Part shown: piece after piece, positions 1-64,000 of the stretch
Layout of the letters: the number at the start of each line of letters is the position of its first letter
Numbering within the stretch: the stretch's first letter is position 1
DNA from: Candidatus Vogelbacteria bacterium RIFOXYD1_FULL_51_18
GTDB lineage: Bacteria; Patescibacteriota; Minisyncoccia; Phycocordibacterales; UBA9988
Length of the DNA stretch: 64,000 nucleotides
Assembly (NCBI GenBank): GCA_001823095.1
Contig: MHTL01000014.1
Coordinates: forward strand, 1,881-65,880
Direction: 5' to 3'
Notes under the pieces: model-generated
Databases searched by the model: none
Told to the model about the DNA's origin: nothing
The model's input: only the letters and a program-made list of their open reading frames with translations
Translations under genes and position numbers: made by a program

Positions 1-1
1 G

Positions 2-958
2 TCAGTCTTCGGCGATGCCTTTCGCGATTTTATGGAGGAGAAGCCGGACGACGCGAGGATGATTATCGGCAAGGTTGCGCTTGCCATGAAAGCGCGCAAA
101 GCCGCTAAAGCCGCCAAAGACAGCGTCTTGCGCAAAGGCGCGCTTGAGGGAATGACGCTCCCAGGCAAGCTCGCCGACTGCCAGACCAAGAGTGCGGAGG
201 AGGCGGAGCTCTTTATTGTGGAGGGGGATTCTGCCGGCGGCTCGGGCAAGCAGGGCAGGGACCGTCGTACCCAGGCAGTGCTCCCCCTGAAGGGGAAAAT
301 TTTGAATGTTGAACGGGCGCGTTTGGATAAGATTCTTGCCTTTCAAGAAATTAAGCACCTCATCATTGCGCTCGGCGCCGCTATCGGCGATGCCTTTGAC
401 CTCTCTAAATTGCGCTATCATAAAATTATTATTGCAACCGATGCCGATGTGGATGGCGCGCACATCCGCACTCTGCTCCTTACACTCTTCTTCAGGCACT
501 TTGTGCGAATCATAGAAGGGGGCTACCTTTACATCGCCCAGCCGCCACTCTATAAAATTAAATATGGGAAAGAATCTTACTACGCGTTCAGCGATGACGA
601 AAAGGCAAAAGTCTTAAGCCGCCTTGGTGTGGATGCGAGCGCAGAGCCGGAGCCGGAACAAGAAGAAGAGAGCGAGGAAGAGCTTGCGGAAGAAGTCCGA
701 TCCGCCACGGCGGATCGGACTTCGGGGAGCAAGCGCACAAATAAAGTATCCATCCAGCGCTATAAGGGTCTTGGCGAGATGAATCCGGATGAGCTCTGGG
801 AGACCACCATGGACCCCGAGCGGCGCATTCTCAAACAGGTAACCGTGCACGATGCCGAGGAGGCCGACCGAACCTTTGACACCCTCATGGGCGCTGACGT
901 GAGCTCGCGCAGACACTTCATTCAAACTCACGCCAAACTGGCGAATTTAGATGTTTGA
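2..958 (+). CDS. gyrB: DNA gyrase subunit B, C-terminal (Toprim/GyrB tail) portion; 5' end lies upstream of the window
   Basis: Translation contains the EGDSAGGS Toprim motif, [10 protein letters not shown], and a [22 protein letters not shown]-terminal signature. The frame is open from the window edge. Confidence 0.9.
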
Positions 959-989
959 TAACGTTATTTTTTTGTGTTATGATACAAGC

Positions 990-1232
990 ATGAAAACTAC
1001 ACGGCAAAAAATATATCAGTATACGGCAGTATTTGAGAGAAATGAGCTCGGCGGCTATACAGTTACAGTTCCCAGTTTGCCCGGTCTGGTGACTGAAGGC
1101 AAAAATCTTGAGCATGCTCGCACTATGGCGGAGGATGCCATCTCCTGTTATGTGGAAGGTCTGCAAAAGGAGCGTGAAGCAGTCAACTCTATTCTCGCAC
1201 AAGCAGAAATTCAGATTGACGATTTACTTTAA
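990..1232 (+). CDS. HicB-family (UPF0150) antitoxin-like protein; no HicA partner seen
   Basis: MKTTRQKIYQYTAVFERNELGGYTVTVPSLPGLVTEGKNLEHARTMAEDAISCYVEGL matches the HicB/UPF0150 fold pattern (YxxxxE...GGYxVxxPdLPGcxTqGdTxEEA). Confidence 0.6.
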   Translation: MKTTRQKIYQYTAVFERNELGGYTVTVPSLPGLVTEGKNLEHARTMAEDAISCYVEGLQKEREAVNSILAQAEIQIDDLL

Positions 1233-2960
1233 TGTAGAAACAAACTCTTCCAATGTGAGAGCCCCGAGAGTGCCTTCGCGGCTTTCGGCGGTGATGGTAT
1301 GGGAAGCAAGCTCTTTGTCGCCCACGACGAGGAGGTAAGGGATTTTGTTGAGCTTACTGTCGCGGATGCGCTTGCCTAAGGACTCATCGCGCTCGTCCAG
1401 CTCGGCGCGGACGCCTCGCTGTTTCAACACATCCGTTACCTCTCGCGCGTACTCCTTGTGCGCGCCGCCGACGGGGAACGCTACTGCTTGCACGGGCGCA
1501 AGCCAGAGAGGGAAGGCGCCCCCAAAATGCTCAATCATAATGGCCATAAAGCGCTCCAGAGATCCTGCGATAGCGCGATGTATCATCACCGGCCTCTGTC
1601 GTGAGCCATCCTCGGCTGTATACTCCAGACCAAAACGCTCCGGCATCACAAAGTCTATTTGGACAGTGCCCAACTGCCATTCTCGGCCCAGCGAATCCTT
1701 AAATATAAAGTCCAGTTTGGGGCCGTAGAACGCCGCCTCGCCCTCTACCCGTTTGTAGTTCAGCGCTTCTCTCTTTGCGCATTTCTCCAGCGCCGCCTCC
1801 GCCTCCGCCCAATTTCTATCTTCCCCGAGATATTTCTCTTTATGAGCCATGTCGCGCACCGAGAGCGAGACACGGTACTTGTCCTCGGCAAACATGCCAA
1901 GCTCGGTGTAGAAAGCCTTGATAACGTGGATAATGTGCGTCACCTCTGCTCCTACTTGCTCCAGACGGCAGAAGACGTGCCCATCGTCTTGGGTAATAGC
2001 GCGCACCCGCGAGAGACCGAGAAGTTCGCCCTGCTGTTCGTCGCGGTAGACCGCAGTCGTCTCCATATAACGGATAGGGAGCTCTTTATAACTCCTCTGG
2101 GCGCTCGCATAGATTTGCGTGTGGTGCGGGCAGTTCATCGGCTTCATCACGAATTCTGTCTCACTGCGGCCTTTGACGTAAAAAAGGTCATCCTTGAATT
2201 TTTCCCAGTGGCCGCTCGTCTCGTAGAGTTCGCGCTTGGTGATGTGGGGGATAGTCACTCGCTCGTAGCCGTGCTCTTTTTGAAGGGTCTGTATCTTTTC
2301 TACAATCAGGTCGCGCACCAGCGTGCCCTTGGGAGTAAAGAGGGGCAGTCCCGAGCCGACGAGGTCAGAGAAGGCAAAGAGCCCGAGCTCTCTGCCAAGC
2401 TTCCTATGGTCGCGCAATGCCGCTTCCTCCTTTAGGCTTTCCCATTCGGCAAGCTCCTTGGGGGTGGCAAACGCCGCGCCGTAGATGCGGGTGAGCATGG
2501 CGTTTTTTTCATCCCCGCGCCAATAGGCGCCGGCAGTATGCGTAATGGCAAAGGCATCCGGATTTATTTCTGACGTGTTTGCGACATGTGGACCGACACA
2601 GAGGTCGTTAAAAGAGCCAGATGTGTAGGTCGTAAGCTTTTCCCCTCTCTCTACGAGTTCATTAATGAGCTCTAGTTTATATGGTTCATCTTTAAATTGC
2701 GCATGCGCCTCGTCGGGACTGACTTCAGCGAGAGTAAATGCGAGATGCTCTGCAATGAGCTCGCGCATGCGCGCTTCAAAGCGCTTCAGATCATCCGGAG
2801 AAGGGGAATAGCCCGAGGAGAAGGCAAAATCGTAGTAAAAGCCACTCTCAATCACTGGACCAATACCGAGCTTCACCCCCGTGTTCTTCTCCTTGACTGC
2901 TATGGCCAGCAGGTGCGCCAGTGAATGCCGCACGCGGGTGAGCTGATCTCCTGTATCCAT
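1224..2960 (-). CDS. thrS: threonyl-tRNA synthetase (short form lacking N-terminal TGS/editing region)
   Basis: Class II aaRS core and anticodon-binding domain are present. RVRHSLAHLLAIAV, the HGYERVTIPHITK region and the C-terminal KIPYLLVVGDKELA are ThrRS-like. Confidence 0.9.
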   Translation of the reverse strand: MDTGDQLTRVRHSLAHLLAIAVKEKNTGVKLGIGPVIESGFYYDFAFSSGYSPSPDDLKRFEARMRELIAEHLAFTLAEVSPDEAHAQFKDEPYKLELINELVERGEKLTTYTSGSFNDLCVGPHVANTSEINPDAFAITHTAGAYWRGDEKNAMLTRIYGAAFATPKELAEWESLKEEAALRDHRKLGRELGLFAFSDLVGSGLPLFTPKGTLVRDLIVEKIQTLQKEHGYERVTIPHITKRELYETSGHWEKFKDDLFYVKGRSETEFVMKPMNCPHHTQIYASAQRSYKELPIRYMETTAVYRDEQQGELLGLSRVRAITQDDGHVFCRLEQVGAEVTHIIHVIKAFYTELGMFAEDKYRVSLSVRDMAHKEKYLGEDRNWAEAEAALEKCAKREALNYKRVEGEAAFYGPKLDFIFKDSLGREWQLGTVQIDFVMPERFGLEYTAEDGSRQRPVMIHRAIAGSLERFMAIMIEHFGGAFPLWLAPVQAVAFPVGGAHKEYAREVTDVLKQRGVRAELDERDESLGKRIRDSKLNKIPYLLVVGDKELASHTITAESREGTLGALTLEEFVSTLK

Positions 2961-3022
2961 ATAGAAATACTAACAGAAAAGGCTTTTTTTGTCTTGCCGT
3001 ATATGCTACAGTTACCGTACCT

Positions 3023-3556
3023 ATGCATCTGCGCACGAAAAGGGTCGCAGGGTTCACGCTCATTGAACTCCTTGTTGTTATCGGCATTATCGGCATCCTC
3101 TCGAGCATTGTGCTTGCCTCTCTCCAAACCTCGCGCAAAAAAGCCCTTGATGCGGCGGTGCAGGAGCAATTAGTGGCTATGCGGTCGGCGGTGGAATTGT
3201 ATGCCTTAGACCACAATGGTCTATATACATCGCTTACAGTATTACCATTATTTACTGGAGTAATGGATGAAGACTGCGATGCTGTTAATGCAGAAACTAG
3301 CAATTGGTATGCAAATGATTCTGTGATAGAGCCAATGATAGCTAAAATCAATGAGGCGTCTGGACGAGTAATATGCGCGGCGAATAATACGTATACTAAA
3401 TGGGCAGTTTCTGCACGCTTACCCACAAGTCCGATGTCCCCATCCGCTAATTTGAAATGGTGGTGTGTAGATGGCTATGGGACTTCAAAACAATTCATAG
3501 GGGCGATTCCTATTAATGGAGGATTCCCGTCTTACTACGACGCAAAATGCGAATAG
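3023..3556 (+). CDS. type IV pilin / pseudopilin (prepilin N-terminal cleavage-methylation domain)
   Basis: Leader MHLRTKRVAG followed by FTLIELLVVIGIIGIL (class III signal), and a C-terminal Cys pair (WWCVDG...AKCE). Confidence 0.8.
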   Translation: MHLRTKRVAGFTLIELLVVIGIIGILSSIVLASLQTSRKKALDAAVQEQLVAMRSAVELYALDHNGLYTSLTVLPLFTGVMDEDCDAVNAETSNWYANDSVIEPMIAKINEASGRVICAANNTYTKWAVSARLPTSPMSPSANLKWWCVDGYGTSKQFIGAIPINGGFPSYYDAKCE

Positions 3557-3634
3557 ATATGCACAGGGAGCATTGTGCCTAGCAAAAGCCAGCGCTATGA
3601 TAAAAGCGTTATTTGCTCGCTTAATGTAGATACT

Positions 3635-4171
3635 ATGAAATTCTCTCGGCAAGGGTTTACCCTCATTGAACTCCTTGTTGTTATCGGCATTATCGGCATC
3701 CTCTCGAGCATTGTGTTAGTCTCACTTCAGACCTCGCGCAAAAAAGCCCTTGATGCGGCGGTGATACAGGAGATGAACAGTGTACGATCAGCGGTAGAGC
3801 TGTATGCTTCTATTCATAATGATAAGTATGCCGATGGGACGGCAAACCCTCCCCTAAATGGTTTTTCTAATGATGTAAGCTGTGATCTTGCTTCTCCACT
3901 TACCCCTACCAATGGTTGGTATGGGAATGATCCATCAGTAGCAAAGATATTGTCTAGTTTAAAGTCAAGGACGTCTTACATCTCCTGCGCTTTAAATTAT
4001 GGATATACACAATGGGCGGCAGTTTCCAAACTTCCTTCAGGCCCAACTTCAGGAGCTGGGCAGATTTGGCGATGTGTTGATTGGAAAGGAACGTCAAAAC
4101 AATATACTCAACCGACCCCACCAATGACATCTACTGGCATTTCGCGGATTACAACAGTCAACTGTCTCTAG
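3635..4171 (+). CDS. type IV pilin / pseudopilin, paralog of the upstream gene
   Basis: MKFSRQG|FTLIELLVVIGIIGILSSIVL. About 103 nt of the 5' coding sequence is near-identical to 3058-3160. The C-terminal domain is divergent with a Cys pair (RCVDW...VNCL). Confidence 0.8.
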   Translation: MKFSRQGFTLIELLVVIGIIGILSSIVLVSLQTSRKKALDAAVIQEMNSVRSAVELYASIHNDKYADGTANPPLNGFSNDVSCDLASPLTPTNGWYGNDPSVAKILSSLKSRTSYISCALNYGYTQWAAVSKLPSGPTSGAGQIWRCVDWKGTSKQYTQPTPPMTSTGISRITTVNCL

Positions 4172-4176
4172 GTTTG

Positions 4177-7100
4177 TCATATCCTCTTCACTCCCTCCGC
4201 CACAATTGAGAGTTCGCTATTGCGAGTAGAAACGCGGCCGCGAATGGCAATACAAGTGCCTGCGGTGAGAATTTCTCGGCGCTCGTTGTAGATGCGCGGG
4301 AAGGCAACCACCTCTATGCGGTCGCTCAAGTCAGAGAGTTTGATAAAGGCCATACGTTCGTTATTTTTTGTTGTCACCTCACGCAGTTCGTCAATAAGCC
4401 CGGCTACCACCACAAGCGACCCATCACTCATTTCTTTTGCGTTTGCGATAGTATTCTTGCCTCCATTTTCAGACAAGAGCTTCTCGCGGTACTTATCCAA
4501 GGGGTGGCCCGAAACGTAGAGACCGAGAAGTTCTTTTTCCCAGCCGAGTATGATCTCCGGAGGGATGGGTCCTGCTGGTTTTAACTTGAGGGCTGGCACA
4601 GTCCCGGAATCAGTCATGAGACCAAAGAGCGAATCCTGCGAATCCCCGTGCTTATGGAGCTCGCGCGCGTACTCAATGGATTCCTCAATGTTCGCTAAGA
4701 GCATTGCCCGGTTCTTCTCCACGCTGTCTAGCGCTCCCGCCTTGATGAGTGATTCCAACGACTTGCGGTTGAGGTTTTTATGGCGCACCCGTTCAAGAAA
4801 GTCTGCAAAGGAGCTAAAGGACCCATGCTCCTTGCGTTCACTCGCGATGGCCTCGGCAATCTCGGCGCCTAAATTTTTTATTGAGTAGAGTCCAAAGCGG
4901 ATCTTATTCATAGTAGACACCGGATGTTTATCCGCCGCGGCGGACCCAACATCCGGTGTTTTTGGTGTCTTCAACACGGTAAAGTCCCCGTAGCTCTCAT
5001 TCACATCGGGCGGGAGCACGAGGATATTCATACGCTTGCACTCCTCAATAATGCTCGCCACCTCGTCCACATCGCCCGATTCGGCGGAGAGCACCGCTGT
5101 CATATACTCGCTCGGGTAGTGCGCCTTCATGTACGCAGTCTGGTAGGCCACGTGCCCGTAGCTTGCCGCGTGCGCTTTGTTGAATCCATAGGCGGCAAAG
5201 GGTTCAATAAGGAGCCACAGCGCACGCGCCTTCTCCTTGGAAAGTTTTCCGTGTGAGATAAATCCTTCCAGGAGCTTCTCTTTTTGGGTTGCCATCTCCG
5301 CAGGAATCTTCTTGCCCATTGCCTTACGCAGTTTGTCCGCCTCGGTCCAGCTGTAGCCCGCGAGCAGAATGGCAATCATCATAACATCGTCTTGATAGGT
5401 GATCACGCCGTAGCTCTGATACAGAATCTTTTCCATGCGCGGGTCAAGGTAGCTTACCAGCCGCGGATTGTGCTTGCGGCGAATGTACTCGGGGATAGAC
5501 TCCATCGGTCCCGGGCGATAGAGCGCGACCATGGCGTTGATGTCGTGGATGCTGGAGGGTTTGAGCTCCTTGAGCCATCGCGTCATGCCCGAGCCGCCCA
5601 GCTGGAAGAGCGCGTACGTTTCGCCGCGCGCGAGCATGGCAAAGGTTTTTGCGTCGTCAAGAGGGAGTGCGCTCAAGTCAATCGTCTTTTTCACTGTTTC
5701 TTGCACCAAACGCGCCGCGCCTTCAAGAATGGAGAGGTTCCTGATGCCGAGAAAGTCAAACTTAAGGAGCCCAGCATCCTCAACGCTGTGCATATCATAC
5801 TGGGTGATAATCTTCCCGCCCTTGGGGTCAAGCTGGACGGGGACAAAGTCGGTAATCTCGGTAGGCGCAATCACTACTCCTGCGGCGTGGACGCTAATGT
5901 GCCGCGCGCAACCTTCCAACTTTTTAGCCAAGTCCATAATCTCGCGCACCTCTGCCTCATCCTCGTACATTTTTTTTAGTTCCGGCTCCAATTCCATAGC
6001 GCGGTCAATCGTCATGGGGAAGCCCTGACTGCCCATAGGGATAAGTTTGGACACGCGGTCGCCGAGGGCGTAAGGATGCCCCAGCGCGCGCGCGACGTCG
6101 CGGACGGCGCCTCGCGCCATCATGGAGCCAAAAGTGCCAATCTGTGCCACCTTCTCCTCGCCGTACTTCTCGCGCACATAGTCTAGGACTTTTTCCCTCC
6201 CGTTGTCGGCGAAGTCCATATCAATATCGGGTGGCGAGGGGCGGTCGGGGTTGAGAAAGCGCTCAAAAGGGAGCTTGTATTTGAGCGGATCAACTGCGCC
6301 GATGCCGATAAGGTAAGAAACGAGCGAGCCAGCCGCAGATCCTCTCGTATTAGTAAGCACGCCGAGGCGCTTTGCCGCGCTGTAGATATCGGCAACGGTG
6401 AGAAAGTAGGGCGCGTAGCCTTTGCGGCAAATAATGTCTAGTTCATATCGCATGCGTTCGAGAGCGCTCTCGCCAAAATCAGGATTGCGTGTGAGGTACT
6501 CTGCAAGTCCCGCTTCTGTCTTCTTGATGAGCTCATGCTCAAAACTGGATCCCTTAGGGATCTGGTAGTCAGGAAAGCGCCATGTGCCCAGCGGGAGTTC
6601 AATATCAACGAGTTCTGCAACGCGGAGCGTGTTATCTACTGCCTCTGGCGCGTCGGCAAAGAATGAACGGAATGTTTTCTCGTCAACAAAGGAGAAATCC
6701 TCGGTGCTGTTTGCCATGTCTCTGGTGTCCTGAATATCAGTATTAGTTTGCACGGCCACGAGAGTGTGGTGCGCGCGCTGGTCTTCAGCATTGAGGTAAT
6801 GCGCATCATGAGTCGCCACAAGGGGGACATTAAGCTCGCGAGCTATCTCAATGAGGAGCGCTTTGACGCGCGCCCCACCCTCAATGCCCGGGTGCTGCAT
6901 AATTTCCACAAAGTAGTGTTCTGCGCCAAAAATCTCCTGGTACTCGCGGACAAGCGCGCGCAGTTTGTCACGGTCTCCTACCGCGGCTGCCTGCGAAAGT
7001 TCGCTGCCCATACACCCCGAGAGGCAGACAAGCCCATCATGGTGCTCACGCAGAAGCTCCTTGTCCATGCGCGGCTTGTAGTAATAACCCTCCAAATTTG

Positions 7101-7422
7101 CTTTAGTGACAAGCTTGATGAGATCCCGGTAGCCGCTCTCGTTTTTGGCGAGAAGCGTGAGATGGTAGCGTCGAGCGTCAATGCGCGCCTCTTTGTCAAA
7201 GCGCGAGCGGACGGCCATGTAGGCTTCCACGCCGATGATGGGTTTGATGCCGGCCGCGGTGCATTTTTTGTAAAATTCCAGCGCGCCGTAGAGGTTGCCG
7301 TGGTCGGTGAGGCCGAGGGCGGGAGAGCCGTACTCCTTGGCCTTCTTTACCAAATCAGGAATTTTCATCAGACCATCCAAGAGCGAGTAGTGACTGTGGT
7401 TGTGGAGGTGTACGAAGGCCAT
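4177..7422 (-). CDS. dnaE: DNA polymerase III alpha subunit
   Basis: N-terminal PHP domain (FVHLHNHSHYSLLDG), polymerase core and OB-fold tail; 1081 aa. Confidence 0.95.
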   Translation of the reverse strand: MAFVHLHNHSHYSLLDGLMKIPDLVKKAKEYGSPALGLTDHGNLYGALEFYKKCTAAGIKPIIGVEAYMAVRSRFDKEARIDARRYHLTLLAKNESGYRDLIKLVTKANLEGYYYKPRMDKELLREHHDGLVCLSGCMGSELSQAAAVGDRDKLRALVREYQEIFGAEHYFVEIMQHPGIEGGARVKALLIEIARELNVPLVATHDAHYLNAEDQRAHHTLVAVQTNTDIQDTRDMANSTEDFSFVDEKTFRSFFADAPEAVDNTLRVAELVDIELPLGTWRFPDYQIPKGSSFEHELIKKTEAGLAEYLTRNPDFGESALERMRYELDIICRKGYAPYFLTVADIYSAAKRLGVLTNTRGSAAGSLVSYLIGIGAVDPLKYKLPFERFLNPDRPSPPDIDMDFADNGREKVLDYVREKYGEEKVAQIGTFGSMMARGAVRDVARALGHPYALGDRVSKLIPMGSQGFPMTIDRAMELEPELKKMYEDEAEVREIMDLAKKLEGCARHISVHAAGVVIAPTEITDFVPVQLDPKGGKIITQYDMHSVEDAGLLKFDFLGIRNLSILEGAARLVQETVKKTIDLSALPLDDAKTFAMLARGETYALFQLGGSGMTRWLKELKPSSIHDINAMVALYRPGPMESIPEYIRRKHNPRLVSYLDPRMEKILYQSYGVITYQDDVMMIAILLAGYSWTEADKLRKAMGKKIPAEMATQKEKLLEGFISHGKLSKEKARALWLLIEPFAAYGFNKAHAASYGHVAYQTAYMKAHYPSEYMTAVLSAESGDVDEVASIIEECKRMNILVLPPDVNESYGDFTVLKTPKTPDVGSAAADKHPVSTMNKIRFGLYSIKNLGAEIAEAIASERKEHGSFSSFADFLERVRHKNLNRKSLESLIKAGALDSVEKNRAMLLANIEESIEYARELHKHGDSQDSLFGLMTDSGTVPALKLKPAGPIPPEIILGWEKELLGLYVSGHPLDKYREKLLSENGGKNTIANAKEMSDGSLVVVAGLIDELREVTTKNNERMAFIKLSDLSDRIEVVAFPRIYNERREILTAGTCIAIRGRVSTRNSELSIVAEGVKRI

Positions 7423-7458
7423 GCCGCTAGTATAGCAGAGCCCACCATTCCCGCCGAT

Positions 7459-7494
7459 GTAATAATCCTCTCACGATCGTGGAAGGATTATTAC
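7459..7494. repeat. 36-nt near-perfect palindrome gtaataatcct-ctCACGATCGTGga-aggattattac (TCACGATCGTGA-core hairpin family), between the wHTH/Cas2-like gene and dnaE
   Basis: The reverse complement equals itself except for 2 central positions. It lies about 35 nt upstream of the dnaE ATG and 14 nt downstream of the 7508-8086 gene. Confidence 0.8.
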
Positions 7495-7507
7495 AATCCC
7501 ATTTTGT

Positions 7508-8086
7508 TTATTTTAAAGGTAGGTCAAATGCTTTGCGTAGCCATCGGTCATTCTCAATAAAATCGGCAGTGAGATAGAGCACGTCTTTACCTATGTGGAT
7601 ATGCGCTTTCAAGAGCGTCACTACTTCTTGGCATTCGTACGGGTAGACCCATACACTCCGCTGGAGCTGGATAAAACCAAGTTGTGTAAGCCAGATGCGC
7701 AACGTATCTCTAGCGCCGCGCCTGGTTTCTTTGATGTCAAAGATAATGATTCTATATTTCTTATCCCACCGACGCGGTGTGGCGAGTGTTATATGTTTAA
7801 GCCGATACTGCATAAGGAGATCCCTGCCCTTTTCTGTAAGTCTCAATACCTTTCCAACTACCGGGTCTTGCTCCTGTTTGATTAACCCTTGCCGGATACA
7901 ACGCGTGACGACTACGTTTACATAGTGACACTTCTGCCGCCTGAAGAGAGGGGTGTATTTTAAGAGGCGCATTGCATTCGGCGCAACAGCGGCAAGGGCG
8001 AGGATCCCTGTGACGGCGATAAGACCAAGCACAATGGCGCTCACATCCCCTAGCACCCCCGATTTCTCTTTTTGTTTTTTCTCCAT
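7508..8086 (-). CDS. membrane-anchored winged-helix plus Cas2-like domain protein (PaaX/Cas2-fold-like), function unknown
   Basis: N-terminal TM helix (VSAIVLGLIAVTGILALAAV) and a wHTH-like segment (RCIRQGLIKQ...LRLTEKGRDLL). The C-terminal block YRIIIFDIKETRRGARDTLRIWLTQLGFIQLQRSVWVY resembles the Cas2 core (xxVVxYDIxxxxRRxKvxKxLxxyGxRvQxSVFeC). Confidence 0.55.
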   Translation of the reverse strand: MEKKQKEKSGVLGDVSAIVLGLIAVTGILALAAVAPNAMRLLKYTPLFRRQKCHYVNVVVTRCIRQGLIKQEQDPVVGKVLRLTEKGRDLLMQYRLKHITLATPRRWDKKYRIIIFDIKETRRGARDTLRIWLTQLGFIQLQRSVWVYPYECQEVVTLLKAHIHIGKDVLYLTADFIENDRWLRKAFDLPLK

Positions 8087-8087
8087 T

Positions 8088-8123
8088 GTAATAATCTTAC
8101 CACGATCGTAAGAAGATTATTAC
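8088..8123. repeat. 36-nt near-perfect palindrome gtaataatctt-acCACGATCGTaag-aagattattac, 1 nt upstream of the 7508-8086 gene start codon
   Basis: Same arms as the 7459-7494 copy (c/t difference) and the same CACGATCGT core; the two copies bracket one gene. Confidence 0.8.
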
Positions 8124-8205
8124 ACTGTACAAAATTATATAAGAGTGATATTCTATAGAAAACCCTAGCGTAGCTGGGATGATCTTTGTAAAACGAGGTG
8201 TTGAT

Positions 8206-8403
8206 ATGACAGATATGACAGGAAAAGAAACACGTATAGTAAGTGCTATTAATGAGCCTAGTTTCTCTAAGGATATGGAGGAAGAAATTAAACTCCGCGC
8301 GTTTATCATTCTAAGAGCACTTGATGAAATGGACGAGGAACTTCAAAATCGCGCCGACTTACATGCAACACTTAATCCAAACACCTCAATGCCCCCATCG
8401 TAG
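8206..8403 (+). CDS. hypothetical small acidic protein
   Basis: ORF with a plausible GAGGTG RBS-like sequence upstream of MTDMTGKETR; no recognisable domain. Confidence 0.25.
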   Translation: MTDMTGKETRIVSAINEPSFSKDMEEEIKLRAFIILRALDEMDEELQNRADLHATLNPNTSMPPS

Positions 8404-8434
8404 GGGGCTTTTGTTTTTGGTGTATACTCTTGAT

Positions 8435-9046
8435 ATGGCACGGACACGTTGGGTGGTGGGGGTGGACGAGGCGGGACGGGGGCCGCTTGCCGGGCCGGTA
8501 TCGGTTGCGGCGCTTGCCTTCCCCGAGCCGCTCTATGCAAAACGTGCGGGTATTCTCCACGGCATCCGCGACTCAAAAAAACTCACCGAGCTCGGCCGCG
8601 AGCGCTGGTATACAAAGCTCTCTGCGCAGGCAAAAGCGGGGAACATCAAATTTGCCTCTAGTATGGTCTCTCACAGCGTCATTGACCGCCGAGGGATTAG
8701 CAAGGCAACCGCGCTCGGCGTTGCGCGGACGCTCATAAAGCTTGATTTACATCCTGCCACAACCCGCGTGCTCCTTGACGGCTCACTTGCCGCACCGGCT
8801 CTGTGGCGCAATCAGAAGACTATCGTGAGAGGCGATGATCGGGTGGCAATCATTGCGGCGGCATCAGTAATTGCCAAAGTGCGCCGCGACCGGCGCATGA
8901 AGCGTCTCTCACTGCGTTATCCAGATTACGGCTTTGCCGTCCACAAGGGCTACGGCACGGCGAGCCACTACCGTATGCTCAAAAAGCGCGGTCTCTCTCT
9001 TATCCACCGCAGGAGCTTTTGCAAAAAATTGTTCCCTATGGTATAA
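8435..9046 (+). CDS. rnhB: ribonuclease HII
   Basis: VVGVDEAGRGPLAGPV and the DSKKL motif typical of RNase HII; start chosen at MARTRW. Confidence 0.9.
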   Translation: MARTRWVVGVDEAGRGPLAGPVSVAALAFPEPLYAKRAGILHGIRDSKKLTELGRERWYTKLSAQAKAGNIKFASSMVSHSVIDRRGISKATALGVARTLIKLDLHPATTRVLLDGSLAAPALWRNQKTIVRGDDRVAIIAAASVIAKVRRDRRMKRLSLRYPDYGFAVHKGYGTASHYRMLKKRGLSLIHRRSFCKKLFPMV

Positions 9047-9079
9047 TATACATAGGTAATCTTTAAGAAAGGGGATTGG

Positions 9080-9370
9080 TTGATGGCAGAACAGTACCGC
9101 TACAACTGCATAGTTGGGGGCGTGCACAGACAGCTCCTTACACCTGAACTGGGAAGCGCCGTGTTTTTAAAAGCAGCACAAACGCGGGGAAGTCCCAAGA
9201 GGCGGGTATGCGCCGAGCCGGGCTGTATCACAGTACTCTCGGGCAGCAATGAGGGCGCCAAGTGCCGGAGGCATCAGGATACAGAGTTCATACGGGCAAC
9301 CGCGCAGAGTCCAGGGCGGACAGTGGTCCGCCGAAGGAATGCAGGGAGACGAAAAGGGAGAGGAACATGA
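9080..9370 (+). CDS. hypothetical basic protein with Cys motif
   Basis: ORF whose TGA overlaps the next ATG (ATGA); contains CAEPGC...C...H; no confident family. Confidence 0.35.
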   Translation: MMAEQYRYNCIVGGVHRQLLTPELGSAVFLKAAQTRGSPKRRVCAEPGCITVLSGSNEGAKCRRHQDTEFIRATAQSPGRTVVRRRNAGRRKGRGT

Positions 9371-9642
9371 AAACAGAAAGCTTCCAAAATGATCGGCCGA
9401 GTGAGCGGGCGTTGCGCGACTTGGACATCTACTTGGCGCATCATGGCACAGTGTCGCGCCATAGGCAGGCATGCATTGATTGCGGCGCTCTCTTGAATCA
9501 CTACAACTCTGGGCCGCGGTGCCTCCCTTGTGAGAGAGAAGAGGAGAAACGGCAATTAGAGCGCAGGCTCAAACGTTTCCACCCGCTGGATTTGGGGAGA
9601 GTTCGCAACCGGCACCGGCTCTTTAGCCACTTTGCCAAATAG
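9367..9642 (+). CDS. hypothetical zinc-ribbon protein (CxxC-x13-CxxC)
   Basis: CIDCGALLNHYNSGPRCLPC; 4-nt overlap with the upstream ORF; sits upstream of rpmF, where YceD/DUF177 often lies. Confidence 0.4.
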   Translation: MKTESFQNDRPSERALRDLDIYLAHHGTVSRHRQACIDCGALLNHYNSGPRCLPCEREEEKRQLERRLKRFHPLDLGRVRNRHRLFSHFAK

Positions 9643-9729
9643 TTCACCCATCCTCTGCTGTGGCTTTTGCCTCGACTTACCATCGGGGCTTTTTTTCTTT
9701 ACTTTTCCTCTCCTCCCGTGTATAGTAGG

Positions 9730-9963
9730 CGGATGTCAGTACGCATGCGCCATACTCGCGCCCATACGGCAAACCGCAGATCACATCATGCGATAGAGGG
9801 TGTCCGTCTGTCCACGTGTCTCAAATGCGGCGCTTTGCATGTGCGCCACCGCGTGTGCCTCAACTGCGGGAGCTACCGCGGACGCGAGGTGCTCAATGTG
9901 CTTGCCAAGGTGGAAAAGCGGCAGGAACGCATGCGCAAGCGCGAGGCAGCCGCATCGAAGTAA
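9730..9963 (+). CDS. rpmF: 50S ribosomal protein L32
   Basis: [20 protein letters not shown]... plus a CLKCG...CLNCG zinc ribbon, classic bL32. Confidence 0.85.
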
Positions 9964-10001
9964 GCTTTTTTTGTAAATTAGGCGGTAGGTTCTTTGTATC
10001 T

Positions 10002-10931
10002 ATGGCAAATCGGCACCTTTCACGCAGTATAGCGCTCCAATCACTCTTTGAGTGGGATTTCATGAGCGAAACCGCCACGATAACGGATAGTTACGGCGGG
10101 CTCGCCGCTTCTATTGAAGCAAATATTGCCGAATTTGCTCCCGGTTTGGAGGATGCCCGTTTTACAAAATCTCTTGCTGCTGGTGTGGTAGAGTATCGCG
10201 AGAAGCTGGATACTGTTATTGAAAAATTTGCTCCAGACTGGCCGATTGACCAGATTTCCATAGTAGACCGCAATGTCCTGCGTCTCGGACTCTTTGAGCT
10301 CCTCTTTGGCGACACAAAAGAGGTCCCCGCCAAAGTTGCTATCAACGAGGCCATTGAACTTGCCAAGATGTTCGGCGGCGAGTCTAGCGGCAAGTTCGTC
10401 AACGGCGTGCTCGGCTCGGTATATCGCGAGATGGGTGAGCCGGGCAAGGACGACGTCCCCGCCAAGAAGCGCCGCGTTAAGGAGAGGGATATAGATCCTA
10501 AGGATCTCCCCATAGAGAAGCTTGGCGGCGCTGTGGTATACTCGCGCGAGCGCGGCACCATCCGTCTTGCGCTCGTCCACGACGTGTTTGGCTACTGGAC
10601 GCTTTCAAAGGGGCATATTGAGGAGGGCGAGAATGCGGAGGAGGGGACGATACGCGAAATCCACGAGGAGCTCTCGCTCCCCATCACCATTGTTGGCGCA
10701 CTGGGCGGTAACGAATATATTGCCTCCCATCCGGAGAAGGGTAAGATACGCAAGCAGGTGGACTACTTTTTGGGAGAGACCAAGGACAGGGGTAAGCTCA
10801 AGCTCACCAAGGAAGGAGGGCTTGACCAAGCGGCGTGGTTTACGCTTGAAGAACTCGGCGATCTGCGCATCTATGACGACATCATCCCCATTATTACCAA
10901 AGGCATTCAAATAATACTTGCAAAACCATGA
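10002..10931 (+). CDS. nusB: NusB antitermination factor fused to a C-terminal NUDIX hydrolase domain
   Basis: N-terminal NusB (RSIALQSLFEWDF...VDRNVLRLGLFELLF...KFVNGVLG), a Lys/Arg/Asp-rich linker, then a Nudix box GHIEEGENAEEGTIREIHEELSL. Confidence 0.8.
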   Translation: MANRHLSRSIALQSLFEWDFMSETATITDSYGGLAASIEANIAEFAPGLEDARFTKSLAAGVVEYREKLDTVIEKFAPDWPIDQISIVDRNVLRLGLFELLFGDTKEVPAKVAINEAIELAKMFGGESSGKFVNGVLGSVYREMGEPGKDDVPAKKRRVKERDIDPKDLPIEKLGGAVVYSRERGTIRLALVHDVFGYWTLSKGHIEEGENAEEGTIREIHEELSLPITIVGALGGNEYIASHPEKGKIRKQVDYFLGETKDRGKLKLTKEGGLDQAAWFTLEELGDLRIYDDIIPIITKGIQIILAKP

Positions 10932-11629
10932 GCACGGACTTTTCTCCCTTTGAAGCGCGGATCGGCGTGCGATTTAGAGATCGGGCTCTGCTGGAGCAGG
11001 CCTTCATACATCGCTCATACCTTAATGAAAATCCTAACATAACTCTTGGCCATAACGAGCGGCTGGAGTTTCTCGGCGATGCGGTGCTGGAGCTGGCGGT
11101 AACCGACTATCTCTACCGTAGCTACCCAAAAGAGGACGAGGGGACATTGACTGCATACCGTTCCGCACTTGTTAATGCAGTGACTATCGGTACTGTGGCG
11201 CAGGAGCTCGGTATGAACGAGCATCTCTTGCTCTCGCGCGGGGAGGCAAAAGATGAGGGGCGCGCGCGGCAGGTCATCCTTGCCAACACCTACGAGGCGG
11301 TAGTTGGCGCACTTTATCTTGACCAGGGCTACGCGTGCGCGCGGGACTTTATTACGGCACATCTCATCCCGCGCATGGACGGCATCCTTGCCGAGAATCT
11401 CTGGCTGGATGCGAAGAGTTTTTTCCAGGAAAAAGCGCAGGAGAAGGAGGGCGTTACTCCCTCTTACAACGTTCTCGCGGAATCCGGGCCCGACCACAAC
11501 AAAAAATTTACCGTTGGCGTCTACATCGGGAGCGAGCAGGTGGCGCAGGGCAACGGCCATTCCAAGCAGGAGGCCGAACAAGATGCCGCGCGCAAGGCCC
11601 TTGCCGAGAAACGTTGGAATGTCCGCTAG
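10928..11629 (+). CDS. rnc: ribonuclease III
   Basis: HRSYLNE...NERLEFLGDAVLELAV RNase III signature plus a C-terminal dsRBD; ATGA overlap with nusB-nudix. Confidence 0.9.
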   Translation: MSTDFSPFEARIGVRFRDRALLEQAFIHRSYLNENPNITLGHNERLEFLGDAVLELAVTDYLYRSYPKEDEGTLTAYRSALVNAVTIGTVAQELGMNEHLLLSRGEAKDEGRARQVILANTYEAVVGALYLDQGYACARDFITAHLIPRMDGILAENLWLDAKSFFQEKAQEKEGVTPSYNVLAESGPDHNKKFTVGVYIGSEQVAQGNGHSKQEAEQDAARKALAEKRWNVR

Positions 11630-11644
11630 TGTTATAATAATTCC

Positions 11645-13837
11645 GTGCGGTTAAAAAATATTGAGCTTTCCGGTTTTAAGTCATTTGCAAAAAAGACGCT
11701 ACTTACTTTTGACGCGCCCATTACCGCTATCGTCGGCCCCAACGGTTCGGGGAAGAGCAATATTGCGGAGGCCTTCCGCTGGGTCTTGGGCGAACAGTCG
11801 CTTAAAATACTGCGCGGTAAACGCGGCGAGGACCTGATTTTCAACGGCTCCGGCTCTGCGCCGCGGATGAGCCGGGCGTCGGTGACACTCACCTTTGACA
11901 ACAGCGGCAGGAGCTTGCCGCTCTCATTTAACGAGGTTTCCATCTCGCGCGAGGTGCACACCGACGGCGCCAGTGAGTATCTCCTCAACCGCTCCAAGGT
12001 GCGCCTCAAGGACATTGTAGAGCTCCTTGCCTCGGTGGGGCTCGGAAGCACGGGCCACCACATCATCTCGCAGGGCGAGGCTGACCGAATATTGCGCGCA
12101 CGCCCGCGTGAGCGCGAGGCCATGATTGAAGAGGCGCTCTCGCTTACGGTCTATCATCTCAAAATTGCCGAGAGCGAGCGCAAGCTCCAAAAAACACAGG
12201 AGAACCTGCGCCAGGTTGAGGCATTGCGAAAGGAAATTGCGCCGCACCTCAAGTTTTTGGGCAAGCAAATGGAGAAGATGCGCCAGGCGGAAAGCCTGCG
12301 AGATGAGCTCACGGCTCTCTATCGCGACTACCTTGCCCGCGAGGAATCCTACCTGCGGAGAACCGCACAGGAGCTTGCGGCGGCACGTACAGTACCTGCG
12401 CAGGAGCTCCGCGACATTGAAGCGCGCCTGAAAAATGCCGAAACACTCCTCTCACGGGGAGGTCCGGCAGAGAGCGACGACGAATGGACTTTCACACGCT
12501 TGCGCAGAGAGCTTGGAGAGACGGGGAATGAGCGCGCAGAACTTACCCGCAAACTTGGGAGAGTTGAGGGCATGATAGAGGTGAGGAGCGAGAGCGAGGG
12601 AACAGAGGCAGACGCCGCATCTATACCGCTCGCGGACGTCCGTACGCTCGTAGAGGACATTGAGGCGCTCATCGCGGGCAGTGAACAGAAAAGCGATTTT
12701 ACATCCATCAAGGCGGCGCTTACCGCTATTAGGGAAGAGGTAAGAATTTTTATCGGGCAATTTGCAGGGAGCATAAAGAGCAGCAAGGCAAGCACACTCT
12801 CGGGACTTACGCGCGAGAAGGAGATCATGGAGCGCGCGCTCGGCGCCGTGCTCGCTCGAGAGGAAGGACTGCGCGCGGAAGCCGATACCGTGCGTGCGCG
12901 CATTGCGGAGGCGGAAAGTCTTTCGCGCGAAAAGGAGCGGGAGACCTATGAGCTGAAGGCCGCGCGCAGCGCGCGCACGCAGGAACTCGAGTCGCTTGAC
13001 CTTAAGCGTTCCACGTTTGAAATCAGCGAGCGTGACTTCAAGGAGATGCTCGCAGAGGCGCGGGTTTTGATTGGACGGGAGGCGCTCAACTATAGTTCTG
13101 AACATTTGAATCTTGATACCGAGACGCGTGCCGCACAGGAAGCGCGGCACAAGCAGATTGACCGGCTCAAGTTCAAGTTGGAAGACCTTGGCGCCGGAGG
13201 CGACGACATCGTGAAGGAGTACCGAGAGGTGAGCGAGCGTGACAGCTTTCTCTCGCGCGAGCTTGAGGACCTTTCTGCGAGCGAGCAATCCCTCCATCAG
13301 GTGCTCCGGGAGCTTGAGGAGATTCTGGAGCGCGAGTTCCATGAGGGGATTGAGAAGATTAATGCCGAATTCCAAAAGTTTTTTGAGTTGATGTTCGGCG
13401 GCGGCACGGCGTCTATTTTTGTCATTAAAGCAAAGCGGCGCGCTCGGGGAGAGGAGGAAATTTTGGAGGAAGGGCAGGAGGAGACGGGCATAGACATATC
13501 GGTCTCACTCCCTCGCAAAAAACTCCGCGGCATTCATATGCTCTCCGGAGGCGAGCGGGCGCTTACCTCCATCGCACTTTTGTTTGCTATCTCACAGGTT
13601 AACCCGCCGCCCTTCCTCATCCTTGACGAGACGGATGCCGCTTTGGATGAGGCAAACTCGCGCCGCTACGGCGACATGATAGAGAACCTTTCGCACTACT
13701 CCCAGCTCATTGTGATTACCCACAACCGTGAGACCATGAGCCGCGCGGGCATTCTCTACGGCGTTACCATGAACGCCGACTCAATCTCAAAACTCCTCTC
13801 CATCCGCTTTGATGAGGCAGTAGATATTACAAAATAG
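11645..13837 (+). CDS. smc: SMC-family chromosome segregation ATPase (short, about 730 aa, GTG start)
   Basis: N-terminal Walker A GPNGSGKSNI, long coiled coil, and C-terminal LSGGERALTSIALLFAI...ILDETDAALD signature/Walker B. Confidence 0.85.
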   Translation: MRLKNIELSGFKSFAKKTLLTFDAPITAIVGPNGSGKSNIAEAFRWVLGEQSLKILRGKRGEDLIFNGSGSAPRMSRASVTLTFDNSGRSLPLSFNEVSISREVHTDGASEYLLNRSKVRLKDIVELLASVGLGSTGHHIISQGEADRILRARPREREAMIEEALSLTVYHLKIAESERKLQKTQENLRQVEALRKEIAPHLKFLGKQMEKMRQAESLRDELTALYRDYLAREESYLRRTAQELAAARTVPAQELRDIEARLKNAETLLSRGGPAESDDEWTFTRLRRELGETGNERAELTRKLGRVEGMIEVRSESEGTEADAASIPLADVRTLVEDIEALIAGSEQKSDFTSIKAALTAIREEVRIFIGQFAGSIKSSKASTLSGLTREKEIMERALGAVLAREEGLRAEADTVRARIAEAESLSREKERETYELKAARSARTQELESLDLKRSTFEISERDFKEMLAEARVLIGREALNYSSEHLNLDTETRAAQEARHKQIDRLKFKLEDLGAGGDDIVKEYREVSERDSFLSRELEDLSASEQSLHQVLRELEEILEREFHEGIEKINAEFQKFFELMFGGGTASIFVIKAKRRARGEEEILEEGQEETGIDISVSLPRKKLRGIHMLSGGERALTSIALLFAISQVNPPPFLILDETDAALDEANSRRYGDMIENLSHYSQLIVITHNRETMSRAGILYGVTMNADSISKLLSIRFDEAVDITK

Positions 13838-13874
13838 GCCTTAATGACGGAAGTGAGACTTCCGTCATTAAGGC
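13838..13874. terminator. bidirectional hairpin (17-bp perfect stem, GAG loop) between convergent smc and rnr
   Basis: gccttaatgacggaagt-gag-acttccgtcattaaggc; the rnr stop lies within the stem. Confidence 0.6.
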
Positions 13875-15439
13875 ACCAATTCGTAGTCAATCTGATTTTT
13901 GCCGGTATCAACGCGGCAGACGCGGATGCTCACCGTATCGCCGAGGCGGTAAGCGCGCTTGCTGTGCTCGCCGACGAGGAGCATGCTCTGCTCGTTGAAT
14001 ACGTAATAGTCGTCAGGGAGCTTGGTAACGTGTATGAGCCCGTCAGCGCCGGTACTCTCCTCTCGCACAAAGACGCCAAAGTTAGTCACGCCGGTAATAA
14101 TCCCGTTACTCTCCATGCCGATGTGCTCCGCGAGATACTCAACCTGCTTGGCCTTGAGCGAGTCACGTTCGGCCTCCGCGGCAAAGACCTCACGCTCGGT
14201 AGCATGCAGAGCCGCCCTGTCGCAGTGCTGCAGGAGTTTGGCGGATACGCGGCGTCCCTTGAGGTACTCGGTGAGGAGGCGATGCACAAGTAGGTCCGGG
14301 TAGCGACGGATGGGAGAGGTAAAGTGCGTGTAGTGCTTGAAGGCGAGTCCAAAGTGCCCGATATTTTTCATCGAGTAAATTGCCTTTGCCATGGCGCGTA
14401 GCGTCGCAGAGTGCACAAAGTATTGCTGTGGCGTTCCCAGCACCTCGATGAGGAGTCGGTTGAGCTCGGCAGGATTTACCTGCTTGCCCCGTAAAATTGA
14501 ATAGCCCATGGGTCTTGCGTAAAGGTCCAGAAAGGCGATTTTCTCCGTGTCAGGAACATCATGGATGCGGTACACAAAAGCGCCGGGTTTGTTCTGCGCC
14601 GCGCGGGAGGCAAACTCCGCCACGCGGCGGTTGGCGAGGAGCATGAGGTCCTCAATAAGCTGGTGGCTCTCGCTGTGGGGTACGACATAAAATGAAAGGG
14701 GCTTGCCATCGGCATCCAATTCACAGCGCAGTTCGGTATCGTGGATGGCAATCGCTCCCGCGTCGAACTTTTTTTTCCGCAGGGCTCTCGTGATACGCGC
14801 GAGTGTGCCAAGCATCTCGCCCCATGGTCCACCATTTCCATCCATGATCTCCTGTGCTTCTTCATAGGTGAGCCGCGCGGCAGAGCGGATAATACTCCTG
14901 CCAAACCATTCCTTGGTGATACTGCCGTCCTTGCTGGTTTCAAACACCGCCGAGTAGCAGAGCCGTTCCTTGTGCGGCAGGAGCGAGCAGAGTGTATTAG
15001 AGAGCGCCTCGGGGAGCATGGGGATGACACGGTCAACGAGGTAGATAGAAGTTGCACGCTTGTGCGCCTCTTTATCCAAGGCGCTCTCGGGGCTGACAAA
15101 GAAGGATACGTCGGCGATGTGTATTCCCACTTCATGTGTGCCATCGGGAAGTGCGCGCAGTGATATGGCGTCGTCAAAATCTTTGGCGCTTTTAGGATCA
15201 ATCGTGATGGTCGGCACATTGCGAAAGTCGCGACGTCCGCCTGCGGCGGACTCGCGCTCCATAATTTCCGCCTCCCTTGCAAGGAGGGCTTGTGCCTCCC
15301 TCTCTGCCTCATGCGGAAAAGCCCCCGGGAGAGGGGGTCGCACGCGCACTTTTGTGCGCACCGAAGCGCCCTTTTTGACCATATACATTATCATAGCACA
15401 TCTGCCGGGCCTGCCTGCCGGTAGGCGGGCCGGATACAA
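13868..15439 (-). CDS. rnr: RNase R / RNase II family 3'-5' exoribonuclease (RNB + S1; lacks N-terminal cold-shock domains); true start may be a few codons downstream
   Basis: RNB motif IDPKSAKDFDDAISL near the N-terminus; C-terminal S1-like domain. Confidence 0.85.
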   Translation of the reverse strand: MYPARLPAGRPGRCAMIMYMVKKGASVRTKVRVRPPLPGAFPHEAEREAQALLAREAEIMERESAAGGRRDFRNVPTITIDPKSAKDFDDAISLRALPDGTHEVGIHIADVSFFVSPESALDKEAHKRATSIYLVDRVIPMLPEALSNTLCSLLPHKERLCYSAVFETSKDGSITKEWFGRSIIRSAARLTYEEAQEIMDGNGGPWGEMLGTLARITRALRKKKFDAGAIAIHDTELRCELDADGKPLSFYVVPHSESHQLIEDLMLLANRRVAEFASRAAQNKPGAFVYRIHDVPDTEKIAFLDLYARPMGYSILRGKQVNPAELNRLLIEVLGTPQQYFVHSATLRAMAKAIYSMKNIGHFGLAFKHYTHFTSPIRRYPDLLVHRLLTEYLKGRRVSAKLLQHCDRAALHATEREVFAAEAERDSLKAKQVEYLAEHIGMESNGIITGVTNFGVFVREESTGADGLIHVTKLPDDYYVFNEQSMLLVGEHSKRAYRLGDTVSIRVCRVDTGKNQIDYELVP

Positions 15440-15485
15440 GTATTTGACGTATGCGCCTTATCTGATATAGTTACCCCGTATATCT

Positions 15486-15848
15486 ATGCTAAAAATCAGA
15501 TTACAGCGGGTTGGACGCAAGAATGACCCCTCATTCCGCATTGTGGTTGCAGAACACACGACTGCCGCTAAGAAGCCGGGTTCATTTCTTGAAGTGCTGG
15601 GGAATTACGACCCGCGTCGGGATACGCGCACTATAAATGCCGCGCGCGTAAAGCACTGGATGGAGCGTGGTGCACAGGTCTCTGGCACAGTGCACAACCT
15701 CCTTATTACAGAAAAGATTATCAGCGGAGAGAAGCGCAATGTGCTCCCGCGCAAAACCGTGCCCACAAAACAGGAAGAGCCAAATGCAGGAGAGCCTAAA
15801 GAGGCTGAAGTAAGAGAAGAGACGCTTGTAGCAAAAGAGGCCGCGTAG
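15486..15848 (+). CDS. rpsP: 30S ribosomal protein S16 with C-terminal extension
   Basis: MLKIRLQRVGRKNDPSFRIVVAE bS16 signature. Confidence 0.9.
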   Translation: MLKIRLQRVGRKNDPSFRIVVAEHTTAAKKPGSFLEVLGNYDPRRDTRTINAARVKHWMERGAQVSGTVHNLLITEKIISGEKRNVLPRKTVPTKQEEPNAGEPKEAEVREETLVAKEAA

Positions 15849-15882
15849 TATACTAGGTGCATTAACAGTTTACCTTTAGCGT

Positions 15883-16203
15883 ATGTCAGAGCATTCTGAT
15901 CAGGACTTTCTTGAAAGTGTTATTAATGCCCTTGTAGACAATCCGAGTGATGTGAAGATTGGGAGGACGGTGGATGAGATGGGCGTACTGCTCACACTTG
16001 ACCTCAACCCGGCGGATATGGGGAAGGTAATCGGCCGTAGCGGCAACACCGCAAAGGCGATCCGCACACTCCTGCGCGTCGTGGGGATGAAGAACAACGC
16101 GCGCGTCAATTTAAAAATCAATGAGCCGGAAGGCGGCCGCCACTTTGCAGAGAGCGCCGCAAGCAAGTCGGTGGATGAAGCGATGGCGGACTTGAAGTTC
16201 TAA
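15883..16203 (+). CDS. KH-domain RNA-binding protein (YlqC/UPF0109-like)
   Basis: GKVIGRSGNTAKAIRTLL KH-type GxxG motif; conserved position between rpsP and trmD. Confidence 0.8.
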   Translation: MSEHSDQDFLESVINALVDNPSDVKIGRTVDEMGVLLTLDLNPADMGKVIGRSGNTAKAIRTLLRVVGMKNNARVNLKINEPEGGRHFAESAASKSVDEAMADLKF

Positions 16204-16206
16204 GGC

Positions 16207-16851
16207 GTGCTGAAGTTTTTGATCATCACCATTTTTCCCGAGAGCCTGGAATCCTACCTCGCATCTTCAATGATATTGCGTGCTGTGGCACGCAATATCA
16301 TTTCTGCACAAGCGATTAACCCGCGCGATTTTACTGACGACCCGCACCGGAAAGCAGACGACAAGCCCTACGGCGGCGGGCCGGGGATGGTGATGAAGGC
16401 GCTACCCATCATAAGGGCAGTGAGCGCGCTCAAATTGAAGAAGGGCGGAAAGAGAAAAATTCTCATTATGTCTCCACGGGGCAGACAGTTTACGCAGACG
16501 GAAGCAAAAAAATTTGCAAAAAAGTACGATGAGCTGGTGCTCATTGCCGGGCACTACGAGGGCATTGATGCGCGGGTGAAAAAAATATTAAAAGCAGAAG
16601 AAGTCTCGGTGGGACCTTACACACTCACCGGCGGGGAGCTACCCGCGCTCATCATTATTGATGCGGTCTCGCGGCATGTACCCGGCGTTTTAGGCAAGGT
16701 GGAGTCTCTGGAAGAGGGGAGGGCGACGAGCGGCGAGACCTACACTCGCCCCGAGCTCATCACCGTCAAAGGCAAAAAGTTCCGCGTCCCCGCAGTCCTC
16801 CTCTCCGGCCACCAAAAAAATATACACTCCTATCGCTCCACACAATCTTAA
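16207..16851 (+). CDS. trmD: tRNA (guanine37-N1)-methyltransferase (GTG start)
   Basis: IITIFPE...PYGGGPGMVM TrmD motifs. Confidence 0.9.
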   Translation: MLKFLIITIFPESLESYLASSMILRAVARNIISAQAINPRDFTDDPHRKADDKPYGGGPGMVMKALPIIRAVSALKLKKGGKRKILIMSPRGRQFTQTEAKKFAKKYDELVLIAGHYEGIDARVKKILKAEEVSVGPYTLTGGELPALIIIDAVSRHVPGVLGKVESLEEGRATSGETYTRPELITVKGKKFRVPAVLLSGHQKNIHSYRSTQS

Positions 16852-16880
16852 TTGTCCAACCTCCGATGTTGGACAATTAA
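16848..16880 (+). terminator. hairpin after trmD (13-bp stem ttaattgtccaac / gttggacaattaa)
   Basis: Perfect inverted repeat starting in the trmD stop codon; no strong T-tract. Confidence 0.45.
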
Positions 16881-17262
16881 CGCTCTGTAATAAAGAATTC
16901 ACAGCCGTGAATTAAAGGATAAAACGATAGGTATGGCACACAGTGCAAGAAGAGACGCCATCGGCATCGGTGCAGACGTGGTCAACAAACTGGCTGGTTT
17001 GCAAATTGACCTCTTGCAAAAAATTCGGCAGGGTCATATCACCAACGAACATCTTGAGTGGTTTAACGGTCTCACTTTATGGCTGACAGTTTTTCTTTTT
17101 GAGCCGCTTGACAGGATTGAGGGACCCGTATATACTCGGGAGTACGTTTAGCTGCGATTGAGTTACGATACCCGCTAACACAATTACTAGCTAGTCTCCA
17201 ATAGTAAACCTTTGAACGGGTAACTATTTCTTTGGGCATATTTTTGCACCCGCTCTTTTTCT

Positions 17263-20200
17263 ATGAAACTCACTAAAAAGTATTTTTCAAAGTACACCAA
17301 GCCCCTGGCCGAGGTCCCTGACCTCGTTGAGCTCCAGCTCAACTCGTTCCGCTGGCTCGTTAAGGAGGGCCTCGCGGAGGTCTTCAAGGAGTTCTCGCCC
17401 ATTAAGGACTACTCGGAAAAGAAGTTTGACCTCACCTTTAAGGATTTTGCCATTGAGGAACCCAAGTACGACGAGCAACACGCCAAGGAGAACAATCTCA
17501 CTTATGAAGCCCCGCTCGTGGCGAGCGTGGTTCTCAAGAGCAAAAATTTTGAGCATGAGCAGAAGATATTTCTCGCCGACTTCCCGCTCATGACTGCGCA
17601 CGGCACCTTCATCATCAACGGCATTGAGCGTGTGGTGGTGCCCCAACTCGCGCGGAGCTTTGGCGTCTTCTTCACCGCAAACGACCTGCGCGGCAAGAAG
17701 CACTTTGGAGCCAAGGTCATTCCCTCGCGCGGCGCGTGGATTGAATTTGAGACCGAACTGGATGGCTGCGTCTACGTGCGCATTGACCGCAAGCGCAAGA
17801 TTCCCGCAACAGCGCTCCTGCGCCTCTTTGGCGATACGGAAGGAAAGGGGAGCACGGAGGCAATCCAAAAGGCCTTTGCACACCTTGAGTCAGAGACGCC
17901 CTACATCAAAAATACCCTAGACAAGGAGGCATTCAACTCTATTGACCAAAGCTTTGTAGAAGTCTATAAACGCCTGCGTGACTCCGACCTCGTCACAATT
18001 CCCGGCGCGCGCGAGTTTATTAAGAACCTCTTTTCGGCGGAGCGCTACGACCTCTCACTTGTCGGCCGCTACCGCCTCAATCAGCGCTTCGGCCTCCCTA
18101 CCAGCGGAGAGGAGGCAGGACGTCGGACGCTCTCTTTTGACGACCTCGTTCGCATCGTGAGCCATATCATTACCTTAAATAGCGCTAAGGGAGCCAAGGA
18201 GGATGACATTGACCATCTGGGACTGCGCCGCGTGCGCCTTGTGGGCGAGATGCTCCAGCAGCGCGTGCGCGTGGGCATGACGCAAATGAAGCGCTACATC
18301 CAAGACAAGATGTCTACTGCCGACCAGGAGACCATGTTCCCCATCCAGCTCATTTCCCCGCGTCCACTGCAGGCACGCATCAAAGAATTTTTCACCACCA
18401 ATCAGCTCTCACAGTTCATGCGGCAGGACAACGTGCTTGCCGAGATTGAGCATCTGCGTACCCTCTCGGCCATGGGTCCCGGCGGACTCACTCGCGAACG
18501 CGCCGGCTTTGAGGTCCGCGACGTGCATACCAGCCACTATGGGCGCCTCTGTCCTATCCATACGCCGGAGGGTCCGAACATCGGGCTTATCCTGCGCCTT
18601 ACCACATATGCGCGCATTAACGACCTTGGTATCATAGAGACTCCCTACCGCCGAGTGCAGAAGGGCGTAGTGACCGACGAGGTCGTCTACCTCAACGCCT
18701 TGGACGAAGAACAGTACAACATTGCCCACGCCAGCGTCCCCTATGACGAGCACATGCGGCTCATTGACGATGAGGTTGAAGTGCGCGCCAAAACTAAGCC
18801 GGGCATGGTTGGGAAGGGAGAGGTCCACTTTATAGACGTTGCACCCAACCAGGCGTACTCGGTGGCTACCTCCATGATTCCCTTCCTTGAACATGATGAC
18901 GCCAACCGGGCGCTCATGGGTTCAAATATGCAAAAGCAGGCGGTACCCTGCGTCAAACCGGAGGCGCCCCACGTGGCCACCGGCATGGAGGAGCTTGCCG
19001 CACGCTTTACCGGGCGCCTCATCTTTTCCGACATTGACGGCGAGGTTGCAGAAGTTGACGGAGAACATATCCTCATTAAGGGGCATGATGGCGGAAAGCG
19101 CGATCACAAGCTGATAACCTTCGGCCGCACCAACGACTTTACCGCTTTCCACCAGCGCCCCGCGGTCTCGCTCCACGATACGGTGAAGAAGGGCGACCTC
19201 CTTGCCGATACCTCCTCATCCGCAGGAGGCCAGATGGCGCTGGGCCAGAACGTCTTTGTCGCTTTCATGACCTGGGAAGGGGCAAACTATGAAGATGCCA
19301 TCGTCATGTCCGAACGGCTCGTGCGCGAAAATATTTTCACCAACATTCATATTGAGGAGTTTGTCTGTAATGTCCGCGACACCAAACTGGGTCCAGAACT
19401 CACCACGCGCGATATTCCTAACGTCGGCGAAGCCAAGCTCAAAAATCTTGATGAGGAGGGCATTGTGCGCATCGGCGCCGAAGTCGGCCCGAACGATATC
19501 CTGGTTGGAAAGATTACCGCAAAGGGCGAGACCGAACTCACGCCCGAGGAACGCCTCCTCCGCTCTATCTTCGGCGAGAAGGTGCGCGATGTGAAGGACA
19601 CATCGTTGCGCATGTCGCACGGCAAGCGCGGCCGCATCATCGGCATTAAAGTCTTTTCCCGCGACAATGGCGACAAGTTGGAAAGCGGTATCATCAAGCA
19701 GGTACATATTGAAGTCGCGCAGGTGCGGAACGTTTCCGTGGGCGACAAGCTTGCCGGACGCCACGGCAACAAGGGTGTCATCGCCAAAATCCTTCCCGTT
19801 GAAGACATGCCCTATACGGAGGACGGCACACCCATTGACGTAGTGCTTACCCCCCTCGGCGTTCCCTCACGCATGAACCTCGGTCAGATATTAGAAATGC
19901 ACTTGGGGCTTGCCGCGCGCATGCTCGGCTACCAGGCAATGACCCCCGTCTTCCAGGGCGCAGACCCGGAGGAAATTAAGGATGAGCTTGAGAAGGCGGG
20001 TTACCCGCGCGACGGGAAGGTGACGCTCTATGATGGACGCACTGGTGTGCCCTTCGAGCAGAAAATTGCCGTGGGTTCCATGTATGTGCTCAAGCTCCAC
20101 CACATGGTTGAGGATAAAATTCACATGCGCTCCATTGGCCCCTACTCGCTCATTACCCAGCAGCCTCTCGGTGGCCGGGCGCAGGGTGGCGGACAGCGCT

Positions 20201-20421
20201 TTGGAGAAATGGAAGTCTGGGCGCTGGAGGGTTACGGCGCCGCCTACACATTGCGCGAGATGCTCACTATCAAGTCAGACGACATTAGCGGGCGCTCGCA
20301 GGCCTTTGACTCAATTGTGAAGGGAGAGCATATTAAAGCCCCTTCCATTCCCGCATCGTTCAACGTATTACTCAATGAGCTCCGCGGGCTCGCGCTTGAC
20401 GTCGAGCTGGAAAACCTATAA
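17263..20421 (+). CDS. rpoB: DNA-directed RNA polymerase subunit beta (compact, 1052 aa)
   Basis: Full set of RpoB conserved blocks, including the C-terminal [20 protein letters not shown]. Confidence 0.95.
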   Translation: [1052 protein letters not shown]

Positions 20422-20425
20422 TCAT

Positions 20426-23400
20426 ATGCCACAAAAAGAGATAAAAACGGACTTTAATGCCATCTCGCTCAAGCTCGCTTCGCCCGAGCGGATCCGCGAG
20501 TGGTCCTGCGGCGAGGTGACCAAGCCGGAAACGATTAACTATCGCACCCAACGCAGTGAGCGCGGCGGCCTCTTTGATGAAAAAATATTCGGCCCCGAGA
20601 AAGACTATGAGTGCTACTGCGGCAAGTATCGCCGCATCCGCTATAAGGATATCATTTGCGAAAAATGCGGAGTAGAAGTCACGCGCTCCATTGTGCGTCG
20701 TGAACGCATGGGACACATTGAACTGGCGAGTCCTGTGGCGCATATCTGGTTTCTGCGCGGCGTTCCCTCGCGTATTGGGATGGTGCTCAACCTCTCGGTA
20801 AGCGATTTGGAGAAAGTCATCTACTTTGCCGGCTACATCATCACCCGCGTGAATGAGGAGGAGAAAGCGGAGCTTCTCAAGCGTTTGGACTCTGAATTTA
20901 AAGCAAAGAGCAAGTCGCTCACGGGAAAAGAGGATACCGAGAAACTCCGCGATGCGCTTTTGGATGCCAAACGCGAAGTAGAGTCTCTCGTCAAATGGCG
21001 CGTCCTTGACGAGATGAGCTACCATCGCTACTCTATGAAGTACGCAACTGTCTTTGAAGCGGGCATCGGCGCCGAAGCGATACACAACATCTTCAAGGGC
21101 ATTGACCTCACTGCGTTGGCGCAGGAACTCTCGCAGAACCTGGTCAAGGCAAGCTCCCTGGACCGCGCAAAAATCCAAAAGCGCTACAACCTTTTCAAAT
21201 CCATGATCCAGTCCGGCGTGCGGCCCGAGTGGATGTTCATTACCGTCGTGCCAGTCATCCCGCCGGCGCTTCGGCCCATGGTTGCTCTCGACGGCGGCCG
21301 GCACGCGACCTCTGACGTCAACGACCTCTATCGCCGCGTGATTAATCGCAATAACCGCCTCAAGAAGCTCAAGGACTTGAGCGCGCCGGATGTAATTCTC
21401 CGCAACGAGAAGCGCATTCTGCAAGAGGCAGTTGACGATCTATTGGACAATTCCATTCATGCGCGCCAGAGCGCGACCAGCCAGGCCAGGGCGCGCACTC
21501 TCAAGTCGCTCTCCGACAGTATCAAGGGCAAGCAGGGCCGCTTTAGGCAGAATCTCCTAGGCAAGCGCGTTGACTACTCCGGCCGCAGCGTAATCGTCGT
21601 CGGCCCAGAACTCAAGCTTGACCAGTGTGGACTCCCCAAGCACATGGCGCTGGAGCTCTTCCGCCCCTTTGTGATAGGGAAGCTCCTTGAAGCCGAACTT
21701 GCCTACAACATCCGTGGCGCGGGCAAGCTTATTGAAGAGGAAATCCCGGAGGTATGGGCAATCCTTGAAGATGTCATTCGCGAAAAGTACGTGCTCCTCA
21801 ACCGCGCGCCGACCCTGCACCGCCTCGGTATTCAGGCTTTCCGTCCCGTGCTCATTGAAGGCAATGCCATCCAGGTGCACCCCATGGTCTGTGCCGCATT
21901 TAATGCCGACTTTGACGGCGACCAGATGGCCGTGCACGTGCCCTTGGGCAATGCCGCCCAGCGCGAAGCGCGCGAACTTATTGCCTCGCGCAAGAATCTC
22001 CTGCGTCCGGGCTCGGGGGACCCTGTGGTCAATCCCACTCTAGACATGGTGCTCGGCGTATATTGGATGACGAAAGAAATGCCCGGAGAGAATGGGGAAG
22101 GCGGGGTATACGCTGACTATGAGAGCGCACTCCTCGCGCATGACTTTGGTGTCCTGTCTCTCAGGGCAAAAATCAGTGTGCAGAAGCCGACTGCCAAAAA
22201 GTTTGAGAGCTTCCCTGAAGGCAGGATTGAAACCACGCTTGGCCGTCTCATGTGGAATGCCATCTTCCCGGACGACTTCCCCTTCATGAACGGCGAGGTG
22301 ACGAGAAAGGATGTTGCCGAAGTGGTCTCGCGCGTCTTTGACCTCTACGGAGCGGAGCAGACCCCAGATATTTTAGACAAGATTAAGTATTTTGGCTTTC
22401 ACTACGCGACAGTCTCCGGCATCACCTGGGGTATTGACGACGTGAGCGTCCCCAAAAACAAAGGAAAGATTATTGAAGAGTCCAAGAAGGAAGCCCTCGC
22501 CATTGAGGAGCAGTATGCCGATGGACTCCTCTCCGAGGAAGAGCGCTACCGCATGGTGATTGAAGTCTGGCAACGCGCCAAGATGCGCATTGACAAGGAT
22601 GTCCCACAGGCATTGCCGACAAACGGCCCCGTAAGCGATATGCTCCATTCCGGCGCACGCGGCTCCATCAATCAAGTAAGCCAAATGGCAGGCATGAAGG
22701 GTCTCATCATCAACCCCGCGGGGCGGCTCGTGGACTACCCGATCATCCCTTCGTACAAGGAGGGTCTCTCACCGATTGAATACTTCGTCACCACGCATGG
22801 CTCGCGCAAGACGCTCGCCGACACGGCGCTCAACACCGCCAAGGCGGGCTACCTGACGCGTAAGCTCGTTGACGTGTCGCAGGACGTCGTTGTCCGCGAG
22901 GGAGACTGCGGCACTAAGGAAGGGAAAAAGATTTCGCTTGAGAATATTCCCGTCTTTGATTCCGGCATCGGGAACACCGTCCGCGGCCGCATCCTTGCCG
23001 CAGACATGCTCTCTCCCGACGGCACAACGCTCTTTTCCCGCGGCCACTTGGTGAGCAAGGCGGACGCAAAAAAAATTGATGAGGCGAAGGTTTCCGAGGC
23101 GATCGTGCGCTCGTCGCTCACCTGCAAGTCGCTTGAAGGGATCTGCACGTCCTGTTACGGCATAGATCTGGGGCGCGGGAGGCTTGTGGCATCGGGCGAG
23201 ACCGTCGGTATCGTGGCGGCGCAGGCCATTGGCGAGCCGGGCACCCAGCTTACCATGCGCACCAAGCACTCGGGAGGCGTTGACACCAAGGGCGATATCG
23301 TCGGGGGCCTCCCGCGCGTTGAGGAGATTTTTGAGCGCCGCACGCCGAAAAACCCCGCCGTTCTTTCTGAAGTTGACGGGACCGTGACGGAAATCAAAAC

Positions 23401-24043
23401 TTCAGGTCGTGAACGCGTTATCACCTTGCTCCCCGACATCGAAAGCAAGAAGAAGAAGGACGCGAGCTTCCAGTACTCGGTGCTCTTCCCGCGTACGGTT
23501 ACCGTTGCGGAAGGCGACCGGGTGAAGAAGGGGGAACCCCTCACCGACGGACCCATCATCATCCCTGACCTCTTTAAGTTTGCCGGCAAAGCCGCAACGG
23601 AAGACTATATTTTGAAGGAAATTGAGAGTATCTACCACTTGCAAGGCGCATCTATCTCACGCAAGCATATTGAGGTGGTCATTCGGCAGATGTTTAGCCG
23701 CAGGAAGATTAAGACGGCAGGCGACACACACTTTGTGTCCGGAGAAATTGTTGAGCTACGCGAACTCTCCGAGGAGAACGACCGCATTGCGCAGGAGGGC
23801 GGCGAAGCCGCGACGGAGGATATTATTGTGCTCGGCATTACCGAGGTTGCGCTCAACACGGAGAGTTTCCTCTCGGCTGCATCCTTCCAGAACACCACGC
23901 GCATTCTTATTGATACTGCCGTCAAGGGTGGCATGGATCACTTGCGCGGACTCAAAGAGAACGTCATTGTCGGACGTCTCATACCGGCGGGCACGAGCCT
24001 GCAGTCAGATTTTGCGCTTGAAGACAAGCAAGAGGACTTTTGA
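20426..24043 (+). CDS. rpoC: DNA-directed RNA polymerase subunit beta'
   Basis: Zinc finger CYCGKY...CEKCGVEV and the [14 protein letters not shown] catalytic motif; start at MPQKEIK, 4 nt after the rpoB stop. Confidence 0.95.
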
Positions 24044-24049
24044 TGAAAA

Positions 24050-24085
24050 GACACCGAGTGTTTAGGTGCCCCAACACTCGGTGTC
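24050..24085 (+). terminator. hairpin terminator after rpoC (13-bp stem gacaccgagtgtt / aacactcggtgtc)
   Basis: Begins 7 nt after the rpoC stop; member of the ACACCGAGTGT stem family. Confidence 0.6.
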
Positions 24086-24098
24086 TCTCATTATACAT

Positions 24099-25830
24099 AT
24101 GCAGACTCCCGTTGAACAAATCAAGGAGCGGCTCTCCATCGTGGATGTGGTGGGGGAGTATGTAAAGCTCGAGCGCGCGGGCAAGGCCTTTCGTACGCGT
24201 TGCCCCTTCCATAACGAGAAGACCGCATCCTTTTACGTCTCGCCAGAGCGCGGGAGCTGGCACTGTTTTGGCTGTCACCGCGGGGGCGACATCTTTAGCT
24301 TTATGCAGGAGATAGAGGGCTATGATTTCCGCGCCGCGCTTGAAGCGCTCGCAACCCGCGCGGGAGTGACGCTTACAAACGTCAATCCCAAAGAGCAGTC
24401 GCTGAAGCACGAACTCTTGCGGCTCCTGGAAGAAGCGACGCTTTTTTATCAGCGTGCGCTCCTTACCACTGCGGAGCCGAAGGAATACCTTAAGAACCGT
24501 GGCATCGTCGCAGAGAGCGTGCGGCGTTTTCGCATCGGCTACGCGCCGCGCGAGTGGCGCGCTCTCTTTGACCATCTGAAGAGCAAGGGATTCAGCCCCG
24601 CGCGCATAGAGGATAGCGGCCTTGCCGTACGGCGGGGTGATAGCAGTGTATCACTCGGCGCCGGGCACTACGATCGATTCCGCGGGCGCATCATCTTCCC
24701 CATCGGCAATACCGAAGGGTCGGTTATCGGCTTCTCGGGCAGAATCCTGCCCGGAGCGGATACTGATACAGAGAAGGAAGCTAAGTACATTAACACGCCG
24801 CAGACGGCGCTCTATGACAAGTCGCGGGCGCTCTTTGGCTACCGCGAAGCGAAGGAGTCAATCCGCCATGAGGACCTTGCCATATTGGTAGAAGGTCAGA
24901 TGGATGTGGTGCTCTCGCACCAAGCAGGAGTGCGCAATGTAGTTGCGGTCTCCGGCACTGCACTTACCACGGGGCACCTCGGGATTCTGTGGCGGCTTAC
25001 CGAGAAGCTCCTCATGGCCTTTGACGCAGACGCCGCAGGAATTGCCGCCGCAGAGCGTAGTATCTACACGGCGCTGGAAGCCGGATTTGACGTCTCGGTT
25101 GCAACGCTCCCGGAAGGCAGGGACCCTGCTGACCTCGTGCGGGAGCTTCCCTCGCGCTGGCATGATGCTTTGCAAGGCGCCCTCCATGTGATAGATTTTT
25201 ACCTAACAGTTCTTTCACGCACGGTGCCGGATGTGCGGCAGCGAGGAAGGGCGGTGCGAGAACGCGTACTCCCCTTGGTTAGCCGTCTAAGAAGCGAAAT
25301 AGACAAGGCGCATTTTATAGGCAAGATTGCCGCGTCACTTTCCATCCCCGAAGAGCCGCTCTGGCGGGAACTCTCGCGGGTAAACGCTCCGAAGGGCACG
25401 GGGGAAATCCCACTTGCCGGCAAGATATCTGCGCTTGTTCCGGATCAGCCCGTGAAGACGGCGCAGTCCATTGCCCACGACCGACTCCGCGGCATCTGCT
25501 ACTGGCAAGAGCGTAGCAAGCGCCCCCTGATTGAGGTTGCGGCGCTTACGGAGACGCTTGCCGAATTTGAAGAGGGAGCCTCTGTAGTTTCTGACGCGCG
25601 GAAAGAAGAGCTCATTTTTGAAGCGGAGCAGATGTACGGTTCTGTGGAGAAACTGGACGTTGAAATCAAGTCGCTTCTCCAATCACTCTCGGAGTACCGA
25701 CTCCGAGAGTCCTTCTCCCGCGCGATGGAGGATCTCAAGCGCGCGGAGGTAGCAGGCGATACTGTCGCCGTGCAGACGGCACTCAAGGAATGCCAACGCA
25801 TTACGCAGCAATTAAATAATTTACAACGCC

Positions 25831-25838
<8 letters not shown>
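24099..25838 (+). CDS. dnaG: DNA primase
   Basis: Zinc-binding [14 protein letters not shown]...[11 protein letters not shown], a TOPRIM domain, and a C-terminal helicase-interaction region. Confidence 0.9.
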
Positions 25839-27069
<1,231 letters not shown>

Positions 27070-27131
27070 GCAAAAAGAAAGACCACGCTGGCGAGCCATG
27101 GTGGTCAGTTGCTTTAAAGGGAGATAGAACG

Positions 27132-27341
27132 CTACCAATCAAAATGGTAACCTATTATCCCAAAAAGTATCCCAAAAAAGGCAGTAGGTATACTAACCCA
27201 CAAAGTAGCTCCGAGCCAATCCACCGTCCCTCCAACTTCGAGGATTTGTACCAAAGGAAAGGCACATGCGATCATTACAGTGATCGCTACCGGAATGCCA
27301 AAAGCAAACCCCTTCCCAATCCTACCCCATCTGTTTAGCAT
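27132..27341 (-). CDS. hypothetical small two-TM membrane protein
   Basis: Two hydrophobic helices; no recognised family. Confidence 0.35.
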   Translation of the reverse strand: MLNRWGRIGKGFAFGIPVAITVMIACAFPLVQILEVGGTVDWLGATLWVSIPTAFFGILFGIIGYHFDW

Positions 27342-27441
27342 CGCATCCTCCTCTCAAAGTCCTTTTCACTAGGCGGCGCCTAGGTTTCTGTCTAATAGAC
27401 AGTATAGCATACTGACTATTAAAAGTCAAGTTTTTTTGCAT

Positions 27442-27475
27442 GTACTAATTTATTCACGATCGTGAATAAATTAGT
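27442..27475. repeat. 34-nt perfect palindrome tactaatttatTCACGATCGTGAataaattagta (TCACGATCGTGA-core hairpin family)
   Basis: Exact self-complementarity; lies about 100 nt upstream of the start of the minus-strand gene at 27341. Confidence 0.8.
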
Positions 27476-27836
27476 ATGTTTGTGGGTGATAAAGAACCCC
27501 GTCTAATCTGCTAAAGCAGACGGACGGGGCGAGATGTTAGGTTACTCGAAGTGACTGGAGTCCGACTTCAGTCAATCAGAGCGGTACTTTTTGGCCGGTG
27601 GCCGATGAGCATCTTGCTCTTGGTAATATATGCGCTTGCAGAGGGCGCATGAGTTGATTTCGTTCATGAGCGCTCTCCGTTTGTCAAAATCCACTTCTCC
27701 TGCGGCAAGTTGCTTGATGACTTCTCTTTTTATACATCGATGCACCGTGCTCTGTGTGTTAGATATAGCCGGCACGCTGTCCACCTCCCTTCTTTTTTTA
27801 ATGTAGCACAGAGAAGCTCTGTGGTAAAATAAAAAC

Positions 27837-29102
27837 ATGCGTATACGGAACTTTTATGAACTAGGGAAGACACAGGCGCGACGCGACGCGCTCTCCATCC
27901 TTGAAGCGGGCTACAATGCCATAGACACGCGCACCGTGCTTAAAAAAAAGATTACGAATGATGGCTCTACACTCTGCCTTGATGGTGAAAATTATATCTG
28001 TGCCGAATATGACCGCATCTTTGTCATCGCCATTGGCAAATGCGCCCTTGAGGGCGCAGAGGCGCTAGAAGATATTTTAGGCGATACCATCACCGACGGC
28101 ATTGTCCTGGACTTGCGCGTGGGGCCCTTAAAAAAACTGCGCTCCTACGCAGGCACACACCCCTATCCCAGCGAAATAAATGTGAGCGTCTCGCGCGAAG
28201 TGGTCAAGCTCCTGCGCGGCGTCACCGAGCGCGACCTGGTGCTGGTGCTCATCTCCGGCGGCGGCTCCTCACTCCTTTGTTTGCCTTTTGACATTTCTTG
28301 CGAGGCCTTAGCCGAGCTGACCAAAGAGCTTACGCATAAAGGCGTCGATATCTATGAGCTTAACACGGTGCGCAAACATCTCTCCGAGATCCAGGGCGGC
28401 CACCTCGCGCGCCTTGCATACCCCGCGCATGTCGTCTCGCTCATTTTCTCCGACGTGCCGGGCAACGATATCTCCGTCATTGCATCCGGCCCCACTGTGC
28501 TGGACAAGAGCAGTGCGGACGACGCGCGCGCCGTGCTCACGAAGTACGCTATCAAGGGCGTGGAGCGCCTTTCCGAGACCCCCAAGGACCCTAAGTACTT
28601 TGAGCGCGTGCACAATACGCTCATCCTCACCAATCACGATGCGCTCCTTGCTATGAAGGCCTGCGCCGAGTCCCGGGGCTATAACAGCAAGGTGCTTACG
28701 GAAGATTTGCGTGGCGAGGCGCGCGAGGTGGGCAAGAAGCTCGCAGAGCTCGCGCTCCCATACCGCGCGTGCGCGATTGCCGGCGGCGAGACTACCGTGC
28801 ACATAGCAAACGATGCGGGCTATGGCGGCAGGAACATGGAGGTGGTGCTCGCGGCGTTGCCGCACCTAGACGAGCACAGCGTCATTATTGCGGCGGCGAG
28901 CGACGGCTGGGACAACACCGATATTGCCGGCGCCATCGGCGATAAAAATTTTTTTACGCTCGCAGTGGATAAAAACCTTGATGTGCGGACGCATCTGCGA
29001 GACAATACATCATACAACTTCTTCAGCGCGCTTGGCGCGGGGATCATGACGGGGAGGCTCGGGAGCAATGTATCTGATTTATTCATCGTTCTTAGGGTGT
29101 AA
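27837..29102 (+). CDS. glycerate 2-kinase (MOFRL family)
   Basis: DUF4147 N-domain with LISGGGSSLL and a C-terminal MOFRL domain (GGETTV...). Confidence 0.85.
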   Translation: MRIRNFYELGKTQARRDALSILEAGYNAIDTRTVLKKKITNDGSTLCLDGENYICAEYDRIFVIAIGKCALEGAEALEDILGDTITDGIVLDLRVGPLKKLRSYAGTHPYPSEINVSVSREVVKLLRGVTERDLVLVLISGGGSSLLCLPFDISCEALAELTKELTHKGVDIYELNTVRKHLSEIQGGHLARLAYPAHVVSLIFSDVPGNDISVIASGPTVLDKSSADDARAVLTKYAIKGVERLSETPKDPKYFERVHNTLILTNHDALLAMKACAESRGYNSKVLTEDLRGEAREVGKKLAELALPYRACAIAGGETTVHIANDAGYGGRNMEVVLAALPHLDEHSVIIAAASDGWDNTDIAGAIGDKNFFTLAVDKNLDVRTHLRDNTSYNFFSALGAGIMTGRLGSNVSDLFIVLRV

Positions 29103-29113
29103 AAAAATTTTTT

Positions 29114-31543
29114 ATGAATGACAAAGAGACGCGCAACATCCTCTGGTTTGACCAGGTTGGCAATGATGATGTTGCGCTCGTTGGCGGGAAGAACGCCTCG
29201 CTCGGCGAGATGTACCAGCATCTCGTCCCAAAGGGAATCCGCATTCCCAACGGCTTTGTTATTACCGCGCGCGCCTACCGCGAGTTTGTAAACGAGACGA
29301 GCCTGGCGGCGATGATTCGCGAGACATTAGACGGGCTCAACACTAAAGACATCAGAGACCTGCAGTTGCGCGGCAAAAAAATCCGCGCAGCCTTTAGAGA
29401 AATTGAATTCCCCGCCGATATGGTCGCCGAGATACGCTCTGCCTATCGCGACCTCTCCAACGCCTACCACATGGATGAGGCAGACACGGCAGTGCGCTCC
29501 TCTGCAACCGCGGAGGACCTCCCGGGCGCAAGTTTTGCTGGAGAGCACGAGACGTACCTTAATGTGGTGGGCGAGGAGAAGGTGCTCTACGCCATCCGTG
29601 ACGCGATGGGCTCTCTTTTTACCGATCGCGCCATTTCCTACCGCGTGGACAAGGGCTTTGACCACTGTGCTATCGCGCTCTCCGTGGGCGTGCAGAAAAT
29701 GGTTCGCTCCGACAAAGGGGTGTCGGGCGTCATGTTCACCTTGGATACCGAGAGCGGCTTCAGGAATGTTGTGGAAATCAACGCTTCCTGGGGGCTCGGC
29801 GAGATGGTGGTGCAAGGCAAAGTAACGCCGGACGAGTACCTTGTCTTCAAACCCACTTTTAACCAGGGCTTCCGTCCTATCATCAGGAAAACCTTAGGCT
29901 CGAAAACAGTCAAGATGATTTACTCTACCCATAGTAAACGGCCTGTTCACTCCGCCTCTGGCGGAGTAAGGGAAGTAAAAGTTTCGCCAAAAGAGCGCAA
30001 CCGTTTTGTGCTCACTGATGACGAGATACTCACGCTCTCTCGCTGGGGCATGCAGATTGAGGAGCATTACAGCGGCCGCGCAGGGCACTCCGTACCGATG
30101 GATATGGAATGGGCCAAGGATGGCGAGAGTGGGGAGCTCTACATTGTGCAGGCGCGTCCCGAGACCGTGCAGGCGGAAAAAAAGAATCTCACCCGCACCG
30201 ACTACACGTTGCATACCAACGAGACGCCGATGGTGGAGGGCATCTCGGTAGGCACCAAAATTGTTTCTGGCAAGGCGCGTATCATTACCAAGACCGCAAA
30301 GCTCTACAAGTTCCAGCCCGGCGAAATTCTCATTACCGAGATTACCGACCCCGACTGGGAGCCGATCATGAAAATTGCCACCGCCATCGTCACCGAGAAA
30401 GGCGGGCGCACCTCGCACGCGGCAATCGTCAGCCGCGAGCTTGGCATCCCCGCAGTCATCGGAACGGGGAACGCCACAAAGAAAATCAAGACGGGAGAGC
30501 TTATCACTGTTGACACAAGCAGCGGGAGCGTGGGCCGCGTGTACGAAGGCAAGTTGGAATGGGAGGAGAGCACTTACAACGTCACTGACATCCCCGAGGT
30601 CAAGACTAAACTCTGCCTCAACGTGGGGAGTCCCGAGAGCGCATTTGTGCACTCCTTCCTCCCCAACAAGGGAGTAGGGCTTGCGCGCGAGGAATTCATT
30701 ATCGCCTCGCACATCCGGATTCATCCTCTCGCGCTCATCAATTTCAGTTCGCTCAAGTCTCGCTCCCTCAAAAAAAAGATTAACGAGCTTACTGCCGGCT
30801 ACGACGACAAAGTCGCCTTCTTTGTGGGCAAACTCGCTCAGGGCATTGGCGAGATTGGGGCCGCCTTCTGGCCCAACGATGTGATAGTGCGCTTTTCCGA
30901 CTTTAAGACCAACGAGTACGCGGCGCTTATCGGCGGCGCGGAATATGAGCCCGAGGAAGAAAATCCCATGCTCGGCTGGCGCGGCGCCTCGCGCTACGCC
31001 AATCCGCAATTTGCGCCTGCCTTTGGGCTGGAATGTCAGGCCATCAAAAAGGTGCGCGGCGACTACGGACTCAAGAATGTGCACGTGATGGTGCCCTTTT
31101 GCCGCACGCCGGAAGAAGGCGCGCGCGTGGTGGAGATTATGCGCGAGATGAAATTGCCTAAGGGCGAGGACGGGCTTAAGGTGCACGTGATGTGCGAGAT
31201 ACCCACTAACGTCCTGCGCGCCGATGAATTTTTGGACATCTTTGACGGATTTTCCATTGGCTCCAATGACCTTGCCCAACTCACCCTGGGGCTTGACCGC
31301 GACTCGTCCATTGTTGCGGGCATCTCCAACGAGAACGACCCTGCGGTGCGTACGCTCATTGCGGATGCCATTGCTGCCTGTCAGCGTCGTGGCAAGTATA
31401 TCGGCTTCTGCGGGCAGGCTCCTTCCGACTATCCCGACTTCCTCCGTTTCCTTGTTTCTAAAAAAATTGAGGCGGTATCACTCAATCCTGATTCGCTTGT
31501 CTCCATGACCTTTGAGGTTGCAAAAGAGGAGGAGAGGACGTAG
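29114..31543 (+). CDS. ppsA: phosphoenolpyruvate synthase (pyruvate, water dikinase)
   Basis: N-terminal ATP-grasp/PPDK N domain, phospho-His mobile domain GGRTSHAAIVSRELGIPAVIG, and C-terminal PEP-utilising TIM barrel. Confidence 0.9.
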   Translation: MNDKETRNILWFDQVGNDDVALVGGKNASLGEMYQHLVPKGIRIPNGFVITARAYREFVNETSLAAMIRETLDGLNTKDIRDLQLRGKKIRAAFREIEFPADMVAEIRSAYRDLSNAYHMDEADTAVRSSATAEDLPGASFAGEHETYLNVVGEEKVLYAIRDAMGSLFTDRAISYRVDKGFDHCAIALSVGVQKMVRSDKGVSGVMFTLDTESGFRNVVEINASWGLGEMVVQGKVTPDEYLVFKPTFNQGFRPIIRKTLGSKTVKMIYSTHSKRPVHSASGGVREVKVSPKERNRFVLTDDEILTLSRWGMQIEEHYSGRAGHSVPMDMEWAKDGESGELYIVQARPETVQAEKKNLTRTDYTLHTNETPMVEGISVGTKIVSGKARIITKTAKLYKFQPGEILITEITDPDWEPIMKIATAIVTEKGGRTSHAAIVSRELGIPAVIGTGNATKKIKTGELITVDTSSGSVGRVYEGKLEWEESTYNVTDIPEVKTKLCLNVGSPESAFVHSFLPNKGVGLAREEFIIASHIRIHPLALINFSSLKSRSLKKKINELTAGYDDKVAFFVGKLAQGIGEIGAAFWPNDVIVRFSDFKTNEYAALIGGAEYEPEEENPMLGWRGASRYANPQFAPAFGLECQAIKKVRGDYGLKNVHVMVPFCRTPEEGARVVEIMREMKLPKGEDGLKVHVMCEIPTNVLRADEFLDIFDGFSIGSNDLAQLTLGLDRDSSIVAGISNENDPAVRTLIADAIAACQRRGKYIGFCGQAPSDYPDFLRFLVSKKIEAVSLNPDSLVSMTFEVAKEEERT

Positions 31544-31552
31544 TATGGCGCC

Positions 31553-32554
31553 ATGAAGATACTTTACTGTTACAACGAGGACTGGGAGCGTGACTTTGTC
31601 ACCGAGCGGCTCACCGGCCATGAGCTTGTTTTTGTAAAAGGCACCTTGCAGGAGCAACACGAGCTCCCCGCGGATGCCGAGGCGCTCTCGCTGTTTGTAA
31701 ACTCCTCTGCCAGCGCGGAGCTTCTGGGGAAGCTCCCTGCGCTCAAGCTCATTGCGACGCGCTCGACTGGCTATGACCACATTGATACGAATTATGCGAA
31801 GGAGAAAGGGATAGCCGTTGCCTACGTGCCCACCTACGGCGAAAACACGGTTGCCGAGTTTGCCTTTGCTCTCCTTCTTTCACTCTCGCGCAAAATCTGC
31901 GATGCCTACGACCAGGTGCGCACAACAGGTTCCTTCTCACAGTTGGAGTTGCGCGGCTTTGACCTTAAGGGCAAGACCATCGGCATCGTGGGGACAGGGC
32001 ACATTGGCATGCACGCTATAGCGATGGCGCGCGGCTTTGACATGCGCATCCTTGCCTACGATGTGAAGGAAAATGCCGAAGCGGCAGGCAGACTTGGTTT
32101 CAGCTACCTTCCTTTTGAGGAGCTCCTCGCGCAGTCGGATATCCTCTCCCTGCACGCTCCCTACAACGAGCGCACGCATCACATGATTAATCGCGAAAGC
32201 ATTAAAAAAATGAAGCGTGGGAGCATCCTCATCAACACAGCCCGCGGCGGGCTTGTGGAGAGTGAGGCGCTTGTTGCGGCGCTCGAAGACGGCACGGTGG
32301 CAGGAGCGGGACTGGATGTGCTGGAGGGAGAGGGATTTATGGATAACGAAGTCGCCTTGCTTGCGAGCGAGGCGCCGCAGGTAGAGGACCTCAAACGCGC
32401 GCTAGCCAACCAGTACTTTATTGACCACCCGCGGGTCATCGTCACGCCGCACAATGCCTATAACACTCGCGAGGCCATTGAGCGCATCCTCGGTACCACC
32501 TGCGAGAATATCGTTTCCTTCGCACAAAGCAGACCCATACATCTCATACCCTAG
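31553..32554 (+). CDS. D-isomer-specific 2-hydroxyacid dehydrogenase (glycerate/hydroxypyruvate or D-lactate type)
   Basis: NAD-binding GIVGTGHIGMHAI...D and catalytic R/E/H arrangement of the D-2-HDH family. Confidence 0.85.
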   Translation: MKILYCYNEDWERDFVTERLTGHELVFVKGTLQEQHELPADAEALSLFVNSSASAELLGKLPALKLIATRSTGYDHIDTNYAKEKGIAVAYVPTYGENTVAEFAFALLLSLSRKICDAYDQVRTTGSFSQLELRGFDLKGKTIGIVGTGHIGMHAIAMARGFDMRILAYDVKENAEAAGRLGFSYLPFEELLAQSDILSLHAPYNERTHHMINRESIKKMKRGSILINTARGGLVESEALVAALEDGTVAGAGLDVLEGEGFMDNEVALLASEAPQVEDLKRALANQYFIDHPRVIVTPHNAYNTREAIERILGTTCENIVSFAQSRPIHLIP

Positions 32555-32584
32555 ACAATGAGACCGCGGAGAATATACGGGGTT

Positions 32585-33814
32585 TTATTTTGGCGCAAGT
32601 TCGCTTGCGGGAGAAATAGTCACGCGGACGCTCCGGGGAGCAATACTGGTGAGGGAAAAGTAAGGGGGCAAAGTCACGTTCTCGCTCCCGAGCGTATAAC
32701 GCTTAGTGCCTTCCTTGGACTCGGCAAGGTTAACAGATACCTTGATACTTGAGGGAGTGAGTCCCTGAAAATCGCGGTAATTGCCCGAGACAGTCACCGT
32801 TGCCTCGTGCACGTCGCTCTCTTTAATGGCAAACCCGCTAGGAATGGAGCGGAATTCAATCGGCGCCAGCACCTGCTTGGTAGTAACGCCTGTCTGGTAG
32901 ACGAGGCCGAACCACAAAAGCGTCGAAAGGAGCAGCGCCGAAAGTTTGAGCAAAAAATTGCGCACCACGAGGTCGCGCCAAGGACTTATGCCAACCTCAA
33001 TGTTCTCCTTCAAAAAATCTTCAATTATTTTTTCAAGCCGCTCGGGTTCCGTCACCGTGTTCAGCATGCCATCAGAGGCGTAGGAGATGCTTCCTTTTTC
33101 CTCCGAGACAACAATGGCAAGCGCGTCAGTTTTCTCGGTAATGCCGACGGCGGCGCGGTGCCGCGTGCCAAATCCGTCTAGCCGGTCAAAGCGCTCTGCA
33201 AGCGGGAGGTGCACGCCAAAACGGCGGATGCGGTGGTCGTTAATGATAATAGCGCCATCGTGCCCGGGCGAAGTGGGATCAAAAATGGAGAGGAGGAGGG
33301 GGACAGAAATTCTCCCGTCTAAGGGCACGCCACCCTCGGTCACATCTTCAAGCGGATAGTCGCCCTGAAAAACGATGATCGCTCCAAAGCGCCGCTGCGT
33401 CATCTCAAGTAGCGCGCGTGTGATGGCTACCGATGCGCTCTCCGAGACGTTTGCTTTGCGCTCGTAGGCGAGCCGACGCGAGGCAAAGGAGAACCACTCA
33501 AAAAAGCGGCGTATCTCCCGCTGGAAGACGATAACGATGATGACAACAATGAAGGTGAGTATGGGCTGGATAATTTGCCTCGTCAGTCCAAGGTTGAAGG
33601 TGCTGCCGAGGATGTTGACTCCCATGAGGAGCGCCATGGCGCTTACAATAAAGTAGGAGCGACTCTGCTTGATGAAGATGAGAATCAGATAGATGAGGAA
33701 GGCGGCGACGGCAACGTCAATAAAATCCTTCGTCTGGAGCGAATCAAAAAGGGCGGGGAGCCCTGCAATGAAGGTCATGAGTGTGCTGGTTGGCATAGCT
33801 TCTCTAGTATACAA
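32585..33814 (-). CDS. cdaA: diadenylate cyclase CdaA fused to a YbbR-repeat (CdaR-like) domain
   Basis: N-terminal TM helices, DAC domain (GAIIVF...DGAIIIN...HRAAVGITEKTDALAIVVSEE), a further TM helix, then YbbR-like repeats. Confidence 0.8.
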   Translation of the reverse strand: MYTREAMPTSTLMTFIAGLPALFDSLQTKDFIDVAVAAFLIYLILIFIKQSRSYFIVSAMALLMGVNILGSTFNLGLTRQIIQPILTFIVVIIVIVFQREIRRFFEWFSFASRRLAYERKANVSESASVAITRALLEMTQRRFGAIIVFQGDYPLEDVTEGGVPLDGRISVPLLLSIFDPTSPGHDGAIIINDHRIRRFGVHLPLAERFDRLDGFGTRHRAAVGITEKTDALAIVVSEEKGSISYASDGMLNTVTEPERLEKIIEDFLKENIEVGISPWRDLVVRNFLLKLSALLLSTLLWFGLVYQTGVTTKQVLAPIEFRSIPSGFAIKESDVHEATVTVSGNYRDFQGLTPSSIKVSVNLAESKEGTKRYTLGSENVTLPPYFSLTSIAPRSVRVTISPASELAPK

Positions 33815-33834
33815 AAAAGTGTTACAATAGCCCT

Positions 33835-35112
33835 GTGTTTAAGATAAGCGTTCTCTTTGCGCGCGAAATTCTTGATTCGCGCGGCAATCCAACGGTAGAA
33901 GTTGACTGCGTGCTGGAAGACGGCTCTGCCGGGCGCGCTGCGGCGCCTTCTGGCGTCTCTATAGGAAGTCATGAGGCTGTGGAACTGCGCGATAAGGATG
34001 GCCGCTACCTCGCTAAAGGTGTAACACATGCAGTTGATAATGTCAAATATCGCATTGCGCCGGCGCTTGGCGGGAAGGAATTAAGCCAGCGCGTTTTGGA
34101 TGAAGCGCTCATCGCGCTTGACGGCACGGCGGACAAAAGCGCGCTCGGCGCCAATGCCATCCTTGGCGTCTCGCTTGCATTTGCTAAGGCCACTGCCCTT
34201 GCGGAAAAGAAGCGCCTCGCAGACTACTTCCGCGCGCAGAGTACGTTTACACATCCGCTACGCATGCCCGTGCCCTTGATGAATGTTATCAACGGCGGCG
34301 CGCATGCGACGGGTTCCACTGACGTCCAGGAATGGATGGTAGCGCCCTACGGCGCGTCCTCGTTTAAGGAGGCCCTGCGCTCTGGGTCAGAAATTTTTCA
34401 TGCGCTCCAGATGATATTGGCGGAGCGAGGACTCTCTACGCTTGTGGGTGACGAGGGCGGCTTTGCGCCGGCGTTGAGAACAAGCGAAGAAGCTTTTGAA
34501 CTCCTGCTTGCCGCTTGCGCCAAGGCAGGATATAAACCCGGTGTTGACGTCGGCTTTGCGCTGGATGTTGCGGCAAGCGAACTCCTGCGAGATGGGAGTT
34601 ACCACTTTGAACGAGAGGGAAAAGTTTTCAGCGCTGACGAGCTCATTGCGCGTTACAAGGGTTGGTGCGACACGTATCCGCTCCTCTCTATTGAAGACGG
34701 CCTTGCCGAAGATGATTGGGGAGGGCACGCGCGCCTCACCGAGGCGCTCGGCACGCGCATCCAGCTGGTGGGCGATGATCTCTTCTGCACCAATGCCGCG
34801 CGCATTAGAGAGGGTGTGCAGAAAAAAGCGGCGAACGCCGTTTTAATTAAACTCAATCAGGTAGGCACAGTGAGCGAGACGCTAGATGCGGTGACTGCAG
34901 CCGAGGCGGCAGGCTACCGTAGCATTATCTCGCACCGATCGGGCGAGACGGAAGATACCTCCATTGCCGACCTTGCCGTGGCAACGGGCTGCGGAGAGAT
35001 TAAGGCGGGCGCACCCTCACGCGGCGAGCGAGTGGCAAAGTATAATCAACTCTTGCGGCTTGAAGAACTTTACGGAGATATCCCCTATGCGGGGAAGGGG
35101 GCATTTACTTAA
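33835..35112 (+). CDS. eno: enolase
   Basis: ILDSRGNPTVEVD N-terminus and the C-terminal SHRSGETEDT motif. Confidence 0.95.
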   Translation: MFKISVLFAREILDSRGNPTVEVDCVLEDGSAGRAAAPSGVSIGSHEAVELRDKDGRYLAKGVTHAVDNVKYRIAPALGGKELSQRVLDEALIALDGTADKSALGANAILGVSLAFAKATALAEKKRLADYFRAQSTFTHPLRMPVPLMNVINGGAHATGSTDVQEWMVAPYGASSFKEALRSGSEIFHALQMILAERGLSTLVGDEGGFAPALRTSEEAFELLLAACAKAGYKPGVDVGFALDVAASELLRDGSYHFEREGKVFSADELIARYKGWCDTYPLLSIEDGLAEDDWGGHARLTEALGTRIQLVGDDLFCTNAARIREGVQKKAANAVLIKLNQVGTVSETLDAVTAAEAAGYRSIISHRSGETEDTSIADLAVATGCGEIKAGAPSRGERVAKYNQLLRLEELYGDIPYAGKGAFT

Positions 35113-35115
35113 AAC

Positions 35116-35143
35116 AAAAAATCCCCTGAGTGGGGGATTTTTT
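35116..35143. terminator. bidirectional rho-independent terminator between convergent eno and the RRM gene
   Basis: aaaaaatcccc-tgagt-ggggatttttt: GC stem flanked by A-run and T-run. Confidence 0.8.
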
Positions 35144-35153
35144 GTTCGGTGAA

Positions 35154-35444
35154 CTAGAACGAGCGGGAGAATCCTTCCCGGCGGGGAGGACGCTCGGCCA
35201 TGGGGCGAGCCTCGTTTACCACGAGGGCGCGTCCATCCAGCTCTTTGCCGTTCCATACCTCTACTGCCTTCGTTGCTTCATCATCGTTGGGCATTTCGAC
35301 GAACCCGAATCCGCGTGAGCGGCCGGTCATCTTGTCCATGATGACGGAAGCAGAAGAAACGGCCCCGACCTGCTCGAAAGCGGCCTTGAGGCTGTCGTTG
35401 GTTGTGGTGTAGCTCAAGCTACCGATGTACAACTTCTTTGCCAT
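35154..35444 (-). CDS. RRM-domain RNA-binding protein
   Basis: RNP-2 LYIGSL and RNP-1 RGFGFVEM motifs. Confidence 0.85.
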   Translation of the reverse strand: MAKKLYIGSLSYTTTNDSLKAAFEQVGAVSSASVIMDKMTGRSRGFGFVEMPNDDEATKAVEVWNGKELDGRALVVNEARPMAERPPRREGFSRSF

Positions 35445-35639
35445 GTGAACTATATTTCTTAACTAACGCCGAGTAGACCGACACTTCTCGAGACCTAAGA
35501 AACTAGTTCACTCGAGAGCCTACTGACAAGGGGTAGTATACACCTATTGAAAAAAAAGTCAACCTGTTCGCCGAGGCGGGATAAAACAGCCCCCCGCACC
35601 TAGGTGTAGGGGGCCTTGAAAAGAAGAGGAGTGGACTAC

Positions 35640-36296
35640 TTAAGCCGAGTAGCTTAATTCAGTAACATGATGCCCCATAAGGGCCCACATCTCCGCAAAG
35701 ACCGAGATGGGTTTTTGCTTCCTCTCCTCGGGGGGCTCCGGATTGACCTCTACAAAGCGCGTCCTTTTGCGCAGATAGGGGATCATGGTCTCGCAGGCGA
35801 CGCGATATTCATCCCAGCGGCTCATCACCTCGTCAAAAACGGCGACTGCATTTTTCTTGCTTGAGAGATGCTTTTGGAGCCGCTTGGTAAGCAGGTCGTA
35901 GGTCCCTGCCATGTGGACGCACACGGGATACAGTATCTTATGCTCCTGTAGCATGGCAATCAGATTCTCTGCCTGCTCCAGCGTCCGTGGGTAGCCATTG
36001 ATGGCAGTGAGATATACGCCGCTCCCGATGCTCATGTTGATTTCTCCTGCCATTATGGCAGTCACTACTTCTTGGGGGACAGGGAGATGTTCTCCCAAAC
36101 ACTTCTCCACTAACGGGTCTGGACTCCAACGGAGCACGCTCTCCAGAGAGACGTGGCGGACGGTCCCCTTCACATCATCTCTGGTCATAACATCCGAAAG
36201 GTGCTTGACCATCTCGTCCTTCCCCACCAGGGGAGGTCCCACAAACAGCACGACAGAGGATTTTTTCGGCTTAAGTCGCTGTGTTCCCATTTCCAT
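35640..36296 (-). CDS. adenylate kinase-family NMP kinase (divergent P-loop GPPLVGKDE)
   Basis: P-loop at the N-terminus and an NMP-binding-like LTAINGYPRTLEQAENL (compare DGFPRT in Adk). Confidence 0.55.
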   Translation of the reverse strand: MEMGTQRLKPKKSSVVLFVGPPLVGKDEMVKHLSDVMTRDDVKGTVRHVSLESVLRWSPDPLVEKCLGEHLPVPQEVVTAIMAGEINMSIGSGVYLTAINGYPRTLEQAENLIAMLQEHKILYPVCVHMAGTYDLLTKRLQKHLSSKKNAVAVFDEVMSRWDEYRVACETMIPYLRKRTRFVEVNPEPPEERKQKPISVFAEMWALMGHHVTELSYSA

Positions 36297-36371
36297 TACA
36301 CTTCCTCCACATTAAAGATCATGGCTGTATTCAGCCTCCACTGTGCAGTATGGCACAAAAGAGAATGACAG

Positions 36372-36423
36372 TCAAAAAAAAGCTCGTCCGCATCCCGACA
36401 CAAATGTGTCGGGATGCGGACGA
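36372..36423 (-). terminator. rho-independent terminator for the minus-strand beta-helix gene (21-bp perfect stem followed by T8 on the minus strand)
   Basis: gctcgtccgcatcccgacaca-aa-tgtgtcgggatgcggacgagc, preceded on the plus strand by aaaaaaaa. Confidence 0.7.
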
Positions 36424-36447
36424 GCCCACTACTATCTACTCCCTAAG

Positions 36448-37386
36448 TTACTCTGGCTTGAACGCACCAGGATGCAGTCCGTGTCCGCGATTCTCGCCAA
36501 GGTTGCGCGAGATATCATTTTCATCATCTAAACTTGCAGGTGTAAGCACAATCTGAAGCGTGGTTCCGCGCAAGTCGTTAAAGCCGATACCGTTGTCGTG
36601 GATAACAGCAGGATGCGGGTCGCTGTCGTCCCGCGCTTCGGTCAGCTCAACGGCTACTATATCAACCGTATCCGGATCGTCGCTTATAAGCGCGATCTTA
36701 TTTTTGAGCACACGGTTGAACTCAATAGAAACAGCGCCAGCCGCGTCCCAGCGGAAGTCTGCGTAGAGCACGATGCCAGTGCCGTTGTAACCGCCGCAGT
36801 CACTGTCAGAGACGTCCAAAACACCGCTGATTTTGTTATGCGAGACCACGTTGTCGCTCACTGTGCCGCCCAAGTAGTCGCCTACGAGGATGCCGATGCC
36901 GCCGCCGCAGCGCGTGCGCAGGCCGGTGATCACGTTATGCGAGATCTCCCAGTCGTCGCCGCGCCAATTGGAGATGGCCTGTACCGTGTTTAAAAACACG
37001 CATTGGGTCACGGTCACCTCATGTGCCGCCTGGCCATTCATAATGGCGAGGTCAACGCCATCAAACGTCAAGTGACTGAAGGTACAGCCGTCACTGCCGG
37101 CGAGAAGCCGAAAGCCTTGAATGAGCCCGGAGCCGTGCACAGGACCGCTGTTAATCACAGCTTGCCCCTCGCCCCTGATCTCAACTCGCTTGTCAACAAG
37201 CGCGCCCGCGTGATTGCCTGAGCCGACCACAATGGTGTCGCCGTCCAGGACCGCCGCATCATCATTAATAGTATCTTGGATAGTGGCATAATCGCCTGGC
37301 ACTTCCCACATGGCCGCAGGGGCCGTGTAGGGGAGCACAAACACATTTGACATAAGCACTGCTAGCAACGTGAGAAAACTGCGCAT
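36448..37386 (-). CDS. secreted right-handed parallel beta-helix repeat protein
   Basis: Signal peptide MRSFLTLLAVLMSNVFVLP, then repetitive G/N/D/V-rich beta-helix-like repeats (NVITG..., NKISGV...). Confidence 0.6.
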   Translation of the reverse strand: MRSFLTLLAVLMSNVFVLPYTAPAAMWEVPGDYATIQDTINDDAAVLDGDTIVVGSGNHAGALVDKRVEIRGEGQAVINSGPVHGSGLIQGFRLLAGSDGCTFSHLTFDGVDLAIMNGQAAHEVTVTQCVFLNTVQAISNWRGDDWEISHNVITGLRTRCGGGIGILVGDYLGGTVSDNVVSHNKISGVLDVSDSDCGGYNGTGIVLYADFRWDAAGAVSIEFNRVLKNKIALISDDPDTVDIVAVELTEARDDSDPHPAVIHDNGIGFNDLRGTTLQIVLTPASLDDENDISRNLGENRGHGLHPGAFKPE

Positions 37387-37503
37387 CTTTTTATTACCTG
37401 CCTTTCTTTTTTTGGTACAGAGTAGAGAGTAGTCAAAGTGCAAAAACTGTCCTCGGATACTCTACCACGAGGAGGACATAAAGGTCAAGAAAAGTTTGCT
37501 TAA

Positions 37504-37980
37504 TTATTTGCGTGTGTAAGTGCCCATGAGCTCGCCGTAGGCGCGGATGTGCCCGCTCATGGCGGTAATGAGCTCATCTTTGCCTGCTCCTGCAGGGAGG
37601 GCAAGCTCGCTATCCAGCGCGTAGGCTTTGAAAAAGTAGCGATGCGTGCCGAAGGGTGGGCAGGGGCCATGGTACATCCGCGTGCCGTCTGAGCTCTCGC
37701 CCGAGACTCCCATGGGCTCCTCGCCCTCCCGAATGACGACGGTAGTCTCTGTGTGTGCGGGAATGTTCCACTTGAGCCAATGCACCCAGCCACCGGCCGC
37801 CGCCGCATCAGGGTCATTCACAATGAGCGCAAGTGTTATGGCTCCTGCGGGGATGTCGCTAATCTCAAGCGGTGGATGTTTGTCCGCCCCATCGCAGGTG
37901 AACTGCACGGGGATTGTCCCGCCTGCCCTGAAGGCGGAGCTCATGATCGTGAGCGCGGGATAGTTTATGTTTTCCGTCAT
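37504..37980 (-). CDS. YbhB/YbcL-family phosphatidylethanolamine-binding protein (PEBP)
   Basis: PPLEISDIPAGAITLALIVNDPDAAAAGGWVHW...HRYFFKAYALD is the bacterial PEBP signature. Confidence 0.8.
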   Translation of the reverse strand: MTENINYPALTIMSSAFRAGGTIPVQFTCDGADKHPPLEISDIPAGAITLALIVNDPDAAAAGGWVHWLKWNIPAHTETTVVIREGEEPMGVSGESSDGTRMYHGPCPPFGTHRYFFKAYALDSELALPAGAGKDELITAMSGHIRAYGELMGTYTRK

Positions 37981-37986
37981 AGCGGT

Positions 37987-38661
37987 CTAACTCAAATCTT
38001 TCTTCCTTTCCTCAAATTCTTTTTTATCAATCTCACCTTTAGCATACCGTTTCTGCAAAATTTCAAGCGCGGATTTTTCGTGATTGTGCGTGCCGCGCGA
38101 TTGATTCGTAAGCCATTTGATAAGCGCGACAATACCCGCGATTATCAATACCCACCAGAGGATCATAAAAATCCAGCCGAACGAGCCAAAAGGCCCAGAT
38201 CCAAAATTCATCATACTCCCTCCCCACATCATATTCATCATCGGCATCCAGCCGCCGCTTATGGCCGGAAATGATGCTGATGTATCGCAACCAGAAAGAC
38301 GTTTACCCATGACGATGTGAATCTGCTCTTCGCCGTCTTCGCCATGCGCCTGAATCATCATGGCGTTCATGGCGGCATGGGACTCTCCAGCCATTTGTCC
38401 CATAAAATACTCGCCGAGAACTCCAAACTGCTCATCGCTTAAATTCTCGCAAGCGATTTCTTTTGCTTGCAGTGTATCCCAAAGCCCTTTGCCTTCCTGT
38501 TCTTCACGGGCGGTATGTTCAACGACCTCGTTCCAATCAACTGTCGTATTGGAGAGATTACCCATCCCTTCAACACCGTTCAGGACAGGCATTTGAGCAT
38601 CTACCGAACCGTCAACAAGTATTGACCCAAAAATGAAAGCCGTGATTAAAAGTTTTTTCAT
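37987..38661 (-). CDS. secreted/membrane Met-rich protein with C-terminal SHOCT domain
   Basis: Signal peptide MKKLLITAFIFGSILV, a Met-rich segment GGWMPMMNMMWGGSMMNFG, a TM helix, and a C-terminal LEILQKRYAKGEIDKKEFEERKKDL SHOCT-like motif. Confidence 0.6.
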   Translation of the reverse strand: MKKLLITAFIFGSILVDGSVDAQMPVLNGVEGMGNLSNTTVDWNEVVEHTAREEQEGKGLWDTLQAKEIACENLSDEQFGVLGEYFMGQMAGESHAAMNAMMIQAHGEDGEEQIHIVMGKRLSGCDTSASFPAISGGWMPMMNMMWGGSMMNFGSGPFGSFGWIFMILWWVLIIAGIVALIKWLTNQSRGTHNHEKSALEILQKRYAKGEIDKKEFEERKKDLS

Positions 38662-38683
38662 ACAGTCGTATTTTAGCTTATTC

Positions 38684-39067
38684 TTATTGTTTAGAAAAGA
38701 CGAAATACGAAAGATACCCAAGGAGTCCGAGTTGAATCGTAGGCGTTAAGCCGACGGAGAGAATTGGGATTATGGGCATATACTCATTATACGCCCATCT
38801 TCCCGTGTTGAGAGCGTACAATTCAATACATATCGAAATCAAGACGCCAATCGGAATAATGAGCCAGCTTCTTTTTCTGAGACTGGCGACCAGTACAAAG
38901 GGTAGAGTCAATAGGATAATAATAATCGCATCAGCGATAGAAGCTCGCAACAGAATAGTCTCGGTTATCTCTCCGCCCATATAAACGATATAAAAATAGG
39001 AATGTAAATTTTCCCAAATTAGATTAAGAAAAAATGACAAAATAAAAATTAAAGATACTTTTTTCAT
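38684..39067 (-). CDS. hypothetical multi-TM membrane protein (very AT-rich gene)
   Basis: Four predicted hydrophobic helices; composition is markedly AT-richer than the backbone. Confidence 0.5.
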   Translation of the reverse strand: MKKVSLIFILSFFLNLIWENLHSYFYIVYMGGEITETILLRASIADAIIIILLTLPFVLVASLRKRSWLIIPIGVLISICIELYALNTGRWAYNEYMPIIPILSVGLTPTIQLGLLGYLSYFVFSKQ

Positions 39068-39201
39068 ACTGTTTATTTTTCCGCATGAGCGGTATGCTCC
39101 TTAAAACGTTTCCTAAGATCGGTGGTTGATCCAAAATAAAGTTGCGAATCTTTTTTACTTTTCAAAATACATGTGTAGTTCATAGAATTTGGTGTGGGGG
39201 T

Positions 39202-40104
39202 TTATTTTTGTTCCCAGGGACTATTCAAAGACTCTTCTCCAATCTTCCACACGCCCTTTTCCAAGAAAGCCTCGATGGTCTGGCGGGTGGCCTTGTTGAT
39301 AAGATTTGAGTGAGAAAATTTGTTGCTCTTTGCATAGTCGGAAAGCAGAACAATCTTTTTGCTCTCTAAATATGCCAAACGCTTGTGATAACTATTGGTA
39401 AGAGCCTTACCAATAATCTCTTCCATAATTTCGGTTGCCCCCTTTTCATCAAACTCCCTGAAAGCGTCGTAGTATTTCTTCTGGTCGATAAACTTGATGT
39501 TTATCGGCACAAAGCCTTCCCGTATGAGGAGATAGTTGTTGATGACGCGCCCAATGCGGCCATTCCCGTCCATGAATGGGTGGAGATATTCAAACGCCAG
39601 ATGAAGCCGCGCGATGCGCTTGATGATATTTTCATGACTTGTCGCATTGTATTCCGCAAACATCTTCTCAAGACTCCCGTTGATTTCTTTTGGAGCAGGA
39701 GCAATATAACTGCCGACACGAACATACTCGTCATCCTTGCGAAATCGTCCGGCAACTTCATCACGAATATTTGACAGGAGCATCTTGTGGAGTGACAAGA
39801 TAACCTCAAAGCCGAGCTCCTGCTCTTTAGCCCGCTTGTTTATGTACGACACGACTCGGGCAAGATTTTTTGCTTCGAATATTTCTCGTTCAGAAATATA
39901 CCGGTCCAGATCAATCTGGAGAAGTATCTTTTCCGTTTCCTCAAGAGAGAGAGTACTGTTCTCGATAGCGTTTGAGTTGTATACCTGATCTGCGATTTCC
40001 GCTTCGCTTATAAGCTTAATAAGCGCATCTTTTCCGATGGCCGCTTTGTAATACCTTTCCCTAAACAGATTGATTTTATTAAGTGCTCTAGCTGTTTTCG
40101 CCAT
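39202..40104 (-). CDS. Fic/DOC-family protein (putative AMPylase)
   Basis: Canonical Fic motif HPFMDGNGRIGR. Confidence 0.9.
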   Translation of the reverse strand: MAKTARALNKINLFRERYYKAAIGKDALIKLISEAEIADQVYNSNAIENSTLSLEETEKILLQIDLDRYISEREIFEAKNLARVVSYINKRAKEQELGFEVILSLHKMLLSNIRDEVAGRFRKDDEYVRVGSYIAPAPKEINGSLEKMFAEYNATSHENIIKRIARLHLAFEYLHPFMDGNGRIGRVINNYLLIREGFVPINIKFIDQKKYYDAFREFDEKGATEIMEEIIGKALTNSYHKRLAYLESKKIVLLSDYAKSNKFSHSNLINKATRQTIEAFLEKGVWKIGEESLNSPWEQK

Positions 40105-40121
40105 ACGGATTAAGTATAGTC

Positions 40122-40157
40122 TTTTTCACGACTTTGTCAACTCTAATCGTGAAAAAC
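40122..40157. repeat. split variant of the TCACGA/TCGTGA hairpin: tttttcacga-[16 nt]-tcgtgaaaaa, 18 nt upstream of the Fic start
   Basis: 10-nt perfect inverted arms containing the TCACGA half-sites, separated by ctttgtcaactctaa; a further TTTCACGATTTTG half-site lies at about 40177. Confidence 0.5.
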
Positions 40158-40582
40158 TCTCTTTTTTCTTATACTTTCACGATTTTGGACATATAGCCCC
40201 TCTGCCTTTCAGCAGTATAACAAAAAGTGTCTCATATTGGCTCCGGAGTTAAAACCTTCACAAACCCCGAAGGAAAAACAAGTTCCCTACGAGGCATGCT
40301 TTTGAAATTATTCTGCCAAATCTGATACACAAATCCAAAAAGCAAAATCTGAAGTGATGCGCCCCGCCACTATTTTTCTGGGACAAAGGAGGCGGGGCTG
40401 GGCGACCTGTCCGCCGTAGCTTTAGCAAAGGCGGAGCGAACCCTCTCGTCTTCAAAATCCGAGTTCGTATCTAGTTTATTGGCTCCCACTACTGAACGAG
40501 TTTAGAACAATAGATTGGAAGGGTATAAAGCAAGAACTTGAGCTTAGCGGTATTATGACGCTACTGGGCCAGAGAGGTTTTG

Positions 40583-41026
40583 TTAGCGTCTAACCTTATC
40601 GGTTTCAAGATGGTTTTCTGTTATGGCCACAACATAGAAAGTTCGTTCTGGCTCAATATCAAAATAGAATATCCGTGCTCTTTGTTGTAGTTTTATTTCC
40701 TTGAGTTCAATGCCTTCAGCAATGCCCCTGTATAGCTTTTTGTATTCGCTATCGTATCTCATAGGTATTCGGTCCACATAGTTTCTTTGAAAATCGGCCT
40801 CGGGGCGGATTTTTGTTCCTATGGTTTTGAGAGTTTCTATGGCCCTTTTTGCTTTGTTGCCGCCGAGCTCTGAAATCTCGCACATTCTTTCGTTGTATTT
40901 TGCAAAAGAGATTACATAAGGAATTGCCTCAGGTGCTTCTGTGTCCTGAGGCAATTCTTGAGCGATTTGAGAAAGTTTGTCTATTTCATCACTTGGCTCT
41001 GTGGCTTGTTTTGGAATGTCGGTCAT
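40583..41026 (-). CDS. uncharacterised 147-aa protein, candidate toxin partner of the Panacea-domain antitoxin (weak RelE/HigB-like C-terminus)
   Basis: ATGA overlap with the upstream Panacea gene. C-terminal YRGIAEGIELKEIKLQQRARIFYFDIEPERTFYVVAITENH resembles the RelE/ParE/HigB (Gp49-like) beta-strand core; acidic N-terminal 50 aa. Confidence 0.5.
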   Translation of the reverse strand: MTDIPKQATEPSDEIDKLSQIAQELPQDTEAPEAIPYVISFAKYNERMCEISELGGNKAKRAIETLKTIGTKIRPEADFQRNYVDRIPMRYDSEYKKLYRGIAEGIELKEIKLQQRARIFYFDIEPERTFYVVAITENHLETDKVRR

Positions 41027-41526
41027 TTGTGCTTCTTGGCCTCTTCCAATTTTTCAGAGTAGTAATTTTTCATTGATTCAAGGGATATTTCGTTTTCTGA
41101 GTTTTCATAATGCTGAAGGCCCTTTCGTGCTTCTCGCCACGGCTCTTCTGAGTGCGTGAGCATTTCCAAATAACCAGCATCAAGTTTTCCGTATGCGTTC
41201 CATACGGTATCAATAAGTTCTTTTGACTTGCCCGAAATGTTAAGCGTGTCTGATTTTATCTCTTCCTGTATCGGTTCAAATCCGAACTTTTTATATAGCA
41301 CATACAAACTGCGAACTGCTGGCCCGTGCACCCACGCTTCAATCGGCTCACTGAAGAGTTTTTTGTTATTCAATACCAAAGACCAGGCCTGTGCGTAATA
41401 GACCAGTTTTTGGAGTTTTTTATTCGTTATCGGCTCTTTTTCTTGGCTGGCGAGATATAAGAAATATCGGCCTACATCCCGTGCCTTTAAGGTTTTTTGA
41501 GAGTGTAAGGCCATAGGTATTTTCAT
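41023..41526 (-). CDS. Panacea-domain (DUF4065, SocA/PanA-like) antitoxin
   Basis: NKKLQKLVYYAQAWSLVLNNKKLFSEPIEAWVHGPAVRSLYVLY matches the Panacea core, and the N-terminal DVGRYFLYL matches the family leader. Confidence 0.75.
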   Translation of the reverse strand: MKIPMALHSQKTLKARDVGRYFLYLASQEKEPITNKKLQKLVYYAQAWSLVLNNKKLFSEPIEAWVHGPAVRSLYVLYKKFGFEPIQEEIKSDTLNISGKSKELIDTVWNAYGKLDAGYLEMLTHSEEPWREARKGLQHYENSENEISLESMKNYYSEKLEEAKKHK

Positions 41527-41537
41527 AGTAGCAATTC

Positions 41538-41555
41538 TGTAAACAGTTGTAAACA
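41538..41555 (-). promoter_or_regulatory. direct-repeat operator-like element TGTTTACA-ac-TGTTTACA (minus-strand sense) upstream of the Panacea gene
   Basis: Two 8-mers at 10-bp spacing, 12 nt upstream of the proposed ATG, in an AT-rich 110-bp gap after abiEii. Confidence 0.4.
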
Positions 41556-41638
41556 GACAGGAAGATGTTGATATTTCTGGCCGAGCGTGTAAACTAAAGT
41601 AAAGTATGAAAGAAGTAATGATGGATAGACTCATAATT

Positions 41639-42931
41639 TTATTTTAACAAGTCATCAAAGTCGTGTCTGATTAGATCTTCTTTCCGAAGAACGATCTGTT
41701 CCTTCTGATTCAGGTTGTCAGCGGATACACGGATAAGTTTTGTCATCAGGGTGTCACCAACAAGTTCATAGTTAATTTTCTTCAAATAGGCCTCGATTTT
41801 TTCGTAAAATAGAGAGGCGTATTCTTTCTGCTTTTTCTCTGATGTCGGTCTACTGCTAGAACCATTTGCTGAAAACTCGATGCTGTCACTCACTACGTTG
41901 TTGATTGGAAACGAAACCTCGATGTCTTTGAAAAGAAACCAGTACTCGCTCAAGTTATATATAATGCGCACGTGGTCGCCCTCTTTCGTGCTGTACTCAA
42001 AAATGAAAGAGAACACATCAGTCCGGAAGTCCTCGAACACTCGCACTCTTTCGTATTTTGATACGGTTCTGATTTTATATTTATCGCGTAGCTGAAAGAA
42101 AGTGTCGCGCCAGTTCGCAAGCCAGTTAGTGACGAAACGAGGGTCAAGAAAGAGCGGTGAGAGGTCATTTTTGAGATTTTCTTCGCTTACGTTGTTCATT
42201 TTTACCGCAAGTTTTGTGAACAGTGTCCGATAATCTTTTGCTTCTTCCACATTCTTTGCTTTGAGATAGTCAAGGTCGGGTACGATTTTCTTACTCATGT
42301 ACCAAAGTAAATCGTAGATGTCGCGCCCTTTTTCTTCATACACCGCCTCGCCGACGCCACGCGTTCCGCGAAGGAAAATTGCAGCGATTTTGCTCGCCAT
42401 AAGAGAAGAGAGGTTGTATGTCCGGATTACGAATGACAACTGTCCATGATTCTGCGGTATTCTTTCCGTAACAACGCCGCCGGGCGGTGCAAACTGATTA
42501 CAATCAACTTTCACATGAATCCATTCGGAAGCGTAGCCCTCAATCAAACTGCCAGCTCGGAATTTAAGCGTTATGCCTCGATTGTTCGTGATAGAGATTT
42601 TCAAAAATTCCGCGTCAACTCCATAGACTTTTGCGAAATGCTTTTCTGCCTCTTCTTTGAATTCGTTGAGAAAGTCGCTGTCAACCTTGTGGCTTACCTC
42701 AAAATCCAAATCAACGGACATTCGGTCGAGGTCATAGCAGATGCGAAGCGCTGAGCCGCCATACATTATCCATTTGTTATATTCCGGATGATGATAAGTG
42801 AAATCGAGGACATAGAACTGCAACTCCTCTTTAAGAACGTTGAGGCGCGTCTCGGGATCGGAAATGCTAACGCCATAGGTCGAAAGGCCATCAAGTTTGC
42901 TTTTCAGGACTGTTAGTATCTGATCACTCAT
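41639..42931 (-). CDS. abiEii: AbiEii/AbiGii-family nucleotidyltransferase toxin (DUF1814)
   Basis: IMYGGSALRICYDLDRMSVDLDFEVS matches the AbiEii NTase motif (GGTAL...R.SEDLDF); 430 aa. Confidence 0.85.
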   Translation of the reverse strand: MSDQILTVLKSKLDGLSTYGVSISDPETRLNVLKEELQFYVLDFTYHHPEYNKWIMYGGSALRICYDLDRMSVDLDFEVSHKVDSDFLNEFKEEAEKHFAKVYGVDAEFLKISITNNRGITLKFRAGSLIEGYASEWIHVKVDCNQFAPPGGVVTERIPQNHGQLSFVIRTYNLSSLMASKIAAIFLRGTRGVGEAVYEEKGRDIYDLLWYMSKKIVPDLDYLKAKNVEEAKDYRTLFTKLAVKMNNVSEENLKNDLSPLFLDPRFVTNWLANWRDTFFQLRDKYKIRTVSKYERVRVFEDFRTDVFSFIFEYSTKEGDHVRIIYNLSEYWFLFKDIEVSFPINNVVSDSIEFSANGSSSRPTSEKKQKEYASLFYEKIEAYLKKINYELVGDTLMTKLIRVSADNLNQKEQIVLRKEDLIRHDFDDLLK

Positions 42932-43541
42932 GGAGATATGTTTTTACTTTTTCATAAAATTTCTTCCGCTCCTCCTCGTCCATCTCATCAATATCTATCC
43001 GCAATTCTTTTACCATCTTTGTAATATCTTCAAACCGGACGCTTCGAAACTGATGCGTTCTGAAGTACAGCAAGTCGAATAGTGCTTTTGATGGAGAAGC
43101 AATAAAAAAATCAAATTTTCCTTTCACAAGAGAGTAATCCGAAAAGAGATTCTTATTGATTGACTGGTATGAAAAAGTCCCCGCCTTCGTTTCATAATCC
43201 CGTGTGATTTTCGGTGTAACCGACGTGATAGAGCGTATCGCTTCAGTGGCGAGATTATAATACTGGAGCGCAGTCCACGAGCTTACGTAGGAAGGCGTAC
43301 GGAGAATGTTTGCAAGGTAGAAAGAATACGAGATATCGCTTTTATTATCTGCAAAAAAATCGGCGGTAATATACAAGCCATTTTTCAGCGGCAAAATCTC
43401 TTTGCGCTTCAAAAAACGGCTGATGTATGTATTTACCGTACTATTTTTCAGCCCCAACTGACTACCAAGCTGGTATACTGTACTTTTGGTGAAATGGGGC
43501 AAACTATTAAGCTGTTCCAACAGATTTTTCTTGCTTTTCAT
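42924..43541 (-). CDS. abiEi: AbiEi-family antitoxin/transcriptional regulator (wHTH N-domain)
   Basis: N-terminal wHTH (TVYQLGSQLGLKNSTVNTYISRFLKRKEILPLKNGLYI); 8-nt overlap with abiEii. Confidence 0.8.
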   Translation of the reverse strand: MKSKKNLLEQLNSLPHFTKSTVYQLGSQLGLKNSTVNTYISRFLKRKEILPLKNGLYITADFFADNKSDISYSFYLANILRTPSYVSSWTALQYYNLATEAIRSITSVTPKITRDYETKAGTFSYQSINKNLFSDYSLVKGKFDFFIASPSKALFDLLYFRTHQFRSVRFEDITKMVKELRIDIDEMDEEERKKFYEKVKTYLHE

Positions 43542-44061
43542 AACTATGACAATAGTGTATCATATATGAAATGAGCAGTCAAAAGCTCATATAGCCCGCC
43601 CCGCCTTTTTGCCACCCCATTCCAATTCAAATCCCCCCCGCGAAAAAAATAAGAATGGAGAAGGGGCAAAAGGCGAGGGCGGAACGCCGAGGCTCTGCGA
43701 GGCGTTGGGCGGAATGGTTAGAGTCACCACAGAGTCCGAGCGTACGATTCAATCAGAAGCCACCACGCACGCGGAGCGTGCGATTAGTCATCAGTCGGAT
43801 TATTGCGAAAATATGTTCGAACTTTTTCTAACAAACACAGCAAACTTAGATACCCTTCGGAATTTTTGGAACCGAGGGGCGCGCTTCGCGCGCTGTATGG
43901 AAAATCGGCGAGGAGGGCAAAGGATTTTTTCGGAGTGGCAAAAAGCGCGCTTCGCGCGCAGGTGGGGGTTCCATGATGAGTACATCATTCAAAACAAAGT
44001 TTTGCGAGCCGACGGGCGGCAATTTCAAAGCGATTGAGAGCATAGCTTTCCCTTTTTCTAT

Positions 44062-45435
44062 ATGAATAAATTCTTTCTCTACGCGCGAAAATCTACCGAC
44101 GAGCCGGACAGGCAGATTTTGTCTATCGAAGCGCAGATACACGAGTTGAAAGAATTTGCAGAGCGAGAGCATTTGGAGATCGTGGACACTTTTATCGAGT
44201 CGCAAACGGCGAAGGAGCCGGGGCGACCTATTTTTAATCAAATGCTCTCGCTTATTGAAAAAGGGAAAGCCAATGGAGTTGTGGCGTGGCACCCAGATCG
44301 TCTCGCGCGCAACAGCGTTGATGGTGGGCGTATTATCTACCTTATTGACATCGCTAAGGTGGTTGCGCTCAAATTTCCGACTTTTTGGTTTGAACCCACG
44401 CCACAAGGCAAATTTATGCTCTCAATCGCTTTCGGGCAGAGCAAATACTATGTTGATAATCTTTCAGAGAATGTGAAGCGCGGTTTGCGACAGAAAGTGC
44501 GCCGTGGCGAGCAAAGCGGACAAGCGCCGACCGGATATTTGAATGATAAAGCGAATCGTGTGATCGTACCCGATCCGGCGCGCTTTAAGTTTGTCCGCGA
44601 ATTGTTCGAAGCATACGCCACGGGTTCACATTCTCTGAAAGAAACTGGGAATTTGCTCTCTGCCCGAGGCTTGGTTAGTCGGAACGGCAATGTGCTTACC
44701 ATTTCGAATATTCAAATGATTTTGCGTAATCCGTTTTACTACGGGGCGTTTAAGTTCAATGGCGAGGAGTATCAAGGTAAGCACAAGCCAGCGATAACAA
44801 AGAAACTTTTTGATCAGTGCCAAGCGGTGATGGCGCGAAAAGCGCACCCCACTAAGCGAGGCGAGCAAAAGCATATTCTTCGCGGAGTTTTTTCGTGCGC
44901 AGAGTGCGGTTGCGGTATCACAAGCGAAGTGCAGAAAGGTCATGTGTATTATCGGTGCACGAAAAAGAAAGGTATCTGCGCACAACCCTATGTCCGCGAA
45001 GAGTTGCTCGCCTCGCAAATCACCGAGTATCTGCAAAAAGTTTCTTTGTCTTCGGCGTGGGCAAATGAGATGCTTGCTCTCTTGGAGAAGGAGCAAGCAG
45101 AAACTACCCACGCCGATGCCGATTTCGTTCAAAATCTAAAGCTCAAAATTAAGGAGTGCGAGGAGAAGCTTGACCGGCTTCTTGACGCGCATCTTGAGCA
45201 AACGCTATCGAGCGAAGAATATGTCGCCAAGAAGCGCGTTCTCCTCGACTCTAAAATTGATTTTGAGCAGAAGTTGAAGGATTTTGAGCGAAACGGCAAT
45301 CATTGGCTCGAACCGGCCCGACAATTCGTTTTAGCGGCTCAACAAGCCAAAATTATCGCTTTGCAAGAAAATCCCGTCGCGGGACGGGATTTTCTCAAAA
45401 GAATTGGCTCGAACCACGTCGACAATTCGTTTTAG
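44062..45435 (+). CDS. large serine recombinase (resolvase catalytic domain + recombinase domain + zinc ribbon); C-terminus apparently frameshifted by a 101-bp tandem duplication
   Basis: Catalytic YARKSTDEPDRQILSIEAQ (Ser nucleophile) and a zinc ribbon CAECGCG...YYRC. The alternate frame 45303-45644 re-encodes the same peptide and continues to the tRNA. Confidence 0.9.
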   Translation: MNKFFLYARKSTDEPDRQILSIEAQIHELKEFAEREHLEIVDTFIESQTAKEPGRPIFNQMLSLIEKGKANGVVAWHPDRLARNSVDGGRIIYLIDIAKVVALKFPTFWFEPTPQGKFMLSIAFGQSKYYVDNLSENVKRGLRQKVRRGEQSGQAPTGYLNDKANRVIVPDPARFKFVRELFEAYATGSHSLKETGNLLSARGLVSRNGNVLTISNIQMILRNPFYYGAFKFNGEEYQGKHKPAITKKLFDQCQAVMARKAHPTKRGEQKHILRGVFSCAECGCGITSEVQKGHVYYRCTKKKGICAQPYVREELLASQITEYLQKVSLSSAWANEMLALLEKEQAETTHADADFVQNLKLKIKECEEKLDRLLDAHLEQTLSSEEYVAKKRVLLDSKIDFEQKLKDFERNGNHWLEPARQFVLAAQQAKIIALQENPVAGRDFLKRIGSNHVDNSF

Positions 45436-45520
45436 CGGCTCAACAAGCCAAAATTATCGCTTTGCAAGAAAATCCCGTCGCGGGACGGGATTTTCTCAAA
45501 AGAATTGGCTCGAACCACGT
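45302..45520. repeat. 101-bp tandem direct repeat, 2 full copies plus a 17-nt third copy, each starting ATTGGCTCGAACC
   Basis: Units at 45302-45402 and 45403-45503 are identical apart from a 6-nt patch (ggcccg vs acgtcg); partial unit at 45504-45520. Confidence 0.9.
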
Positions 45521-45629
45521 TTTGCGCTCGCAAGCGATTTGCTTTGAACCTAAAAAGTCGTGGAAAATTCTTGCCGATTTGCCCGCCGAGGGGCGAAGCC
45601 CCGAGGCGGAGAACTCGTATCATCCTATT

Positions 45630-45705
45630 TGGCTCCGCGGCTAGGGCTCGAACCTAGGACATCCTCGTTAACAGCGAGGCGCTCTACCAACTGAGCTACC
45701 GCGGA
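45630..45705 (-). tRNA. tRNA-Asn (anticodon GTT), CCA encoded
   Basis: Reverse complement reads TCCGCGG-TA-GCTC-AGTTGGT-AGAGC-G-CCTCG-CTGTTAA-CGAGG-ATGTC-CTAGG-TTCGAGC-CCTAG-CCGCGGA-G-CCA, a clean cloverleaf. Confidence 0.85.
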
Positions 45706-45756
45706 ATATATTTTTCCGCGGTAGCTCAGTACTGAGCCCTGCCTGTCGGCAGGCAG
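45690..45756. repeat. inverted copy of the first 16 nt of tRNA-Asn (TCCGCGGTAGCTCAGT) 9 nt beyond the tRNA 5' end, followed by a ctgcctg/caggcag hairpin
   Basis: 45690-45705 (tRNA 5' end, minus) and 45715-45730 (plus) are exact reverse complements. Confidence 0.7.
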
Positions 45757-45838
45757 ATACCGCAGAATATCGTTCTTAAAGAACCGAACTAAATGGTATC
45801 AAATTTCTCTAATTCGCGCGAATAAGCGAATAGTATAT

Positions 45839-46513
45839 ATGGAGCGGCAACGGTGCTACAATGAGGAAATGTTTGAACCTAGCCAATGGACTACCTTTGC
45901 CAATCTTGTGCTCCAGCATCGGAATCCACGCGCCGAAGCAATCTTTGTCCACGCCTGGGGCGATCTGCATGATGAGCTCATCACCCTCACCGGCAAGTGC
46001 TATCATAGCTCTCGGCCACGGATGCTTATCCTCAACGCCCATGAGCACTATGAAATCGGCGGCCTCGGCATTGGGTACTGGCGCTCGGCGCTTATGGAGC
46101 GCTCCGGAATCCCTGCGGGAGCGATCCGCACCATCCCGCCAGCCGACCACACCGGCGCTGAAGCCGAAGCGCTGATGGAATATGCCAAGCAGGGAAAGCT
46201 CGCGTCTATTATTGTTATCTCGCACCCCGTGCATCTGGTCCGTGCCATGCTTACCCAGATTGGCGCCATGCACAAGCACGGATTGGACCTCACGCTCTAC
46301 CCGCAAACTCTCTCTCTTGTTGCATGGGATGAGGTGGTGGAGATTAGATCTTTGGCCAGCGAGGGGACCGAAACCACGCGGCGCATCGCCCGTGTATACG
46401 GGGAATGCGCACGCATTATGCAGTACAACCAGAAGCGGGGAAGCGGCGACGAGAGCTTTCCCATTGCCTCCATCAGCGAGGGCATTGAGTATTTTAAGAG
46501 CAAAGGCATATGA
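45839..46513 (+). CDS. DUF218 (YdcF/SanA/ElyC-like) domain protein
   Basis: [10 protein letters not shown]...[16 protein letters not shown]...[23 protein letters not shown]...[13 protein letters not shown] fits the DUF218 Rossmann-like pattern; the antisense ORF 45809-46546 is treated as a shadow. Confidence 0.6.
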
Positions 46514-47085
46514 AGATATTCTCGCAATCAGTAAAAGCGCATGCACTGGCCGCGGCGCTCGTATTTGCCATCGCTGCAGGGGCGGAGCTCTGGCTTGGGC
46601 GCATCCTTATCTGCGAGTGTGGGTACATCAGCCCCTGGTACGGCAACACCAACGGCCCCGGCAACTCGCAGCATCTTGCCGACTGGTACAGTTTCTCACA
46701 CATCATCCACGGCTTTCTCTTTTACGGCTTCCTTCATCTTGTAGCACGAAAACTTCCCGTGCAAACGCGGCTGGTGCTCGCGCTCATCATTGAGGCCGTC
46801 TGGGAGGTGCTGGAGAACTCGCCGATTATCATCAACCGCTACCGCGCGGCGACCATCGCGCTGGATTATGTGGGCGACAGCGTGATTAACTCTATGATGG
46901 ACATCGCCTTTACCGCGCTCGGCTTCTGGGTCGCGCGCAAAATTAAGCTCTGGCACAGCGTGGCGCTGATTATTCTCATGGAGGGTTTTGTGGGCTATGT
47001 GGTGCGCGACAACCTCACCTTAAACATCATCATGCTGATTTACCCGAGTGAGGCAATTAAAACATGGCAGATGGGCGCGCCCTGA
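46510..47085 (+). CDS. hypothetical polytopic membrane protein (DUF2585/UPF0314-like)
   Basis: ATGA overlap with the upstream gene; 4-5 TM helices. Confidence 0.5.
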
Positions 47086-47142
47086 TTTGCTATACTACGA
47101 CCAAGGTCGAATTACTGGCAAATTTGCAGAATATTTCACCCT

Positions 47143-47682
47143 GTGAGACGGAATCTCCCGCTCTCATTCTATCGCCGTGATGCAGTCATCATAGCCGAGG
47201 AGTTGCTTGGCAAGTTTCTCGTGGGGAATCGAGGCGCGGAGAGCGCCGCGCGGCGCATTATTGATGTGGAAGTCTACGACGGGCCGGAGGACCTCGCCTC
47301 GCATGCCTCGCGCGGACGGACACCACGCACCGAGGTTATGTTCAGAAAGGGTGGCGTTTGGTACGTCTACCTGGTGTACGGGATGCACCAGCTCCTTAAT
47401 GTTGTAACTGGGCCGGAAGGTTACCCTGCCGCTATTCTCATTCGTGGCGTGGAGGGCGCAGAGGGCCCGGGGAGGGTGGGGAAGCTCTTTGGGGTGGAAA
47501 AAGCTCTCTATGGAGCTCCTGCGGCTCGCAAGAGCGGCCTCTGGGTTGAGGACCGAGGAATTGCCGTCCCCAAGGATTCCGTCACGCGCCTGCCCCGCGT
47601 GGGTGTGGCCTACGCAGGCGCATGGGCGCAGAAACCACTGCGTTTTGTCTGCTGTCGGCTGCACAAAAAAATACTACATTAA
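47143..47682 (+). CDS. mpg: DNA-3-methyladenine glycosylase (AAG/Mpg family)
   Basis: FYRRDAVIIAEELLGKFLV...RIIDVEVYDGPEDLASHASRGRTPRTEVMF...YVYLVYGMHQLLNVV is the Mpg signature. Confidence 0.85.
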   Translation: MRRNLPLSFYRRDAVIIAEELLGKFLVGNRGAESAARRIIDVEVYDGPEDLASHASRGRTPRTEVMFRKGGVWYVYLVYGMHQLLNVVTGPEGYPAAILIRGVEGAEGPGRVGKLFGVEKALYGAPAARKSGLWVEDRGIAVPKDSVTRLPRVGVAYAGAWAQKPLRFVCCRLHKKILH

Positions 47683-47736
47683 CATATTTGACAGAGAAGA
47701 GCTCTGGGACTCACTTAATTTTTTGTACAGAACAAA

Positions 47737-47778
47737 AATCATCACATCCTATCACGATCGTGATAGGATGTGATGATT
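47737..47778. repeat. 42-nt perfect palindrome aatcatcacatcctaTCACGATCGTGAtaggatgtgatgatt (TCACGATCGTGA-core hairpin family), 8 nt upstream of the pyrD-like ORF start
   Basis: Exact self-complement. Confidence 0.85.
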
Positions 47779-47785
47779 TGTAACA

Positions 47786-48862
47786 ATGCCTTTTTTATTT
47801 CCGATATGCTACACTTTTCTCGTGTTCTACCGTCATCTATTACGACCCATATTTTTTTTATTTCCTGCCGACTACATGCATACGCGCTTCCTTGTGCTGG
47901 GGAATCTGCTCGGACGTTCTCGTCTAGGAAGAACCGCGGTCTCGCTTGCCTACGGCTACCCGCACGGGGATGCGCGCGTTATTGTGGACGGACTTGCGTA
48001 TCACTCACCCGTGATGCTTTCCGCCGGCTTTGACTACAACGCGCGGATTATCTCCATCCTCCCCTCGCTCGGCTTTGGCGGGGTTGAGGTGGGCTCGGTC
48101 ACGGCCCGCGCGAGCGCGGGGAACAAAAGTCCCCAGCTTGTGCGGCTCCCGCGCTCGAAGAGCATCCTCGTCAACAAGGGACTCAAGAATGACGGCGTGG
48201 ATGCCATCATCCCGCGCATTCTTGCGGCGCGCATCCCCGATGATTTTGTCATTGGCGTAAGCGTAGCGCGCACCAATGACTCCGCCGCCGCAGACGAGAA
48301 TGAGGGGATTGCCGACTACTGCTATTCGCTTAAGGCGCTGTCAAAAGCAGGCGCGGGACGCTATTACACGCTCAATATCTCCTGCCCCAACTCGTTTACC
48401 GGTGAGCTCTTTAGCACGCCCCCAGCGCTTGACCGCCTACTCACTGTGGTGGATGTGCTCGCGCTTGCCCGGCCTCTCTACGTTAAACTCCCTATCTCAC
48501 TGCCGTGGGAGGACTTGCGCTTACTGGTTGACGTAATTCGCGCCCACAGGGTGGCAGGCGTGATTGTGGGCAACCTTCACAAAGATCATGCACTCCTCGC
48601 AGAAGGGGAACGTTCGCACGGCAGGCAGGGCGGAATCTCGGGAGCGCCGTGCCGTGAGACTTCCACTGAACTCATTAAAAAAATTCGGGCTACTGTTGCC
48701 TTCACCATTATCGGCTGCGGCGGCGTCTTTAGCCCCGAGCATGCGCGGGAAAAGCTGCGCGCCGGCGCCGACCTCATCCAGCTTATTACCGGCATGATTT
48801 ACGAGGGCCCTGGACTGATTGCAGACATTGCGCGAGATTATGCGAACAGCCCTCTTGTATAA
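47786..48862 (+). CDS. pyrD: dihydroorotate dehydrogenase-family protein (class-2-like layout, Cys at catalytic base position); start may be at 47876
   Basis: SAGFDYNA...GFGGVEVGSVT...LVNKGLKNDGVD...NISCPNS...GCGGV FMN-barrel motifs. Confidence 0.75.
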   Translation: MPFLFPICYTFLVFYRHLLRPIFFLFPADYMHTRFLVLGNLLGRSRLGRTAVSLAYGYPHGDARVIVDGLAYHSPVMLSAGFDYNARIISILPSLGFGGVEVGSVTARASAGNKSPQLVRLPRSKSILVNKGLKNDGVDAIIPRILAARIPDDFVIGVSVARTNDSAAADENEGIADYCYSLKALSKAGAGRYYTLNISCPNSFTGELFSTPPALDRLLTVVDVLALARPLYVKLPISLPWEDLRLLVDVIRAHRVAGVIVGNLHKDHALLAEGERSHGRQGGISGAPCRETSTELIKKIRATVAFTIIGCGGVFSPEHAREKLRAGADLIQLITGMIYEGPGLIADIARDYANSPLV

Positions 48863-48948
48863 AAAAGAGAGTGGGGTTCGATAGAGCATCTATCGGGACT
48901 ATATCCTTTGTGCTATAATGAGGCAAACGATCTTTAAGGAGGGATCAG

Positions 48949-49332
48949 ATGAGGCAAATCTTTGCGGCAACGCTCATAGCGCTCATTGTCGCGGCAATCT
49001 TTTTAACGCTCTGGTATGGCAACTATGCTTCACGGGCAGAGGCAAATGATGCAGAGGAGTCGGCAGCTATCGCGGCAGCCGAGTTTTTATCCGGAATGCA
49101 CTATGCATCCGGAGATGAGTTTCCGGTAAAGACCGAGGAGCTCTCTCAAGCCACGGTGCTGCGTTCCATTCCCGGACCGGGGAATCTGTATCGCTTTCTT
49201 GTTCGAGTCGGAAGCAATGAGGAAAAAGAAAACTTTGCCTGTGCGCTTGAGGATTTTTTCCCAGGCACCCGCGTTACTCTTTTCCGAGTGAGTTTGGAGG
49301 GGAGAAACTGTCAGTTCTACTATATACGGTAG
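48949..49332 (+). CDS. hypothetical membrane-anchored protein
   Basis: Single N-terminal TM helix; no domain recognised. Confidence 0.4.
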   Translation: MRQIFAATLIALIVAAIFLTLWYGNYASRAEANDAEESAAIAAAEFLSGMHYASGDEFPVKTEELSQATVLRSIPGPGNLYRFLVRVGSNEEKENFACALEDFFPGTRVTLFRVSLEGRNCQFYYIR

Positions 49333-49384
49333 TAGAATACGACTTCCCCGTCCGCTATGGCAGGCGGGGAATTTTTATACACAT

Positions 49385-50182
49385 ATGAATACAAAAGAGT
49401 TACTGATGCGGGATAAGTATCACGGGCATGCCGATGCCGGCTCTTTGGAGAATGATTTAATGCGCATCGCAGCGGGGGAGCCAATTGACTACGTCATTGG
49501 CTGGAAGCCATTTTGCGGCATAGAGGCAGACCTCTCGTTGCAGCCGCTCATCCCGCGCGAGGAGACGGAATACTGGGTGAGTGAGTGCATTCGGTTTTTG
49601 GGAAGTGAGACCCGCCGCGGCGGGTCTCACTTCCAGAATTTGCGATGCTTGGATATGTGCACCGGCTCTGGATGTATCGCTGCCGCGCTCCTTAAGGCAT
49701 TCTCATTTGCATCTTGCGATTGTGTGGATAATGACCCACAGATGCTCAAAGCTGTGTGGCTCACGATGGAGCGCAATAGCATCTCACCCGAGCGCTACCG
49801 ACTCATAGAGAGTGATATGTGGGAGCATGTTGAGGGAGTCTATGACCTTATCTGCGCAAACCCGCCCTATGTGGGAGAGCAGGAAGAAGTGGGGGAAGGT
49901 GTGCGTGAGCACGAGCCGACGCAGGCAGTATTTGCGGGGGATGCAGGACGCGCGGCGCTCTCAAAATTTTTTGAAGGATTAGAGGAGCACTTGGCAGAGG
50001 GAGGCCCGCCCGTGCCGAACGGCACGTTCGAGCGTGGACTTGCTTACTGCGAATTCAGCCCCATGCAAGAAGCATGGGTGCAAGAGCATCTCACAACTCT
50101 CGCGTGCCAGGGAAAAATCTGCAGAGACCAGTATGGGCGCGCTCGATTCCTGCGTATGGGCAAGCGCGTTTTGTACGCATAG
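49385..50182 (+). CDS. prmC: release-factor glutamine N5-methyltransferase
   Basis: SAM-binding LDMCTGSGCIA and the NPPY motif. Confidence 0.8.
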   Translation: MNTKELLMRDKYHGHADAGSLENDLMRIAAGEPIDYVIGWKPFCGIEADLSLQPLIPREETEYWVSECIRFLGSETRRGGSHFQNLRCLDMCTGSGCIAAALLKAFSFASCDCVDNDPQMLKAVWLTMERNSISPERYRLIESDMWEHVEGVYDLICANPPYVGEQEEVGEGVREHEPTQAVFAGDAGRAALSKFFEGLEEHLAEGGPPVPNGTFERGLAYCEFSPMQEAWVQEHLTTLACQGKICRDQYGRARFLRMGKRVLYA

Positions 50183-50242
50183 AGAAACATGCTAGGATAG
50201 AGGGAGGAGTTTGAACCTTTGAGTAAGAAGGAGGGTTAGCAT

Positions 50243-50476
50243 ATGGCGGTAAGGGTAAGGGCTTCTAAGAGTTTTTTTGGGATTGGGCAGCATTCCTGCG
50301 GGGAAAAACTCATCGTTGTGCGGCGTAACGGTCGCTGCGAGCACTATCCGCTCACTGCGCAGTCAAAAAATGGCTTGCAGGGGGAGGCGCTAACCCGGTG
50401 CCCTCGTTGCGGTAAGAATTTTTGCACTCGCCACAAAAAACAGTGCCGCAGTTTTGTAACGCTTGATTCTTTTTGA
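50243..50476 (+). CDS. hypothetical small Cys-rich (zinc-ribbon-like) protein
   Basis: CGEK...C...CPRCGKNFC...C; no family assignment. Confidence 0.3.
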   Translation: MAVRVRASKSFFGIGQHSCGEKLIVVRRNGRCEHYPLTAQSKNGLQGEALTRCPRCGKNFCTRHKKQCRSFVTLDSF

Positions 50477-50596
50477 TAGTTCAATTTGACAGTTCAAGAA
50501 GATTCCACTTACGCCGCCACGGACCTCCGTCTACACATGGAATCCGCGGTGGCATTTTTTCTTGCAGAGTTTTATAAAATTTCATATACTTTAATT

Positions 50597-50929
50597 ATGG
50601 AATTTTCTCTGCCCCTTGCTTCACCACTCCTCATTGCCGGTCTTGCGGGCGGGATGTTGCGCGCAGTTGTGGGCTACATCAAGGCAAAGAACGCGCTCAA
50701 AAAATCACCGAACTTCTCTCCGCTCTACCTTCTCTCCACCGTCTTCGCTTCCGGCGCCATCGGCTACCTCACGGTGTGGTTCTTTTACGACTTACGCGAG
50801 ATAGTCCTTGGCCCCTTGCCATTTACTCCCGCCATTTCGGCGGTGCTGGGCTATGCAGGCGGGGACATCATGGAGAATGTGTATAAAATCTTCACTAAGC
50901 GCCTGACCTTGTTTGAAAAAGCAAAGTGA
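50597..50929 (+). CDS. hypothetical small membrane protein
   Basis: Three hydrophobic helices; start at MEFSLPLASP is uncertain. Confidence 0.4.
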   Translation: MEFSLPLASPLLIAGLAGGMLRAVVGYIKAKNALKKSPNFSPLYLLSTVFASGAIGYLTVWFFYDLREIVLGPLPFTPAISAVLGYAGGDIMENVYKIFTKRLTLFEKAK

Positions 50930-51022
50930 AATACAATACCCGCATCCGCGATTGACAATAAAGCACCTCTTGTGCTATAATGGCATCAAAGAGGTTTTTG
51001 ATTTTGAAAGGAGGAATAAAAA

Positions 51023-51454
51023 ATGAAGGTGATTGTACTGCAGAAGGAGCGGATGATTTTTGATCTTGTCGCTCGTTTTCTGAATGAGAAATACTTGGGT
51101 GCCATTGTGGGAACTATTGACCCTGAAGAGGCGCTCAAGAGTCTGCGACAAGAACAAAAGCAGGAGCGGGATGCGGTGCTCATCACGTGCCATTACCCGA
51201 AGACCATGCGCGATGCGCTTGCAATCGCGCGCTTAGTAAAAAGGACTCTGCCCGGAGTTCCCGTCTATACTTACTCGGCAATACAGGTTTGTGGCGCCGA
51301 GGACTTGGCGTTAATTGATGGACAGATTAAAAAGCCATGCGGAGCAAGGAACTCGGCTGGACATTTTGCAACGGTTGCCCAGGTTTTCTCTCGCCTTGCC
51401 GATGGTGCGAGTGCGGATGAAATTAAAAACGAGTTTCCTGGTATGGTCATCTAG
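51023..51454 (+). CDS. pseudo-receiver (CheY-like fold) domain protein lacking canonical acidic pocket
   Basis: Strong RBS GGAGGAATAAAAAATG; MKVIVLQKE...AVLITCHYP has the receiver topology, but QK replaces DD and C replaces the phospho-Asp. Confidence 0.45.
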   Translation: MKVIVLQKERMIFDLVARFLNEKYLGAIVGTIDPEEALKSLRQEQKQERDAVLITCHYPKTMRDALAIARLVKRTLPGVPVYTYSAIQVCGAEDLALIDGQIKKPCGARNSAGHFATVAQVFSRLADGASADEIKNEFPGMVI

Positions 51455-51459
51455 CTGTC

Positions 51460-51476
51460 AAACACCGAGTGTCGGG
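51460..51476. repeat. half-copy of the ACACCGAGTGT hairpin family (aaacaccgagtgtcggg)
   Basis: Reverse complement matches the right arm plus loop edge of the copies at 24050 and 54927. Confidence 0.5.
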
Positions 51477-51493
51477 TAGTCTTGCCCTGTTCG

Positions 51494-51535
51494 CTCCGCC
51501 AGCTGGCGGAGGCGAATGGGGCTTTTTCTTTTTCG
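51494..51535 (+). terminator. hairpin ctccgcc-agct-ggcggag followed by T-rich tract
   Basis: GC stem, then gcgaatggggctttttctttttc. Confidence 0.5.
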
Positions 51536-51598
51536 TATGAATAGTGTATAGTCCCACCAGAAAAGGACGTTAACAATGATTGAGAAAGGGGACATACA

Positions 51599-52588
51599 AT
51601 GCCTGCAGATACCTTGGAACTCCGCGGAGTTCCTTTTTTGAGAGTCTTTCAGATGTCCGGGGCAACTAATTTCTTTGGGGAGGGTTACGCCTTCCACCGC
51701 CTCTGGAAACATCTTGGAATGGACTGGAGCAGAACGACCTTTGCGGCAAAAACAACAACCCTTTTAGCGCGCGCAGGGAATATGCCGCTGCAGAGAGACA
51801 GTATTACTCCGCAAGAGTGGTGCCCTAAGTGTATTATCGCGAAGCCTAGACAGGGGGTCACATTGAATGCTGTCGGACTTTCTGGCCCAGGCACACACAC
51901 GCTCCTTACCAGAGGGAGCTGGCAGCTCCGTAATGAACCGTTCTGGATTTCCTTCATGCCTGTGACGGAAACGCCGCAGAAGCGGCACCGGGAGCTTGTT
52001 GCCTTCAGAAACTTGCTCTCTGCGCGCATGGCGGAATTCAGGAGCCCCTTCGGACTCCAGCTCAATCTCTCCTGCCCTAATGTGGGGCTCAATGGGAGCA
52101 AACTTGCGGAAGAAGCGGGGGACATGCTCTCTGTTGCAGGGACGCTCCGCATACCGCTTGCGCTCAAGCTTAATCTCTTGGTACCGCCGCGTCTTGCGGC
52201 GGCTATTGCCGAGCATCCTGCCTGCGATGCCCTCCATGTGACCAACGCACTGCCGTGGGGGTCATTCCCTGACGAGATTGATTGGGAAGAGCTCTTTGGG
52301 GGGCGCATATCGCCGCTCGCACATCTGGGGGGCGGCGCCCTTTCGGGCAAGCCGCTCTTGCCGCTTGTGCTACGCTGGCTTGCGGAAGCAAGAAAGCATG
52401 TGAGGAAGCCCATCATTGCAGGCGGAGGGATACTCTCGCCTGCGGACGCCGAAGCCATGATTAACCTTGGCGCCGCCGCGATAGCGCTTGGCGTTATCGG
52501 GATACTGCGCCCATGGCGTATGCGCTCCACAATAAAGGCCGCATATCAGCGCTTCGCCTTGCACGAGAGACTATACGGAGGAGACTAG
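51599..52588 (+). CDS. dihydroorotate dehydrogenase-like (class-1-like catalytic subunit) protein
   Basis: NLSCPNVGLNG, ...GKPLLPL..., IIAGGGILSPADA FMN/TIM-barrel motifs. Confidence 0.7.
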   Translation: MPADTLELRGVPFLRVFQMSGATNFFGEGYAFHRLWKHLGMDWSRTTFAAKTTTLLARAGNMPLQRDSITPQEWCPKCIIAKPRQGVTLNAVGLSGPGTHTLLTRGSWQLRNEPFWISFMPVTETPQKRHRELVAFRNLLSARMAEFRSPFGLQLNLSCPNVGLNGSKLAEEAGDMLSVAGTLRIPLALKLNLLVPPRLAAAIAEHPACDALHVTNALPWGSFPDEIDWEELFGGRISPLAHLGGGALSGKPLLPLVLRWLAEARKHVRKPIIAGGGILSPADAEAMINLGAAAIALGVIGILRPWRMRSTIKAAYQRFALHERLYGGD

Positions 52589-52589
52589 C

Positions 52590-53636
52590 ATGTCAGAATT
52601 CAGAGAGATTACTATGGCGCGGCCGGATGACTTTCACGTCCATCTGCGTAGCGGAACAATGATGCAGGAAGTGGTACGGCTCACACGGCCGTGGAGACGA
52701 GCGCTGGTTATGCCAAATCTGGAGAAGCCGATTCTCACCGCAGAAGATGCTCTCCGTTATCACGATGAGATTGAGCGAGCCAAGCGCACGCACGGAGTGG
52801 ACTTTGAACCGCTTATGACTATCCAGATTACCAAGGATACTAGCTCCGACATCATCCATCGCGCAAGAATTGACGGAAAGGTGCTTGCCGGAAAAGTATA
52901 CCCGCGCGGGCTTACGACTAACTCCGAATTCGGAGTTGTGGATTATCCAAAGGAACTCTATAGCACGCTCCTTACTATGGAGGAAACGGGGATGGTGCTC
53001 TCACTCCATGGCGAAAAGCCGGGAACATTCTCTCTTGACCGCGAGAGAGCATTTCTTGAGACTCTCTCGTGGATTATTGAACACTTCCCAAGACTTAAAA
53101 TTGTGCTTGAGCATATCACCACAGCCGCAAGCGTCGGCTTTGTGATGCATGGCCCGCCTACGCTTGCGGCAACGATTACGCCACACCATCTCTATCTTAC
53201 TCTTGATGACGTTATTGGCACGACTTTGCGGCCGCATAATTTTTGCAAGCCGATTGCCAAGTATCCGCACGATCTGCGCGCTCTCCGCAGCGCTCTCACA
53301 TCAGGCAATCCCCGGTTCTTTGCCGGCACTGATTCTGCGCCGCATAGCCGCGAACGCAAGGAGTGCGACCACGGTTGTGCGGGCATCTTCAGCGCTCCCA
53401 CAGCGCTTTCGCTCTACCTTGATGCGTTTGAAGAAGAGGACGCTTTCTTAATTGCCAGCCCTTTCCTGAATGAATATGGCGCACGGTTCTATGGTCTCCC
53501 TCCCATTCCAGACCAGCGTTGGATACAGCTCCAGAAGAAAACCTGGAATGTGCGCGAAATGGAGACTCGCTGCGGTGTTAAAATTTTCACCGCAAACGAG
53601 ATGGGCGACGTCCACTGGAATGTCCTCGCGTCCTAA
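52590..53636 (+). CDS. pyrC: dihydroorotase (homodimeric E. coli type)
   Basis: RPDDFHVHLR, the MPNL segment, KVYPRGLTTNSEFGV, FFAGTDSAPHSRERKE...CAGIF align along the whole length to E. coli-type PyrC. Confidence 0.9.
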   Translation: MSEFREITMARPDDFHVHLRSGTMMQEVVRLTRPWRRALVMPNLEKPILTAEDALRYHDEIERAKRTHGVDFEPLMTIQITKDTSSDIIHRARIDGKVLAGKVYPRGLTTNSEFGVVDYPKELYSTLLTMEETGMVLSLHGEKPGTFSLDRERAFLETLSWIIEHFPRLKIVLEHITTAASVGFVMHGPPTLAATITPHHLYLTLDDVIGTTLRPHNFCKPIAKYPHDLRALRSALTSGNPRFFAGTDSAPHSRERKECDHGCAGIFSAPTALSLYLDAFEEEDAFLIASPFLNEYGARFYGLPPIPDQRWIQLQKKTWNVREMETRCGVKIFTANEMGDVHWNVLAS

Positions 53637-53705
53637 ACTTGTTCTTGATAGATAACCCCGCTTTGCCTCTGGCAATTTGCGGGGTTATTCTTATATACTA
53701 CGGTT

Positions 53706-53933
53706 ATGTATATCCGCGTTTTTGTCACCCCCAAGGCCAAGCGCGACGTTATCATCAGAGAGGGGTCGGAGAACTTTAGCATTTCGGTGCGGGTGCCCGC
53801 AGAGCGCACTATGGCCAATGAGCGCGTCCGCGAGCTGGTAGCGGGGGAGTTTAAAGTAGCCAAGGAGAAGGTGCGCATTATAAGCGGGCACCATAGACCC
53901 GGGAAAATTCTTTCGGTAGAATTGGATTATTAG
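53706..53933 (+). CDS. DUF167 (YggU/UPF0235) family protein
   Basis: VFVTPKAKRDVI...SVRVPAERTMANERVRELVAGEFKVAKEKVRIISGHHRPGKIL matches the YggU pattern. Confidence 0.7.
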   Translation: MYIRVFVTPKAKRDVIIREGSENFSISVRVPAERTMANERVRELVAGEFKVAKEKVRIISGHHRPGKILSVELDY

Positions 53934-53948
53934 CGCAGTAATGAAGTC

Positions 53949-54314
53949 ATGCGTATTGATATTTCTGCGAAGGGGATAGAGATTACGGGAGCGATACGCG
54001 ATTACGCTAAGAAAAAGATTTCTGCCCTCTCGCGCTTTCTCAAAGGAGCGAGGGAGCTTCGCGCCTCTCTGATGCTTGGCAAAGAGACGGCGCACCATCG
54101 TGAAGGCGAGGTGTTTGTGGTGGAAGCAGAGCTCTCTGTTGACGGGAGGAGTTTTCATAGCGATGAGAAGGGGGATGACCTCTACGCGACGATAGACGCT
54201 GTGCAGGAGGAATTGGAGCGCATGATTACAAGCGAAAAGGAAAAACGGGGGAGCATGCTGCGCCGCGGCGGCAGAAAAGTGAAGGAGATATTCAGGAGAT
54301 TTTACCGCGCATAA
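53949..54314 (+). CDS. hpf: ribosome hibernation promoting factor (HPF/RaiA family)
   Basis: MRIDISAKGIEITGAIRDYAKKKISAL...DLYATIDAVQEELERMI is typical HPF. Confidence 0.85.
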   Translation: MRIDISAKGIEITGAIRDYAKKKISALSRFLKGARELRASLMLGKETAHHREGEVFVVEAELSVDGRSFHSDEKGDDLYATIDAVQEELERMITSEKEKRGSMLRRGGRKVKEIFRRFYRA

Positions 54315-55167
54315 TTGACAGGTCGCCGTAACCACGGAGAAAATCTTGGTAGCTCATTTCGCGCCCGCCCTCGGGGATGACGCGGTCAATGGAGAGCCCT
54401 CTGCCCTCCCTGTGCGCGGCAATGATGACTACACGCGATTTTTTGCCTTTGTGCGTGATGGTAAAGAAGGTTCGCGGCCAGGGCTCGTAGGCGCGGATTT
54501 TTCTGAAATTTAATTCACTGTCATCCGCAAGATTAACAAAGCCGTCTTCTTTTTTTATCATTTTTGTATAGGTTGCTTTGATCTCGTCTTGCGGGGTCTC
54601 TTGTGCCGTGCCGTCTGCCACAGCAGGGAGCACGGAAGCAAGAAGTTTGCCTCCCTCATGGGCCAATTTTTCTGCCAGTTCCGGATACCACTCATCTCCG
54701 CGCAGGGGAACTTCCTTTTGCGCAATGATTGCTCCATGATCCATTTTTGCGTCTATGCGCATTACCGTCACTCCGGTGAGTGGCGCGCCGCCTAAGATGG
54801 CTCCCTCAATGGGAGTTGCGCCGCGGTAACGCGGCAGGAGCGACGGGTGAATGTTCACTGCGCCGCGCTCGGGAATGTTGAACACAGCTTCGGGAATGAT
54901 TTTCCCGTACGAGGCGACAATAAAAAGGCAGACACCGAGTGTTTGAAATTCCCGACACTCGGTGTCTGCCAAGTTCTCGGGCTGAATGAAAGGAACACCG
55001 TGCGCAAGAGCCCACTCTTTTAAAGGCGGCGGGGTGAGCTTGTGTGCTCTCCCTGCGGGCCTGTCGGGCATGGTGACAATCAGCGAGGACGGATATCCCG
55101 CCTGCACGAGCTCCTCAAGCACGAGTATGGAGAAATCATCACTACCCCAGAATGCGTAATTAATCAT
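54292..55167 (-). CDS. fmt: methionyl-tRNA formyltransferase
   Basis: VASYGKIIPEAVFNIPERGAVNIHPSLLPRYRGATPIE formyltransferase core; contains an in-frame 44-nt palindrome. Confidence 0.9.
   Translation of the reverse strand: MINYAFWGSDDFSILVLEELVQAGYPSSLIVTMPDRPAGRAHKLTPPPLKEWALAHGVPFIQPENLADTECREFQTLGVCLFIVASYGKIIPEAVFNIPERGAVNIHPSLLPRYRGATPIEGAILGGAPLTGVTVMRIDAKMDHGAIIAQKEVPLRGDEWYPELAEKLAHEGGKLLASVLPAVADGTAQETPQDEIKATYTKMIKKEDGFVNLADDSELNFRKIRAYEPWPRTFFTITHKGKKSRVVIIAAHREGRGLSIDRVIPEGGREMSYQDFLRGYGDLSIMRGKIS
54927..54970. repeat. 44-nt perfect inverted repeat ggcagacaccgagtgt-[12]-acactcggtgtctgcc inside the fmt coding sequence
   Basis: 16-bp perfect arms; encodes ADTECREFQTLGVC in frame; shares ACACCGAGTGT with the rpoC terminator stem. 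Confidence 0.85.
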
Positions 55168-55660
55168 CTTTGTGCGGAGGAATTTCTCTGATATTTTTTG
55201 CTTTGTCAATAAAGAGAACGCCGTCAAGATGGTCAAGCTCGTGCTGGAAAATTTGAGCAAGGAGGCCTCCCGCGCCGCGCGCAAACTTTTTTCCGTGCTC
55301 ATCATAGGCCTCCACCGTCGCCTGCGCCGCCCGCGTCACTTCCCCGTAGAGCCAGCGCACGGAGAGACATCCCTCTTCCATTTTTTTGGTGCGCTTGGAA
55401 ACACGCAGGAGCCGCGGATTGATAAAAACCGTGCGTATGTCGCGCTCGCTTTCAAGGTAGGCGTTGGGAGAAACCACAAAAATCCGCAGAGGGAGTCCGA
55501 TCTGCGGCGCCGCGAGCGCCACCCCGTCGTCCTCTCGCGCGAGCGCCCTTTTCATATTCTTGAGTATCGTACGCAATTTAGCACTGCCAAAAAGCTTTTC
55601 CGGAACAGATCCTGCCCCTTTCCGGAGCGCCGCGTGGTCTCGGTTAACGATGCGAACCAT
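55160..55660 (-). CDS. def: peptide deformylase
   Basis: GVALAAPQIG, EGCLSV and HELDHLDG motifs; overlaps fmt by 8 nt (def-fmt operon). Confidence 0.9.
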   Translation of the reverse strand: MVRIVNRDHAALRKGAGSVPEKLFGSAKLRTILKNMKRALAREDDGVALAAPQIGLPLRIFVVSPNAYLESERDIRTVFINPRLLRVSKRTKKMEEGCLSVRWLYGEVTRAAQATVEAYDEHGKKFARGAGGLLAQIFQHELDHLDGVLFIDKAKNIREIPPHKDD

Positions 55661-55667
55661 CATTAGA

Positions 55668-57557
55668 TTATAGAATACTTGAAGGGTCAATATCAACTGC
55701 ATAGCGGGGAGACAACTCTTTCACAATACCCGCGAGTCGCTTATCCGGCCAGTGGGGAAAAGCTATTTTAAGGAGGATGTGCATAGCTCCCGTAGGACCG
55801 GCGTATAGTAATGGATTCCATTCGCGCAATTCCTCGGTAAGTTTTTCCATGTCTGTACGGATGGTATCGCGTTTTCCTTGCCGGCTGATTTTAATCAGTG
55901 TTGCGTAGGGCGGATAGTTGAGCGCGCGCCGAGCCTCAAGCTCGGCGCGCTGGAACTCCACAAGCTGTCCGCGCGCCGCATACGCGATAGTTGGCGCATC
56001 GGGGTTCCTTGTCTGAATGGCAAAATGCTCCACAGCCCGCTCTCGCAAGCGCGTAAGCATGACGAAGAGTCGCTCGCTGATTTTAAAGTCCGGTATGACG
56101 AGGAGCGTGTCCACCGAAATAATACCCACCAACTCAATGGGCGCTTGCAGGTAGGGGATAAGCATCTCTGTCCCGAGGAGAATACTCCCGCGTGTTGCAT
56201 AAAATTGCCGTACGCGCTCTTCTGCCACGGCGCGGCTCTTAACCGAGTCGCTGTCAAGGGAGAAGACCGGCACCCGGGGAAAACGCTCCTTGAGCTCCTC
56301 GCGCGCCTTCTGTGTCCCAATGCCGAGCATAACAAGCTTCCAACTGCCGCAGTTCTGACAACCTTCCGGCGGTTCCTGCAGAGCTCCGCACTGGTGGCAG
56401 GCGTAGATGTACTCACTTTCCCCGTTCTGCCGGCCAGCGGATTCATGGAGTACGACGGGGCTTCCACAGCGCAAGCAACGCACCGTCTCGCCGCAGTCAC
56501 CGCAGACGGTGGAAGGGGCAACGCCGCGCCGCGCGCCCAAAAGCGCTACGTGCCCTGCCTTTTTCACTGTTTCGGTAATCAGCTTTCCCAGCGCCTCGCC
56601 GATGGCGCGACCTTTCTCTTTTTTCTTTACCGCGCCGCGCTCCTCATTGCGCATGTTGATAAGATGCACTTCGCCGTGGGTATGCGCGCGCGTTTTGACG
56701 GGGACGAGAGGGGTAAGAGCGCCTGATTCTATGCGTAGCATCGATTCTGCGGAAAGCACGCTGTCTCCTGTAATAAAGCGCACCGAGCTTGCGTCGCAGA
56801 GAAATTCCGCAAAGCGGCGCATGTCAATAAATGGCCGCGCAAGCGCCTTGTACGCGCTGGTATTTTCCTGGTCAACAATAAGCGTCTCAACGGAGCCGCC
56901 GGTGAGCGCGAGCGCTGTCGGGGTGCCCACAATGAGGAGCGCGGTCCCATTGGCGAATTCTTTGATTATTTTTCCGAGCTCCTCCGTGCTCGTCTCGCCA
57001 TGCACGATACGCACAGAATTATTAATGCCTCGTCCCAGCACGAGAGCTGCGGCGGAGACGTCTTTGACTGTCGGTAGAATCACGAGCACGGAACGGCGTT
57101 TGACAAAGGTCTCGCGGATAAGTTTTTTATAGAGCGATAGCCGCTCCTCGTCACTGTCGGAGACCACATAGCGCTCCTCGCGAAGGCCACATTGATGTTG
57201 AGTAAGGGCGGGGAGAGATTCTCCGCAATCAAGAACAGTAGATGAGAGCACAACGGAGAGAACAAGAGAGAGCGGCGCGGCATAAAAATCCGCGCAGGCG
57301 CGCGCGGCGTCCAAGAATGCGGGGGAGAGATAGGCGCTGGTAAGCAGTTTGCCTATTTTTTTAAGGGAAAAACGCGAAGCCTTGAGCTCGGCCTTGTGCG
57401 TCACGGCGCTCTCGCAACCCGCTACCAGGGCGCGTACGCGCTTGCCCCGCAGGGGTATCTCCACCAGGTCCCCGGGGGAGAGTAGGGAGGCGGAGTAGTA
57501 CGTGAGCTCCTCCACAAAAGCCCCGCGGGCTATGGGGATTACCGTAACAACATTCAT
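55668..57557 (-). CDS. priA: primosomal protein N' (PriA helicase)
   Basis: N-terminal 3'-end-binding domain, helicase core, and Cys-rich zinc ribbons (CGDCGETVRCLRCGSP...CHQCGALQ...CQNCGS). Confidence 0.85.
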   Translation of the reverse strand: MNVVTVIPIARGAFVEELTYYSASLLSPGDLVEIPLRGKRVRALVAGCESAVTHKAELKASRFSLKKIGKLLTSAYLSPAFLDAARACADFYAAPLSLVLSVVLSSTVLDCGESLPALTQHQCGLREERYVVSDSDEERLSLYKKLIRETFVKRRSVLVILPTVKDVSAAALVLGRGINNSVRIVHGETSTEELGKIIKEFANGTALLIVGTPTALALTGGSVETLIVDQENTSAYKALARPFIDMRRFAEFLCDASSVRFITGDSVLSAESMLRIESGALTPLVPVKTRAHTHGEVHLINMRNEERGAVKKKEKGRAIGEALGKLITETVKKAGHVALLGARRGVAPSTVCGDCGETVRCLRCGSPVVLHESAGRQNGESEYIYACHQCGALQEPPEGCQNCGSWKLVMLGIGTQKAREELKERFPRVPVFSLDSDSVKSRAVAEERVRQFYATRGSILLGTEMLIPYLQAPIELVGIISVDTLLVIPDFKISERLFVMLTRLRERAVEHFAIQTRNPDAPTIAYAARGQLVEFQRAELEARRALNYPPYATLIKISRQGKRDTIRTDMEKLTEELREWNPLLYAGPTGAMHILLKIAFPHWPDKRLAGIVKELSPRYAVDIDPSSIL

Positions 57558-57621
57558 GGGCTAAGTATCAAGGAACAAGAGCCAAGTAGCAAGGGGGTAA
57601 TTTTTGCATTACAATGGCTCT

Positions 57622-58911
57622 ATGAAGAAGGAATTTTTTGAGATTAATGGCTTGGGAGGGGAGGCGGGATTGGAAGGGGAGATTAGAGTTTCCGGGGCAA
57701 AAAATGCCGCATTGCCGGCGCTCGCGAGCGCCGTGCTCTTTACGAATACGCTGACCTTGACTGAAATCCCGTCTATTGAAGACATCTTTCGCACGCAGGA
57801 AATGATTAGCGCCATTGGTGGAACGGTGCAGTTTGCGGACGGCACGATGGAGGTGGGCATTCCCGATTCGTGTACCCCTGACCTCACTGGCGATATTGCT
57901 AAACGCATGCGCGCTTCGGTCATTTTTACGGGGCCGCTACTCGCGCGCTTCCGCCGCGTGCGCTTCCCGCACCCGGGTGGTTGTGTTATCGGACCGCGGC
58001 CCATTGATATGTTTCTTGAAGCCTACGAGCGCATGGGAGCGACCGTGCGCATTGAAGACGGTTTGTATGAGGTGAGTGCTCCGCGAGGCCTGCGCGGCGC
58101 ATCTATTTTCTTCCGCCAGCAAAGTGTTACCGCCACCGAGGCAGTGATGCTCGCGGCGGCGCTTGCGGAAGGGACAACAATCATAGAGAATGCCGCATGT
58201 GAGCCGGAGATCGCGAGTGTCGCGGATTTCCTCATTGCAAATGGCGCGCAAATCAGCGGAGCCGGTTCTTCGACGATTACCATACGGGGTACGACGCTTC
58301 TTACTGCGCGAGAGCATTATCGCTGTATCCCCGACAGGATTGAAGCGGGCAGCTTTCTCATCCTTGCGGCGCTGGCGGGGAAAGATGTCCGCATACATAA
58401 TGTCAACTGTGCGCATATCCGTTCGCTCACTAATGAGCTTGAACGCGCAGGAGTGGAGCTACGCTACGGAGAGAATAGCGTACGCGTTGCAAAAAGCGCG
58501 CAATCCTACTGCCCGCTCACATTCAAAACGCACGAGTACCCTGGATTCCCTACTGACCTGCAGGCGCCCATGCTCGTTTTTCTCACGCAGGCGGGAGGGG
58601 AGAGCTTGGTATTTGAAACAGTGTTTGAAAACCGCCTTAATTACAGCGAGGAGCTCATGCGCATGGGAGCCGACATCACGGTCATGAATCCGCACCAAGC
58701 GCTCGTGCGCGGCCCGCGGAACTTGCATGGACGGGAGCTCCCGAGTCCCGACATCCGCGCCGGACTCGCATTTGTTATTGCCGCCGCTATTGCAGAAGGG
58801 AAGTCGCTGGTTCATAATGTATATTATATTGACCGCGGGTACGAGCGCATTGACGAGAGATTCGCCGCGCTCGGGCTCTCCATCATTCGTCATGAATTCG
58901 AAACTCATTGA
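57622..58911 (+). CDS. murA: UDP-N-acetylglucosamine 1-carboxyvinyltransferase
   Basis: RVSGAKNAALPALAS N-terminus and EPT-fold repeats throughout. Confidence 0.9.
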   Translation: MKKEFFEINGLGGEAGLEGEIRVSGAKNAALPALASAVLFTNTLTLTEIPSIEDIFRTQEMISAIGGTVQFADGTMEVGIPDSCTPDLTGDIAKRMRASVIFTGPLLARFRRVRFPHPGGCVIGPRPIDMFLEAYERMGATVRIEDGLYEVSAPRGLRGASIFFRQQSVTATEAVMLAAALAEGTTIIENAACEPEIASVADFLIANGAQISGAGSSTITIRGTTLLTAREHYRCIPDRIEAGSFLILAALAGKDVRIHNVNCAHIRSLTNELERAGVELRYGENSVRVAKSAQSYCPLTFKTHEYPGFPTDLQAPMLVFLTQAGGESLVFETVFENRLNYSEELMRMGADITVMNPHQALVRGPRNLHGRELPSPDIRAGLAFVIAAAIAEGKSLVHNVYYIDRGYERIDERFAALGLSIIRHEFETH

Positions 58912-60487
58912 TTACATCCGCACACAGACGGTGCTCGGGAAAACTCCAGAGGATATTTCGCAGGCTCTCATCACGCAGGGCGGATGGACCAAGGAGGAAG
59001 TTGCCGCCGCATTCACTGCATTCCGCGCTGAACGCAAGGCGCCCGAGATTGCCGTGGTGCGGGAAGAATATCATCCCTTGGCCGCATCAACGGTAAAAAA
59101 TCCCTCAACCATTCCCGAGGTCAAACCAGCCGCGAGGGCGAGACGTTTCTCCCTGCGCACCACCCTCATTCTTATCGCAGTGTTCCTTCTCCTTGCCGCC
59201 ACGGCCGCCTACGGCTACTTTGTATATCTGCCGACAATGAATCAGCCCTCGCTCGCGGAAGCGCTCCCGGAAATTGCGCGGGGCACTGCGGCCCTTCCCA
59301 GCGCGAGCTATGTCGGCTCATACCACGCAACGGGCACTTTCAGCTATATGAAGAGCGGCCCCTCTGCCGCTGCAGACCCTTCTACGCGTATAAGAGGCTC
59401 TTTTGATGCGCAGGCGCCTTTTTCTTTTTCTTACATCAAAGCTGACCCTGCGAATGAGGGCGACATAAAACTCCATGGCAGAATTGAGCCATACGTCGCT
59501 TTTTCCATGCCGCCGCTCTCTTTTATTGCCTCGGCAACCAGCTCATTTATTGTTGTGGATAAAACCTTCTACGCGCGTCTGGATGACATATCAGAGATAA
59601 TGCTCATCCCCTTTGATTTTTCCCAGCTGACCGACGTGTGGGTGAAAATGCCAGCCGATGAAAGTCAGACTTTGGAGACGGCGGAAGTCGGACTTCCAGC
59701 TGACGCGATTGCTTCCTCAACCGCACTTGCGAAGAAAGCTCTTGAAAGAGCGCTCAAAGAAGAAGTGATAAAAGTTGTTGATACTCTGCCCGGCGGGAGC
59801 ATTGGGGGAATGCGCACCTACCGCTACCGCTTCCAGATTGATGTGGGGAAGCTCTCAATCATTATTGCGGAGGAAACTCGCAATTCCGGTGGAGCTGATA
59901 TTACCGCAGAGCTTGACCGCGAATTTGCGGCGCTGCCGCCCTTATGGGGAGATCTCTGGATTGACCGCGATACGCTGGCACTGCGCCGCCTTACGGTTGC
60001 GTACCGTGTAAGCACAACGACCCCGTTGGACTCTGATACCGTTACCGAGTTTGACATCTCGTCGCTCTTCACCATTGAACGGCAAGGGAGCGTCCCTTCT
60101 GCCATTGCGGCCCCTGCGGATTCCGTAACGCTGGAGGAGCTCATGGACACAATCCGCTTCAGTAGTTTGCTCAAGGACCTTGACGATAGTTCCACAACGA
60201 CCGAGGCCGTTGCGCGCGAGCTGTGGAGCGGCAGAAATAAGCTTATGGAAAGCTACCCCGATGCCGCCACCAGTTCCCGCTCCTACCGTCGCTATCCTCC
60301 AAGCGCATGCAAAGACCTCGGGCTCTCTCCCACATGCCGCATCGGACCTGCCTCTTCCTGGGGCAACACCTTCGTTCTCTGGAGAAATTTGAGCGGGAAG
60401 CGTATACTCTGCGTTGACGAGGAGGATATGGAGATACTTGCCAAGCCGCTTAACAATACGGAGTATCGCTGCCCTTCCGTCTTCTAA
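58892..60487 (+). CDS. hypothetical single-pass membrane protein with large C-terminal extracytoplasmic domain
   Basis: About 100-aa cytoplasmic N-domain, TM LILIAVFLLLAATAAYGYFVYL, then 400 aa with no recognised domain; 20-nt overlap with murA. Confidence 0.5.
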   Translation: MNSKLIDYIRTQTVLGKTPEDISQALITQGGWTKEEVAAAFTAFRAERKAPEIAVVREEYHPLAASTVKNPSTIPEVKPAARARRFSLRTTLILIAVFLLLAATAAYGYFVYLPTMNQPSLAEALPEIARGTAALPSASYVGSYHATGTFSYMKSGPSAAADPSTRIRGSFDAQAPFSFSYIKADPANEGDIKLHGRIEPYVAFSMPPLSFIASATSSFIVVDKTFYARLDDISEIMLIPFDFSQLTDVWVKMPADESQTLETAEVGLPADAIASSTALAKKALERALKEEVIKVVDTLPGGSIGGMRTYRYRFQIDVGKLSIIIAEETRNSGGADITAELDREFAALPPLWGDLWIDRDTLALRRLTVAYRVSTTTPLDSDTVTEFDISSLFTIERQGSVPSAIAAPADSVTLEELMDTIRFSSLLKDLDDSSTTTEAVARELWSGRNKLMESYPDAATSSRSYRRYPPSACKDLGLSPTCRIGPASSWGNTFVLWRNLSGKRILCVDEEDMEILAKPLNNTEYRCPSVF

Positions 60488-60492
60488 CAACA

Positions 60493-61509
60493 ATGTTCAT
60501 CCGACGTCTCGGTATTGATCTGGGTACCGCGAATACTCTCGTGTATGTCCCCGGCAGGGGGATTGTGCTTAATGAACCTTCTGTGGTGGCAATTTCCGAA
60601 TATGACAAAAAAGTCCTTGCGGTGGGAGCCGAGGCAAAAAGGATGATAGGGAAGACTCCTGACTCCATAATTGCTTATCGCCCCATGAAAGACGGTGTCA
60701 TTGCCGACTACCGCGTCACCGAGGCAATGTTGCGCTACTTTATCGGGAAATCTCTCGGGCCTTGGAGTTTTCTCAAACCGGACGTGCTCGTCTCCGTCCC
60801 CGCGGGCATCACCTCCACGGAGCGTCGCGCCGTGATTGAAGCGGCGCTCAAAGCTGGAGCCAAGAACGCCTATGTGGTAAAGGAGCCCATCCTTGCGGCA
60901 ATCGGCGCGGGCATCCCCATCCAGGAAGCAACGGGGCACATGATTGTGGACATCGGCGGCGGCACCACCGATGTTGCCGTCATCTCGCTCGGTGGCATCG
61001 TTGCCTCCACCTCTGTGAAGTGCGCCGGGGACAAACTGGACCATGCAATCGGCGACTATATTAAAAAAAGCTTTAATCTCGCCATTGGCGACAAGAGCGC
61101 GGAGGAGCTGAAAATTCATATCGGCTCGGCTCTCCCCGTTGATGAGGAGCTCACTTATAACTTGAAGGGGCGCGACTTTATCACTGGACTCCCGCGTTCC
61201 ATTGAAATTAAGACCAACGAGATCGTGCGCGCCATACAACCTCAATTGCGGTTTATGATCAAGGCAATCAAAGACGTGTTCCAAGACACGCCGCCGGAGC
61301 TCGCGGCCGATATTATTGACCAGGGAATTACCATGACCGGTGGCTCTTCGCAGCTCCGCAACTTCCCCGAGCTCGTCTTTAAGCGCACGGGAGTAAAGGC
61401 CGCCATTGCGGAAAATGCGCTCTTTTGCGTCGCCAACGGCACTGGCGCGGCGCTCTCGCACCTTGCAATTTACAAGACGAGCATCCTCTCAAAAATTTCA
61501 AAACGGTGA
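60493..61509 (+). CDS. mreB: rod-shape determining protein MreB
   Basis: GIDLGTANTLVYV...DIGGGTTDVAVIS actin-fold ATPase motifs. Confidence 0.95.
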   Translation: MFIRRLGIDLGTANTLVYVPGRGIVLNEPSVVAISEYDKKVLAVGAEAKRMIGKTPDSIIAYRPMKDGVIADYRVTEAMLRYFIGKSLGPWSFLKPDVLVSVPAGITSTERRAVIEAALKAGAKNAYVVKEPILAAIGAGIPIQEATGHMIVDIGGGTTDVAVISLGGIVASTSVKCAGDKLDHAIGDYIKKSFNLAIGDKSAEELKIHIGSALPVDEELTYNLKGRDFITGLPRSIEIKTNEIVRAIQPQLRFMIKAIKDVFQDTPPELAADIIDQGITMTGGSSQLRNFPELVFKRTGVKAAIAENALFCVANGTGAALSHLAIYKTSILSKISKR

Positions 61510-62090
61510 AGCACGACGCACTCCTCTCATATATTGCTACGCATCCTCACCACGCATACATCGTGCGCGGCGCTTTTCCCGAGGCGACGTTGGCTCTTCG
61601 GGATTGCTATCTTGTCGAGCGCGACGTTCTGCGCATAGAAGACGTGCGGTTCTTGCGCGCCTCGGCAAGCCGCATCAATGAGAGCTCCTCAATCATCCTC
61701 CTGCGCGCGCAGGCAATCCTTGTGGAAGCGCAACACGCGCTCCTTAAAGCGCTTGAGGAGCCGGTGGAAGGGCTCATCTACCTGATACATGTGCGCACGG
61801 CGCACTCCTTGCTCTCGACGCTTATCTCGCGCTGTTGTGTTATAGACATGTCTGACCCGTGTGTAAATCCCGAAATAGAGAACTTTCTTTCCTTTTCACT
61901 CCGCAGGCGCATGGACTATATTGCGCAGGCTGTGGAGAGTGAAGGGCACGGGGACGCGTATGCGCTGTTGGAAAATCTTTTGCGAGAGCGGAAAACACAA
62001 ACGCTCCTTACTGCCTATCGTGCAGTAAGCAGGCATCCGCTGGGCCTGCGTCAGATACTAGAGCATTTTGCGCTCACTCTAAAAAACTAA
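61506..62090 (+). CDS. holB: DNA polymerase III delta'-like clamp-loader subunit (degenerate P-loop, GTG start)
   Basis: HHAYIVRG and the sensor motif EAQHALLKALEEP (compare QNALLKTLEEPP); GTGA overlap with the mreB stop. Confidence 0.6.
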   Translation: MKHDALLSYIATHPHHAYIVRGAFPEATLALRDCYLVERDVLRIEDVRFLRASASRINESSSIILLRAQAILVEAQHALLKALEEPVEGLIYLIHVRTAHSLLSTLISRCCVIDMSDPCVNPEIENFLSFSLRRRMDYIAQAVESEGHGDAYALLENLLRERKTQTLLTAYRAVSRHPLGLRQILEHFALTLKN

Positions 62091-62111
62091 ACACTGAGTG
62101 TTTAGTTTTTT
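62081..62111. terminator. hairpin aaaaaactaaacact-gag-tgtttagtttttt (bidirectional terminator-like) at the holB stop
   Basis: 15-bp perfect stem flanked by A and T runs. Confidence 0.7.
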
Positions 62112-62146
62112 ATTGATAACACAGATTATGATACACTCTTACATAC

Positions 62147-62701
62147 ATGAATTATAATTTTCACACATTCAAGGAACGCGCACAGGCGGTAGAGAATTGG
62201 TTCTCCGAGGAACTTTCACTCCTGCGTACAGGCAAGGCTATTCCCCAGGTGCTAGACAAAGTGCTCGTGGAGGCCTACGGTCAAAAGAGCGAGCTCACGC
62301 ATGTGGGCAGTATTGCGGTGCACGATGCCCGGACGCTCTATATTACGCCATGGGACAGCTCGCTCATAGGGGCGATACAGAAGGGGATAGACGGTGCAAA
62401 CATCGGCGTCTCTGTGGTAGTGGAGGGGGGAGGCGTGCGGGTTATTTTTCCCGAGCTCACCGGCGAGCGGCGTGCCCAGTTGGTAAAACTCGTGGGGCAG
62501 AAACTTGAGGACGCGCGCATTTCACTGCGCGCTGAACGGGAAAAAGTCCTCGGTGACATGAGTATGAAGGAAGAGGATAAGGAGCTCTCTGAAGATGAGC
62601 GCTTCCGCGCCAAGGAGGAACTCCAGCGTCTCATTAACGAGGGTAATGCCCGGTTGGAGACGCTTGCAGAGAAAAAACGCGCGGAAATGAAAACGCTATG
62701 A
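62147..62701 (+). CDS. frr: ribosome recycling factor
   Basis: Conserved RRF blocks (LSLLRTGKA..., VSVVVEGGGVRVIFPELTGERR...). Confidence 0.9.
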   Translation: MNYNFHTFKERAQAVENWFSEELSLLRTGKAIPQVLDKVLVEAYGQKSELTHVGSIAVHDARTLYITPWDSSLIGAIQKGIDGANIGVSVVVEGGGVRVIFPELTGERRAQLVKLVGQKLEDARISLRAEREKVLGDMSMKEEDKELSEDERFRAKEELQRLINEGNARLETLAEKKRAEMKTL

Positions 62702-63756
62702 ATATCATTATCTTTCTCGCTATTTTAGTGCTGTTGATTATAGTCCATGAGCTGGGGCACTTTATTGTTGCGAAGCGCGCTCGGGTGGGTGTGGACGAAT
62801 TTGCCGTTGGATTCCCTCCGCGCATCTGGGGAGTCCGTAAGGGAGAGACGCTCTACGCGCTGGGCGCACTTCCCATCGGCGGCTACGTTAAAATCAGAGG
62901 TGAGGACGGGGGGTCCCATGATGACCCTCGGTCGCTTGCGAGCAAACCGCGTCTCGTGCAGGCGGCGGTGCTTCTGGGAGGAGTGACGATGAATGCGCTC
63001 CTCGGCTGGGCGCTCATCTCGGGCGGGCTCATGCTGGGGCTCCCCATTTCCGATTCCGCGCTCCCTGAAGGCTACCAGCTCAATAACCCGGCGACTATCA
63101 TCACGAGCGTAAGCGCAGATTCTCCGGCAGCGCGCGCCGGTGTCAATTCCGGTGATACCGTTCTTGCAATCAATACATTGGAGAACCCGACGATAGAGAA
63201 TGTAAAATCAATTGTGGAACGCTCGCCCGGGGGAGTGGAATTTACACTCCTCTCTGACGGAATTTCTCGCACGGTTGTTGTCACGCCGGAAAAAAGCGGA
63301 GGAGAGCAACGCGTCGGCGTCAGTCTTGACCGCATCGGGACCTTACAGCTTTCAATTCCGAATGCCGTCATTTCTGGTTTGTCCATGACTGTCTCGCTGG
63401 TGTGGGCAACACTCTCGGCGCTTGTTGAAATTATCCGCTCGCTCTTTGCAGGCGCACCAGCTTTGGAAGCGCTCACCGGGCCGGTCGGACTGGTGGGTCT
63501 CGTGGGGACCGCGCGTGGGTTGGGATTCATCTACCTTATTTCGCTTACCGCAATCATCTCGGTGAACCTTGCCGTGGTGAACCTGCTCCCATTCCCCGCG
63601 CTTGACGGAGGACGCCTGCTCGTCCTTGCCATTGAGAGTATGCTCCGGCGCCCCCTGCCCGCGCCCCTTACCGGCGCACTGCACCTTGCCGGCTTTATTG
63701 TGCTGATTGCGCTCATGCTCCTGATTACCGTGCGCGATATTCATAATCTCTATTGA
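62698..63756 (+). CDS. rseP: RIP metalloprotease RseP (site-2 protease, M50 family) with PDZ domain
   Basis: HELGHFIVAKR zinc motif, PDZ segment, and the C-terminal LPFPALDGG motif. Confidence 0.9.
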   Translation: MNIIIFLAILVLLIIVHELGHFIVAKRARVGVDEFAVGFPPRIWGVRKGETLYALGALPIGGYVKIRGEDGGSHDDPRSLASKPRLVQAAVLLGGVTMNALLGWALISGGLMLGLPISDSALPEGYQLNNPATIITSVSADSPAARAGVNSGDTVLAINTLENPTIENVKSIVERSPGGVEFTLLSDGISRTVVVTPEKSGGEQRVGVSLDRIGTLQLSIPNAVISGLSMTVSLVWATLSALVEIIRSLFAGAPALEALTGPVGLVGLVGTARGLGFIYLISLTAIISVNLAVVNLLPFPALDGGRLLVLAIESMLRRPLPAPLTGALHLAGFIVLIALMLLITVRDIHNLY

Positions 63757-63776
63757 TGTGCGTTATACTGTAGGGG

Positions 63777-64000
63777 ATGGCTCGCGCATATTCATCCAAA
63801 ACGCTCCCCATCGCCGCATCGCTCGCTTTTGCGTTTGTTATTGTGCTCATTGCTCTCTCATGGGAATGGCCGCCGATAGCTACGGAGCAAGGAGCGGATG
63901 TGTTCAGTGACGGAGAAGTACGCATGCCGCCGACTTCTGCATACTGCACAGCGCCCGGAGGTGAGACGCTTGCAGATCGTTTTACCGCCTTTAAAAAGCT
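63777..64000 (+). CDS. hypothetical membrane-anchored protein, 5' portion (continues beyond the window)
   Basis: ATG at 63777 followed by an open frame to the window end, with a TM helix IAASLAFAFVIVLIAL. Confidence 0.3.
   Translation, partial: MARAYSSKTLPIAASLAFAFVIVLIALSWEWPPIATEQGADVFSDGEVRMPPTSAYCTAPGGETLADRFTAFKK

What the first reader, a model, noticed from the sequence alone, without database searches (positions are those of the whole stretch)
7459..8123. One wHTH/Cas2-like gene is bracketed by two near-identical 36-nt palindromes; the same palindrome sits in front of dnaE
Seen directly: gtaataatcctctCACGATCGTGgaaggattattac at 7459-7494 and gtaataatcttacCACGATCGTaagaagattattac at 8088-8123 flank the 7508-8086 ORF. 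The upstream copy begins 1 nt after that gene's start codon. The downstream copy lies about 35 nt before the dnaE ATG. The enclosed protein has a TM helix, a winged-helix-like segment and a C-terminal block resembling the Cas2 core (YRIIIFDIKE...RDTLR...LGFIQLQRSVWVY). Two readings follow. In the first, this is an autoregulated DNA-binding protein whose operators also gate dnaE. In the second, it is a small hairpin-bounded mobile cassette carrying a Cas2-fold nuclease. No CRISPR array occurs anywhere in the window, so the Cas2-like domain is orphan.
Basis: partly seen in the sequence, partly recalled or inferred. Interest (0 to 1): 0.7.

Follow-up and report, generated by a model that had tools for sequence, protein, structure and literature searches.

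The report
PaaX-like regulator gene bracketed by operators
A small DNA-binding protein of an uncultured "ultra-small" bacterium, often mislabelled as the CRISPR protein Cas2, has a copy of its own probable 38-bp binding site at each end of its gene, and the same layout recurs across hundreds of related genomes.

Summary
Two 36-nt palindromes (7459-7494 and 8088-8123) bracket a 192-aa gene (7508-8086, minus strand) upstream of dnaE in a Candidatus Vogelbacteria genome. The protein has a hydrophobic N-terminal helix, a reduced winged helix and a confident Cas2-fold domain (Pfam PaaX_M, E=1.5e-18; best solved-structure match is PaaX). It is neither a CRISPR Cas2 nor a true PaaX.

The arrangement is family-wide. 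In 81 loci from Patescibacteria, palindromes centred on CGRYCG are about 200-fold enriched within 150 nt of this gene's ends. 56 of 84 genes have at least one, and 35 have one on each side. The two copies at a locus match each other, but arms differ between lineages.

Dyad symmetry is tripartite: an invariant core, a relaxed 6-bp linker and a constrained 7-8-bp outer half-site, ending at about ±19 bp. That pattern indicates a roughly 38-bp protein footprint, like the 39-bp PaaX operator, rather than a hairpin.

In this clade the 5' copy contains a TGnTAnnnT -10 box 7 nt before the ATG, which implies autorepression of a leaderless gene.

Mobility is poorly supported. I found one single-gene inversion and one junction variant at the palindromes. 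The role of the 3' copy and the membrane topology remain open.

The parts
8088..8123 (.). Palindrome B, the 5' operator of the family gene. Layout: outer half-sites GTAATAAT/ATTATTAC, 5-nt linkers, core CACGATCGTA. It ends 1 nt before the ATG.
   Evidence: DNA hairpin z = -5.45; identical in 10 contigs of the same species
7459..7494 (.). Palindrome A, the 3' operator copy. It starts 13 nt after the stop codon and ends 36 nt upstream of the dnaE ATG. Outer half-sites are the same as in B; core CACGATCGTG.
   Evidence: I8: 19-nt arms, 89% complementary; z = -5.08
7508..8086 (-). Gene for a 192-aa PaaX_M-only protein. The cluster representative P0001 is 100% identical and comes from Candidatus Vogelbacteria.
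7985..8050 (-). Codons for residues 13-34, a hydrophobic helix predicted to be a single-pass membrane anchor.
   Evidence: The AF2 model shows an isolated helix with pLDDT <50. The 19-residue Kyte-Doolittle hydropathy is 2.66 here and exceeds 1.6 in 98% of 93 homologs.
7802..7975 (-). Codons for residues 38-95, a reduced winged helix: helix 46-65, beta wing 69-83, helix 85-95.
   Evidence: weak MarR-type alignment to recognition helix plus wing; ArnR1-like WHD E=0.008
7529..7774 (-). Codons for residues 105-186, the Cas2-fold (beta-alpha-beta-beta-alpha-beta) PaaX_M domain. It contains most of the residues that are invariant across the family, such as W107, D108, F116, D117, E120, R126, R130, Q142, S144, V145, P149 and C152.
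   Evidence: (pLDDT >90)
8094..8102 (-). TGgTAAGAT, an extended -10 box inside the gene-proximal arm of B. It lies 7 nt before the ATG, which implies a leaderless transcript.
   Evidence: Read from the sequence. The same geometry occurs in L001 (TACAAT), L098 (TAGAAT), L095 (TTAAAT) and L101 (TACTAT). Not experimentally mapped.
7429..7437 (-). TGcTATACT, the extended -10 box of dnaE, 6 nt before its ATG. Palindrome A ends 21 nt upstream of this 9-mer (24 nt upstream of the TATACT hexamer).
   Evidence: Read from the sequence. Conserved in L001 and L098.
27443..27476 (.). Solo palindrome C, perfect over 34 nt. Its half-site GTACTAAT differs by 1 nt from A/B and its core is CACGATCGTG. It lies 13 nt upstream of a TTGACT-17-TATACT promoter (27401-27429, minus strand) for a 69-aa membrane protein gene (27132-27341, minus strand).
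   Evidence: It closely matches the palindromes flanking homolog P0002.
47736..47779 (.). Solo palindrome D, perfect over 44 nt. It has the same core but a different outer half-site (CATCACAT). It ends 6 nt before the ATG of a dihydroorotate dehydrogenase gene (47786-48862, plus strand).
   Evidence: (z = -9.4)

Best explanation
The gene encodes a member of a large Patescibacteria-specific family of PaaX-like DNA-binding proteins. Each has an N-terminal hydrophobic anchor helix, a reduced winged helix and a Cas2-fold dimerisation domain, and lacks the PaaX C-terminal ligand domain. The flanking palindromes are its cognate operators.

Each operator is a roughly 38-bp dyad with three parts: a family-invariant centre (RCGRYCGY), a relaxed 6-bp linker, and lineage-specific outer half-sites of 7-8 bp. 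Here the operator reads GTAATAAT-N5-CACGATCGTG-N5-ATTATTAC.

Inferred mechanism: a dimer held together by the Cas2-fold domains straddles the site. The two variable winged helices read the variable outer half-sites. The conserved Cas2-fold pair sits over the conserved centre.

The 5' copy spans about -38 to -1 of a leaderless promoter whose TGnTAnnnT -10 box lies in the operator linker. Bound protein would therefore exclude RNA polymerase, giving negative autoregulation, as PaaX does at its own promoter Px.

The 3' copy belongs to the gene unit, not to the neighbouring gene. Its role is inferred only: a second operator for a repression loop, or a protein roadblock that insulates the gene from neighbouring transcription.

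In this genome a single-gene inversion has placed the 3' copy just upstream of the dnaE promoter. Any effect on dnaE is lineage-specific.

Shown here: the fold, the family-wide association, the symmetry profile and the position relative to start codons. Inferred: binding, dimer geometry, repression and cytoplasmic topology.
For: 1. Fold. PaaX_M E=1.5e-18. The AF2 model has pLDDT >90 over residues 60-190. Foldseek ranks E. coli PaaX (8a39) first at E=3e-4, followed by many Cas2 structures and Rv0674.
2. Specific association. Over 1.14 Mb from 81 loci, CGRYCG-centred palindromes number 56 near the gene (25 kb) against 12 elsewhere (1117 kb) at score >=10. At score >=6 the counts are 91 against 23. 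56 of 84 genes have at least one and 35 have both sides. A distant paralog in L030 also has one.
3. The two copies at a locus share their arms (median identity 1.00), whereas arms from different loci do not (0.38). Two paralogs in one contig (L075) carry different palindromes.
4. Symmetry profile. Symmetry is about 1.0 at positions 2-4, 0.71-0.81 at positions 5-10 and 0.85-0.96 at positions 11-17, then falls to background beyond position 19. The same profile holds for 5' and 3' copies separately (Wilcoxon p=9e-7 and 5e-4) and for identity between the two copies.
5. Site lengths peak at 38-40 nt. The E. coli PaaX operator is TGATTC-N27-GAATCA (39 bp), and PaaX represses its own promoter by steric hindrance (PMC9493321).
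6. The variable domain pairs with the variable DNA. The winged-helix region averages 29% identity and the Cas2-fold region 56%. Half-site distance tracks winged-helix distance (Mantel rho 0.18, p=5e-4; partial 0.16, against 0.07 for the Cas2 part).
7. The -10 box sits in the ATG-proximal arm, 6-7 nt from the ATG, in five related lineages. The other arms lack the TAnnnT hexamer.
8. The central GT/AC dinucleotide shows no strand bias, and G/T mismatches are not favoured over A/C (37 vs 28).
Against: - No binding data exist. The link between protein and site rests on co-occurrence and a weak covariation that shared ancestry could also produce.
- Topology of the hydrophobic helix is unresolved. 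The N-tail is Lys-rich and the median net charge is +2 on both sides. If the C-terminal domains face outward, the protein cannot reach chromosomal operators.
- A classical repressor does not need a full operator 3' of its gene. 17 of 39 such copies lie between convergent genes.
- Many sites are perfect across the linker too, over 38-54 nt. That is more symmetry than a protein contact map requires.
- 28 of 84 genes show no CGRYCG palindrome by my criteria. A few of these carry other cores instead, such as GCTATAGC or CACAGGGGTGG.
- I saw no clear residue-to-base code.
- The Cas2 catalytic-type Asp (D117) is invariant, so a nuclease activity is not excluded.
Confidence: 0.6

Rival explanations
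1. Recombination or mobile cassette. The palindromes are sites where DNA is cut and rejoined, either by the encoded Cas2-fold protein or by host recombination on extruded cruciforms. The palindrome-gene-palindrome unit can therefore invert or move. On this view the two copies arose by duplication of a palindromic target, as a CRISPR repeat is duplicated around a new spacer.
For: - With the same dnaE and rnhB neighbours, the gene is inverted in the window relative to L001, L098 and L068. The outer junctions are conserved right up to the palindromes.
- Two arrangements downstream of the P0002 gene diverge exactly at the outer edge of its 3' palindrome. Each arrangement appears in at least two independent assemblies (L095/L102 vs L096/L105), and contig L097 ends there.
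- The Cas2-type Asp and several Arg residues are invariant.
- Solo palindromes exist, which could be empty sites.
Against: - Both flanking genes and the orientation are conserved in most locus pairs, even at 40-50% flank identity.
- Only one family gene occurs in the 64-kb window, and no identical copies were seen.
- No relatives occur in viral contigs.
- Ten contigs of this species show a single orientation and invariant palindromes.
- The relative orientation of the two copies is random: 16 direct vs 12 inverted. This fits neither a target duplication nor invertase sites.
- The mid-arm dip in symmetry is not what a hairpin or cruciform substrate predicts.
- No recombinase, Cas1 or HUH domain is present in the protein. 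None ranks among the 25 commonest Pfam families of the neighbouring genes, which is all the tool listed.
Confidence: 0.12
2. RNA or hairpin-level element. The palindromes act as stem-loops in the transcript or in single-stranded DNA. They could be protein-independent bidirectional terminators or insulators. Alternatively they could be 5'/3' hairpins with a GRYC tetraloop that the Cas2-fold domain recognises as an RNase or RNA binder to control its own mRNA.
For: - All four window palindromes fold far better than shuffled sequences (z = -5 to -9.4).
- In several AT-rich lineages the palindrome is flanked by A and T runs, like a bidirectional terminator (for example L064 and L075).
- Some Cas2 and VapD proteins are ribonucleases (own knowledge). 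VapD and SSO8090 structures appear among the fold matches.
- GRYC is its own reverse complement, so the random GT/AC orientation does not exclude a tetraloop reading.
Against: - Symmetry is weakest in the middle of the supposed stem and strongest in its distal 7 bp.
- G/T mismatches are not favoured over A/C.
- The terminator scan finds none at A or B, which lack T tracts. Ordinary terminators in the window look different: GC-rich stem plus T run, for example 8391-8408.
- The roughly 200-fold restriction to one gene family is not what generic terminators would show.
- In this clade the -10 box lies inside palindrome B. If so, the transcript would not contain the 5' hairpin.
- No Rfam family matches.
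Confidence: 0.1
3. Surface DNA receptor or nuclease. The hydrophobic helix is a signal anchor, and the winged-helix and Cas2-fold domains face outward. They bind, and perhaps cut, extracellular DNA that carries the cognate palindrome. Flanking the gene with that sequence would then favour uptake of DNA carrying the gene itself.
For: - The N-tail is Lys-rich and is followed by a roughly 22-residue hydrophobic segment, a pattern typical of N-in signal anchors. The charge balance does not favour a cytoplasmic C-terminus.
- Sites occur on both sides of the gene and are lineage-specific.
- An acidic Cas2-type residue is retained.
- Patescibacteria depend on DNA uptake (own knowledge, not tested here).
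Against: - Sites are very rare: about one solo site per 80 kb outside the gene's flanks. Known uptake sequences occur about once per kb.
- The 5' copy is built into the promoter and start codon of the gene, which points to an intracellular regulatory role.
- For this window's protein the C-side of the helix is clearly more positive (+4 vs +1).
Confidence: 0.06

Closest known systems
PaaX, the phenylacetyl-CoA-responsive repressor of the paa catabolon (E. coli, Pseudomonas; PDB 8a39, 3l09)
   Same: It has a winged helix followed by a Cas2-fold middle domain (PF20803) and is the best structural match. It binds a long dyad of 39 bp, TGATTC-N27-GAATCA, and represses its own promoter by excluding RNA polymerase (PMC9493321).
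   Different: The window protein lacks the C-terminal PaaX_C ligand domain. The canonical PaaX N-terminal domain was not detected. TIGR02277 scores 31 bits against a cut-off of 265. The window protein adds an N-terminal hydrophobic anchor. Its neighbours include no paa genes. Its operator has a conserved central element, and a second copy sits 3' of the gene.
CRISPR-associated Cas2
   Same: It shares the beta-alpha-beta-beta-alpha-beta fold and the FDI...R...LQxSVW motifs. TIGR01573 scores 24.1 bits against a cut-off of 24.5, and many public records name family members 'Cas2'.
   Different: The score is below both curated cut-offs. It carries an extra helix and winged helix. The window has no CRISPR array. 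No cas family ranks among the 25 commonest Pfam families of the neighbours at 76 loci per side. The 'Cas2' annotation is a mislabel.
RAYT/REP (REPIN) systems: a domesticated transposase gene flanked by its cognate palindromic repeats
   Same: A single-copy gene is bracketed by palindromes. These match each other, differ between lineages, and also occur as solo copies in intergenic DNA.
   Different: There is no HUH/Tyr transposase domain. Solo copies are rare, a handful per genome rather than tens to hundreds. The symmetry profile fits a duplex-DNA footprint, not a hairpin.
ToxR/CadC-type membrane-bound winged-helix regulators
   Same: The DNA-binding domain is tethered to the membrane, so the target DNA must be brought to the membrane (PMC10629549, listed).
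   Different: The order is reversed: here the anchor comes first and there is no extracytoplasmic sensor domain. The winged-helix class also differs.

Membership tests
PaaX family (TIGR02277 / Pfam PaaX + PaaX_M + PaaX_C) | Central Cas2-like domain PF20803 | tested here: met
   E=1.5e-18, 67.1 bits against a cut-off of 24, residues 105-178
PaaX family (TIGR02277 / Pfam PaaX + PaaX_M + PaaX_C) | Full-length equivalog score, including the C-terminal PaaX_C ligand-binding domain and the canonical N-terminal PaaX winged helix | tested here: not met
   TIGR02277 scores 31.2 bits against a cut-off of 264.55. Pfam reports no PaaX or PaaX_C hit, and the protein ends at residue 192.
PaaX family (TIGR02277 / Pfam PaaX + PaaX_M + PaaX_C) | Association with paa (phenylacetate) genes | tested here: not met
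   The 25 commonest Pfam families of the neighbours at 76 loci per side are varied housekeeping genes (argS, gyrA, aaRS, dnaE, uvrB...). None is a paa family. Only the top 25 families were listed.
PaaX family (TIGR02277 / Pfam PaaX + PaaX_M + PaaX_C) | Binds a long dyad operator and autorepresses | not testable with these tools
   Only indirect evidence: a roughly 38-bp tripartite dyad overlapping the gene's own -10 box and ATG
CRISPR Cas2 | Score above the curated cut-off of the Cas2 models | tested here: not met
   TIGR01573 scores 24.1 against 24.5. PF09827 scores 12.7 against 23.8.
CRISPR Cas2 | Adjacent cas1 and a CRISPR array | tested here: not met
   No array-like repeats in the window. 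No cas family among the 25 commonest Pfam families of the neighbours.
CRISPR Cas2 | Ferredoxin-like Cas2 fold with an Asp at the end of beta1 | tested here: met
   Foldseek matches to many Cas2 structures. D117 is invariant in 93 sequences.
RAYT/REP or IS200/IS605-type hairpin elements | HUH-Tyr (Y1) transposase | tested here: not met
   No such Pfam, NCBIfam or PADLOC hit. No His is invariant or nearly invariant in the family alignment.
RAYT/REP or IS200/IS605-type hairpin elements | Many dispersed copies of the repeat | tested here: not met
   Only 12-23 sites lie away from the gene in 1.1 Mb.
Invertible segment with serine-invertase-type sites | Two sites in fixed inverted orientation, plus a recombinase | tested here: not met
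   The orientation of the central dinucleotide is random (16 direct, 12 inverted). No recombinase domain is present. No orientation polymorphism in 10 contigs.
Intrinsic (rho-independent) terminator | GC-rich stem followed by a T tract | tested here: not met
   The scan reports no terminator at A or B. Neither is followed by a T run.

The most novel reading that the evidence does not exclude
The Cas2-fold domain is catalytically active and, guided by the winged helices, nicks or cuts at the invariant CGRYCG centre of its cognate palindromes. The palindrome-gene-palindrome unit would then be a self-recognising DNA element, for which two versions are conceivable. In the first it is a repeat-insert-repeat module made by repeat-duplicating integration, reminiscent of CRISPR spacer insertion but without Cas1. 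In the second it is a membrane-anchored, sequence-specific receptor or nuclease whose own gene carries its recognition tags. Either would explain the 3' copy, the perfect symmetry, the inversion and the junction variant.
Probability: 0.08. Interest if true: 0.9.

Novelty: new variant of a known kind. Interest (0 to 1): 0.55.

Why it matters
Patescibacteria (the Candidate Phyla Radiation) make up a large share of bacterial diversity, are almost entirely uncultured, and their gene regulation is essentially unknown.

This work defines a large family: at least 745 clusters at 50% identity with E<=1e-30. Public records variously call its members 'Cas2', 'PaaX' or 'hypothetical'. For dozens of lineages it also predicts the cognate roughly 38-bp DNA site.

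Consequences:
- It removes a source of false CRISPR calls in these genomes.
- It provides ready-made protein-site pairs that can be tested in vitro without culturing the organisms.
- It offers a natural series of apparently orthogonal repressor-operator pairs.
- It raises a concrete question about why a regulator keeps a second full site at the 3' end of its own gene, and whether it works from the membrane.

Tried and rejected
- **Generic terminators.** Rejected because of the roughly 200-fold restriction to one gene family and the absence of T tracts.
- **DNA-damage regulon.** The first loci examined lay next to dnaE, uvrA and uvrB. Across 76 loci the neighbours are varied housekeeping genes, so I dropped the idea.
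- **The 5' copy is less perfect than the 3' copy.** The trend was 19 vs 11 but not significant (p=0.20).
- **Helical phasing of the distance between the two copies (583-764 bp), as a test for looping.** No phasing (R about 0.1, p about 0.6). At this distance the test is uninformative.
- **Recognition code by eye, between recognition-helix residues and core-flanking bases.** No clear rule emerged. Only a weak Mantel correlation was found.
- **Population-level inversion.** Ten contigs of the same protein all share one orientation and identical palindromes.
- **Phage or mobile-element carriage.** No relatives in viral contigs and no PHROG hit.
- **Hidden family genes or known RNAs in palindrome-bracketed segments without the gene (L070, L075).** None found by tblastn or Rfam.
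- **Strain-specific insertions beside palindromes in L104.** The breakpoints are not at the palindrome edges, so I did not count them as evidence for recombination.
- **Foldseek against AFDB50.** This library was not available.
- **Literature.** Five searches, three of them aimed at this family or its palindromes, found no description of either.
Full report
**What is in the window.** A search for GTAATAATC-N18-GATTATTAC with up to three mismatches finds only these two sites in 64 kb, against 0.02 expected from shuffles. The enclosed ORF (7508..8086) and dnaE (4177..7422) are both on the minus strand. In gene orientation, B ends 1 nt before the ATG. A begins 13 nt after the stop codon and ends 36 nt before the dnaE ATG. 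RNase HII lies on the other side.

A and B are 29/36 identical. They agree in the outer 9 nt at each end and in the central ACGATCGT, and differ only in between. They are also not alone. All four ACGATCGT octamers in the window are centres of long palindromes. The other two are perfect: C at 27443-27476 (34 nt) and D at 47736-47779 (44 nt).

**The protein.** Pfam reports the PaaX central Cas2-like domain (PF20803, E=1.5e-18, residues 105-178). It also gives a weak winged-helix hit and a sub-threshold Cas2 hit. NCBIfam places it far below the PaaX equivalog cut-off (31 vs 265 bits) and just below the Cas2 cut-off (24.1 vs 24.5).

I built an AlphaFold2 model from 93 homologs (mean pLDDT 82.7). 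It shows an isolated low-confidence helix (residues 13-34), a long helix with a beta wing and one further helix (residues 46-95), and a confident beta-alpha-beta-beta-alpha-beta domain (residues 111-186). Foldseek against the PDB ranks E. coli PaaX first (8a39, E=3e-4), followed by many Cas2 structures, Rv0674 and VapD.

The N-terminal helix is strongly hydrophobic in 98% of homologs, so it is probably a membrane anchor. The flanking charges do not settle its orientation.

The invariant residues lie mostly in the Cas2-fold domain and include the Cas2-type Asp, D117.

**The family.** The identical protein comes from Candidatus Vogelbacteria. More than 500 word-indexed homologs of 180-195 aa all carry only PF20803. 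Sources name them 'Cas2', 'PaaX' or 'hypothetical'. An exhaustive profile search finds 745 clusters (at 50% identity) with E<=1e-30 and 3069 with E<=1e-10. A scan of one genome per species returned 79 loci, almost all from Patescibacteria MAGs, and several MAGs hold two paralogs. No relatives occur in viral contigs or PHROGs.

**The palindromes are a family-wide feature.** In relatives, the gene is again flanked by two long palindromes, often perfect, whose arms differ from those in the window.

Over 81 loci (1.14 Mb), palindromes centred on CGRYCG with score >=10 number 56 within 150 nt of the gene's ends (25 kb in all) and 12 in the remaining 1117 kb. That is about a 200-fold enrichment. At score >=6 the counts are 91 and 23. 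56 of 84 genes have at least one such palindrome and 35 have one on each side. A few of the remaining genes carry palindromes with other cores.

The two copies at a locus share their arms (median identity 1.00), whereas arms from different loci do not (0.38). Two paralogs on one contig carry different palindromes. Lengths peak at 38-40 nt.

**Protein site or hairpin?** I measured, position by position from the dyad centre, how often the two arms are complementary across 91 sites.
- Positions 2-4: about 1.0.
- Positions 5-10: 0.71-0.81.
- Positions 11-17: 0.85-0.96.
- Beyond position 19: background, about 0.3.

The dip in the middle holds for 5' and 3' copies separately (p=9e-7 and 5e-4). It also appears in the identity between the two copies at a locus. 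A stem-loop would not tolerate mid-stem mismatches better than distal ones. A dimeric protein with two reading heads and a central contact would.

Across lineages the centre reads RCGRYCGY, followed by an A/T-rich stretch at positions 9-13 and then variable sequence. The E. coli PaaX operator has the same scale, TGATTC-N27-GAATCA, and PaaX represses its own promoter by steric hindrance (PMC9493321).

The conserved part of the protein (Cas2-fold region, 56% mean identity) parallels the conserved core of the site. The variable winged helix (29%) parallels the variable half-sites. Half-site distance follows winged-helix distance weakly but significantly (Mantel rho 0.18, p=5e-4).

The central GT/AC dinucleotide has no strand preference, and G/T mismatches are not favoured over A/C. 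Neither result supports an RNA element, although GRYC is self-complementary, so the first test is weak.

**Relation to promoters.** In the window, the gene-proximal arm of B reads TGgTAAGAT, followed by 7 nt and then the ATG. There is no Shine-Dalgarno sequence. The same geometry occurs in L001 (TACAAT), L098 (TAGAAT), L095 (TTAAAT) and L101 (TACTAT). The other arms of the same palindromes lack the TAnnnT hexamer. This points to a leaderless transcript whose promoter lies inside the operator, so a bound protein would block RNA polymerase.

dnaE has its own TGcTATACT box 6 nt before its ATG. Palindrome A ends 24 nt upstream of the TATACT hexamer, at about -37, so A does not cover the dnaE core promoter. 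C lies 13 nt upstream of a TTGACT-17-TATACT promoter for a 69-aa membrane protein. D ends 6 nt before the ATG of a dihydroorotate dehydrogenase gene. C has a half-site one base away from that of A and B (GTACTAAT). D has a different one (CATCACAT) and probably belongs to another paralog that is not in the window.

**The 3' copy.** Across the family, 17 of 39 downstream copies face a convergent gene, so they are not operators for a neighbouring promoter. Neighbours are varied housekeeping genes with no conserved partner. The second copy therefore belongs to the gene unit itself. A repression loop or a roadblock are reasonable guesses. The distance between the copies (583-764 bp) shows no helical phasing, but that is uninformative at this range. 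This feature remains unexplained.

**Mobility.** With the same neighbours (dnaE and rnhB), the gene points away from dnaE in L001, L098 and L068, but in the same direction as dnaE in the window. The flanks are conserved up to the palindromes. This is a single-gene inversion bounded by the palindromes.

For the 65%-identical homolog P0002, two downstream arrangements diverge exactly at the edge of the 3' palindrome. Each is seen in at least two assemblies. The palindromes can therefore act as rearrangement points.

Most evidence points the other way:
- Most locus pairs keep both flanks and the orientation, even at 40-50% flank identity.
- Ten contigs of this species show one orientation and identical palindromes.
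- The relative orientation of the two copies is random, 16 direct and 12 inverted.
- No recombinase-type domain is present.

Frequent mobility is not supported.

**Metagenome scan.** I scanned metagenomes for TAMTAAT-N5-YACGATCGTR-N5-ATTAKTA. Sites of this type appear only in this species, its close relatives and the P0002 lineage. They were the gene-flanking pairs, site C, and two further solo sites in a 95%-identical strain sample. This protein therefore has few sites, which fits a local regulator rather than a global one.

**Verdict.** The best-supported reading (about 0.6) is an autoregulated, probably membrane-tethered, PaaX-like DNA-binding protein whose roughly 38-bp tripartite operators bracket its own gene. 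It differs from PaaX in four ways: it lacks the ligand domain, it has an added anchor helix, its operator has a conserved central element, and it has a 3' operator copy. I found no description of the family or its sites in the literature searches. The main open points are membrane topology, the function of the 3' copy, and whether the retained Cas2-type acidic residue is catalytic.

Noticed in passing
window 3049-3160 and 3652-3763: A pair of 112-nt direct repeats (93% identical, 603 nt apart) lies just downstream of the dnaE stop codon. They were also visible as repeated matches when a related contig (L107) was aligned to the window.
   Followed up: no
window 45302-45503: Two tandem copies of a 101-nt unit (96% identical) lie next to a tRNA gene at 45633-45705 (minus strand).
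   Followed up: no
window 24049-24086 and 54927-54970: A second, unrelated hairpin family (AGACACCGAGTGTT...AACACTCGGTGTCT) occurs twice. These are probably ordinary terminators.
   Followed up: no
window ~38000-45000: A block of low G+C (0.40-0.45, against about 0.55 elsewhere) may be a genomic island.
   Followed up: no
window 7422-7437 (minus strand): dnaE appears to be leaderless. A TGcTATACT box lies 6 nt before the ATG, and there is no Shine-Dalgarno sequence. The feature is conserved in L001 and L098.
   Followed up: partly
L070 2125-2740; L075 5886-6512: Segments of about 535 nt are bracketed by CGRYCG palindromes but contain no family gene. The L070 segment looks non-coding, has a promoter-like TTGACA and has no Rfam match. 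The L075 segment holds a 99-aa ORF.
   Followed up: partly
L104 184-1534 and 6936-7631 (95%-identical relative of the window): Next to palindrome B, a 406-aa protein with what look by eye like four XRE-type helix-turn-helix repeats (no domain search run) replaces the window's 74-aa ORF (8179-8403). After smc there is a roughly 640-nt insertion carrying a C-type palindrome and an ORF I read by eye as about 175 aa, where the window has only a plain hairpin (13838-13874).
   Followed up: partly
window 8179-8403 (plus strand): A 74-aa ORF with no Pfam match is divergent from the family gene and is followed by a clear terminator (8391-8408). It shares the intergenic region that contains palindrome B.
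   Followed up: no

What the first reader, a model, noticed from the sequence alone, without database searches (positions are those of the whole stretch)
10002..10931. NusB fused to a NUDIX hydrolase
A single 309-aa ORF contains a complete NusB followed by a basic linker and a NUDIX domain with an intact Nudix box (GHIEEGENAEEGTIREIHEELSL). It sits in the conserved rpmF/nusB/rnc neighbourhood. I do not recall a NusB-Nudix fusion from model organisms. It would couple the antitermination/rRNA-transcription factor to an NDP-X hydrolase, for example RNA 5'-end decapping (RppH-like) or alarmone/dinucleotide hydrolysis.
Basis: partly seen in the sequence, partly recalled or inferred. Interest (0 to 1): 0.55.

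Follow-up and report, generated by a model that had tools for sequence, protein, structure and literature searches.

The report
NusB with tethered Nudix domain
This is a real single gene, found in at least several hundred genomes of the uncultivated Parcubacteria/Paceibacteria, that joins the rRNA-transcription factor NusB to an Ap4A-hydrolase-like Nudix domain; across the family that domain keeps its nucleotide-binding pocket but repeatedly loses its catalytic residues, so its lasting job is probably binding, not hydrolysis.

Summary
Window 10002..10931 (+) is one 309-aa ORF with a full NusB domain (residues 1-144), a Lys/Arg-rich linker (145-172) and a Nudix domain (173-309) with an intact Nudix box.

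It is not an assembly artefact. More than 8000 database proteins match, and at least 583 species-representative genomes hold a relative. All 80 loci examined carry one uninterrupted ORF in the order rpmF - nusB::nudix - rnc - smc.

The Nudix half is not RppH-like. Its closest sequence and fold relatives are ApnA hydrolases: Thermus Ndx1, Aquifex Ap4A hydrolase, Chlamydia CT771 and human NUDT2.

The main new result concerns the wider fusion family. The canonical catalytic set (G, E, RE, EE) survives in only 38 of 81 species and 9 of 51 cluster representatives. It survives in 28 of 32 stand-alone relatives. At least 20 independent switches are needed to explain this. The adenine-stacking and phosphate-binding pocket residues stay almost invariant.

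The window's own sub-lineage keeps the box (106 of 121 closest clusters), so its enzyme may still be active.

Best reading: NusB carries a nucleotide or RNA-5'-end-binding module, sometimes still hydrolytic, held beside the nascent rRNA leader. I found no publication on it. It is a new variant of known kinds, of moderate to high interest.

The parts
9667..9963 (+). rpmF (ribosomal protein L32), the gene immediately upstream. The true start is probably internal to this ORF.
   Evidence: Pfam Ribosomal_L32p, E 4.6e-14. It lies upstream of the fusion in 78 of 80 related loci.
10002..10931 (+). Complete nusB::nudix gene, 309 codons plus stop.
   Evidence: One uninterrupted ORF in 80 of 80 related genomes.
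10002..10433 (+). NusB domain (residues 1-144), all-helical.
   Evidence: PF01029 E 1.5e-33 and TIGR01951 above cut-off. AF2 pLDDT is mostly above 90. Foldseek TMt is 0.88 to Aquifex NusB in the NusB-NusE-RNA complex 3r2d. EcF122 maps to F132, EcY18 to F16 and EcD118 to S128.
10434..10517 (+). Conserved Lys/Arg-rich tether (residues 145-172: GEPGKDDVPAKKRRVKERDIDPKDLPIE).
   Evidence: AF2 pLDDT is below 50 for residues 148-162 and pTM is 0.50, so no fixed domain packing is predicted. The sequence is nevertheless nearly invariant among the 120 closest clusters: G145, E146, P147, G148, K149, P153, K155, K156.
10518..10928 (+). Nudix-fold domain (residues 173-309) of the NUDT2/Ndx1 ApnA-hydrolase type.
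   Evidence: PF00293 E 6.6e-14. Sequence search of solved structures: Ndx1 E 5e-10, then CT771 and Ap4A hydrolases. Foldseek: Aquifex Ap4A hydrolase TMt 0.90. Pocket residues W199, K203, Y239, K251, Y255 and Y291 are near-invariant.
10611..10679 (+). Nudix box GHIEEGENAEEGTIREIHEELSL (residues 204-226). It is intact here except Gly to Ser at residue 225.
   Evidence: It is the least conserved part of the domain across the family, with mean pairwise identity 0.47 against 0.555 for the whole domain.
10928..11629 (+). rnc (RNase III), whose start overlaps the fusion's stop codon (ATGA). Translational coupling is likely.
   Evidence: Pfam Ribonucleas_3_3, Ribonuclease_3 and dsrm. It lies downstream of the fusion in 79 of 80 loci and in the divergent locus L081.

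Best explanation
The gene encodes the NusB of this organism, a Parcubacteria/Paceibacteria (CPR) bacterium, extended by a flexible, conserved, basic tether of about 28 residues and a C-terminal Nudix domain of the NUDT2/Ndx1 (ApnA hydrolase) type.

Shown: the fusion is real, ancient and near-universal in this lineage. Both halves are under purifying selection. The NusB half keeps the residues used for NusE pairing and BoxA stacking. The Nudix half keeps the adenine-stacking tyrosines and the P1-phosphate Lys and Tyr pocket in nearly all members, while the metal-binding glutamates of the Nudix box are repeatedly lost.

Inferred: the NusB half works as usual, in a NusB-NusE heterodimer on boxA of nascent rRNA, travelling with RNA polymerase. 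The tethered Nudix domain is a pocket for a nucleoside 5'-oligophosphate. NusB holds it beside the 5' leader of the transcript, where it most plausibly grips the 5'-triphosphate or an Np4-type cap of the nascent pre-rRNA. In lineages with an intact box, including this window, it probably also cleaves that group (pppRNA to pRNA, or decapping), as NUDT2 does on ppp-RNA. In lineages with a degenerate box it only binds. The conserved selected function is therefore binding or anchoring, and hydrolysis is an optional extra. The constant pairing with rnc fits a role in co-transcriptional handling of the rRNA leader.
For: Architecture. AF2 predicts two confident domains and a disordered linker.

Reality and spread:
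- More than 8000 hits were found. The top 120 are 276-311 aa long, and 119 of them carry both Pfam domains.
- At least 583 species-representative genomes hold a relative.
- 80 of 80 loci have a single ORF.
- Synteny: rpmF 78/80, rnc 79/80, smc 71/80.

Type of Nudix: sequence search of solved structures and Foldseek both put ApnA hydrolases first.

Catalytic erosion:
- The full E210/R218/E219/E222/E223 set is present in 38 of 81 species.
- 9 of 51 fusion cluster representatives are canonical against 28 of 32 stand-alone relatives (Fisher p = 4e-10).
- At least 20 independent switches are needed, at least 17 of them at E219, against 0-3 at pocket positions.
- Members with no Nudix box exist (P0249, P0241), and P0249 still sits between rpmF and rnc.
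- Non-canonical members keep the rest of the domain as conserved (0.545) as canonical ones (0.569), and the box is the least conserved segment.

Pocket mapping: His/Lys/Tyr/Lys bind the P1 phosphate and a Tyr pair stacks the adenine in Ap4A hydrolases (PMC4734340). These map to Y/H198, K203, Y239, K251 and Y291.

Precedents:
- NUDT2 trims ppp-RNA (PMC8616924).

The window's lineage keeps the box in 106 of 121 clusters.
Against: - No experiment exists, and the ligand is unknown.
- The window holds no rRNA operon or boxA, so the distance from the 5' end to boxA in these organisms is untested.
- The pocket residues are also part of the general fold signature of stand-alone relatives. Their conservation does not by itself prove ligand binding.
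- Tethering by a disordered linker is also compatible with a simple co-expression fusion.
- Some Nudix enzymes tolerate loss of individual box residues or use other bases (PMC5526541), so 'non-canonical' is not proof of inactivity.
- The Fisher test is not corrected for phylogeny.
Confidence: 0.4

Rival explanations
1. Sensor model. The Nudix domain binds a free nucleotide signal, such as Ap4A or another ApnA, or possibly (p)ppGpp or ATP. It thereby modulates NusB activity, so that rRNA antitermination responds to stress or growth state. This would resemble the catalytically dead Nudix domain of NrtR regulators, which senses ADP-ribose.
For: The nucleotide pocket is conserved while catalytic residues erode. 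The closest relatives act on free ApnA. The same Nudix type, with E219 replaced by K, is found fused to an HTH/DnaA_C-like DNA-binding module in P0205. The NrtR Nudix domain is a detectable but weaker fold match (ranks 34-36).
Against: The two domains are joined by a segment predicted to be disordered, with no predicted interface (pTM 0.50). That is a poor basis for allosteric coupling. The window's sub-lineage keeps a complete catalytic set, which a pure sensor does not need.
Confidence: 0.2
2. Co-expression fusion. The Nudix half is simply the cell's housekeeping ApnA or nucleotide-sanitising hydrolase. It became fused to nusB in a streamlined genome and has no mechanistic link to antitermination.
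For: The Nudix box is intact in the window protein and in 106 of 121 closest clusters. The linker is flexible. No other Nudix ORF lies in the 64-kb window. The best relatives are free-ApnA hydrolases.
Against: Catalytic residues are lost at least 20 times while the domain is retained and stays conserved. Stand-alone relatives keep the residues in 28 of 32 cases. Dead-box members keep the fusion and the synteny. The linker sequence is nearly invariant, which is unexpected for a passive spacer.
Confidence: 0.2
3. Pseudoenzyme scaffold. The Nudix fold serves as a protein-protein module of the antitermination complex, for example docking on RNA polymerase, NusA, NusG or S10. This would parallel the inositol monophosphatase SuhB in the E. 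coli rRNA antitermination complex. No nucleotide ligand would be involved.
For: Catalytic residues erode while the fold is retained. SuhB is a precedent: its enzymatic activity is not required in E. coli (PMC6614797; PMC8632103). The conserved linker motif could be a docking peptide.
Against: The residues that stay invariant are exactly those that bind the P1 phosphate and stack the adenine in Ap4A hydrolases. A pure protein scaffold would not need them.
Confidence: 0.12
4. Artefact. A missed stop or frameshift near 10480 joins two separate genes.
For: None was found. Reads could not be inspected.
Against: 80 of 80 independent genomes have a single ORF. Thousands of full-length homologues from different assemblies and sources exist. 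The linker is conserved at the protein level.
Confidence: 0.01

Closest known systems
NusB (transcription antitermination factor; TIGR01951, PF01029)
   Same: The N-terminal 144 residues are a canonical NusB. The HMM score is above the equivalog cut-off. The fold matches NusB in NusB-NusE-RNA complexes with TMt 0.88. The BoxA-stacking Phe (EcF122 maps to F132) and the NusE-interface aromatic (EcY18 maps to F16) are kept (PMC3177189).
   Different: It carries 165 extra C-terminal residues: a conserved basic tether plus a Nudix domain. Characterised NusB proteins (E. coli, M. tuberculosis, T. maritima, A. aeolicus) are single-domain proteins of about 140 aa.
NUDT2/Ndx1-type ApnA hydrolases (Thermus Ndx1, Aquifex aq_158, Chlamydia CT771, C. 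elegans and human Ap4A hydrolase)
   Same: These are the best sequence matches (E 5e-10 to 8e-05) and fold matches (TMt 0.69-0.90). The WxxxKGH motif, the loop-5 Tyr, the downstream Lys and the second stacking Tyr are shared.
   Different: Those enzymes are stand-alone proteins of 126-155 aa with strictly kept Nudix boxes. Here the domain is fused to NusB, and across the family the box is the least conserved segment.
RppH (bacterial RNA 5' pyrophosphohydrolase and Np4 decapping enzyme)
   Same: It is a Nudix enzyme acting on RNA 5' ends. Np4 caps and their removal by RppH are documented (PMC8833179, PMC7044304).
   Different: The gene is not a member of the RppH family. The RppH model scores 20 bits against a cut-off of 118. 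BdRppH gives sequence E 0.04 and TMt 0.62-0.64.
RsmB/Sun (16S rRNA m5C967 methyltransferase)
   Same: It sets a precedent for a NusB-like N-terminal domain fused to a catalytic domain that acts on rRNA. The RsmB models hit residues 38-167 of this protein.
   Different: The partner domain there is a SAM methyltransferase, not a Nudix domain. RsmB scores here are far below cut-off (60.7 against 319). The N-terminal half here is true NusB, not merely NusB-like.
NrtR (Nudix-related transcriptional regulators) and SuhB in the rRNA antitermination complex
   Same: Both are enzyme folds recruited into transcription control whose catalysis is lost or dispensable. NrtR senses ADP-ribose (established knowledge). 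SuhB's inositol monophosphatase activity is not required in E. coli (PMC6614797).
   Different: NrtR pairs its Nudix domain with a winged-helix DNA-binding domain and is only a weak fold match. SuhB has a different fold and is a separate polypeptide.

Membership tests
NusB (TIGR01951 / PF01029) | Profile score above the curated cut-off | tested here: met
   TIGR01951 scores 120.9 bits against 88.35. PF01029 scores 116.4 against 23.1.
NusB (TIGR01951 / PF01029) | All-helical NusB fold | tested here: met
   AF2 predicts seven helices with pLDDT about 90. Foldseek gives TMt 0.88 to 3r2d_B and 0.82 to 1tzv and 1eyv.
NusB (TIGR01951 / PF01029) | BoxA-stacking Phe (EcF122) and NusE-interface aromatic (EcY18) | tested here: met
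   F132 is invariant. F16 is invariant among the 38 closest relatives and about 90% conserved across 81 species; it is a conservative Tyr-to-Phe change. The roles of these residues are taken from PMC3177189.
NusB (TIGR01951 / PF01029) | Binds NusE (S10) and boxA RNA and supports antitermination | not testable with these tools
   The window holds no rRNA operon, boxA or S10 gene. Biochemistry is needed.
Nudix hydrolase superfamily (PF00293) | Alpha/beta/alpha Nudix fold | tested here: met
   PF00293 E 6.6e-14. TMt is 0.90 to 3i7u.
Nudix hydrolase superfamily (PF00293) | Nudix box GX5EX7REUXEEXGU with its metal-binding glutamates | tested here: met
   The window protein has G204, E210, R218, E219, E222 and E223; only G225 is replaced by Ser. 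Across the family this feature is NOT conserved: 38 of 81 species and 9 of 51 cluster representatives are canonical.
Nudix hydrolase superfamily (PF00293) | Mg2+-dependent pyrophosphohydrolase activity | not testable with these tools
   An enzyme assay is required.
NUDT2/Ndx1-type ApnA hydrolases | Closest relatives by both sequence and fold | tested here: met
NUDT2/Ndx1-type ApnA hydrolases | P1-phosphate site (His, Lys, Tyr, Lys) and adenine-stacking Tyr pair | tested here: met
   K203, Y239, K251 and Y291 are present and near-invariant. The His position is Y198 in the window and His in about half of the family. Residue roles are taken from PMC4734340.
NUDT2/Ndx1-type ApnA hydrolases | Asymmetric hydrolysis of Ap4A-Ap6A | not testable with these tools
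   An assay is required.
RppH | Profile membership (NF001936 / PRK00714) | tested here: not met
   20.1 bits against a cut-off of 118, covering only residues 185-225. BdRppH gives E 0.044 and TMt 0.62-0.64.
RsmB/Sun | C-terminal SAM-dependent m5C methyltransferase domain | tested here: not met
   RsmB models match only the NusB-like part, at 60.7 bits against 319. No methyltransferase domain is found.
NrtR-type inactive Nudix sensors | Degenerate Nudix box plus a winged-helix DNA-binding domain | tested here: not met
   The box is intact in the window protein and no wHTH domain is present. The analogy applies only to the eroded family members.

The most novel reading that the evidence does not exclude
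In Parcubacteria/Paceibacteria the rRNA antitermination complex carries a built-in reader or remover of RNA 5' ends. NusB anchors on boxA while its tethered Nudix pocket captures the 5'-triphosphate or Np4 cap of the same nascent pre-rRNA. It hydrolyses that group in lineages with an intact box and merely clamps it in the others. This would be the first bacterial case of a 5'-end-modifying or 5'-end-binding module physically built into an elongation factor, analogous in logic to co-transcriptional cap handling in eukaryotes. It would tie 5'-end status to rRNA leader folding and RNase III processing.
Probability: 0.2. Interest if true: 0.8.

Novelty: new variant of a known kind. Interest (0 to 1): 0.55.

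Why it matters
NusB is a universal single-copy bacterial factor, usually a bare 140-aa protein. Here an entire major uncultivated lineage has welded a nucleotide-binding enzyme fold onto it and kept it for a very long time.

The evolutionary pattern is informative. The pocket is frozen and the catalytic glutamates are free to decay. That is a natural experiment saying the added domain is needed for what it binds, not for what it cleaves.

If the ligand is the RNA 5' end, this reveals a new way of coupling transcript 5'-end status to rRNA transcription and processing in organisms with minimal genomes. If the ligand is an ApnA or alarmone, it would be a direct small-molecule input into antitermination.

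There are practical consequences too. Databases name these proteins simply 'NusB', and the most diverged members are no longer recognised as Nudix at all, so the domain is invisible to annotation. The closely related intact and dead-box orthologues give ready-made controls for biochemistry.

Tried and rejected
- Literature. Four searches (NusB+Nudix+fusion; NusB+Parcubacteria; Nudix+Patescibacteria; Ap4A hydrolase residue names) found nothing about this architecture. The CT771 paper (PMC3956076) is not held.
- The afdb50 fold library is not installed, so no UniProt-level census of the architecture was made.
- The listing of cluster members gave almost no taxon names for divergent members.
- P0155, a 3150-aa repetitive protein with 11 matched stretches, is a compositional false positive of the representative search.
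- Foldseek hits to two-domain Dcp2 complexes span 245-268 columns but have rmsd about 15 A. They show an analogy of layout only, not a real two-domain match.
- The RppH assignment was rejected on profile and fold scores.
- The frameshift or artefact idea was rejected.
- A second NusB or Nudix gene was sought in the window by phmmer and a Nudix-box regular expression over all six-frame ORFs. None was found. Whole genomes could not be checked.
- Many MAG records are titled 'uncultured Candidatus Saccharibacteria'. I treat this as a generic submitter label. Every specifically named hit is Parcubacteria-type (Vogel-, Nomura-, Kaiser-, Lloyd-, Giovannoni- or Zambryskibacteria, Paceibacterota, Minisyncoccia). 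I could not verify the taxonomy of the others.
Full report
**1. Observation**

Window 10002..10931 (+) is a single ORF of 309 codons plus a stop. Pfam finds a complete NusB domain at residues 7-142 (E 1.5e-33) and a NUDIX domain at residues 189-287 (E 6.6e-14). Both are above the curated cut-offs. The NCBIfam equivalog model for NusB (TIGR01951) scores 120.9 bits against a cut-off of 88.35.

The Nudix box GHIEEGENAEEGTIREIHEELSL is residues 204-226. It fits GX5EX7REUXEEXGU except for Ser in place of the penultimate Gly. The intervening segment (GEPGKDDVPAKKRRVKERDIDPKDLPIE) is basic.

rpmF ends 38 nt upstream, and the rnc start codon overlaps the stop codon (ATGA).

**2. Not an artefact, and how widespread**

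- A search of 5.8 billion proteins returned the maximum of 8000 scored hits. The best 120 are 60-98% identical and 276-311 aa long. Of these, 119 carry both Pfam domains.
- Where a source names them, the name is only 'transcription antitermination factor NusB'. The organisms are Patescibacteria, Paceibacterota, Vogelbacteria and Nomurabacteria.
The 80 best loci come from Parcubacteria-type MAGs.
- In all 80 loci the two halves are one uninterrupted reading frame of 296-333 aa.
- The neighbourhood is rpmF (78/80) - fusion (80/80) - rnc (79/80) - smc (71/80).
- A search started from a very divergent member (P0249) again returned full-length (mostly about 300-aa) proteins from Paceibacterota and Minisyncoccia.
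- No second NusB-like or Nudix-like ORF lies in the 64-kb window.

I could not inspect reads. A frameshift artefact is nonetheless excluded for practical purposes.

**3. Anatomy**

AlphaFold2 was run with a 38-sequence alignment. It gives mean pLDDT 89 and two confident domains:
- helices 2-144;
- a beta-grasp/helix Nudix fold at residues 171-307.

Residues 148-162 have pLDDT below 50, and pTM is 0.50. No fixed packing of the two domains is predicted.

This 'disordered' tether is nevertheless almost invariant among the 120 closest clusters: Y-K-E-M-G-E-P-G-K-D-D-V-P-A-K-K-K-R-x-K-D. That points to a linear motif with a partner rather than a passive spacer. In more distant members it stays Lys-rich but loses the GEPGK motif.

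**4. The NusB half is canonical**

- The closest solved sequences are NusB of T. maritima, A. aeolicus, M. tuberculosis and E. coli (E 2e-20 to 3e-13).
- Foldseek gives TMt 0.88 to Aquifex NusB in the NusB-NusE-RNA complex.
EcY18 is the NusE-interface residue hit by the nusB5 mutation. EcD118 is the nusB101 position, and most relatives have Asn there. EcF122 is the residue shown to matter for antitermination. Residue roles are from PMC3177189.
- F132 is invariant in the family; F16 is invariant among the 38 closest relatives and about 90% conserved across 81 species.

**5. The Nudix half is of the ApnA-hydrolase type, not RppH**

- By sequence, the best solved relatives are Thermus Ndx1 (an Ap6A hydrolase, E 5e-10), Chlamydia CT771, and the human, C. 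elegans and Aquifex Ap4A hydrolases. BdRppH reaches only E 0.04.
- By fold, the order is Aquifex Ap4A hydrolase (TMt 0.90), M. tuberculosis Rv2985 and M. smegmatis MutT1, Ndx1, CT771, then the C. elegans and human Ap4A hydrolases. BdRppH is at TMt 0.62-0.64.
- The NCBIfam RppH model scores 20 bits against a cut-off of 118.
- The motif (Y/H)-W-T-L-S-K-G-H corresponds to H-W-x-x-P-K-G-H of Ap4A hydrolases.
- In P. falciparum and human Ap4A hydrolases the P1 phosphate is held by a His/Lys/Tyr/Lys set (Pf His43, Lys48, Tyr87, Lys94; human Lys42, Tyr82, Lys89), and the adenine is stacked between the loop-5 Tyr and a second Tyr or Phe (PMC4734340).
- By my own alignment and numbering, these correspond to Y198 (His in about half of the family), K203, Y239, K251 and Y291.

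**6. The key comparative result**

In a Nudix hydrolase the Nudix box is normally the most conserved segment. Here it is the least conserved. Mean pairwise identity over 81 species is as follows.

| Segment | Mean pairwise identity |
|---|---|
| NusB half | 0.665 |
| Whole Nudix half | 0.555 |
| Linker | 0.507 |
| Nudix box | 0.472 |

Column counts in the 81 species are as follows.

| Position | Species keeping the residue (of 81) |
|---|---|
| G204 | 80 |
| E210 | 68 |
| R218 | 68 |
| E219 | 46 (replaced by K, A, V or I) |
| E222 | 70 |
| E223 | 79 |

- Only 38 of 81 species keep all five of E210, R218, E219, E222 and E223. Some combine three or four losses, for example VAKEE, KKKEE and NKAKE.
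- At the level of 50%-identity cluster representatives, 9 of 51 fusions are canonical against 28 of 32 stand-alone relatives of about 140 aa from the same search. Fisher p is 4e-10, not corrected for phylogeny.
- On an NJ tree built without the box columns, parsimony needs at least 20 switches between canonical and non-canonical states, and at least 17 at E219. Pocket positions W199, K203, Y239, K251, Y255 and Y291 need 0-3.
- Non-canonical members keep the rest of the domain as conserved (0.545) as canonical members (0.569).
- In the most diverged clade (P0249, P0241 and neighbours) the REUXEE motif is gone altogether ('AAIIKDKTNL', 'VDILKRKINM'), and Pfam no longer sees a NUDIX domain. P0249 is still about 300 aa and still sits between rpmF and rnc.
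- E219 is the counterpart of human NUDT2 E58, and E223 of Ndx1 E50. Both are residues that crystallographers mutated to trap ligand complexes (entries 4ijx and 1vc9). The inference that losing E219 cripples catalysis is mine. It is tempered by reports that the base differs among Nudix enzymes (PMC5526541).

**7. What this means for the window's own gene**

Its sub-lineage keeps the box. 106 of the 121 closest clusters (at least 60% identity) are fully canonical. In the 38-sequence alignment E219 and E223 are invariant, and E210, R218 and E222 are at least 90% conserved. Hydrolytic activity is therefore plausible in this organism. At the family level, however, the selected property of the appended domain is something that survives loss of the catalytic metal site.

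**8. Mechanism proposed**

Shown:
- the architecture;
- the ApnA-type fold and pocket;
- the flexible but conserved basic tether;
- the constant operon partner RNase III;
- erosion of catalysis alongside preservation of the pocket.

Established elsewhere:
- This helps deliver boxC to its downstream complement to form the RNase III site.
- nusB cold-sensitive defects are suppressed by deleting rnc (PMC8632103; PMC10250234).
- NUDT2, the human member of this Nudix subfamily, trims ppp-RNA to p-RNA (PMC8616924).
- Bacterial RNAs can carry Np4 caps that Nudix enzymes remove (PMC8833179, PMC7044304).

Inferred:
- The Nudix pocket binds a nucleoside 5'-oligophosphate.
- A flexible tether is more naturally suited to capturing a macromolecular ligand bound in cis than to sensing a small molecule allosterically. 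The most plausible ligand is therefore the 5'-ppp or cap of the boxA-bearing transcript that NusB already holds.
- Intact-box members would cleave it, and dead-box members would only clamp it.

I put about 0.4 on this composite. The sub-claims carry roughly these confidences.

| Sub-claim | Confidence |
|---|---|
| Real lineage-wide fusion | >0.95 |
| ApnA-type domain | ~0.85 |
| Binding rather than hydrolysis is the conserved role | ~0.6 |
| The RNA 5' end is the ligand | ~0.3 |

**9. Rivals**

- A free-nucleotide sensor, NrtR-like: 0.2.
- A passive co-expression fusion with a housekeeping ApnA hydrolase: 0.2.
- A ligand-free pseudoenzyme scaffold, SuhB-like (PMC6614797): 0.12.
- An artefact: 0.01.

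The evidence for and against each is given in the Rival explanations section of this report.

**10. Known or new**

Both domains belong to well-known families. The proteins are in public databases, named 'NusB', with both Pfam domains precomputed. I found no paper that mentions the architecture, its distribution or the decay of its catalytic site.

The closest architectural precedent is RsmB, which has a NusB-like domain fused to an rRNA-modifying enzyme. The closest functional analogies are NrtR and SuhB. I rate it a new variant of known kinds.

Variants seen in passing reinforce a nucleic-acid context:
- NusB-Nudix with a C-terminal Rho_N/SAP-like tail (P0130, P0122);
- a 577-aa form with an N-terminal cold-shock-like segment (P0198);
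- the same Nudix type, already with E219 replaced by K, behind an HTH/DnaA_C-like module (P0205).

**11. Limits**

- No reads, no whole genomes and no rRNA leader were available.
- Taxon labels of many MAGs are generic.
- The Fisher test ignores phylogeny, although the parsimony count addresses independence.
- Residue-role mapping rests on one open-access paper plus my own alignment.
- The AlphaFold model says nothing about partners.

Noticed in passing
window 37987-46546: Probable integrated mobile island next to a tRNA gene (45633-45705, minus strand). It holds a SHOCT-domain protein, a Fic/DOC protein, a SocA/Panacea antitoxin, an AbiEii nucleotidyltransferase toxin, a large serine recombinase (44062-45435) and several ORFs with no Pfam hit.
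   Followed up: partly
window 32585-33814 (-): One 409-aa ORF combines CdaA_N, the DAC (c-di-AMP cyclase) domain and a YbbR domain. In Firmicutes, by my recollection, the YbbR-domain regulator CdaR is a separate adjacent gene, so this looks like another gene fusion in the same genome.
   Followed up: no
window 9047-9666: The rnhB-rpmF gap is about 620 bp, against about 200 bp in the closest relative L001. It holds two overlapping ORFs (9080-9370 and 9262-9642). 9262-9642 has no Pfam hit and no tblastn match in the 80 related loci; 9080-9370 was not tested. Both have CxxC...N-G..C..[C/H] zinc-ribbon-like motifs. A similar motif opens P0205.
   Followed up: partly
window 11645-13837 (+): The smc ORF is only 730 aa, much shorter than my recollection of about 1100-1200 aa for typical bacterial SMC. 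tblastn matches to it in related loci span a similar length (about 2.1-2.4 kb where complete), so the short form appears to be a lineage trait.
   Followed up: no
proteins P0130, P0122, P0198, P0205, P0269 (not in the window): Other architectures built on the same Nudix subtype were seen: NusB-Nudix plus a Rho_N/SAP-like C-terminal tail; a 577-aa protein with an N-terminal cold-shock-like part plus a degenerate NusB-Nudix; an HTH/DnaA_C-like module plus the Nudix domain; and the Nudix domain plus a DeoC aldolase. The domain labels for the extra segments are my reading of the sequences and were not checked with a profile search.
   Followed up: partly
window 7508-8086 (-): A 192-aa protein has a PaaX-type central Cas2-like domain (PF20803) and a weak winged-helix hit. 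It lies between dnaE and rnhB. It is found in only 3 of 80 related loci, so it is a variable insertion in an otherwise conserved gene order.
   Followed up: no
window 47786-48862 and 51599-52588 (+): Two DHO_dh-family (dihydroorotate dehydrogenase-like) ORFs lie within 4 kb of each other. The second is a weak match (E 7e-11). An amidohydrolase-like ORF (weak Pfam match, E 7.6e-4, below cut-off) follows at 52590-53636.
   Followed up: no

What the first reader, a model, noticed from the sequence alone, without database searches (positions are those of the whole stretch)
27442..27475. Second member of a TCACGATCGTGA-core hairpin family with different but perfectly compensating arms
tactaatttatTCACGATCGTGAataaattagta is a 34-nt exact palindrome. 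Its arms are unrelated in sequence to the 7459/8088 copies, but the central TCACGATCGTGA is shared. This pattern (arms free to vary as long as they pair, core fixed) appears independently at five loci: 7459, 8088, 27442, 40122 and 47737. It therefore looks like a structured element (hairpin or cruciform) whose loop-proximal GATC-containing core is under sequence constraint. That is not expected for a plain protein operator or for a plain terminator. Every copy lies 1-100 nt upstream of a start codon.
Basis: seen in the sequence. Interest (0 to 1): 0.65.

Follow-up and report, generated by a model that had tools for sequence, protein, structure and literature searches.

The report
Cognate palindromes of mini-PaaX regulators
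The 34-base palindrome is real and belongs to a class of long DNA palindromes that, in Paceibacteria (candidate phyla radiation), bracket the genes of a small PaaX/Cas2-like DNA-binding protein family, so it is most likely the binding site of one such protein, in a bacterial group whose gene regulation is almost unknown.

Summary
Position 27443-27476 is a perfect 34-nt loop-less palindrome, and three others (7458, 8087, 47736) share the CACGATCGTG centre. The locus at 40122 is not a member.

The window comes from a Candidatus Vogelbacteria genome. Sites 7458 and 8087 bracket a 192-aa gene with a winged-helix domain and a Cas2-like PaaX_M domain ("mini-PaaX").

Across 87 homologues in about 80 genomes, CG-RY-CG-centred palindromes sit just upstream and just downstream of the gene. 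Arms are the same within a locus and differ between paralogues. 63 of 72 strong palindromes lie in the 3.5% of DNA flanking these genes.

A 65%-identical paralogue (P0002/P0121, probably the same organism) is flanked by TACTAAT-N4-TCACGATCGTGA-N4-ATTAGTA. That matches the outer block and core of the finding's site.

Best explanation: an orphan operator of that paralogue. The site span is PaaX-like, with a conserved centre, a conserved outer block (±10-17) and a variable linker, and sites overlap promoters of predicted leaderless genes.

Caveats are a predicted N-terminal membrane helix and downstream copies lying between convergent genes.

The parts
27443..27476 (.). Site C, the finding. It is a perfect 34-bp palindrome, TACTAAT-TTAT-TCACGATCGTGA-ATAA-ATTAGTA. 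I read it as an orphan site of the P0002/P0121-type mini-PaaX paralogue.
   Evidence: The sequence is shown. The same outer 7-mer and 12-bp core flank the P0002/P0121 genes. The site is identical in a 99% identical strain, L095. The single-strand DNA fold is -11.1 kcal/mol, z = -8.4.
8087..8124 (-). Site B, the upstream palindrome of the mini-PaaX gene. On the gene strand it reads TGTAATAATCTTCTTACGATCGTGGTAAGATTATTACA followed directly by ATG. It contains a predicted extended -10 element, TGgTAAGAT (8094-8102), 7 nt before the ATG, which predicts a leaderless mRNA.
   Evidence: The sequence is shown. The same layout, CGTGnTAnnAT + 7 nt + ATG, is found in the orthologues and paralogue L086, L088 and L096. 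The promoter and the transcription start are inferred, not mapped.
7508..8086 (-). The mini-PaaX gene (192 aa). It has an N-terminal hydrophobic helix, a winged-helix domain and a Cas2-like (PaaX_M) domain.
   Evidence: Pfam PF20803 matches at 1.5e-18. TIGR02277 PaaX and TIGR01573 Cas2 give partial matches. The AF2 model has pLDDT 82. The best Foldseek hit is E. coli PaaX 8a39, followed by Cas2 structures. There are 256 homologues, almost all from Patescibacteria.
7458..7495 (.). Site A, the downstream palindrome of the mini-PaaX gene. It lies 13 nt after the stop codon and 23 nt upstream of the predicted dnaE promoter.
   Evidence: The sequence is shown. Its outer block TGTAATAAT is identical to that of site B. 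It is conserved next to dnaE in L086.
7429..7437 (-). Predicted extended -10 element, TGcTATACT, for dnaE, 6 nt before the ATG at 7422. This predicts a leaderless mRNA.
   Evidence: I read it from the sequence. The motif gctctgcTATACT followed by 6-8 nt and ATG is conserved in L086 and L096. It is inferred, not mapped.
47736..47779 (.). Site D, a perfect 44-bp palindrome with the same 12-bp core. Its outer arms (ATCATCACAT) differ from the other sites. It lies 6 nt upstream of the DHODH-like gene. Its right arm holds extended -10-like TGaTAGGAT and TGtGATGAT. No cognate protein was identified.
   Evidence: The sequence is shown. The fold is -19.9 kcal/mol. No gene flanked by D-type arms exists among the fetched loci.

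Best explanation
Site C is a double-stranded DNA binding site (operator) for a dimeric mini-PaaX protein, that is, an N-terminal hydrophobic helix, a winged-helix domain and a Cas2-fold dimerisation domain.

This family is expanded in Paceibacteria, with several paralogues per genome. Each paralogue's gene is bracketed by two copies of its own long palindrome, one at its promoter and one just after its stop codon. A few extra orphan copies sit at other promoters.

Inferred mechanism:
- The Cas2-like dimer sits over the conserved CG-RY-CG centre.
- The two winged helices read the paralogue-specific outer blocks at about ±10-17 bp. This geometry resembles E. coli PaaX on TGATTC-N27-GAATCA.
- In this clade the promoter-proximal arm itself carries an extended -10 element, with the ATG 7 nt further on, so the mRNA is predicted to be leaderless. 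Binding should therefore occlude RNA polymerase and give autorepression.

Site C carries the outer block and core of the P0002/P0121 paralogue, which is encoded elsewhere, probably in the same genome. Sites A and B belong to the gene in the window.

The near-perfect symmetry, including mirrored changes at unread linker positions, is ascribed to hairpin-templated (quasi-palindrome) correction, to selection for cruciform-competent DNA, or to both.

What is shown: the gene-site association, the paralogue specificity, the block structure and the protein fold. What is inferred: binding itself, repression, the promoters and the cause of the symmetry.
For: 1. The protein is a PaaX/wHTH/Cas2-fold homologue.
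2. In 1.18 Mb from about 80 genomes, 63 of 72 strong CGRYCG- or CTATAG-centred palindromes lie in the 3.5% of DNA within 200 nt of a family gene. Of 87 genes, 42 have an upstream copy, 48 a downstream copy and 32 both. CGRYCG hexamers near family genes have palindromic arms in 48% of cases against 1.7% elsewhere.
3. Arms are identical within a locus and differ between loci and between paralogues. L068 holds two paralogues with unrelated arms and different centres.
4. Orphan copies carry the arms of a family gene about 5 kb away (L083:10567, L084:4469).
5. P0002 and P0121 are flanked by TACTAAT-AAAT-TCACGATCGTGA-...-ATTAGTA, which matches site C. P0121 is about as abundant as the window's protein (89 against 109 index blocks). 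Its contigs share the window's GATC depletion, o/e 0.35-0.47 against 0.41.
6. Block structure: the centre (±1-4) and the outer block (±10-17) are conserved between the two copies of a locus, and the linker (±5-9) varies. Weaker members keep only the centre and outer block. Outer-block identity tracks protein identity, 0.66 at 60% or more against 0.35-0.40 background. The linker shows 0.47 against 0.33.
7. The sites span 34-44 bp here, close to the 39-bp PaaX operator (PMC9493321).
8. Sites overlap or abut promoter-like elements in four related loci.
Against: - No binding data exist.
- All 35 aligned members have a very hydrophobic 19-22-residue N-terminal helix (Kyte-Doolittle mean 2.2, low pLDDT). 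More Lys/Arg lie on its N-side (4.2 against 2.7), although net charge is equal on both sides. If the topology is N-in/C-out, the DNA-binding domains would be outside the cytoplasm and could not act on these sites.
- About one third of downstream copies lie between convergent genes, where there is no promoter to control. So does the orphan C-type copy in L093.
- Mirrored compensatory changes between two copies presumably bound by the same protein are not predicted by base-specific recognition alone.
- Orphan sites are rare, about 8 in 1.1 Mb of other genomes. The regulons would therefore be tiny.
- No cognate was found for site D.
- It is not proven that P0121 is encoded in the same genome as the window.
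Confidence: 0.6

Rival explanations
1. The palindromes are structure-specific DNA elements (cruciform or single-strand hairpin). They are the substrates of a self-contained, REPtron-like or invertible cassette. In this reading the mini-PaaX protein uses its Cas2-fold domain as a nuclease or recombination factor that acts at the CG-RY-CG centre. The gene flanked by two sites is a semi-selfish unit that can invert, move or seed orphan copies.
For: - The gene is bracketed on both sides by the same palindrome, also between convergent genes.
- Mirrored compensatory changes occur in excess.
- Downstream copies are almost perfect, with 13 mismatches in 368 positions against 39 upstream.
- The only asymmetric positions are the central dinucleotide, which is AC or GT in 52 of 64 sites. 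This recalls crossover sites whose polarity is set by a central dinucleotide.
- The cassette is inverted between the same dnaE and rnhB neighbours in the window compared with L086 and L096.
- An orphan C-type copy is present in a 95% identical sister strain where the window has none.
- The family keeps the Cas2 motif set, including the β1 Asp (FDI) and QxSVW, plus an invariant C-terminal END motif.
Against: - Paralogues sit at conserved syntenic positions across genus-level divergence: alaS-gene in L088, L099 and L101, and ychF-...-gene in L090, L097 and L098.
- Paralogues within a genome are only about 45-65% identical, so there is no sign of recent transposition.
- Orphan copies are few.
- The relative orientation of the central dinucleotide in the upstream and downstream copies is random, 9 flipped against 9 the same (my count).
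- Weak members are not continuous stems.
- The closest characterised relative, PaaX, is a repressor, and Cas2 catalysis is dispensable even in CRISPR adaptation (established knowledge).
- Only one inversion was seen.
Confidence: 0.17
2. The elements act as RNA hairpins. In the upstream copies they would be 5'-leader structures, and in the downstream copies transcription terminators or mRNA stabilisers. The protein association would then be incidental or at the RNA level.
For: - Downstream copies follow stop codons by -5 to about 90 nt.
- Some are extended by an A-run and a T-run, like bidirectional terminators (L067 9591-9644, L072 1322-1375).
- In L093 a C-type copy replaces the hairpin that follows smc in the window.
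- The predicted hairpins are stable.
Against: - In most loci the upstream copy lies upstream of the -10 element and so would not be transcribed from the gene's promoter.
- Site C and most other sites lack a U-tract and have AT-rich stems.
- Mismatches show no G·U excess over A·C on the sense strand: 9 against 8 upstream and 5 against 4 downstream.
- No Rfam family matches.
- Weak members are not continuous stems.
Confidence: 0.08
3. The palindromes are symmetric bidirectional promoters in their own right, with -10-like elements in both arms, or supercoiling-sensitive cruciform promoters. The protein would play no essential part.
For: - Extended -10-like motifs lie in the arms, and an ATG follows 6-8 nt after them at sites B and D and in L086, L088 and L096.
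- The family-wide half-site is A-rich at -15, -13, -12 and -10.
Against: - This does not explain why the elements flank one particular gene family 25 times more often than expected, nor why arms are paralogue-specific.
- It does not explain copies between convergent genes.
- In most other clades the -10 element lies outside the palindrome.
Confidence: 0.1
4. The element is a GATC-dependent feature, either a Dam-type methylation switch or a restriction-related site (CGATCG is the PvuI site).
For: GATC is depleted about 2.5- to 3-fold in the window (101 observed against 294 by shuffling; o/e 0.41). Even so, all four sites keep GATC at the centre.
Against: - Across the family the centre is mostly CGACCG or CGGTCG (52 of 64 sites), sometimes CGGCCG or GCTATAGC, none of which contains GATC.
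- Relatives with GATC centres, such as L086, show no GATC depletion (o/e 1.09).
- At most this is a lineage-specific overlay.
Confidence: 0.03

Closest known systems
E. coli / Pseudomonas PaaX repressor and its operator (TGATTC-N27-GAATCA)
   Same: Both have an N-terminal winged helix and a Cas2-like middle domain (Pfam PaaX_M). PaaX is the best structural match (8a39). The operator is long, about 39 bp, with inverted half-sites far apart. PaaX represses its own promoter by steric hindrance (PMC9493321).
   Different: The mini-PaaX proteins are 175-205 aa and lack the PaaX C-terminal ligand-binding domain. They carry an extra N-terminal hydrophobic helix. The whole site, including the centre, is palindromic and has a conserved CG-RY-CG core. 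The gene is bracketed by two copies. The family is multi-copy per genome and has no link to phenylacetate genes.
REP elements and their RAYT genes (REPtrons)
   Same: In both, a single gene is flanked on both sides by its cognate palindromic repeats. Different paralogues are paired with different repeat sequences in one genome. Orphan copies lie in intergenic regions, including between convergent genes.
   Different: The protein is not a Y1/HUH transposase. Orphan copies are few: 2 in about 74 kb here and about 8 in 1.1 Mb elsewhere. The palindromes are longer and loop-less, and no conserved 5' GTAG-type tetranucleotide is present. A separate Y1_Tnp gene flanked by GC-rich hairpins exists just outside the window (L103), and it uses unrelated hairpins.
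Controller (C) proteins of restriction-modification systems and their C-boxes; more generally, autoregulated TF families with family-wide operator architecture and member-specific half-sites
   Same: These are small dimeric HTH proteins that bind palindromic sites at their own, often leaderless, promoters. The operator has a conserved centre and variable specificity positions (PMC2632904, listed; its abstract only was seen).
   Different: The fold differs (wHTH plus Cas2-like, not Xre-type HTH). The sites are much longer, a second copy lies downstream of the gene, and no associated restriction-modification genes were seen.
Integron attC sites and other structure-recognised hairpin recombination sites
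   Different: attC sites are imperfect, with extrahelical bases that mark the strand, and are recombined by a tyrosine integrase as folded single strands. They flank diverse cargo genes. Here the cargo is always the same protein family, no integrase is associated, and weak members are not continuous stems.

Membership tests
PaaX-family transcriptional regulators (protein) | N-terminal winged helix plus a central Cas2-like (PaaX_M) domain | tested here: met
   PF20803 matches at 1.5e-18. TIGR02277 matches residues 56-161 to model positions 37-139. The wing motif LTxKG is conserved (T83, G86). The top Foldseek hit is PaaX 8a39.
PaaX-family transcriptional regulators (protein) | C-terminal helical ligand-binding domain (PaaX_C) that senses phenylacetyl-CoA, with full-length equivalog score | tested here: not met
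   The protein ends at residue 192, right after the Cas2-like domain. The TIGR02277 score is 31 bits against a cut-off of 264.6. No PaaX_C hit was found. No paa genes appear in any locus listed.
PaaX-type operator (DNA) | Two inverted half-sites about 27 bp apart, about 39 bp in total, overlapping the regulated promoter | tested here: inconclusive
   The span (34-44 bp), the conserved outer block at ±10-17 and the promoter overlap all fit. The extra conserved centre and the full palindromy are not PaaX features.
CRISPR-associated Cas2 | A stand-alone Cas2 of about 90-100 aa, encoded next to cas1 and a CRISPR array | tested here: not met
   Only the first ~40 model positions of the Cas2 profiles (N-terminal part of the Cas2 fold) match, at 24.1 bits against a cut-off of 24.5. 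No Cas1 family appears among the Pfam hits listed for neighbouring genes in any locus. No repeat array is present, only two palindromes about 640 bp apart. I ran no dedicated Cas1 or CRISPR-array search.
REP/RAYT (REPtron) | The flanked gene encodes a Y1 (HUH) transposase-like protein | tested here: not met
   Pfam, NCBIfam, PADLOC and PHROGs give only PaaX_M and Cas2 matches.
REP/RAYT (REPtron) | The gene is flanked by cognate palindromes, with many dispersed intergenic copies | tested here: inconclusive
   The flanking is met. Dispersal is low in the DNA available: 2 orphans in about 74 kb here and about 8 in 1.1 Mb elsewhere. The whole genome was not available.
Intrinsic (Rho-independent) terminator | G+C-rich stem with a short loop, followed by a U-tract | tested here: not met
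   The stem of site C is AT-rich outside the CACG core, and the next bases are TGTTTGTGGG. Only a few downstream copies in other genomes carry A and T runs.
Known structured RNA families (Rfam 15) | A match at gathering score | tested here: not met
   Only tRNA-Asn was found in the whole window.
Integron attC | Imperfect hairpin with extrahelical bases, R/L core sites, an associated IntI integrase and diverse cargo | tested here: not met
   The palindromes are perfect or symmetric, the cargo is always the same family, and no tyrosine integrase neighbours were seen. Recombination itself cannot be tested with these tools.

The most novel reading that the evidence does not exclude
The palindrome-gene-palindrome unit is a new kind of autonomous DNA module. 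A membrane-associated wHTH-Cas2-fold protein would recognise, and possibly cut or recombine at, the CG-RY-CG centre of cruciform-forming palindromes that bracket its own gene. This would be a REPtron-like or invertible cassette built on a Cas2 fold instead of a HUH or recombinase fold. Orphan palindromes such as the one at 27443 would be its dispersed footprints. If so, Cas2-like domains would have a sequence- and structure-specific DNA-processing role outside CRISPR.
Probability: 0.13. Interest if true: 0.85.

Novelty: new variant of a known kind. Interest (0 to 1): 0.6.

Why it matters
Almost nothing is known about transcriptional regulation in candidate-phyla-radiation bacteria. They have tiny genomes, few recognisable regulators and no genetics.

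Here a lineage-expanded family of PaaX/Cas2-like DNA-binding proteins can be paired, by sequence alone, with its long palindromic sites. More than 500 relatives occur in species representatives, with several paralogues per genome. This gives:
- a readable protein-DNA specificity code (outer block against paralogue);
- predicted autoregulatory, leaderless promoters;
- a small set of target genes, here dnaE, a DHODH-like gene and a small membrane protein.

The work also corrects the widespread annotation of these genes as 'CRISPR-associated endonuclease Cas2'. It raises a testable question about why very long operators stay perfectly symmetric: hairpin-templated correction or cruciform function.

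Tried and rejected
- HIP1-like cyanobacterial repeat: GCGATCGC is absent from the window.
- Known RNA family: none found.
- Other family genes in the window: none by tblastn.
- The locus at 40122 as a member: rejected.
- Site C region as a relic of a degraded paralogue: similarity to the P0121 locus extends only 12 nt beyond the palindrome, so this is unresolved and not claimed.
- Search for a gene flanked by D-type arms among all fetched loci: none found. L045 has CACAT arms in a different register.
- Extending the genome beyond the window: the left-edge protein is not on record. The right edge gave 10 kb more with no further site.
- Polarity of the central dinucleotide relative to the gene: 9 flipped against 9 the same, so there is no rule.
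- RNA-strand bias of mismatches: none.
- Defence or phage family membership: only partial Cas2 matches, and no PHROG.
- Literature: no paper in the library links PaaX-like or Cas2-like proteins of Patescibacteria with palindromes.
- Formal covariance model or the count of structure pairs on the pooled sites: not run. The sites were chosen for being palindromic, which would make the result circular. I used the within-locus comparison and the position-only control instead.
Full report
**1. The observation**

The sequence TACTAATTTATTCACGATCGTGAATAAATTAGTA is a perfect 34-nt, loop-less palindrome at 27443-27476. This is one base to the right of the coordinates given.

The 12-mer TCACGATCGTGA, allowing one mismatch, occurs four times against 0.07 expected. 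Three other long loop-less palindromes share the centre:
- 7458-7495 (site A, 38 nt);
- 8087-8124 (site B, 38 nt, less perfect);
- 47736-47779 (site D, 44 nt, perfect).

Together with the finding's site (site C), they are four of the five longest zero-loop palindromes in the window. They are also the only CGRYCG hexamers in the window whose positions ±10-17 are fully self-complementary.

It lies upstream of a Fic gene in a low-GC island that carries a large serine recombinase, SocA- and AbiEii-type toxin-antitoxin genes and tRNA-Asn. I do not count it as a member.

The arms are not wholly unrelated. Site C reads tgTACTAAT at -19..-11 where A and B read TGTAATAAT, in the same register. Site D shares ATCCTnTCACGA with site A.

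**2. Context and organism**

Identical proteins are found in Rifle-aquifer assemblies and in MAGs named Candidatus Vogelbacteria (Paceibacteria, candidate phyla radiation).

Sites A and B bracket a 192-aa gene (7508-8086, minus strand). Site B abuts its ATG. Site A lies 13 nt after its stop codon and 36 nt before the dnaE ATG.

The protein has the following features:
- a very hydrophobic N-terminal helix;
- a winged-helix domain with the LTxKG wing motif;
- a Cas2-like PaaX_M domain.

An AlphaFold model (pLDDT 82) matches E. coli PaaX (8a39) best, then many Cas2 structures and Rv0674. The protein lacks the PaaX C-terminal ligand-binding domain. I call it mini-PaaX.

Public annotations call many homologues 'CRISPR-associated endonuclease Cas2'. 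However, no Cas1 family appears among the Pfam hits of neighbouring genes in any locus listed.

**3. The key comparative result**

I fetched 79 loci encoding relatives from GTDB species representatives. More than 539 relatives exist, several per genome. I found the following.

- The homologous genes are flanked, just upstream and just downstream, by long (24-54 nt) near-perfect loop-less palindromes with a conserved CG-RY-CG centre. Arms are the same within a locus and differ between loci. Examples are L036, L039, L043, L048, L056, L067, L069, L083, L084 and L085.
- A second clade uses a GCTATAGC centre.
- L068 carries two paralogues with unrelated arms and different centres.
- Of 72 strong palindromes of these classes in 1.18 Mb, 63 lie in the 3.5% of sequence within 200 nt of a family gene.
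- Of 87 genes with complete flanks, 42 have an upstream copy, 48 a downstream copy and 32 both.
- As a control free of ascertainment bias, I took every CGRYCG hexamer and scored only the bases beyond it. 48% of those near family genes have palindromic arms, against 1.7% elsewhere.

**4. Site C has a cognate**

P0002 is a 65%-identical homologue in a different genomic context (after alaS). It is flanked by TACTAATAAATTCACGATCGTGATTAAATTAGTA upstream and TACTAATAAATTCACGATCGTGAATTTATTAGTA downstream. These carry the same outer 7-mer and the same 12-bp core as site C.

A pattern scan of JGI metagenomes for TACTAAT-N4-TCACGRYCGTGA-N4-ATTAGTA returned only four stretches:
- site C itself, in a 99% identical strain (L095);
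- the two copies around the P0002 gene, found twice (L092, L094);
- one extra orphan copy (L093), in a 95%-identical sister of the window's organism.

P0121 belongs to the same 90% cluster as P0002 and is flanked by the same palindromes. It is nearly as widespread as the window's own protein, 89 against 109 index blocks. Its contigs share the window's unusual GATC depletion, o/e 0.35-0.47 against 0.41, while related genomes show about 1.1.

Site C is therefore best read as an orphan site of this paralogue, which is probably encoded elsewhere in the same genome. The A/B type differs from the C type by one base in the outer block (TAATAAT against TACTAAT), so cross-recognition by the window's own protein is not excluded. 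No cognate was found for site D.

**5. Anatomy of the sites**

I compared the upstream and downstream copies within 23 loci.
- Positions ±1-4 and ±10-17 are nearly always identical between the two copies.
- Positions ±5-9 vary.
- Similarity decays beyond ±18.

Family-wide, the half-site is R-C-G-R at -4..-1, and A dominates at -15, -13, -12 and -10. Weaker members keep only the centre and the outer block palindromic (L008, L062, L070, L033, L037).

Outer-block identity between genomes rises with protein identity, from 0.35-0.40 background to 0.66 at 60% or more. The linker rises from 0.33 to 0.47. Physical linkage confounds this comparison.

The reported E. coli PaaX operator is TGATTC-N27-GAATCA, 39 bp in all (PMC9493321). 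That matches the span and the position of the outer block here. A Cas2-like dimer over the centre with two winged helices reaching the outer blocks is a plausible geometry, but it is inferred.

**6. Relation to promoters**

In the window's clade the gene-proximal arm reads CGTGnTAnnAT followed by 7 nt and the ATG:
- window site B: TGgTAAGAT-tattaca-ATG;
- L086: TGaTACAAT-tattact-ATG;
- L096: TGaTAGAAT-tattata-ATG;
- L088 and L099: TGaTTAAAT-tagtaca-ATG.

This is an extended -10 promoter embedded in the palindrome, driving a predicted leaderless mRNA. A bound dimer would occlude it.

In other clades a -10-like element lies 3-18 nt beyond the palindrome, and an ATG often follows 6-8 nt after it.

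For dnaE, the motif gctctgcTATACT followed by 6-8 nt and ATG is conserved in three genomes. Site A lies 23 nt upstream of it in the window and in L086, and 48 nt upstream in L096.

Site D carries TGaTAGGAT and TGtGATGAT in its right arm, just before the DHODH-like ATG.

Site C lies 13 nt upstream of a canonical TTGACT-17-TATACT promoter, which is followed by a Shine-Dalgarno sequence and a 69-aa two-helix membrane protein ORF on the minus strand.

All promoters are predictions. No transcript data were available.

**7.

Between the two copies of one locus, changes are mirrored far more often than independent mutation predicts. There are 23 double changes against about 5.6 expected. 14 of them leave both copies perfectly paired, against about 2 expected. 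An example is L085, with GCG...CGC against AGA...TCT.

Among C-type sites the four linker bases differ (TTAT, AAAT, TAAT). They stay self-complementary in three of the four distinct sites. The exception is the promoter-bearing upstream copy.

So symmetry itself is maintained, even at positions that are not sequence-conserved. Base-specific reading by a dimer does not explain this. Hairpin-templated (quasi-palindrome) correction during replication would, and so would selection for cruciform or hairpin formation.

Mismatches are G·T and A·C in equal numbers on the sense strand, along with transversion mismatches. An RNA-level hairpin is therefore not favoured.

**8.

GATC is not the constrained feature. 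The central dinucleotide is AC or GT in 52 of 64 strong sites, AT in 10 and GC in 2. This is a marked excess of asymmetric centres. It may reflect avoidance of GATC and GGCC restriction targets, or some need for polarity.

The upstream and downstream copies are flipped relative to each other in 9 loci and the same in 9, so no polarity rule emerges.

In this organism GATC is depleted about 2.5- to 3-fold, yet it is retained in all four sites. That is a lineage-specific curiosity.

**9. Evidence that does not fit a plain operator**

- About one third of downstream copies lie between convergent genes. So does the orphan in L093.
- Downstream copies are more perfect than upstream ones.
- The N-terminal helix is membrane-like in all 35 aligned members (Kyte-Doolittle 2.2). 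Its flank charges are ambiguous, with more K+R on the N-side but equal net charge. If the DNA-binding part were outside the cell, the model would fail.
- The cassette is inverted between identical neighbours. The window has rnhB(-) gene(+) dnaE(+). L086 and L096 have dnaE(-) gene(+) rnhB(+), and the outer synteny is unchanged. Because the two flanking palindromes are inverted repeats of each other, recombination between them is the obvious route.

These points keep alive a more exotic reading, a REPtron-like or invertible module with a Cas2-fold DNA-processing protein. I rate it at roughly 0.13-0.17.

Against that reading:
- paralogues occupy conserved syntenic positions across genera;
- paralogues within a genome are highly diverged;
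- orphan copies are rare.

**10. Comparison with known systems and novelty**

The closest known system is PaaX and its long bipartite operator. The protein passes the domain test but fails the equivalog test, because it has no C-terminal domain and scores 31 bits against a 264-bit cut-off. It is therefore a distinct subfamily.

REP/RAYT units resemble the bracketed-gene layout, but the protein fold and the copy number differ.

I found no paper in the searchable library that describes this family or its palindromes.

I rate it a new variant of a known kind: an autoregulated dimeric repressor with a palindromic operator. Its unusual features are gene bracketing, very long symmetric sites, a paralogue-specific code and possibly membrane anchoring.

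**11. Verdict**

- Confidence in the operator model is 0.6.
- Interest is 0.6.

Noticed in passing
window 7458-8124 compared with L086 9962-10631 and L096 2546-3242: The mini-PaaX cassette lies between the same neighbours (dnaE and rnhB) in all three genomes. It is inverted in the window relative to the 67%-identical orthologues. The breakpoints fall within the two flanking palindromes.
   Followed up: partly
window, whole; also L099, L100: GATC is depleted about 2.5- to 3-fold (101 observed against 294 by shuffling; o/e 0.41). CTAG is depleted about 5-fold. Related genomes such as L086 and L015 show no GATC depletion. No methyltransferase or restriction gene was searched for.
   Followed up: partly
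window 7508-8086 (protein residues about 12-34) and all 35 sequences of alignment A1: A conserved, very hydrophobic N-terminal helix (Kyte-Doolittle mean 2.2) is followed by an APNA motif. This suggests a membrane anchor on a DNA-binding protein. The topology is unresolved.
   Followed up: partly
window about 38000-45705: A low-GC (41-44%) island carries Fic, SocA/Panacea and AbiEii genes and a large serine recombinase (44062-45435). It sits next to tRNA-Asn (45630-45705) and is probably an integrated element. The TTCACGA half-site cluster at 40122-40190 lies upstream of its Fic gene.
   Followed up: partly
window 45366-45395 and 45467-45496: Two identical 30-nt hairpins (AGAAAATCCCGTC-GCGG-GACGGGATTTTCT) lie 101 nt apart, between the serine recombinase gene and tRNA-Asn.
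   Followed up: no
window 24049-24086 and 54927-54970: A second hairpin family has shared arms (AGACACCGAGTGT ... ACACTCGGTGTCT) at two distant loci, one of them at the boundary between the rpoC-like and dnaG-like genes. They may be terminators or REP-like elements.
   Followed up: no
window 49601-49634: A perfect 34-nt GC-rich palindrome (GGAAGTGAGACCCGCCGCGGCGGGTCTCACTTCC, centre CCGCGG) lies inside the 265-aa ORF 49385-50182. It is unrelated to the CGATCG family.
   Followed up: no
L103 12141-12685 (about 1.4-2 kb beyond the right end of the window): A Y1_Tnp (IS200/RAYT-like) gene is flanked by GC-rich hairpins (ACCCCGCGGCTTGCCGCGGGGT and ACCCCACGGCTTGCCGTGGGGT). This is a classical gene-flanked-by-hairpins unit in the same genome, and it uses unrelated hairpins.
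   Followed up: no
L093 185-1533 and 6937-7630 (95%-identical sister of window 8020-14342): The sister strain has two insertions relative to the window. One is a 406-aa protein with repeated Xre-type HTH units, between site B and rnhB. The other is a 177-aa acidic protein with a C-type palindrome at its 3' end. That palindrome replaces the window's hairpin at 13838-13874.
   Followed up: partly
L040, L041, L047, L052, L066, L068 (479-1209), L073, L037: A second clade of the family uses palindromes centred on GCTATAGC instead of CG-RY-CG. The layout, one copy upstream and one downstream of the gene, is the same.
   Followed up: partly
L019, L033, L073, and the window: Family genes recur next to dnaE and rnhB in several distant lineages, in different arrangements. 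In L019, L033 and L073 the palindrome lies at the 3' end of dnaE. This suggests an old link with the replication genes or a rearrangement hot spot.
   Followed up: no
L101, L102 (P0121 loci): No contig carrying P0121 exceeds 20 kb, and several end within about 300 nt after the downstream palindrome. Long perfect palindromes or strain variation may break assemblies here.
   Followed up: no
window 27132-27341 (minus strand): An unannotated-looking 69-aa ORF encodes a protein with two hydrophobic helices. It has a canonical TTGACT-17-TATACT promoter and a GGAGG ribosome-binding site, and it lies in the 767-nt gap between rpoD and the glycerate kinase gene. Site C lies 13 nt upstream of its -35 element.
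   Followed up: partly
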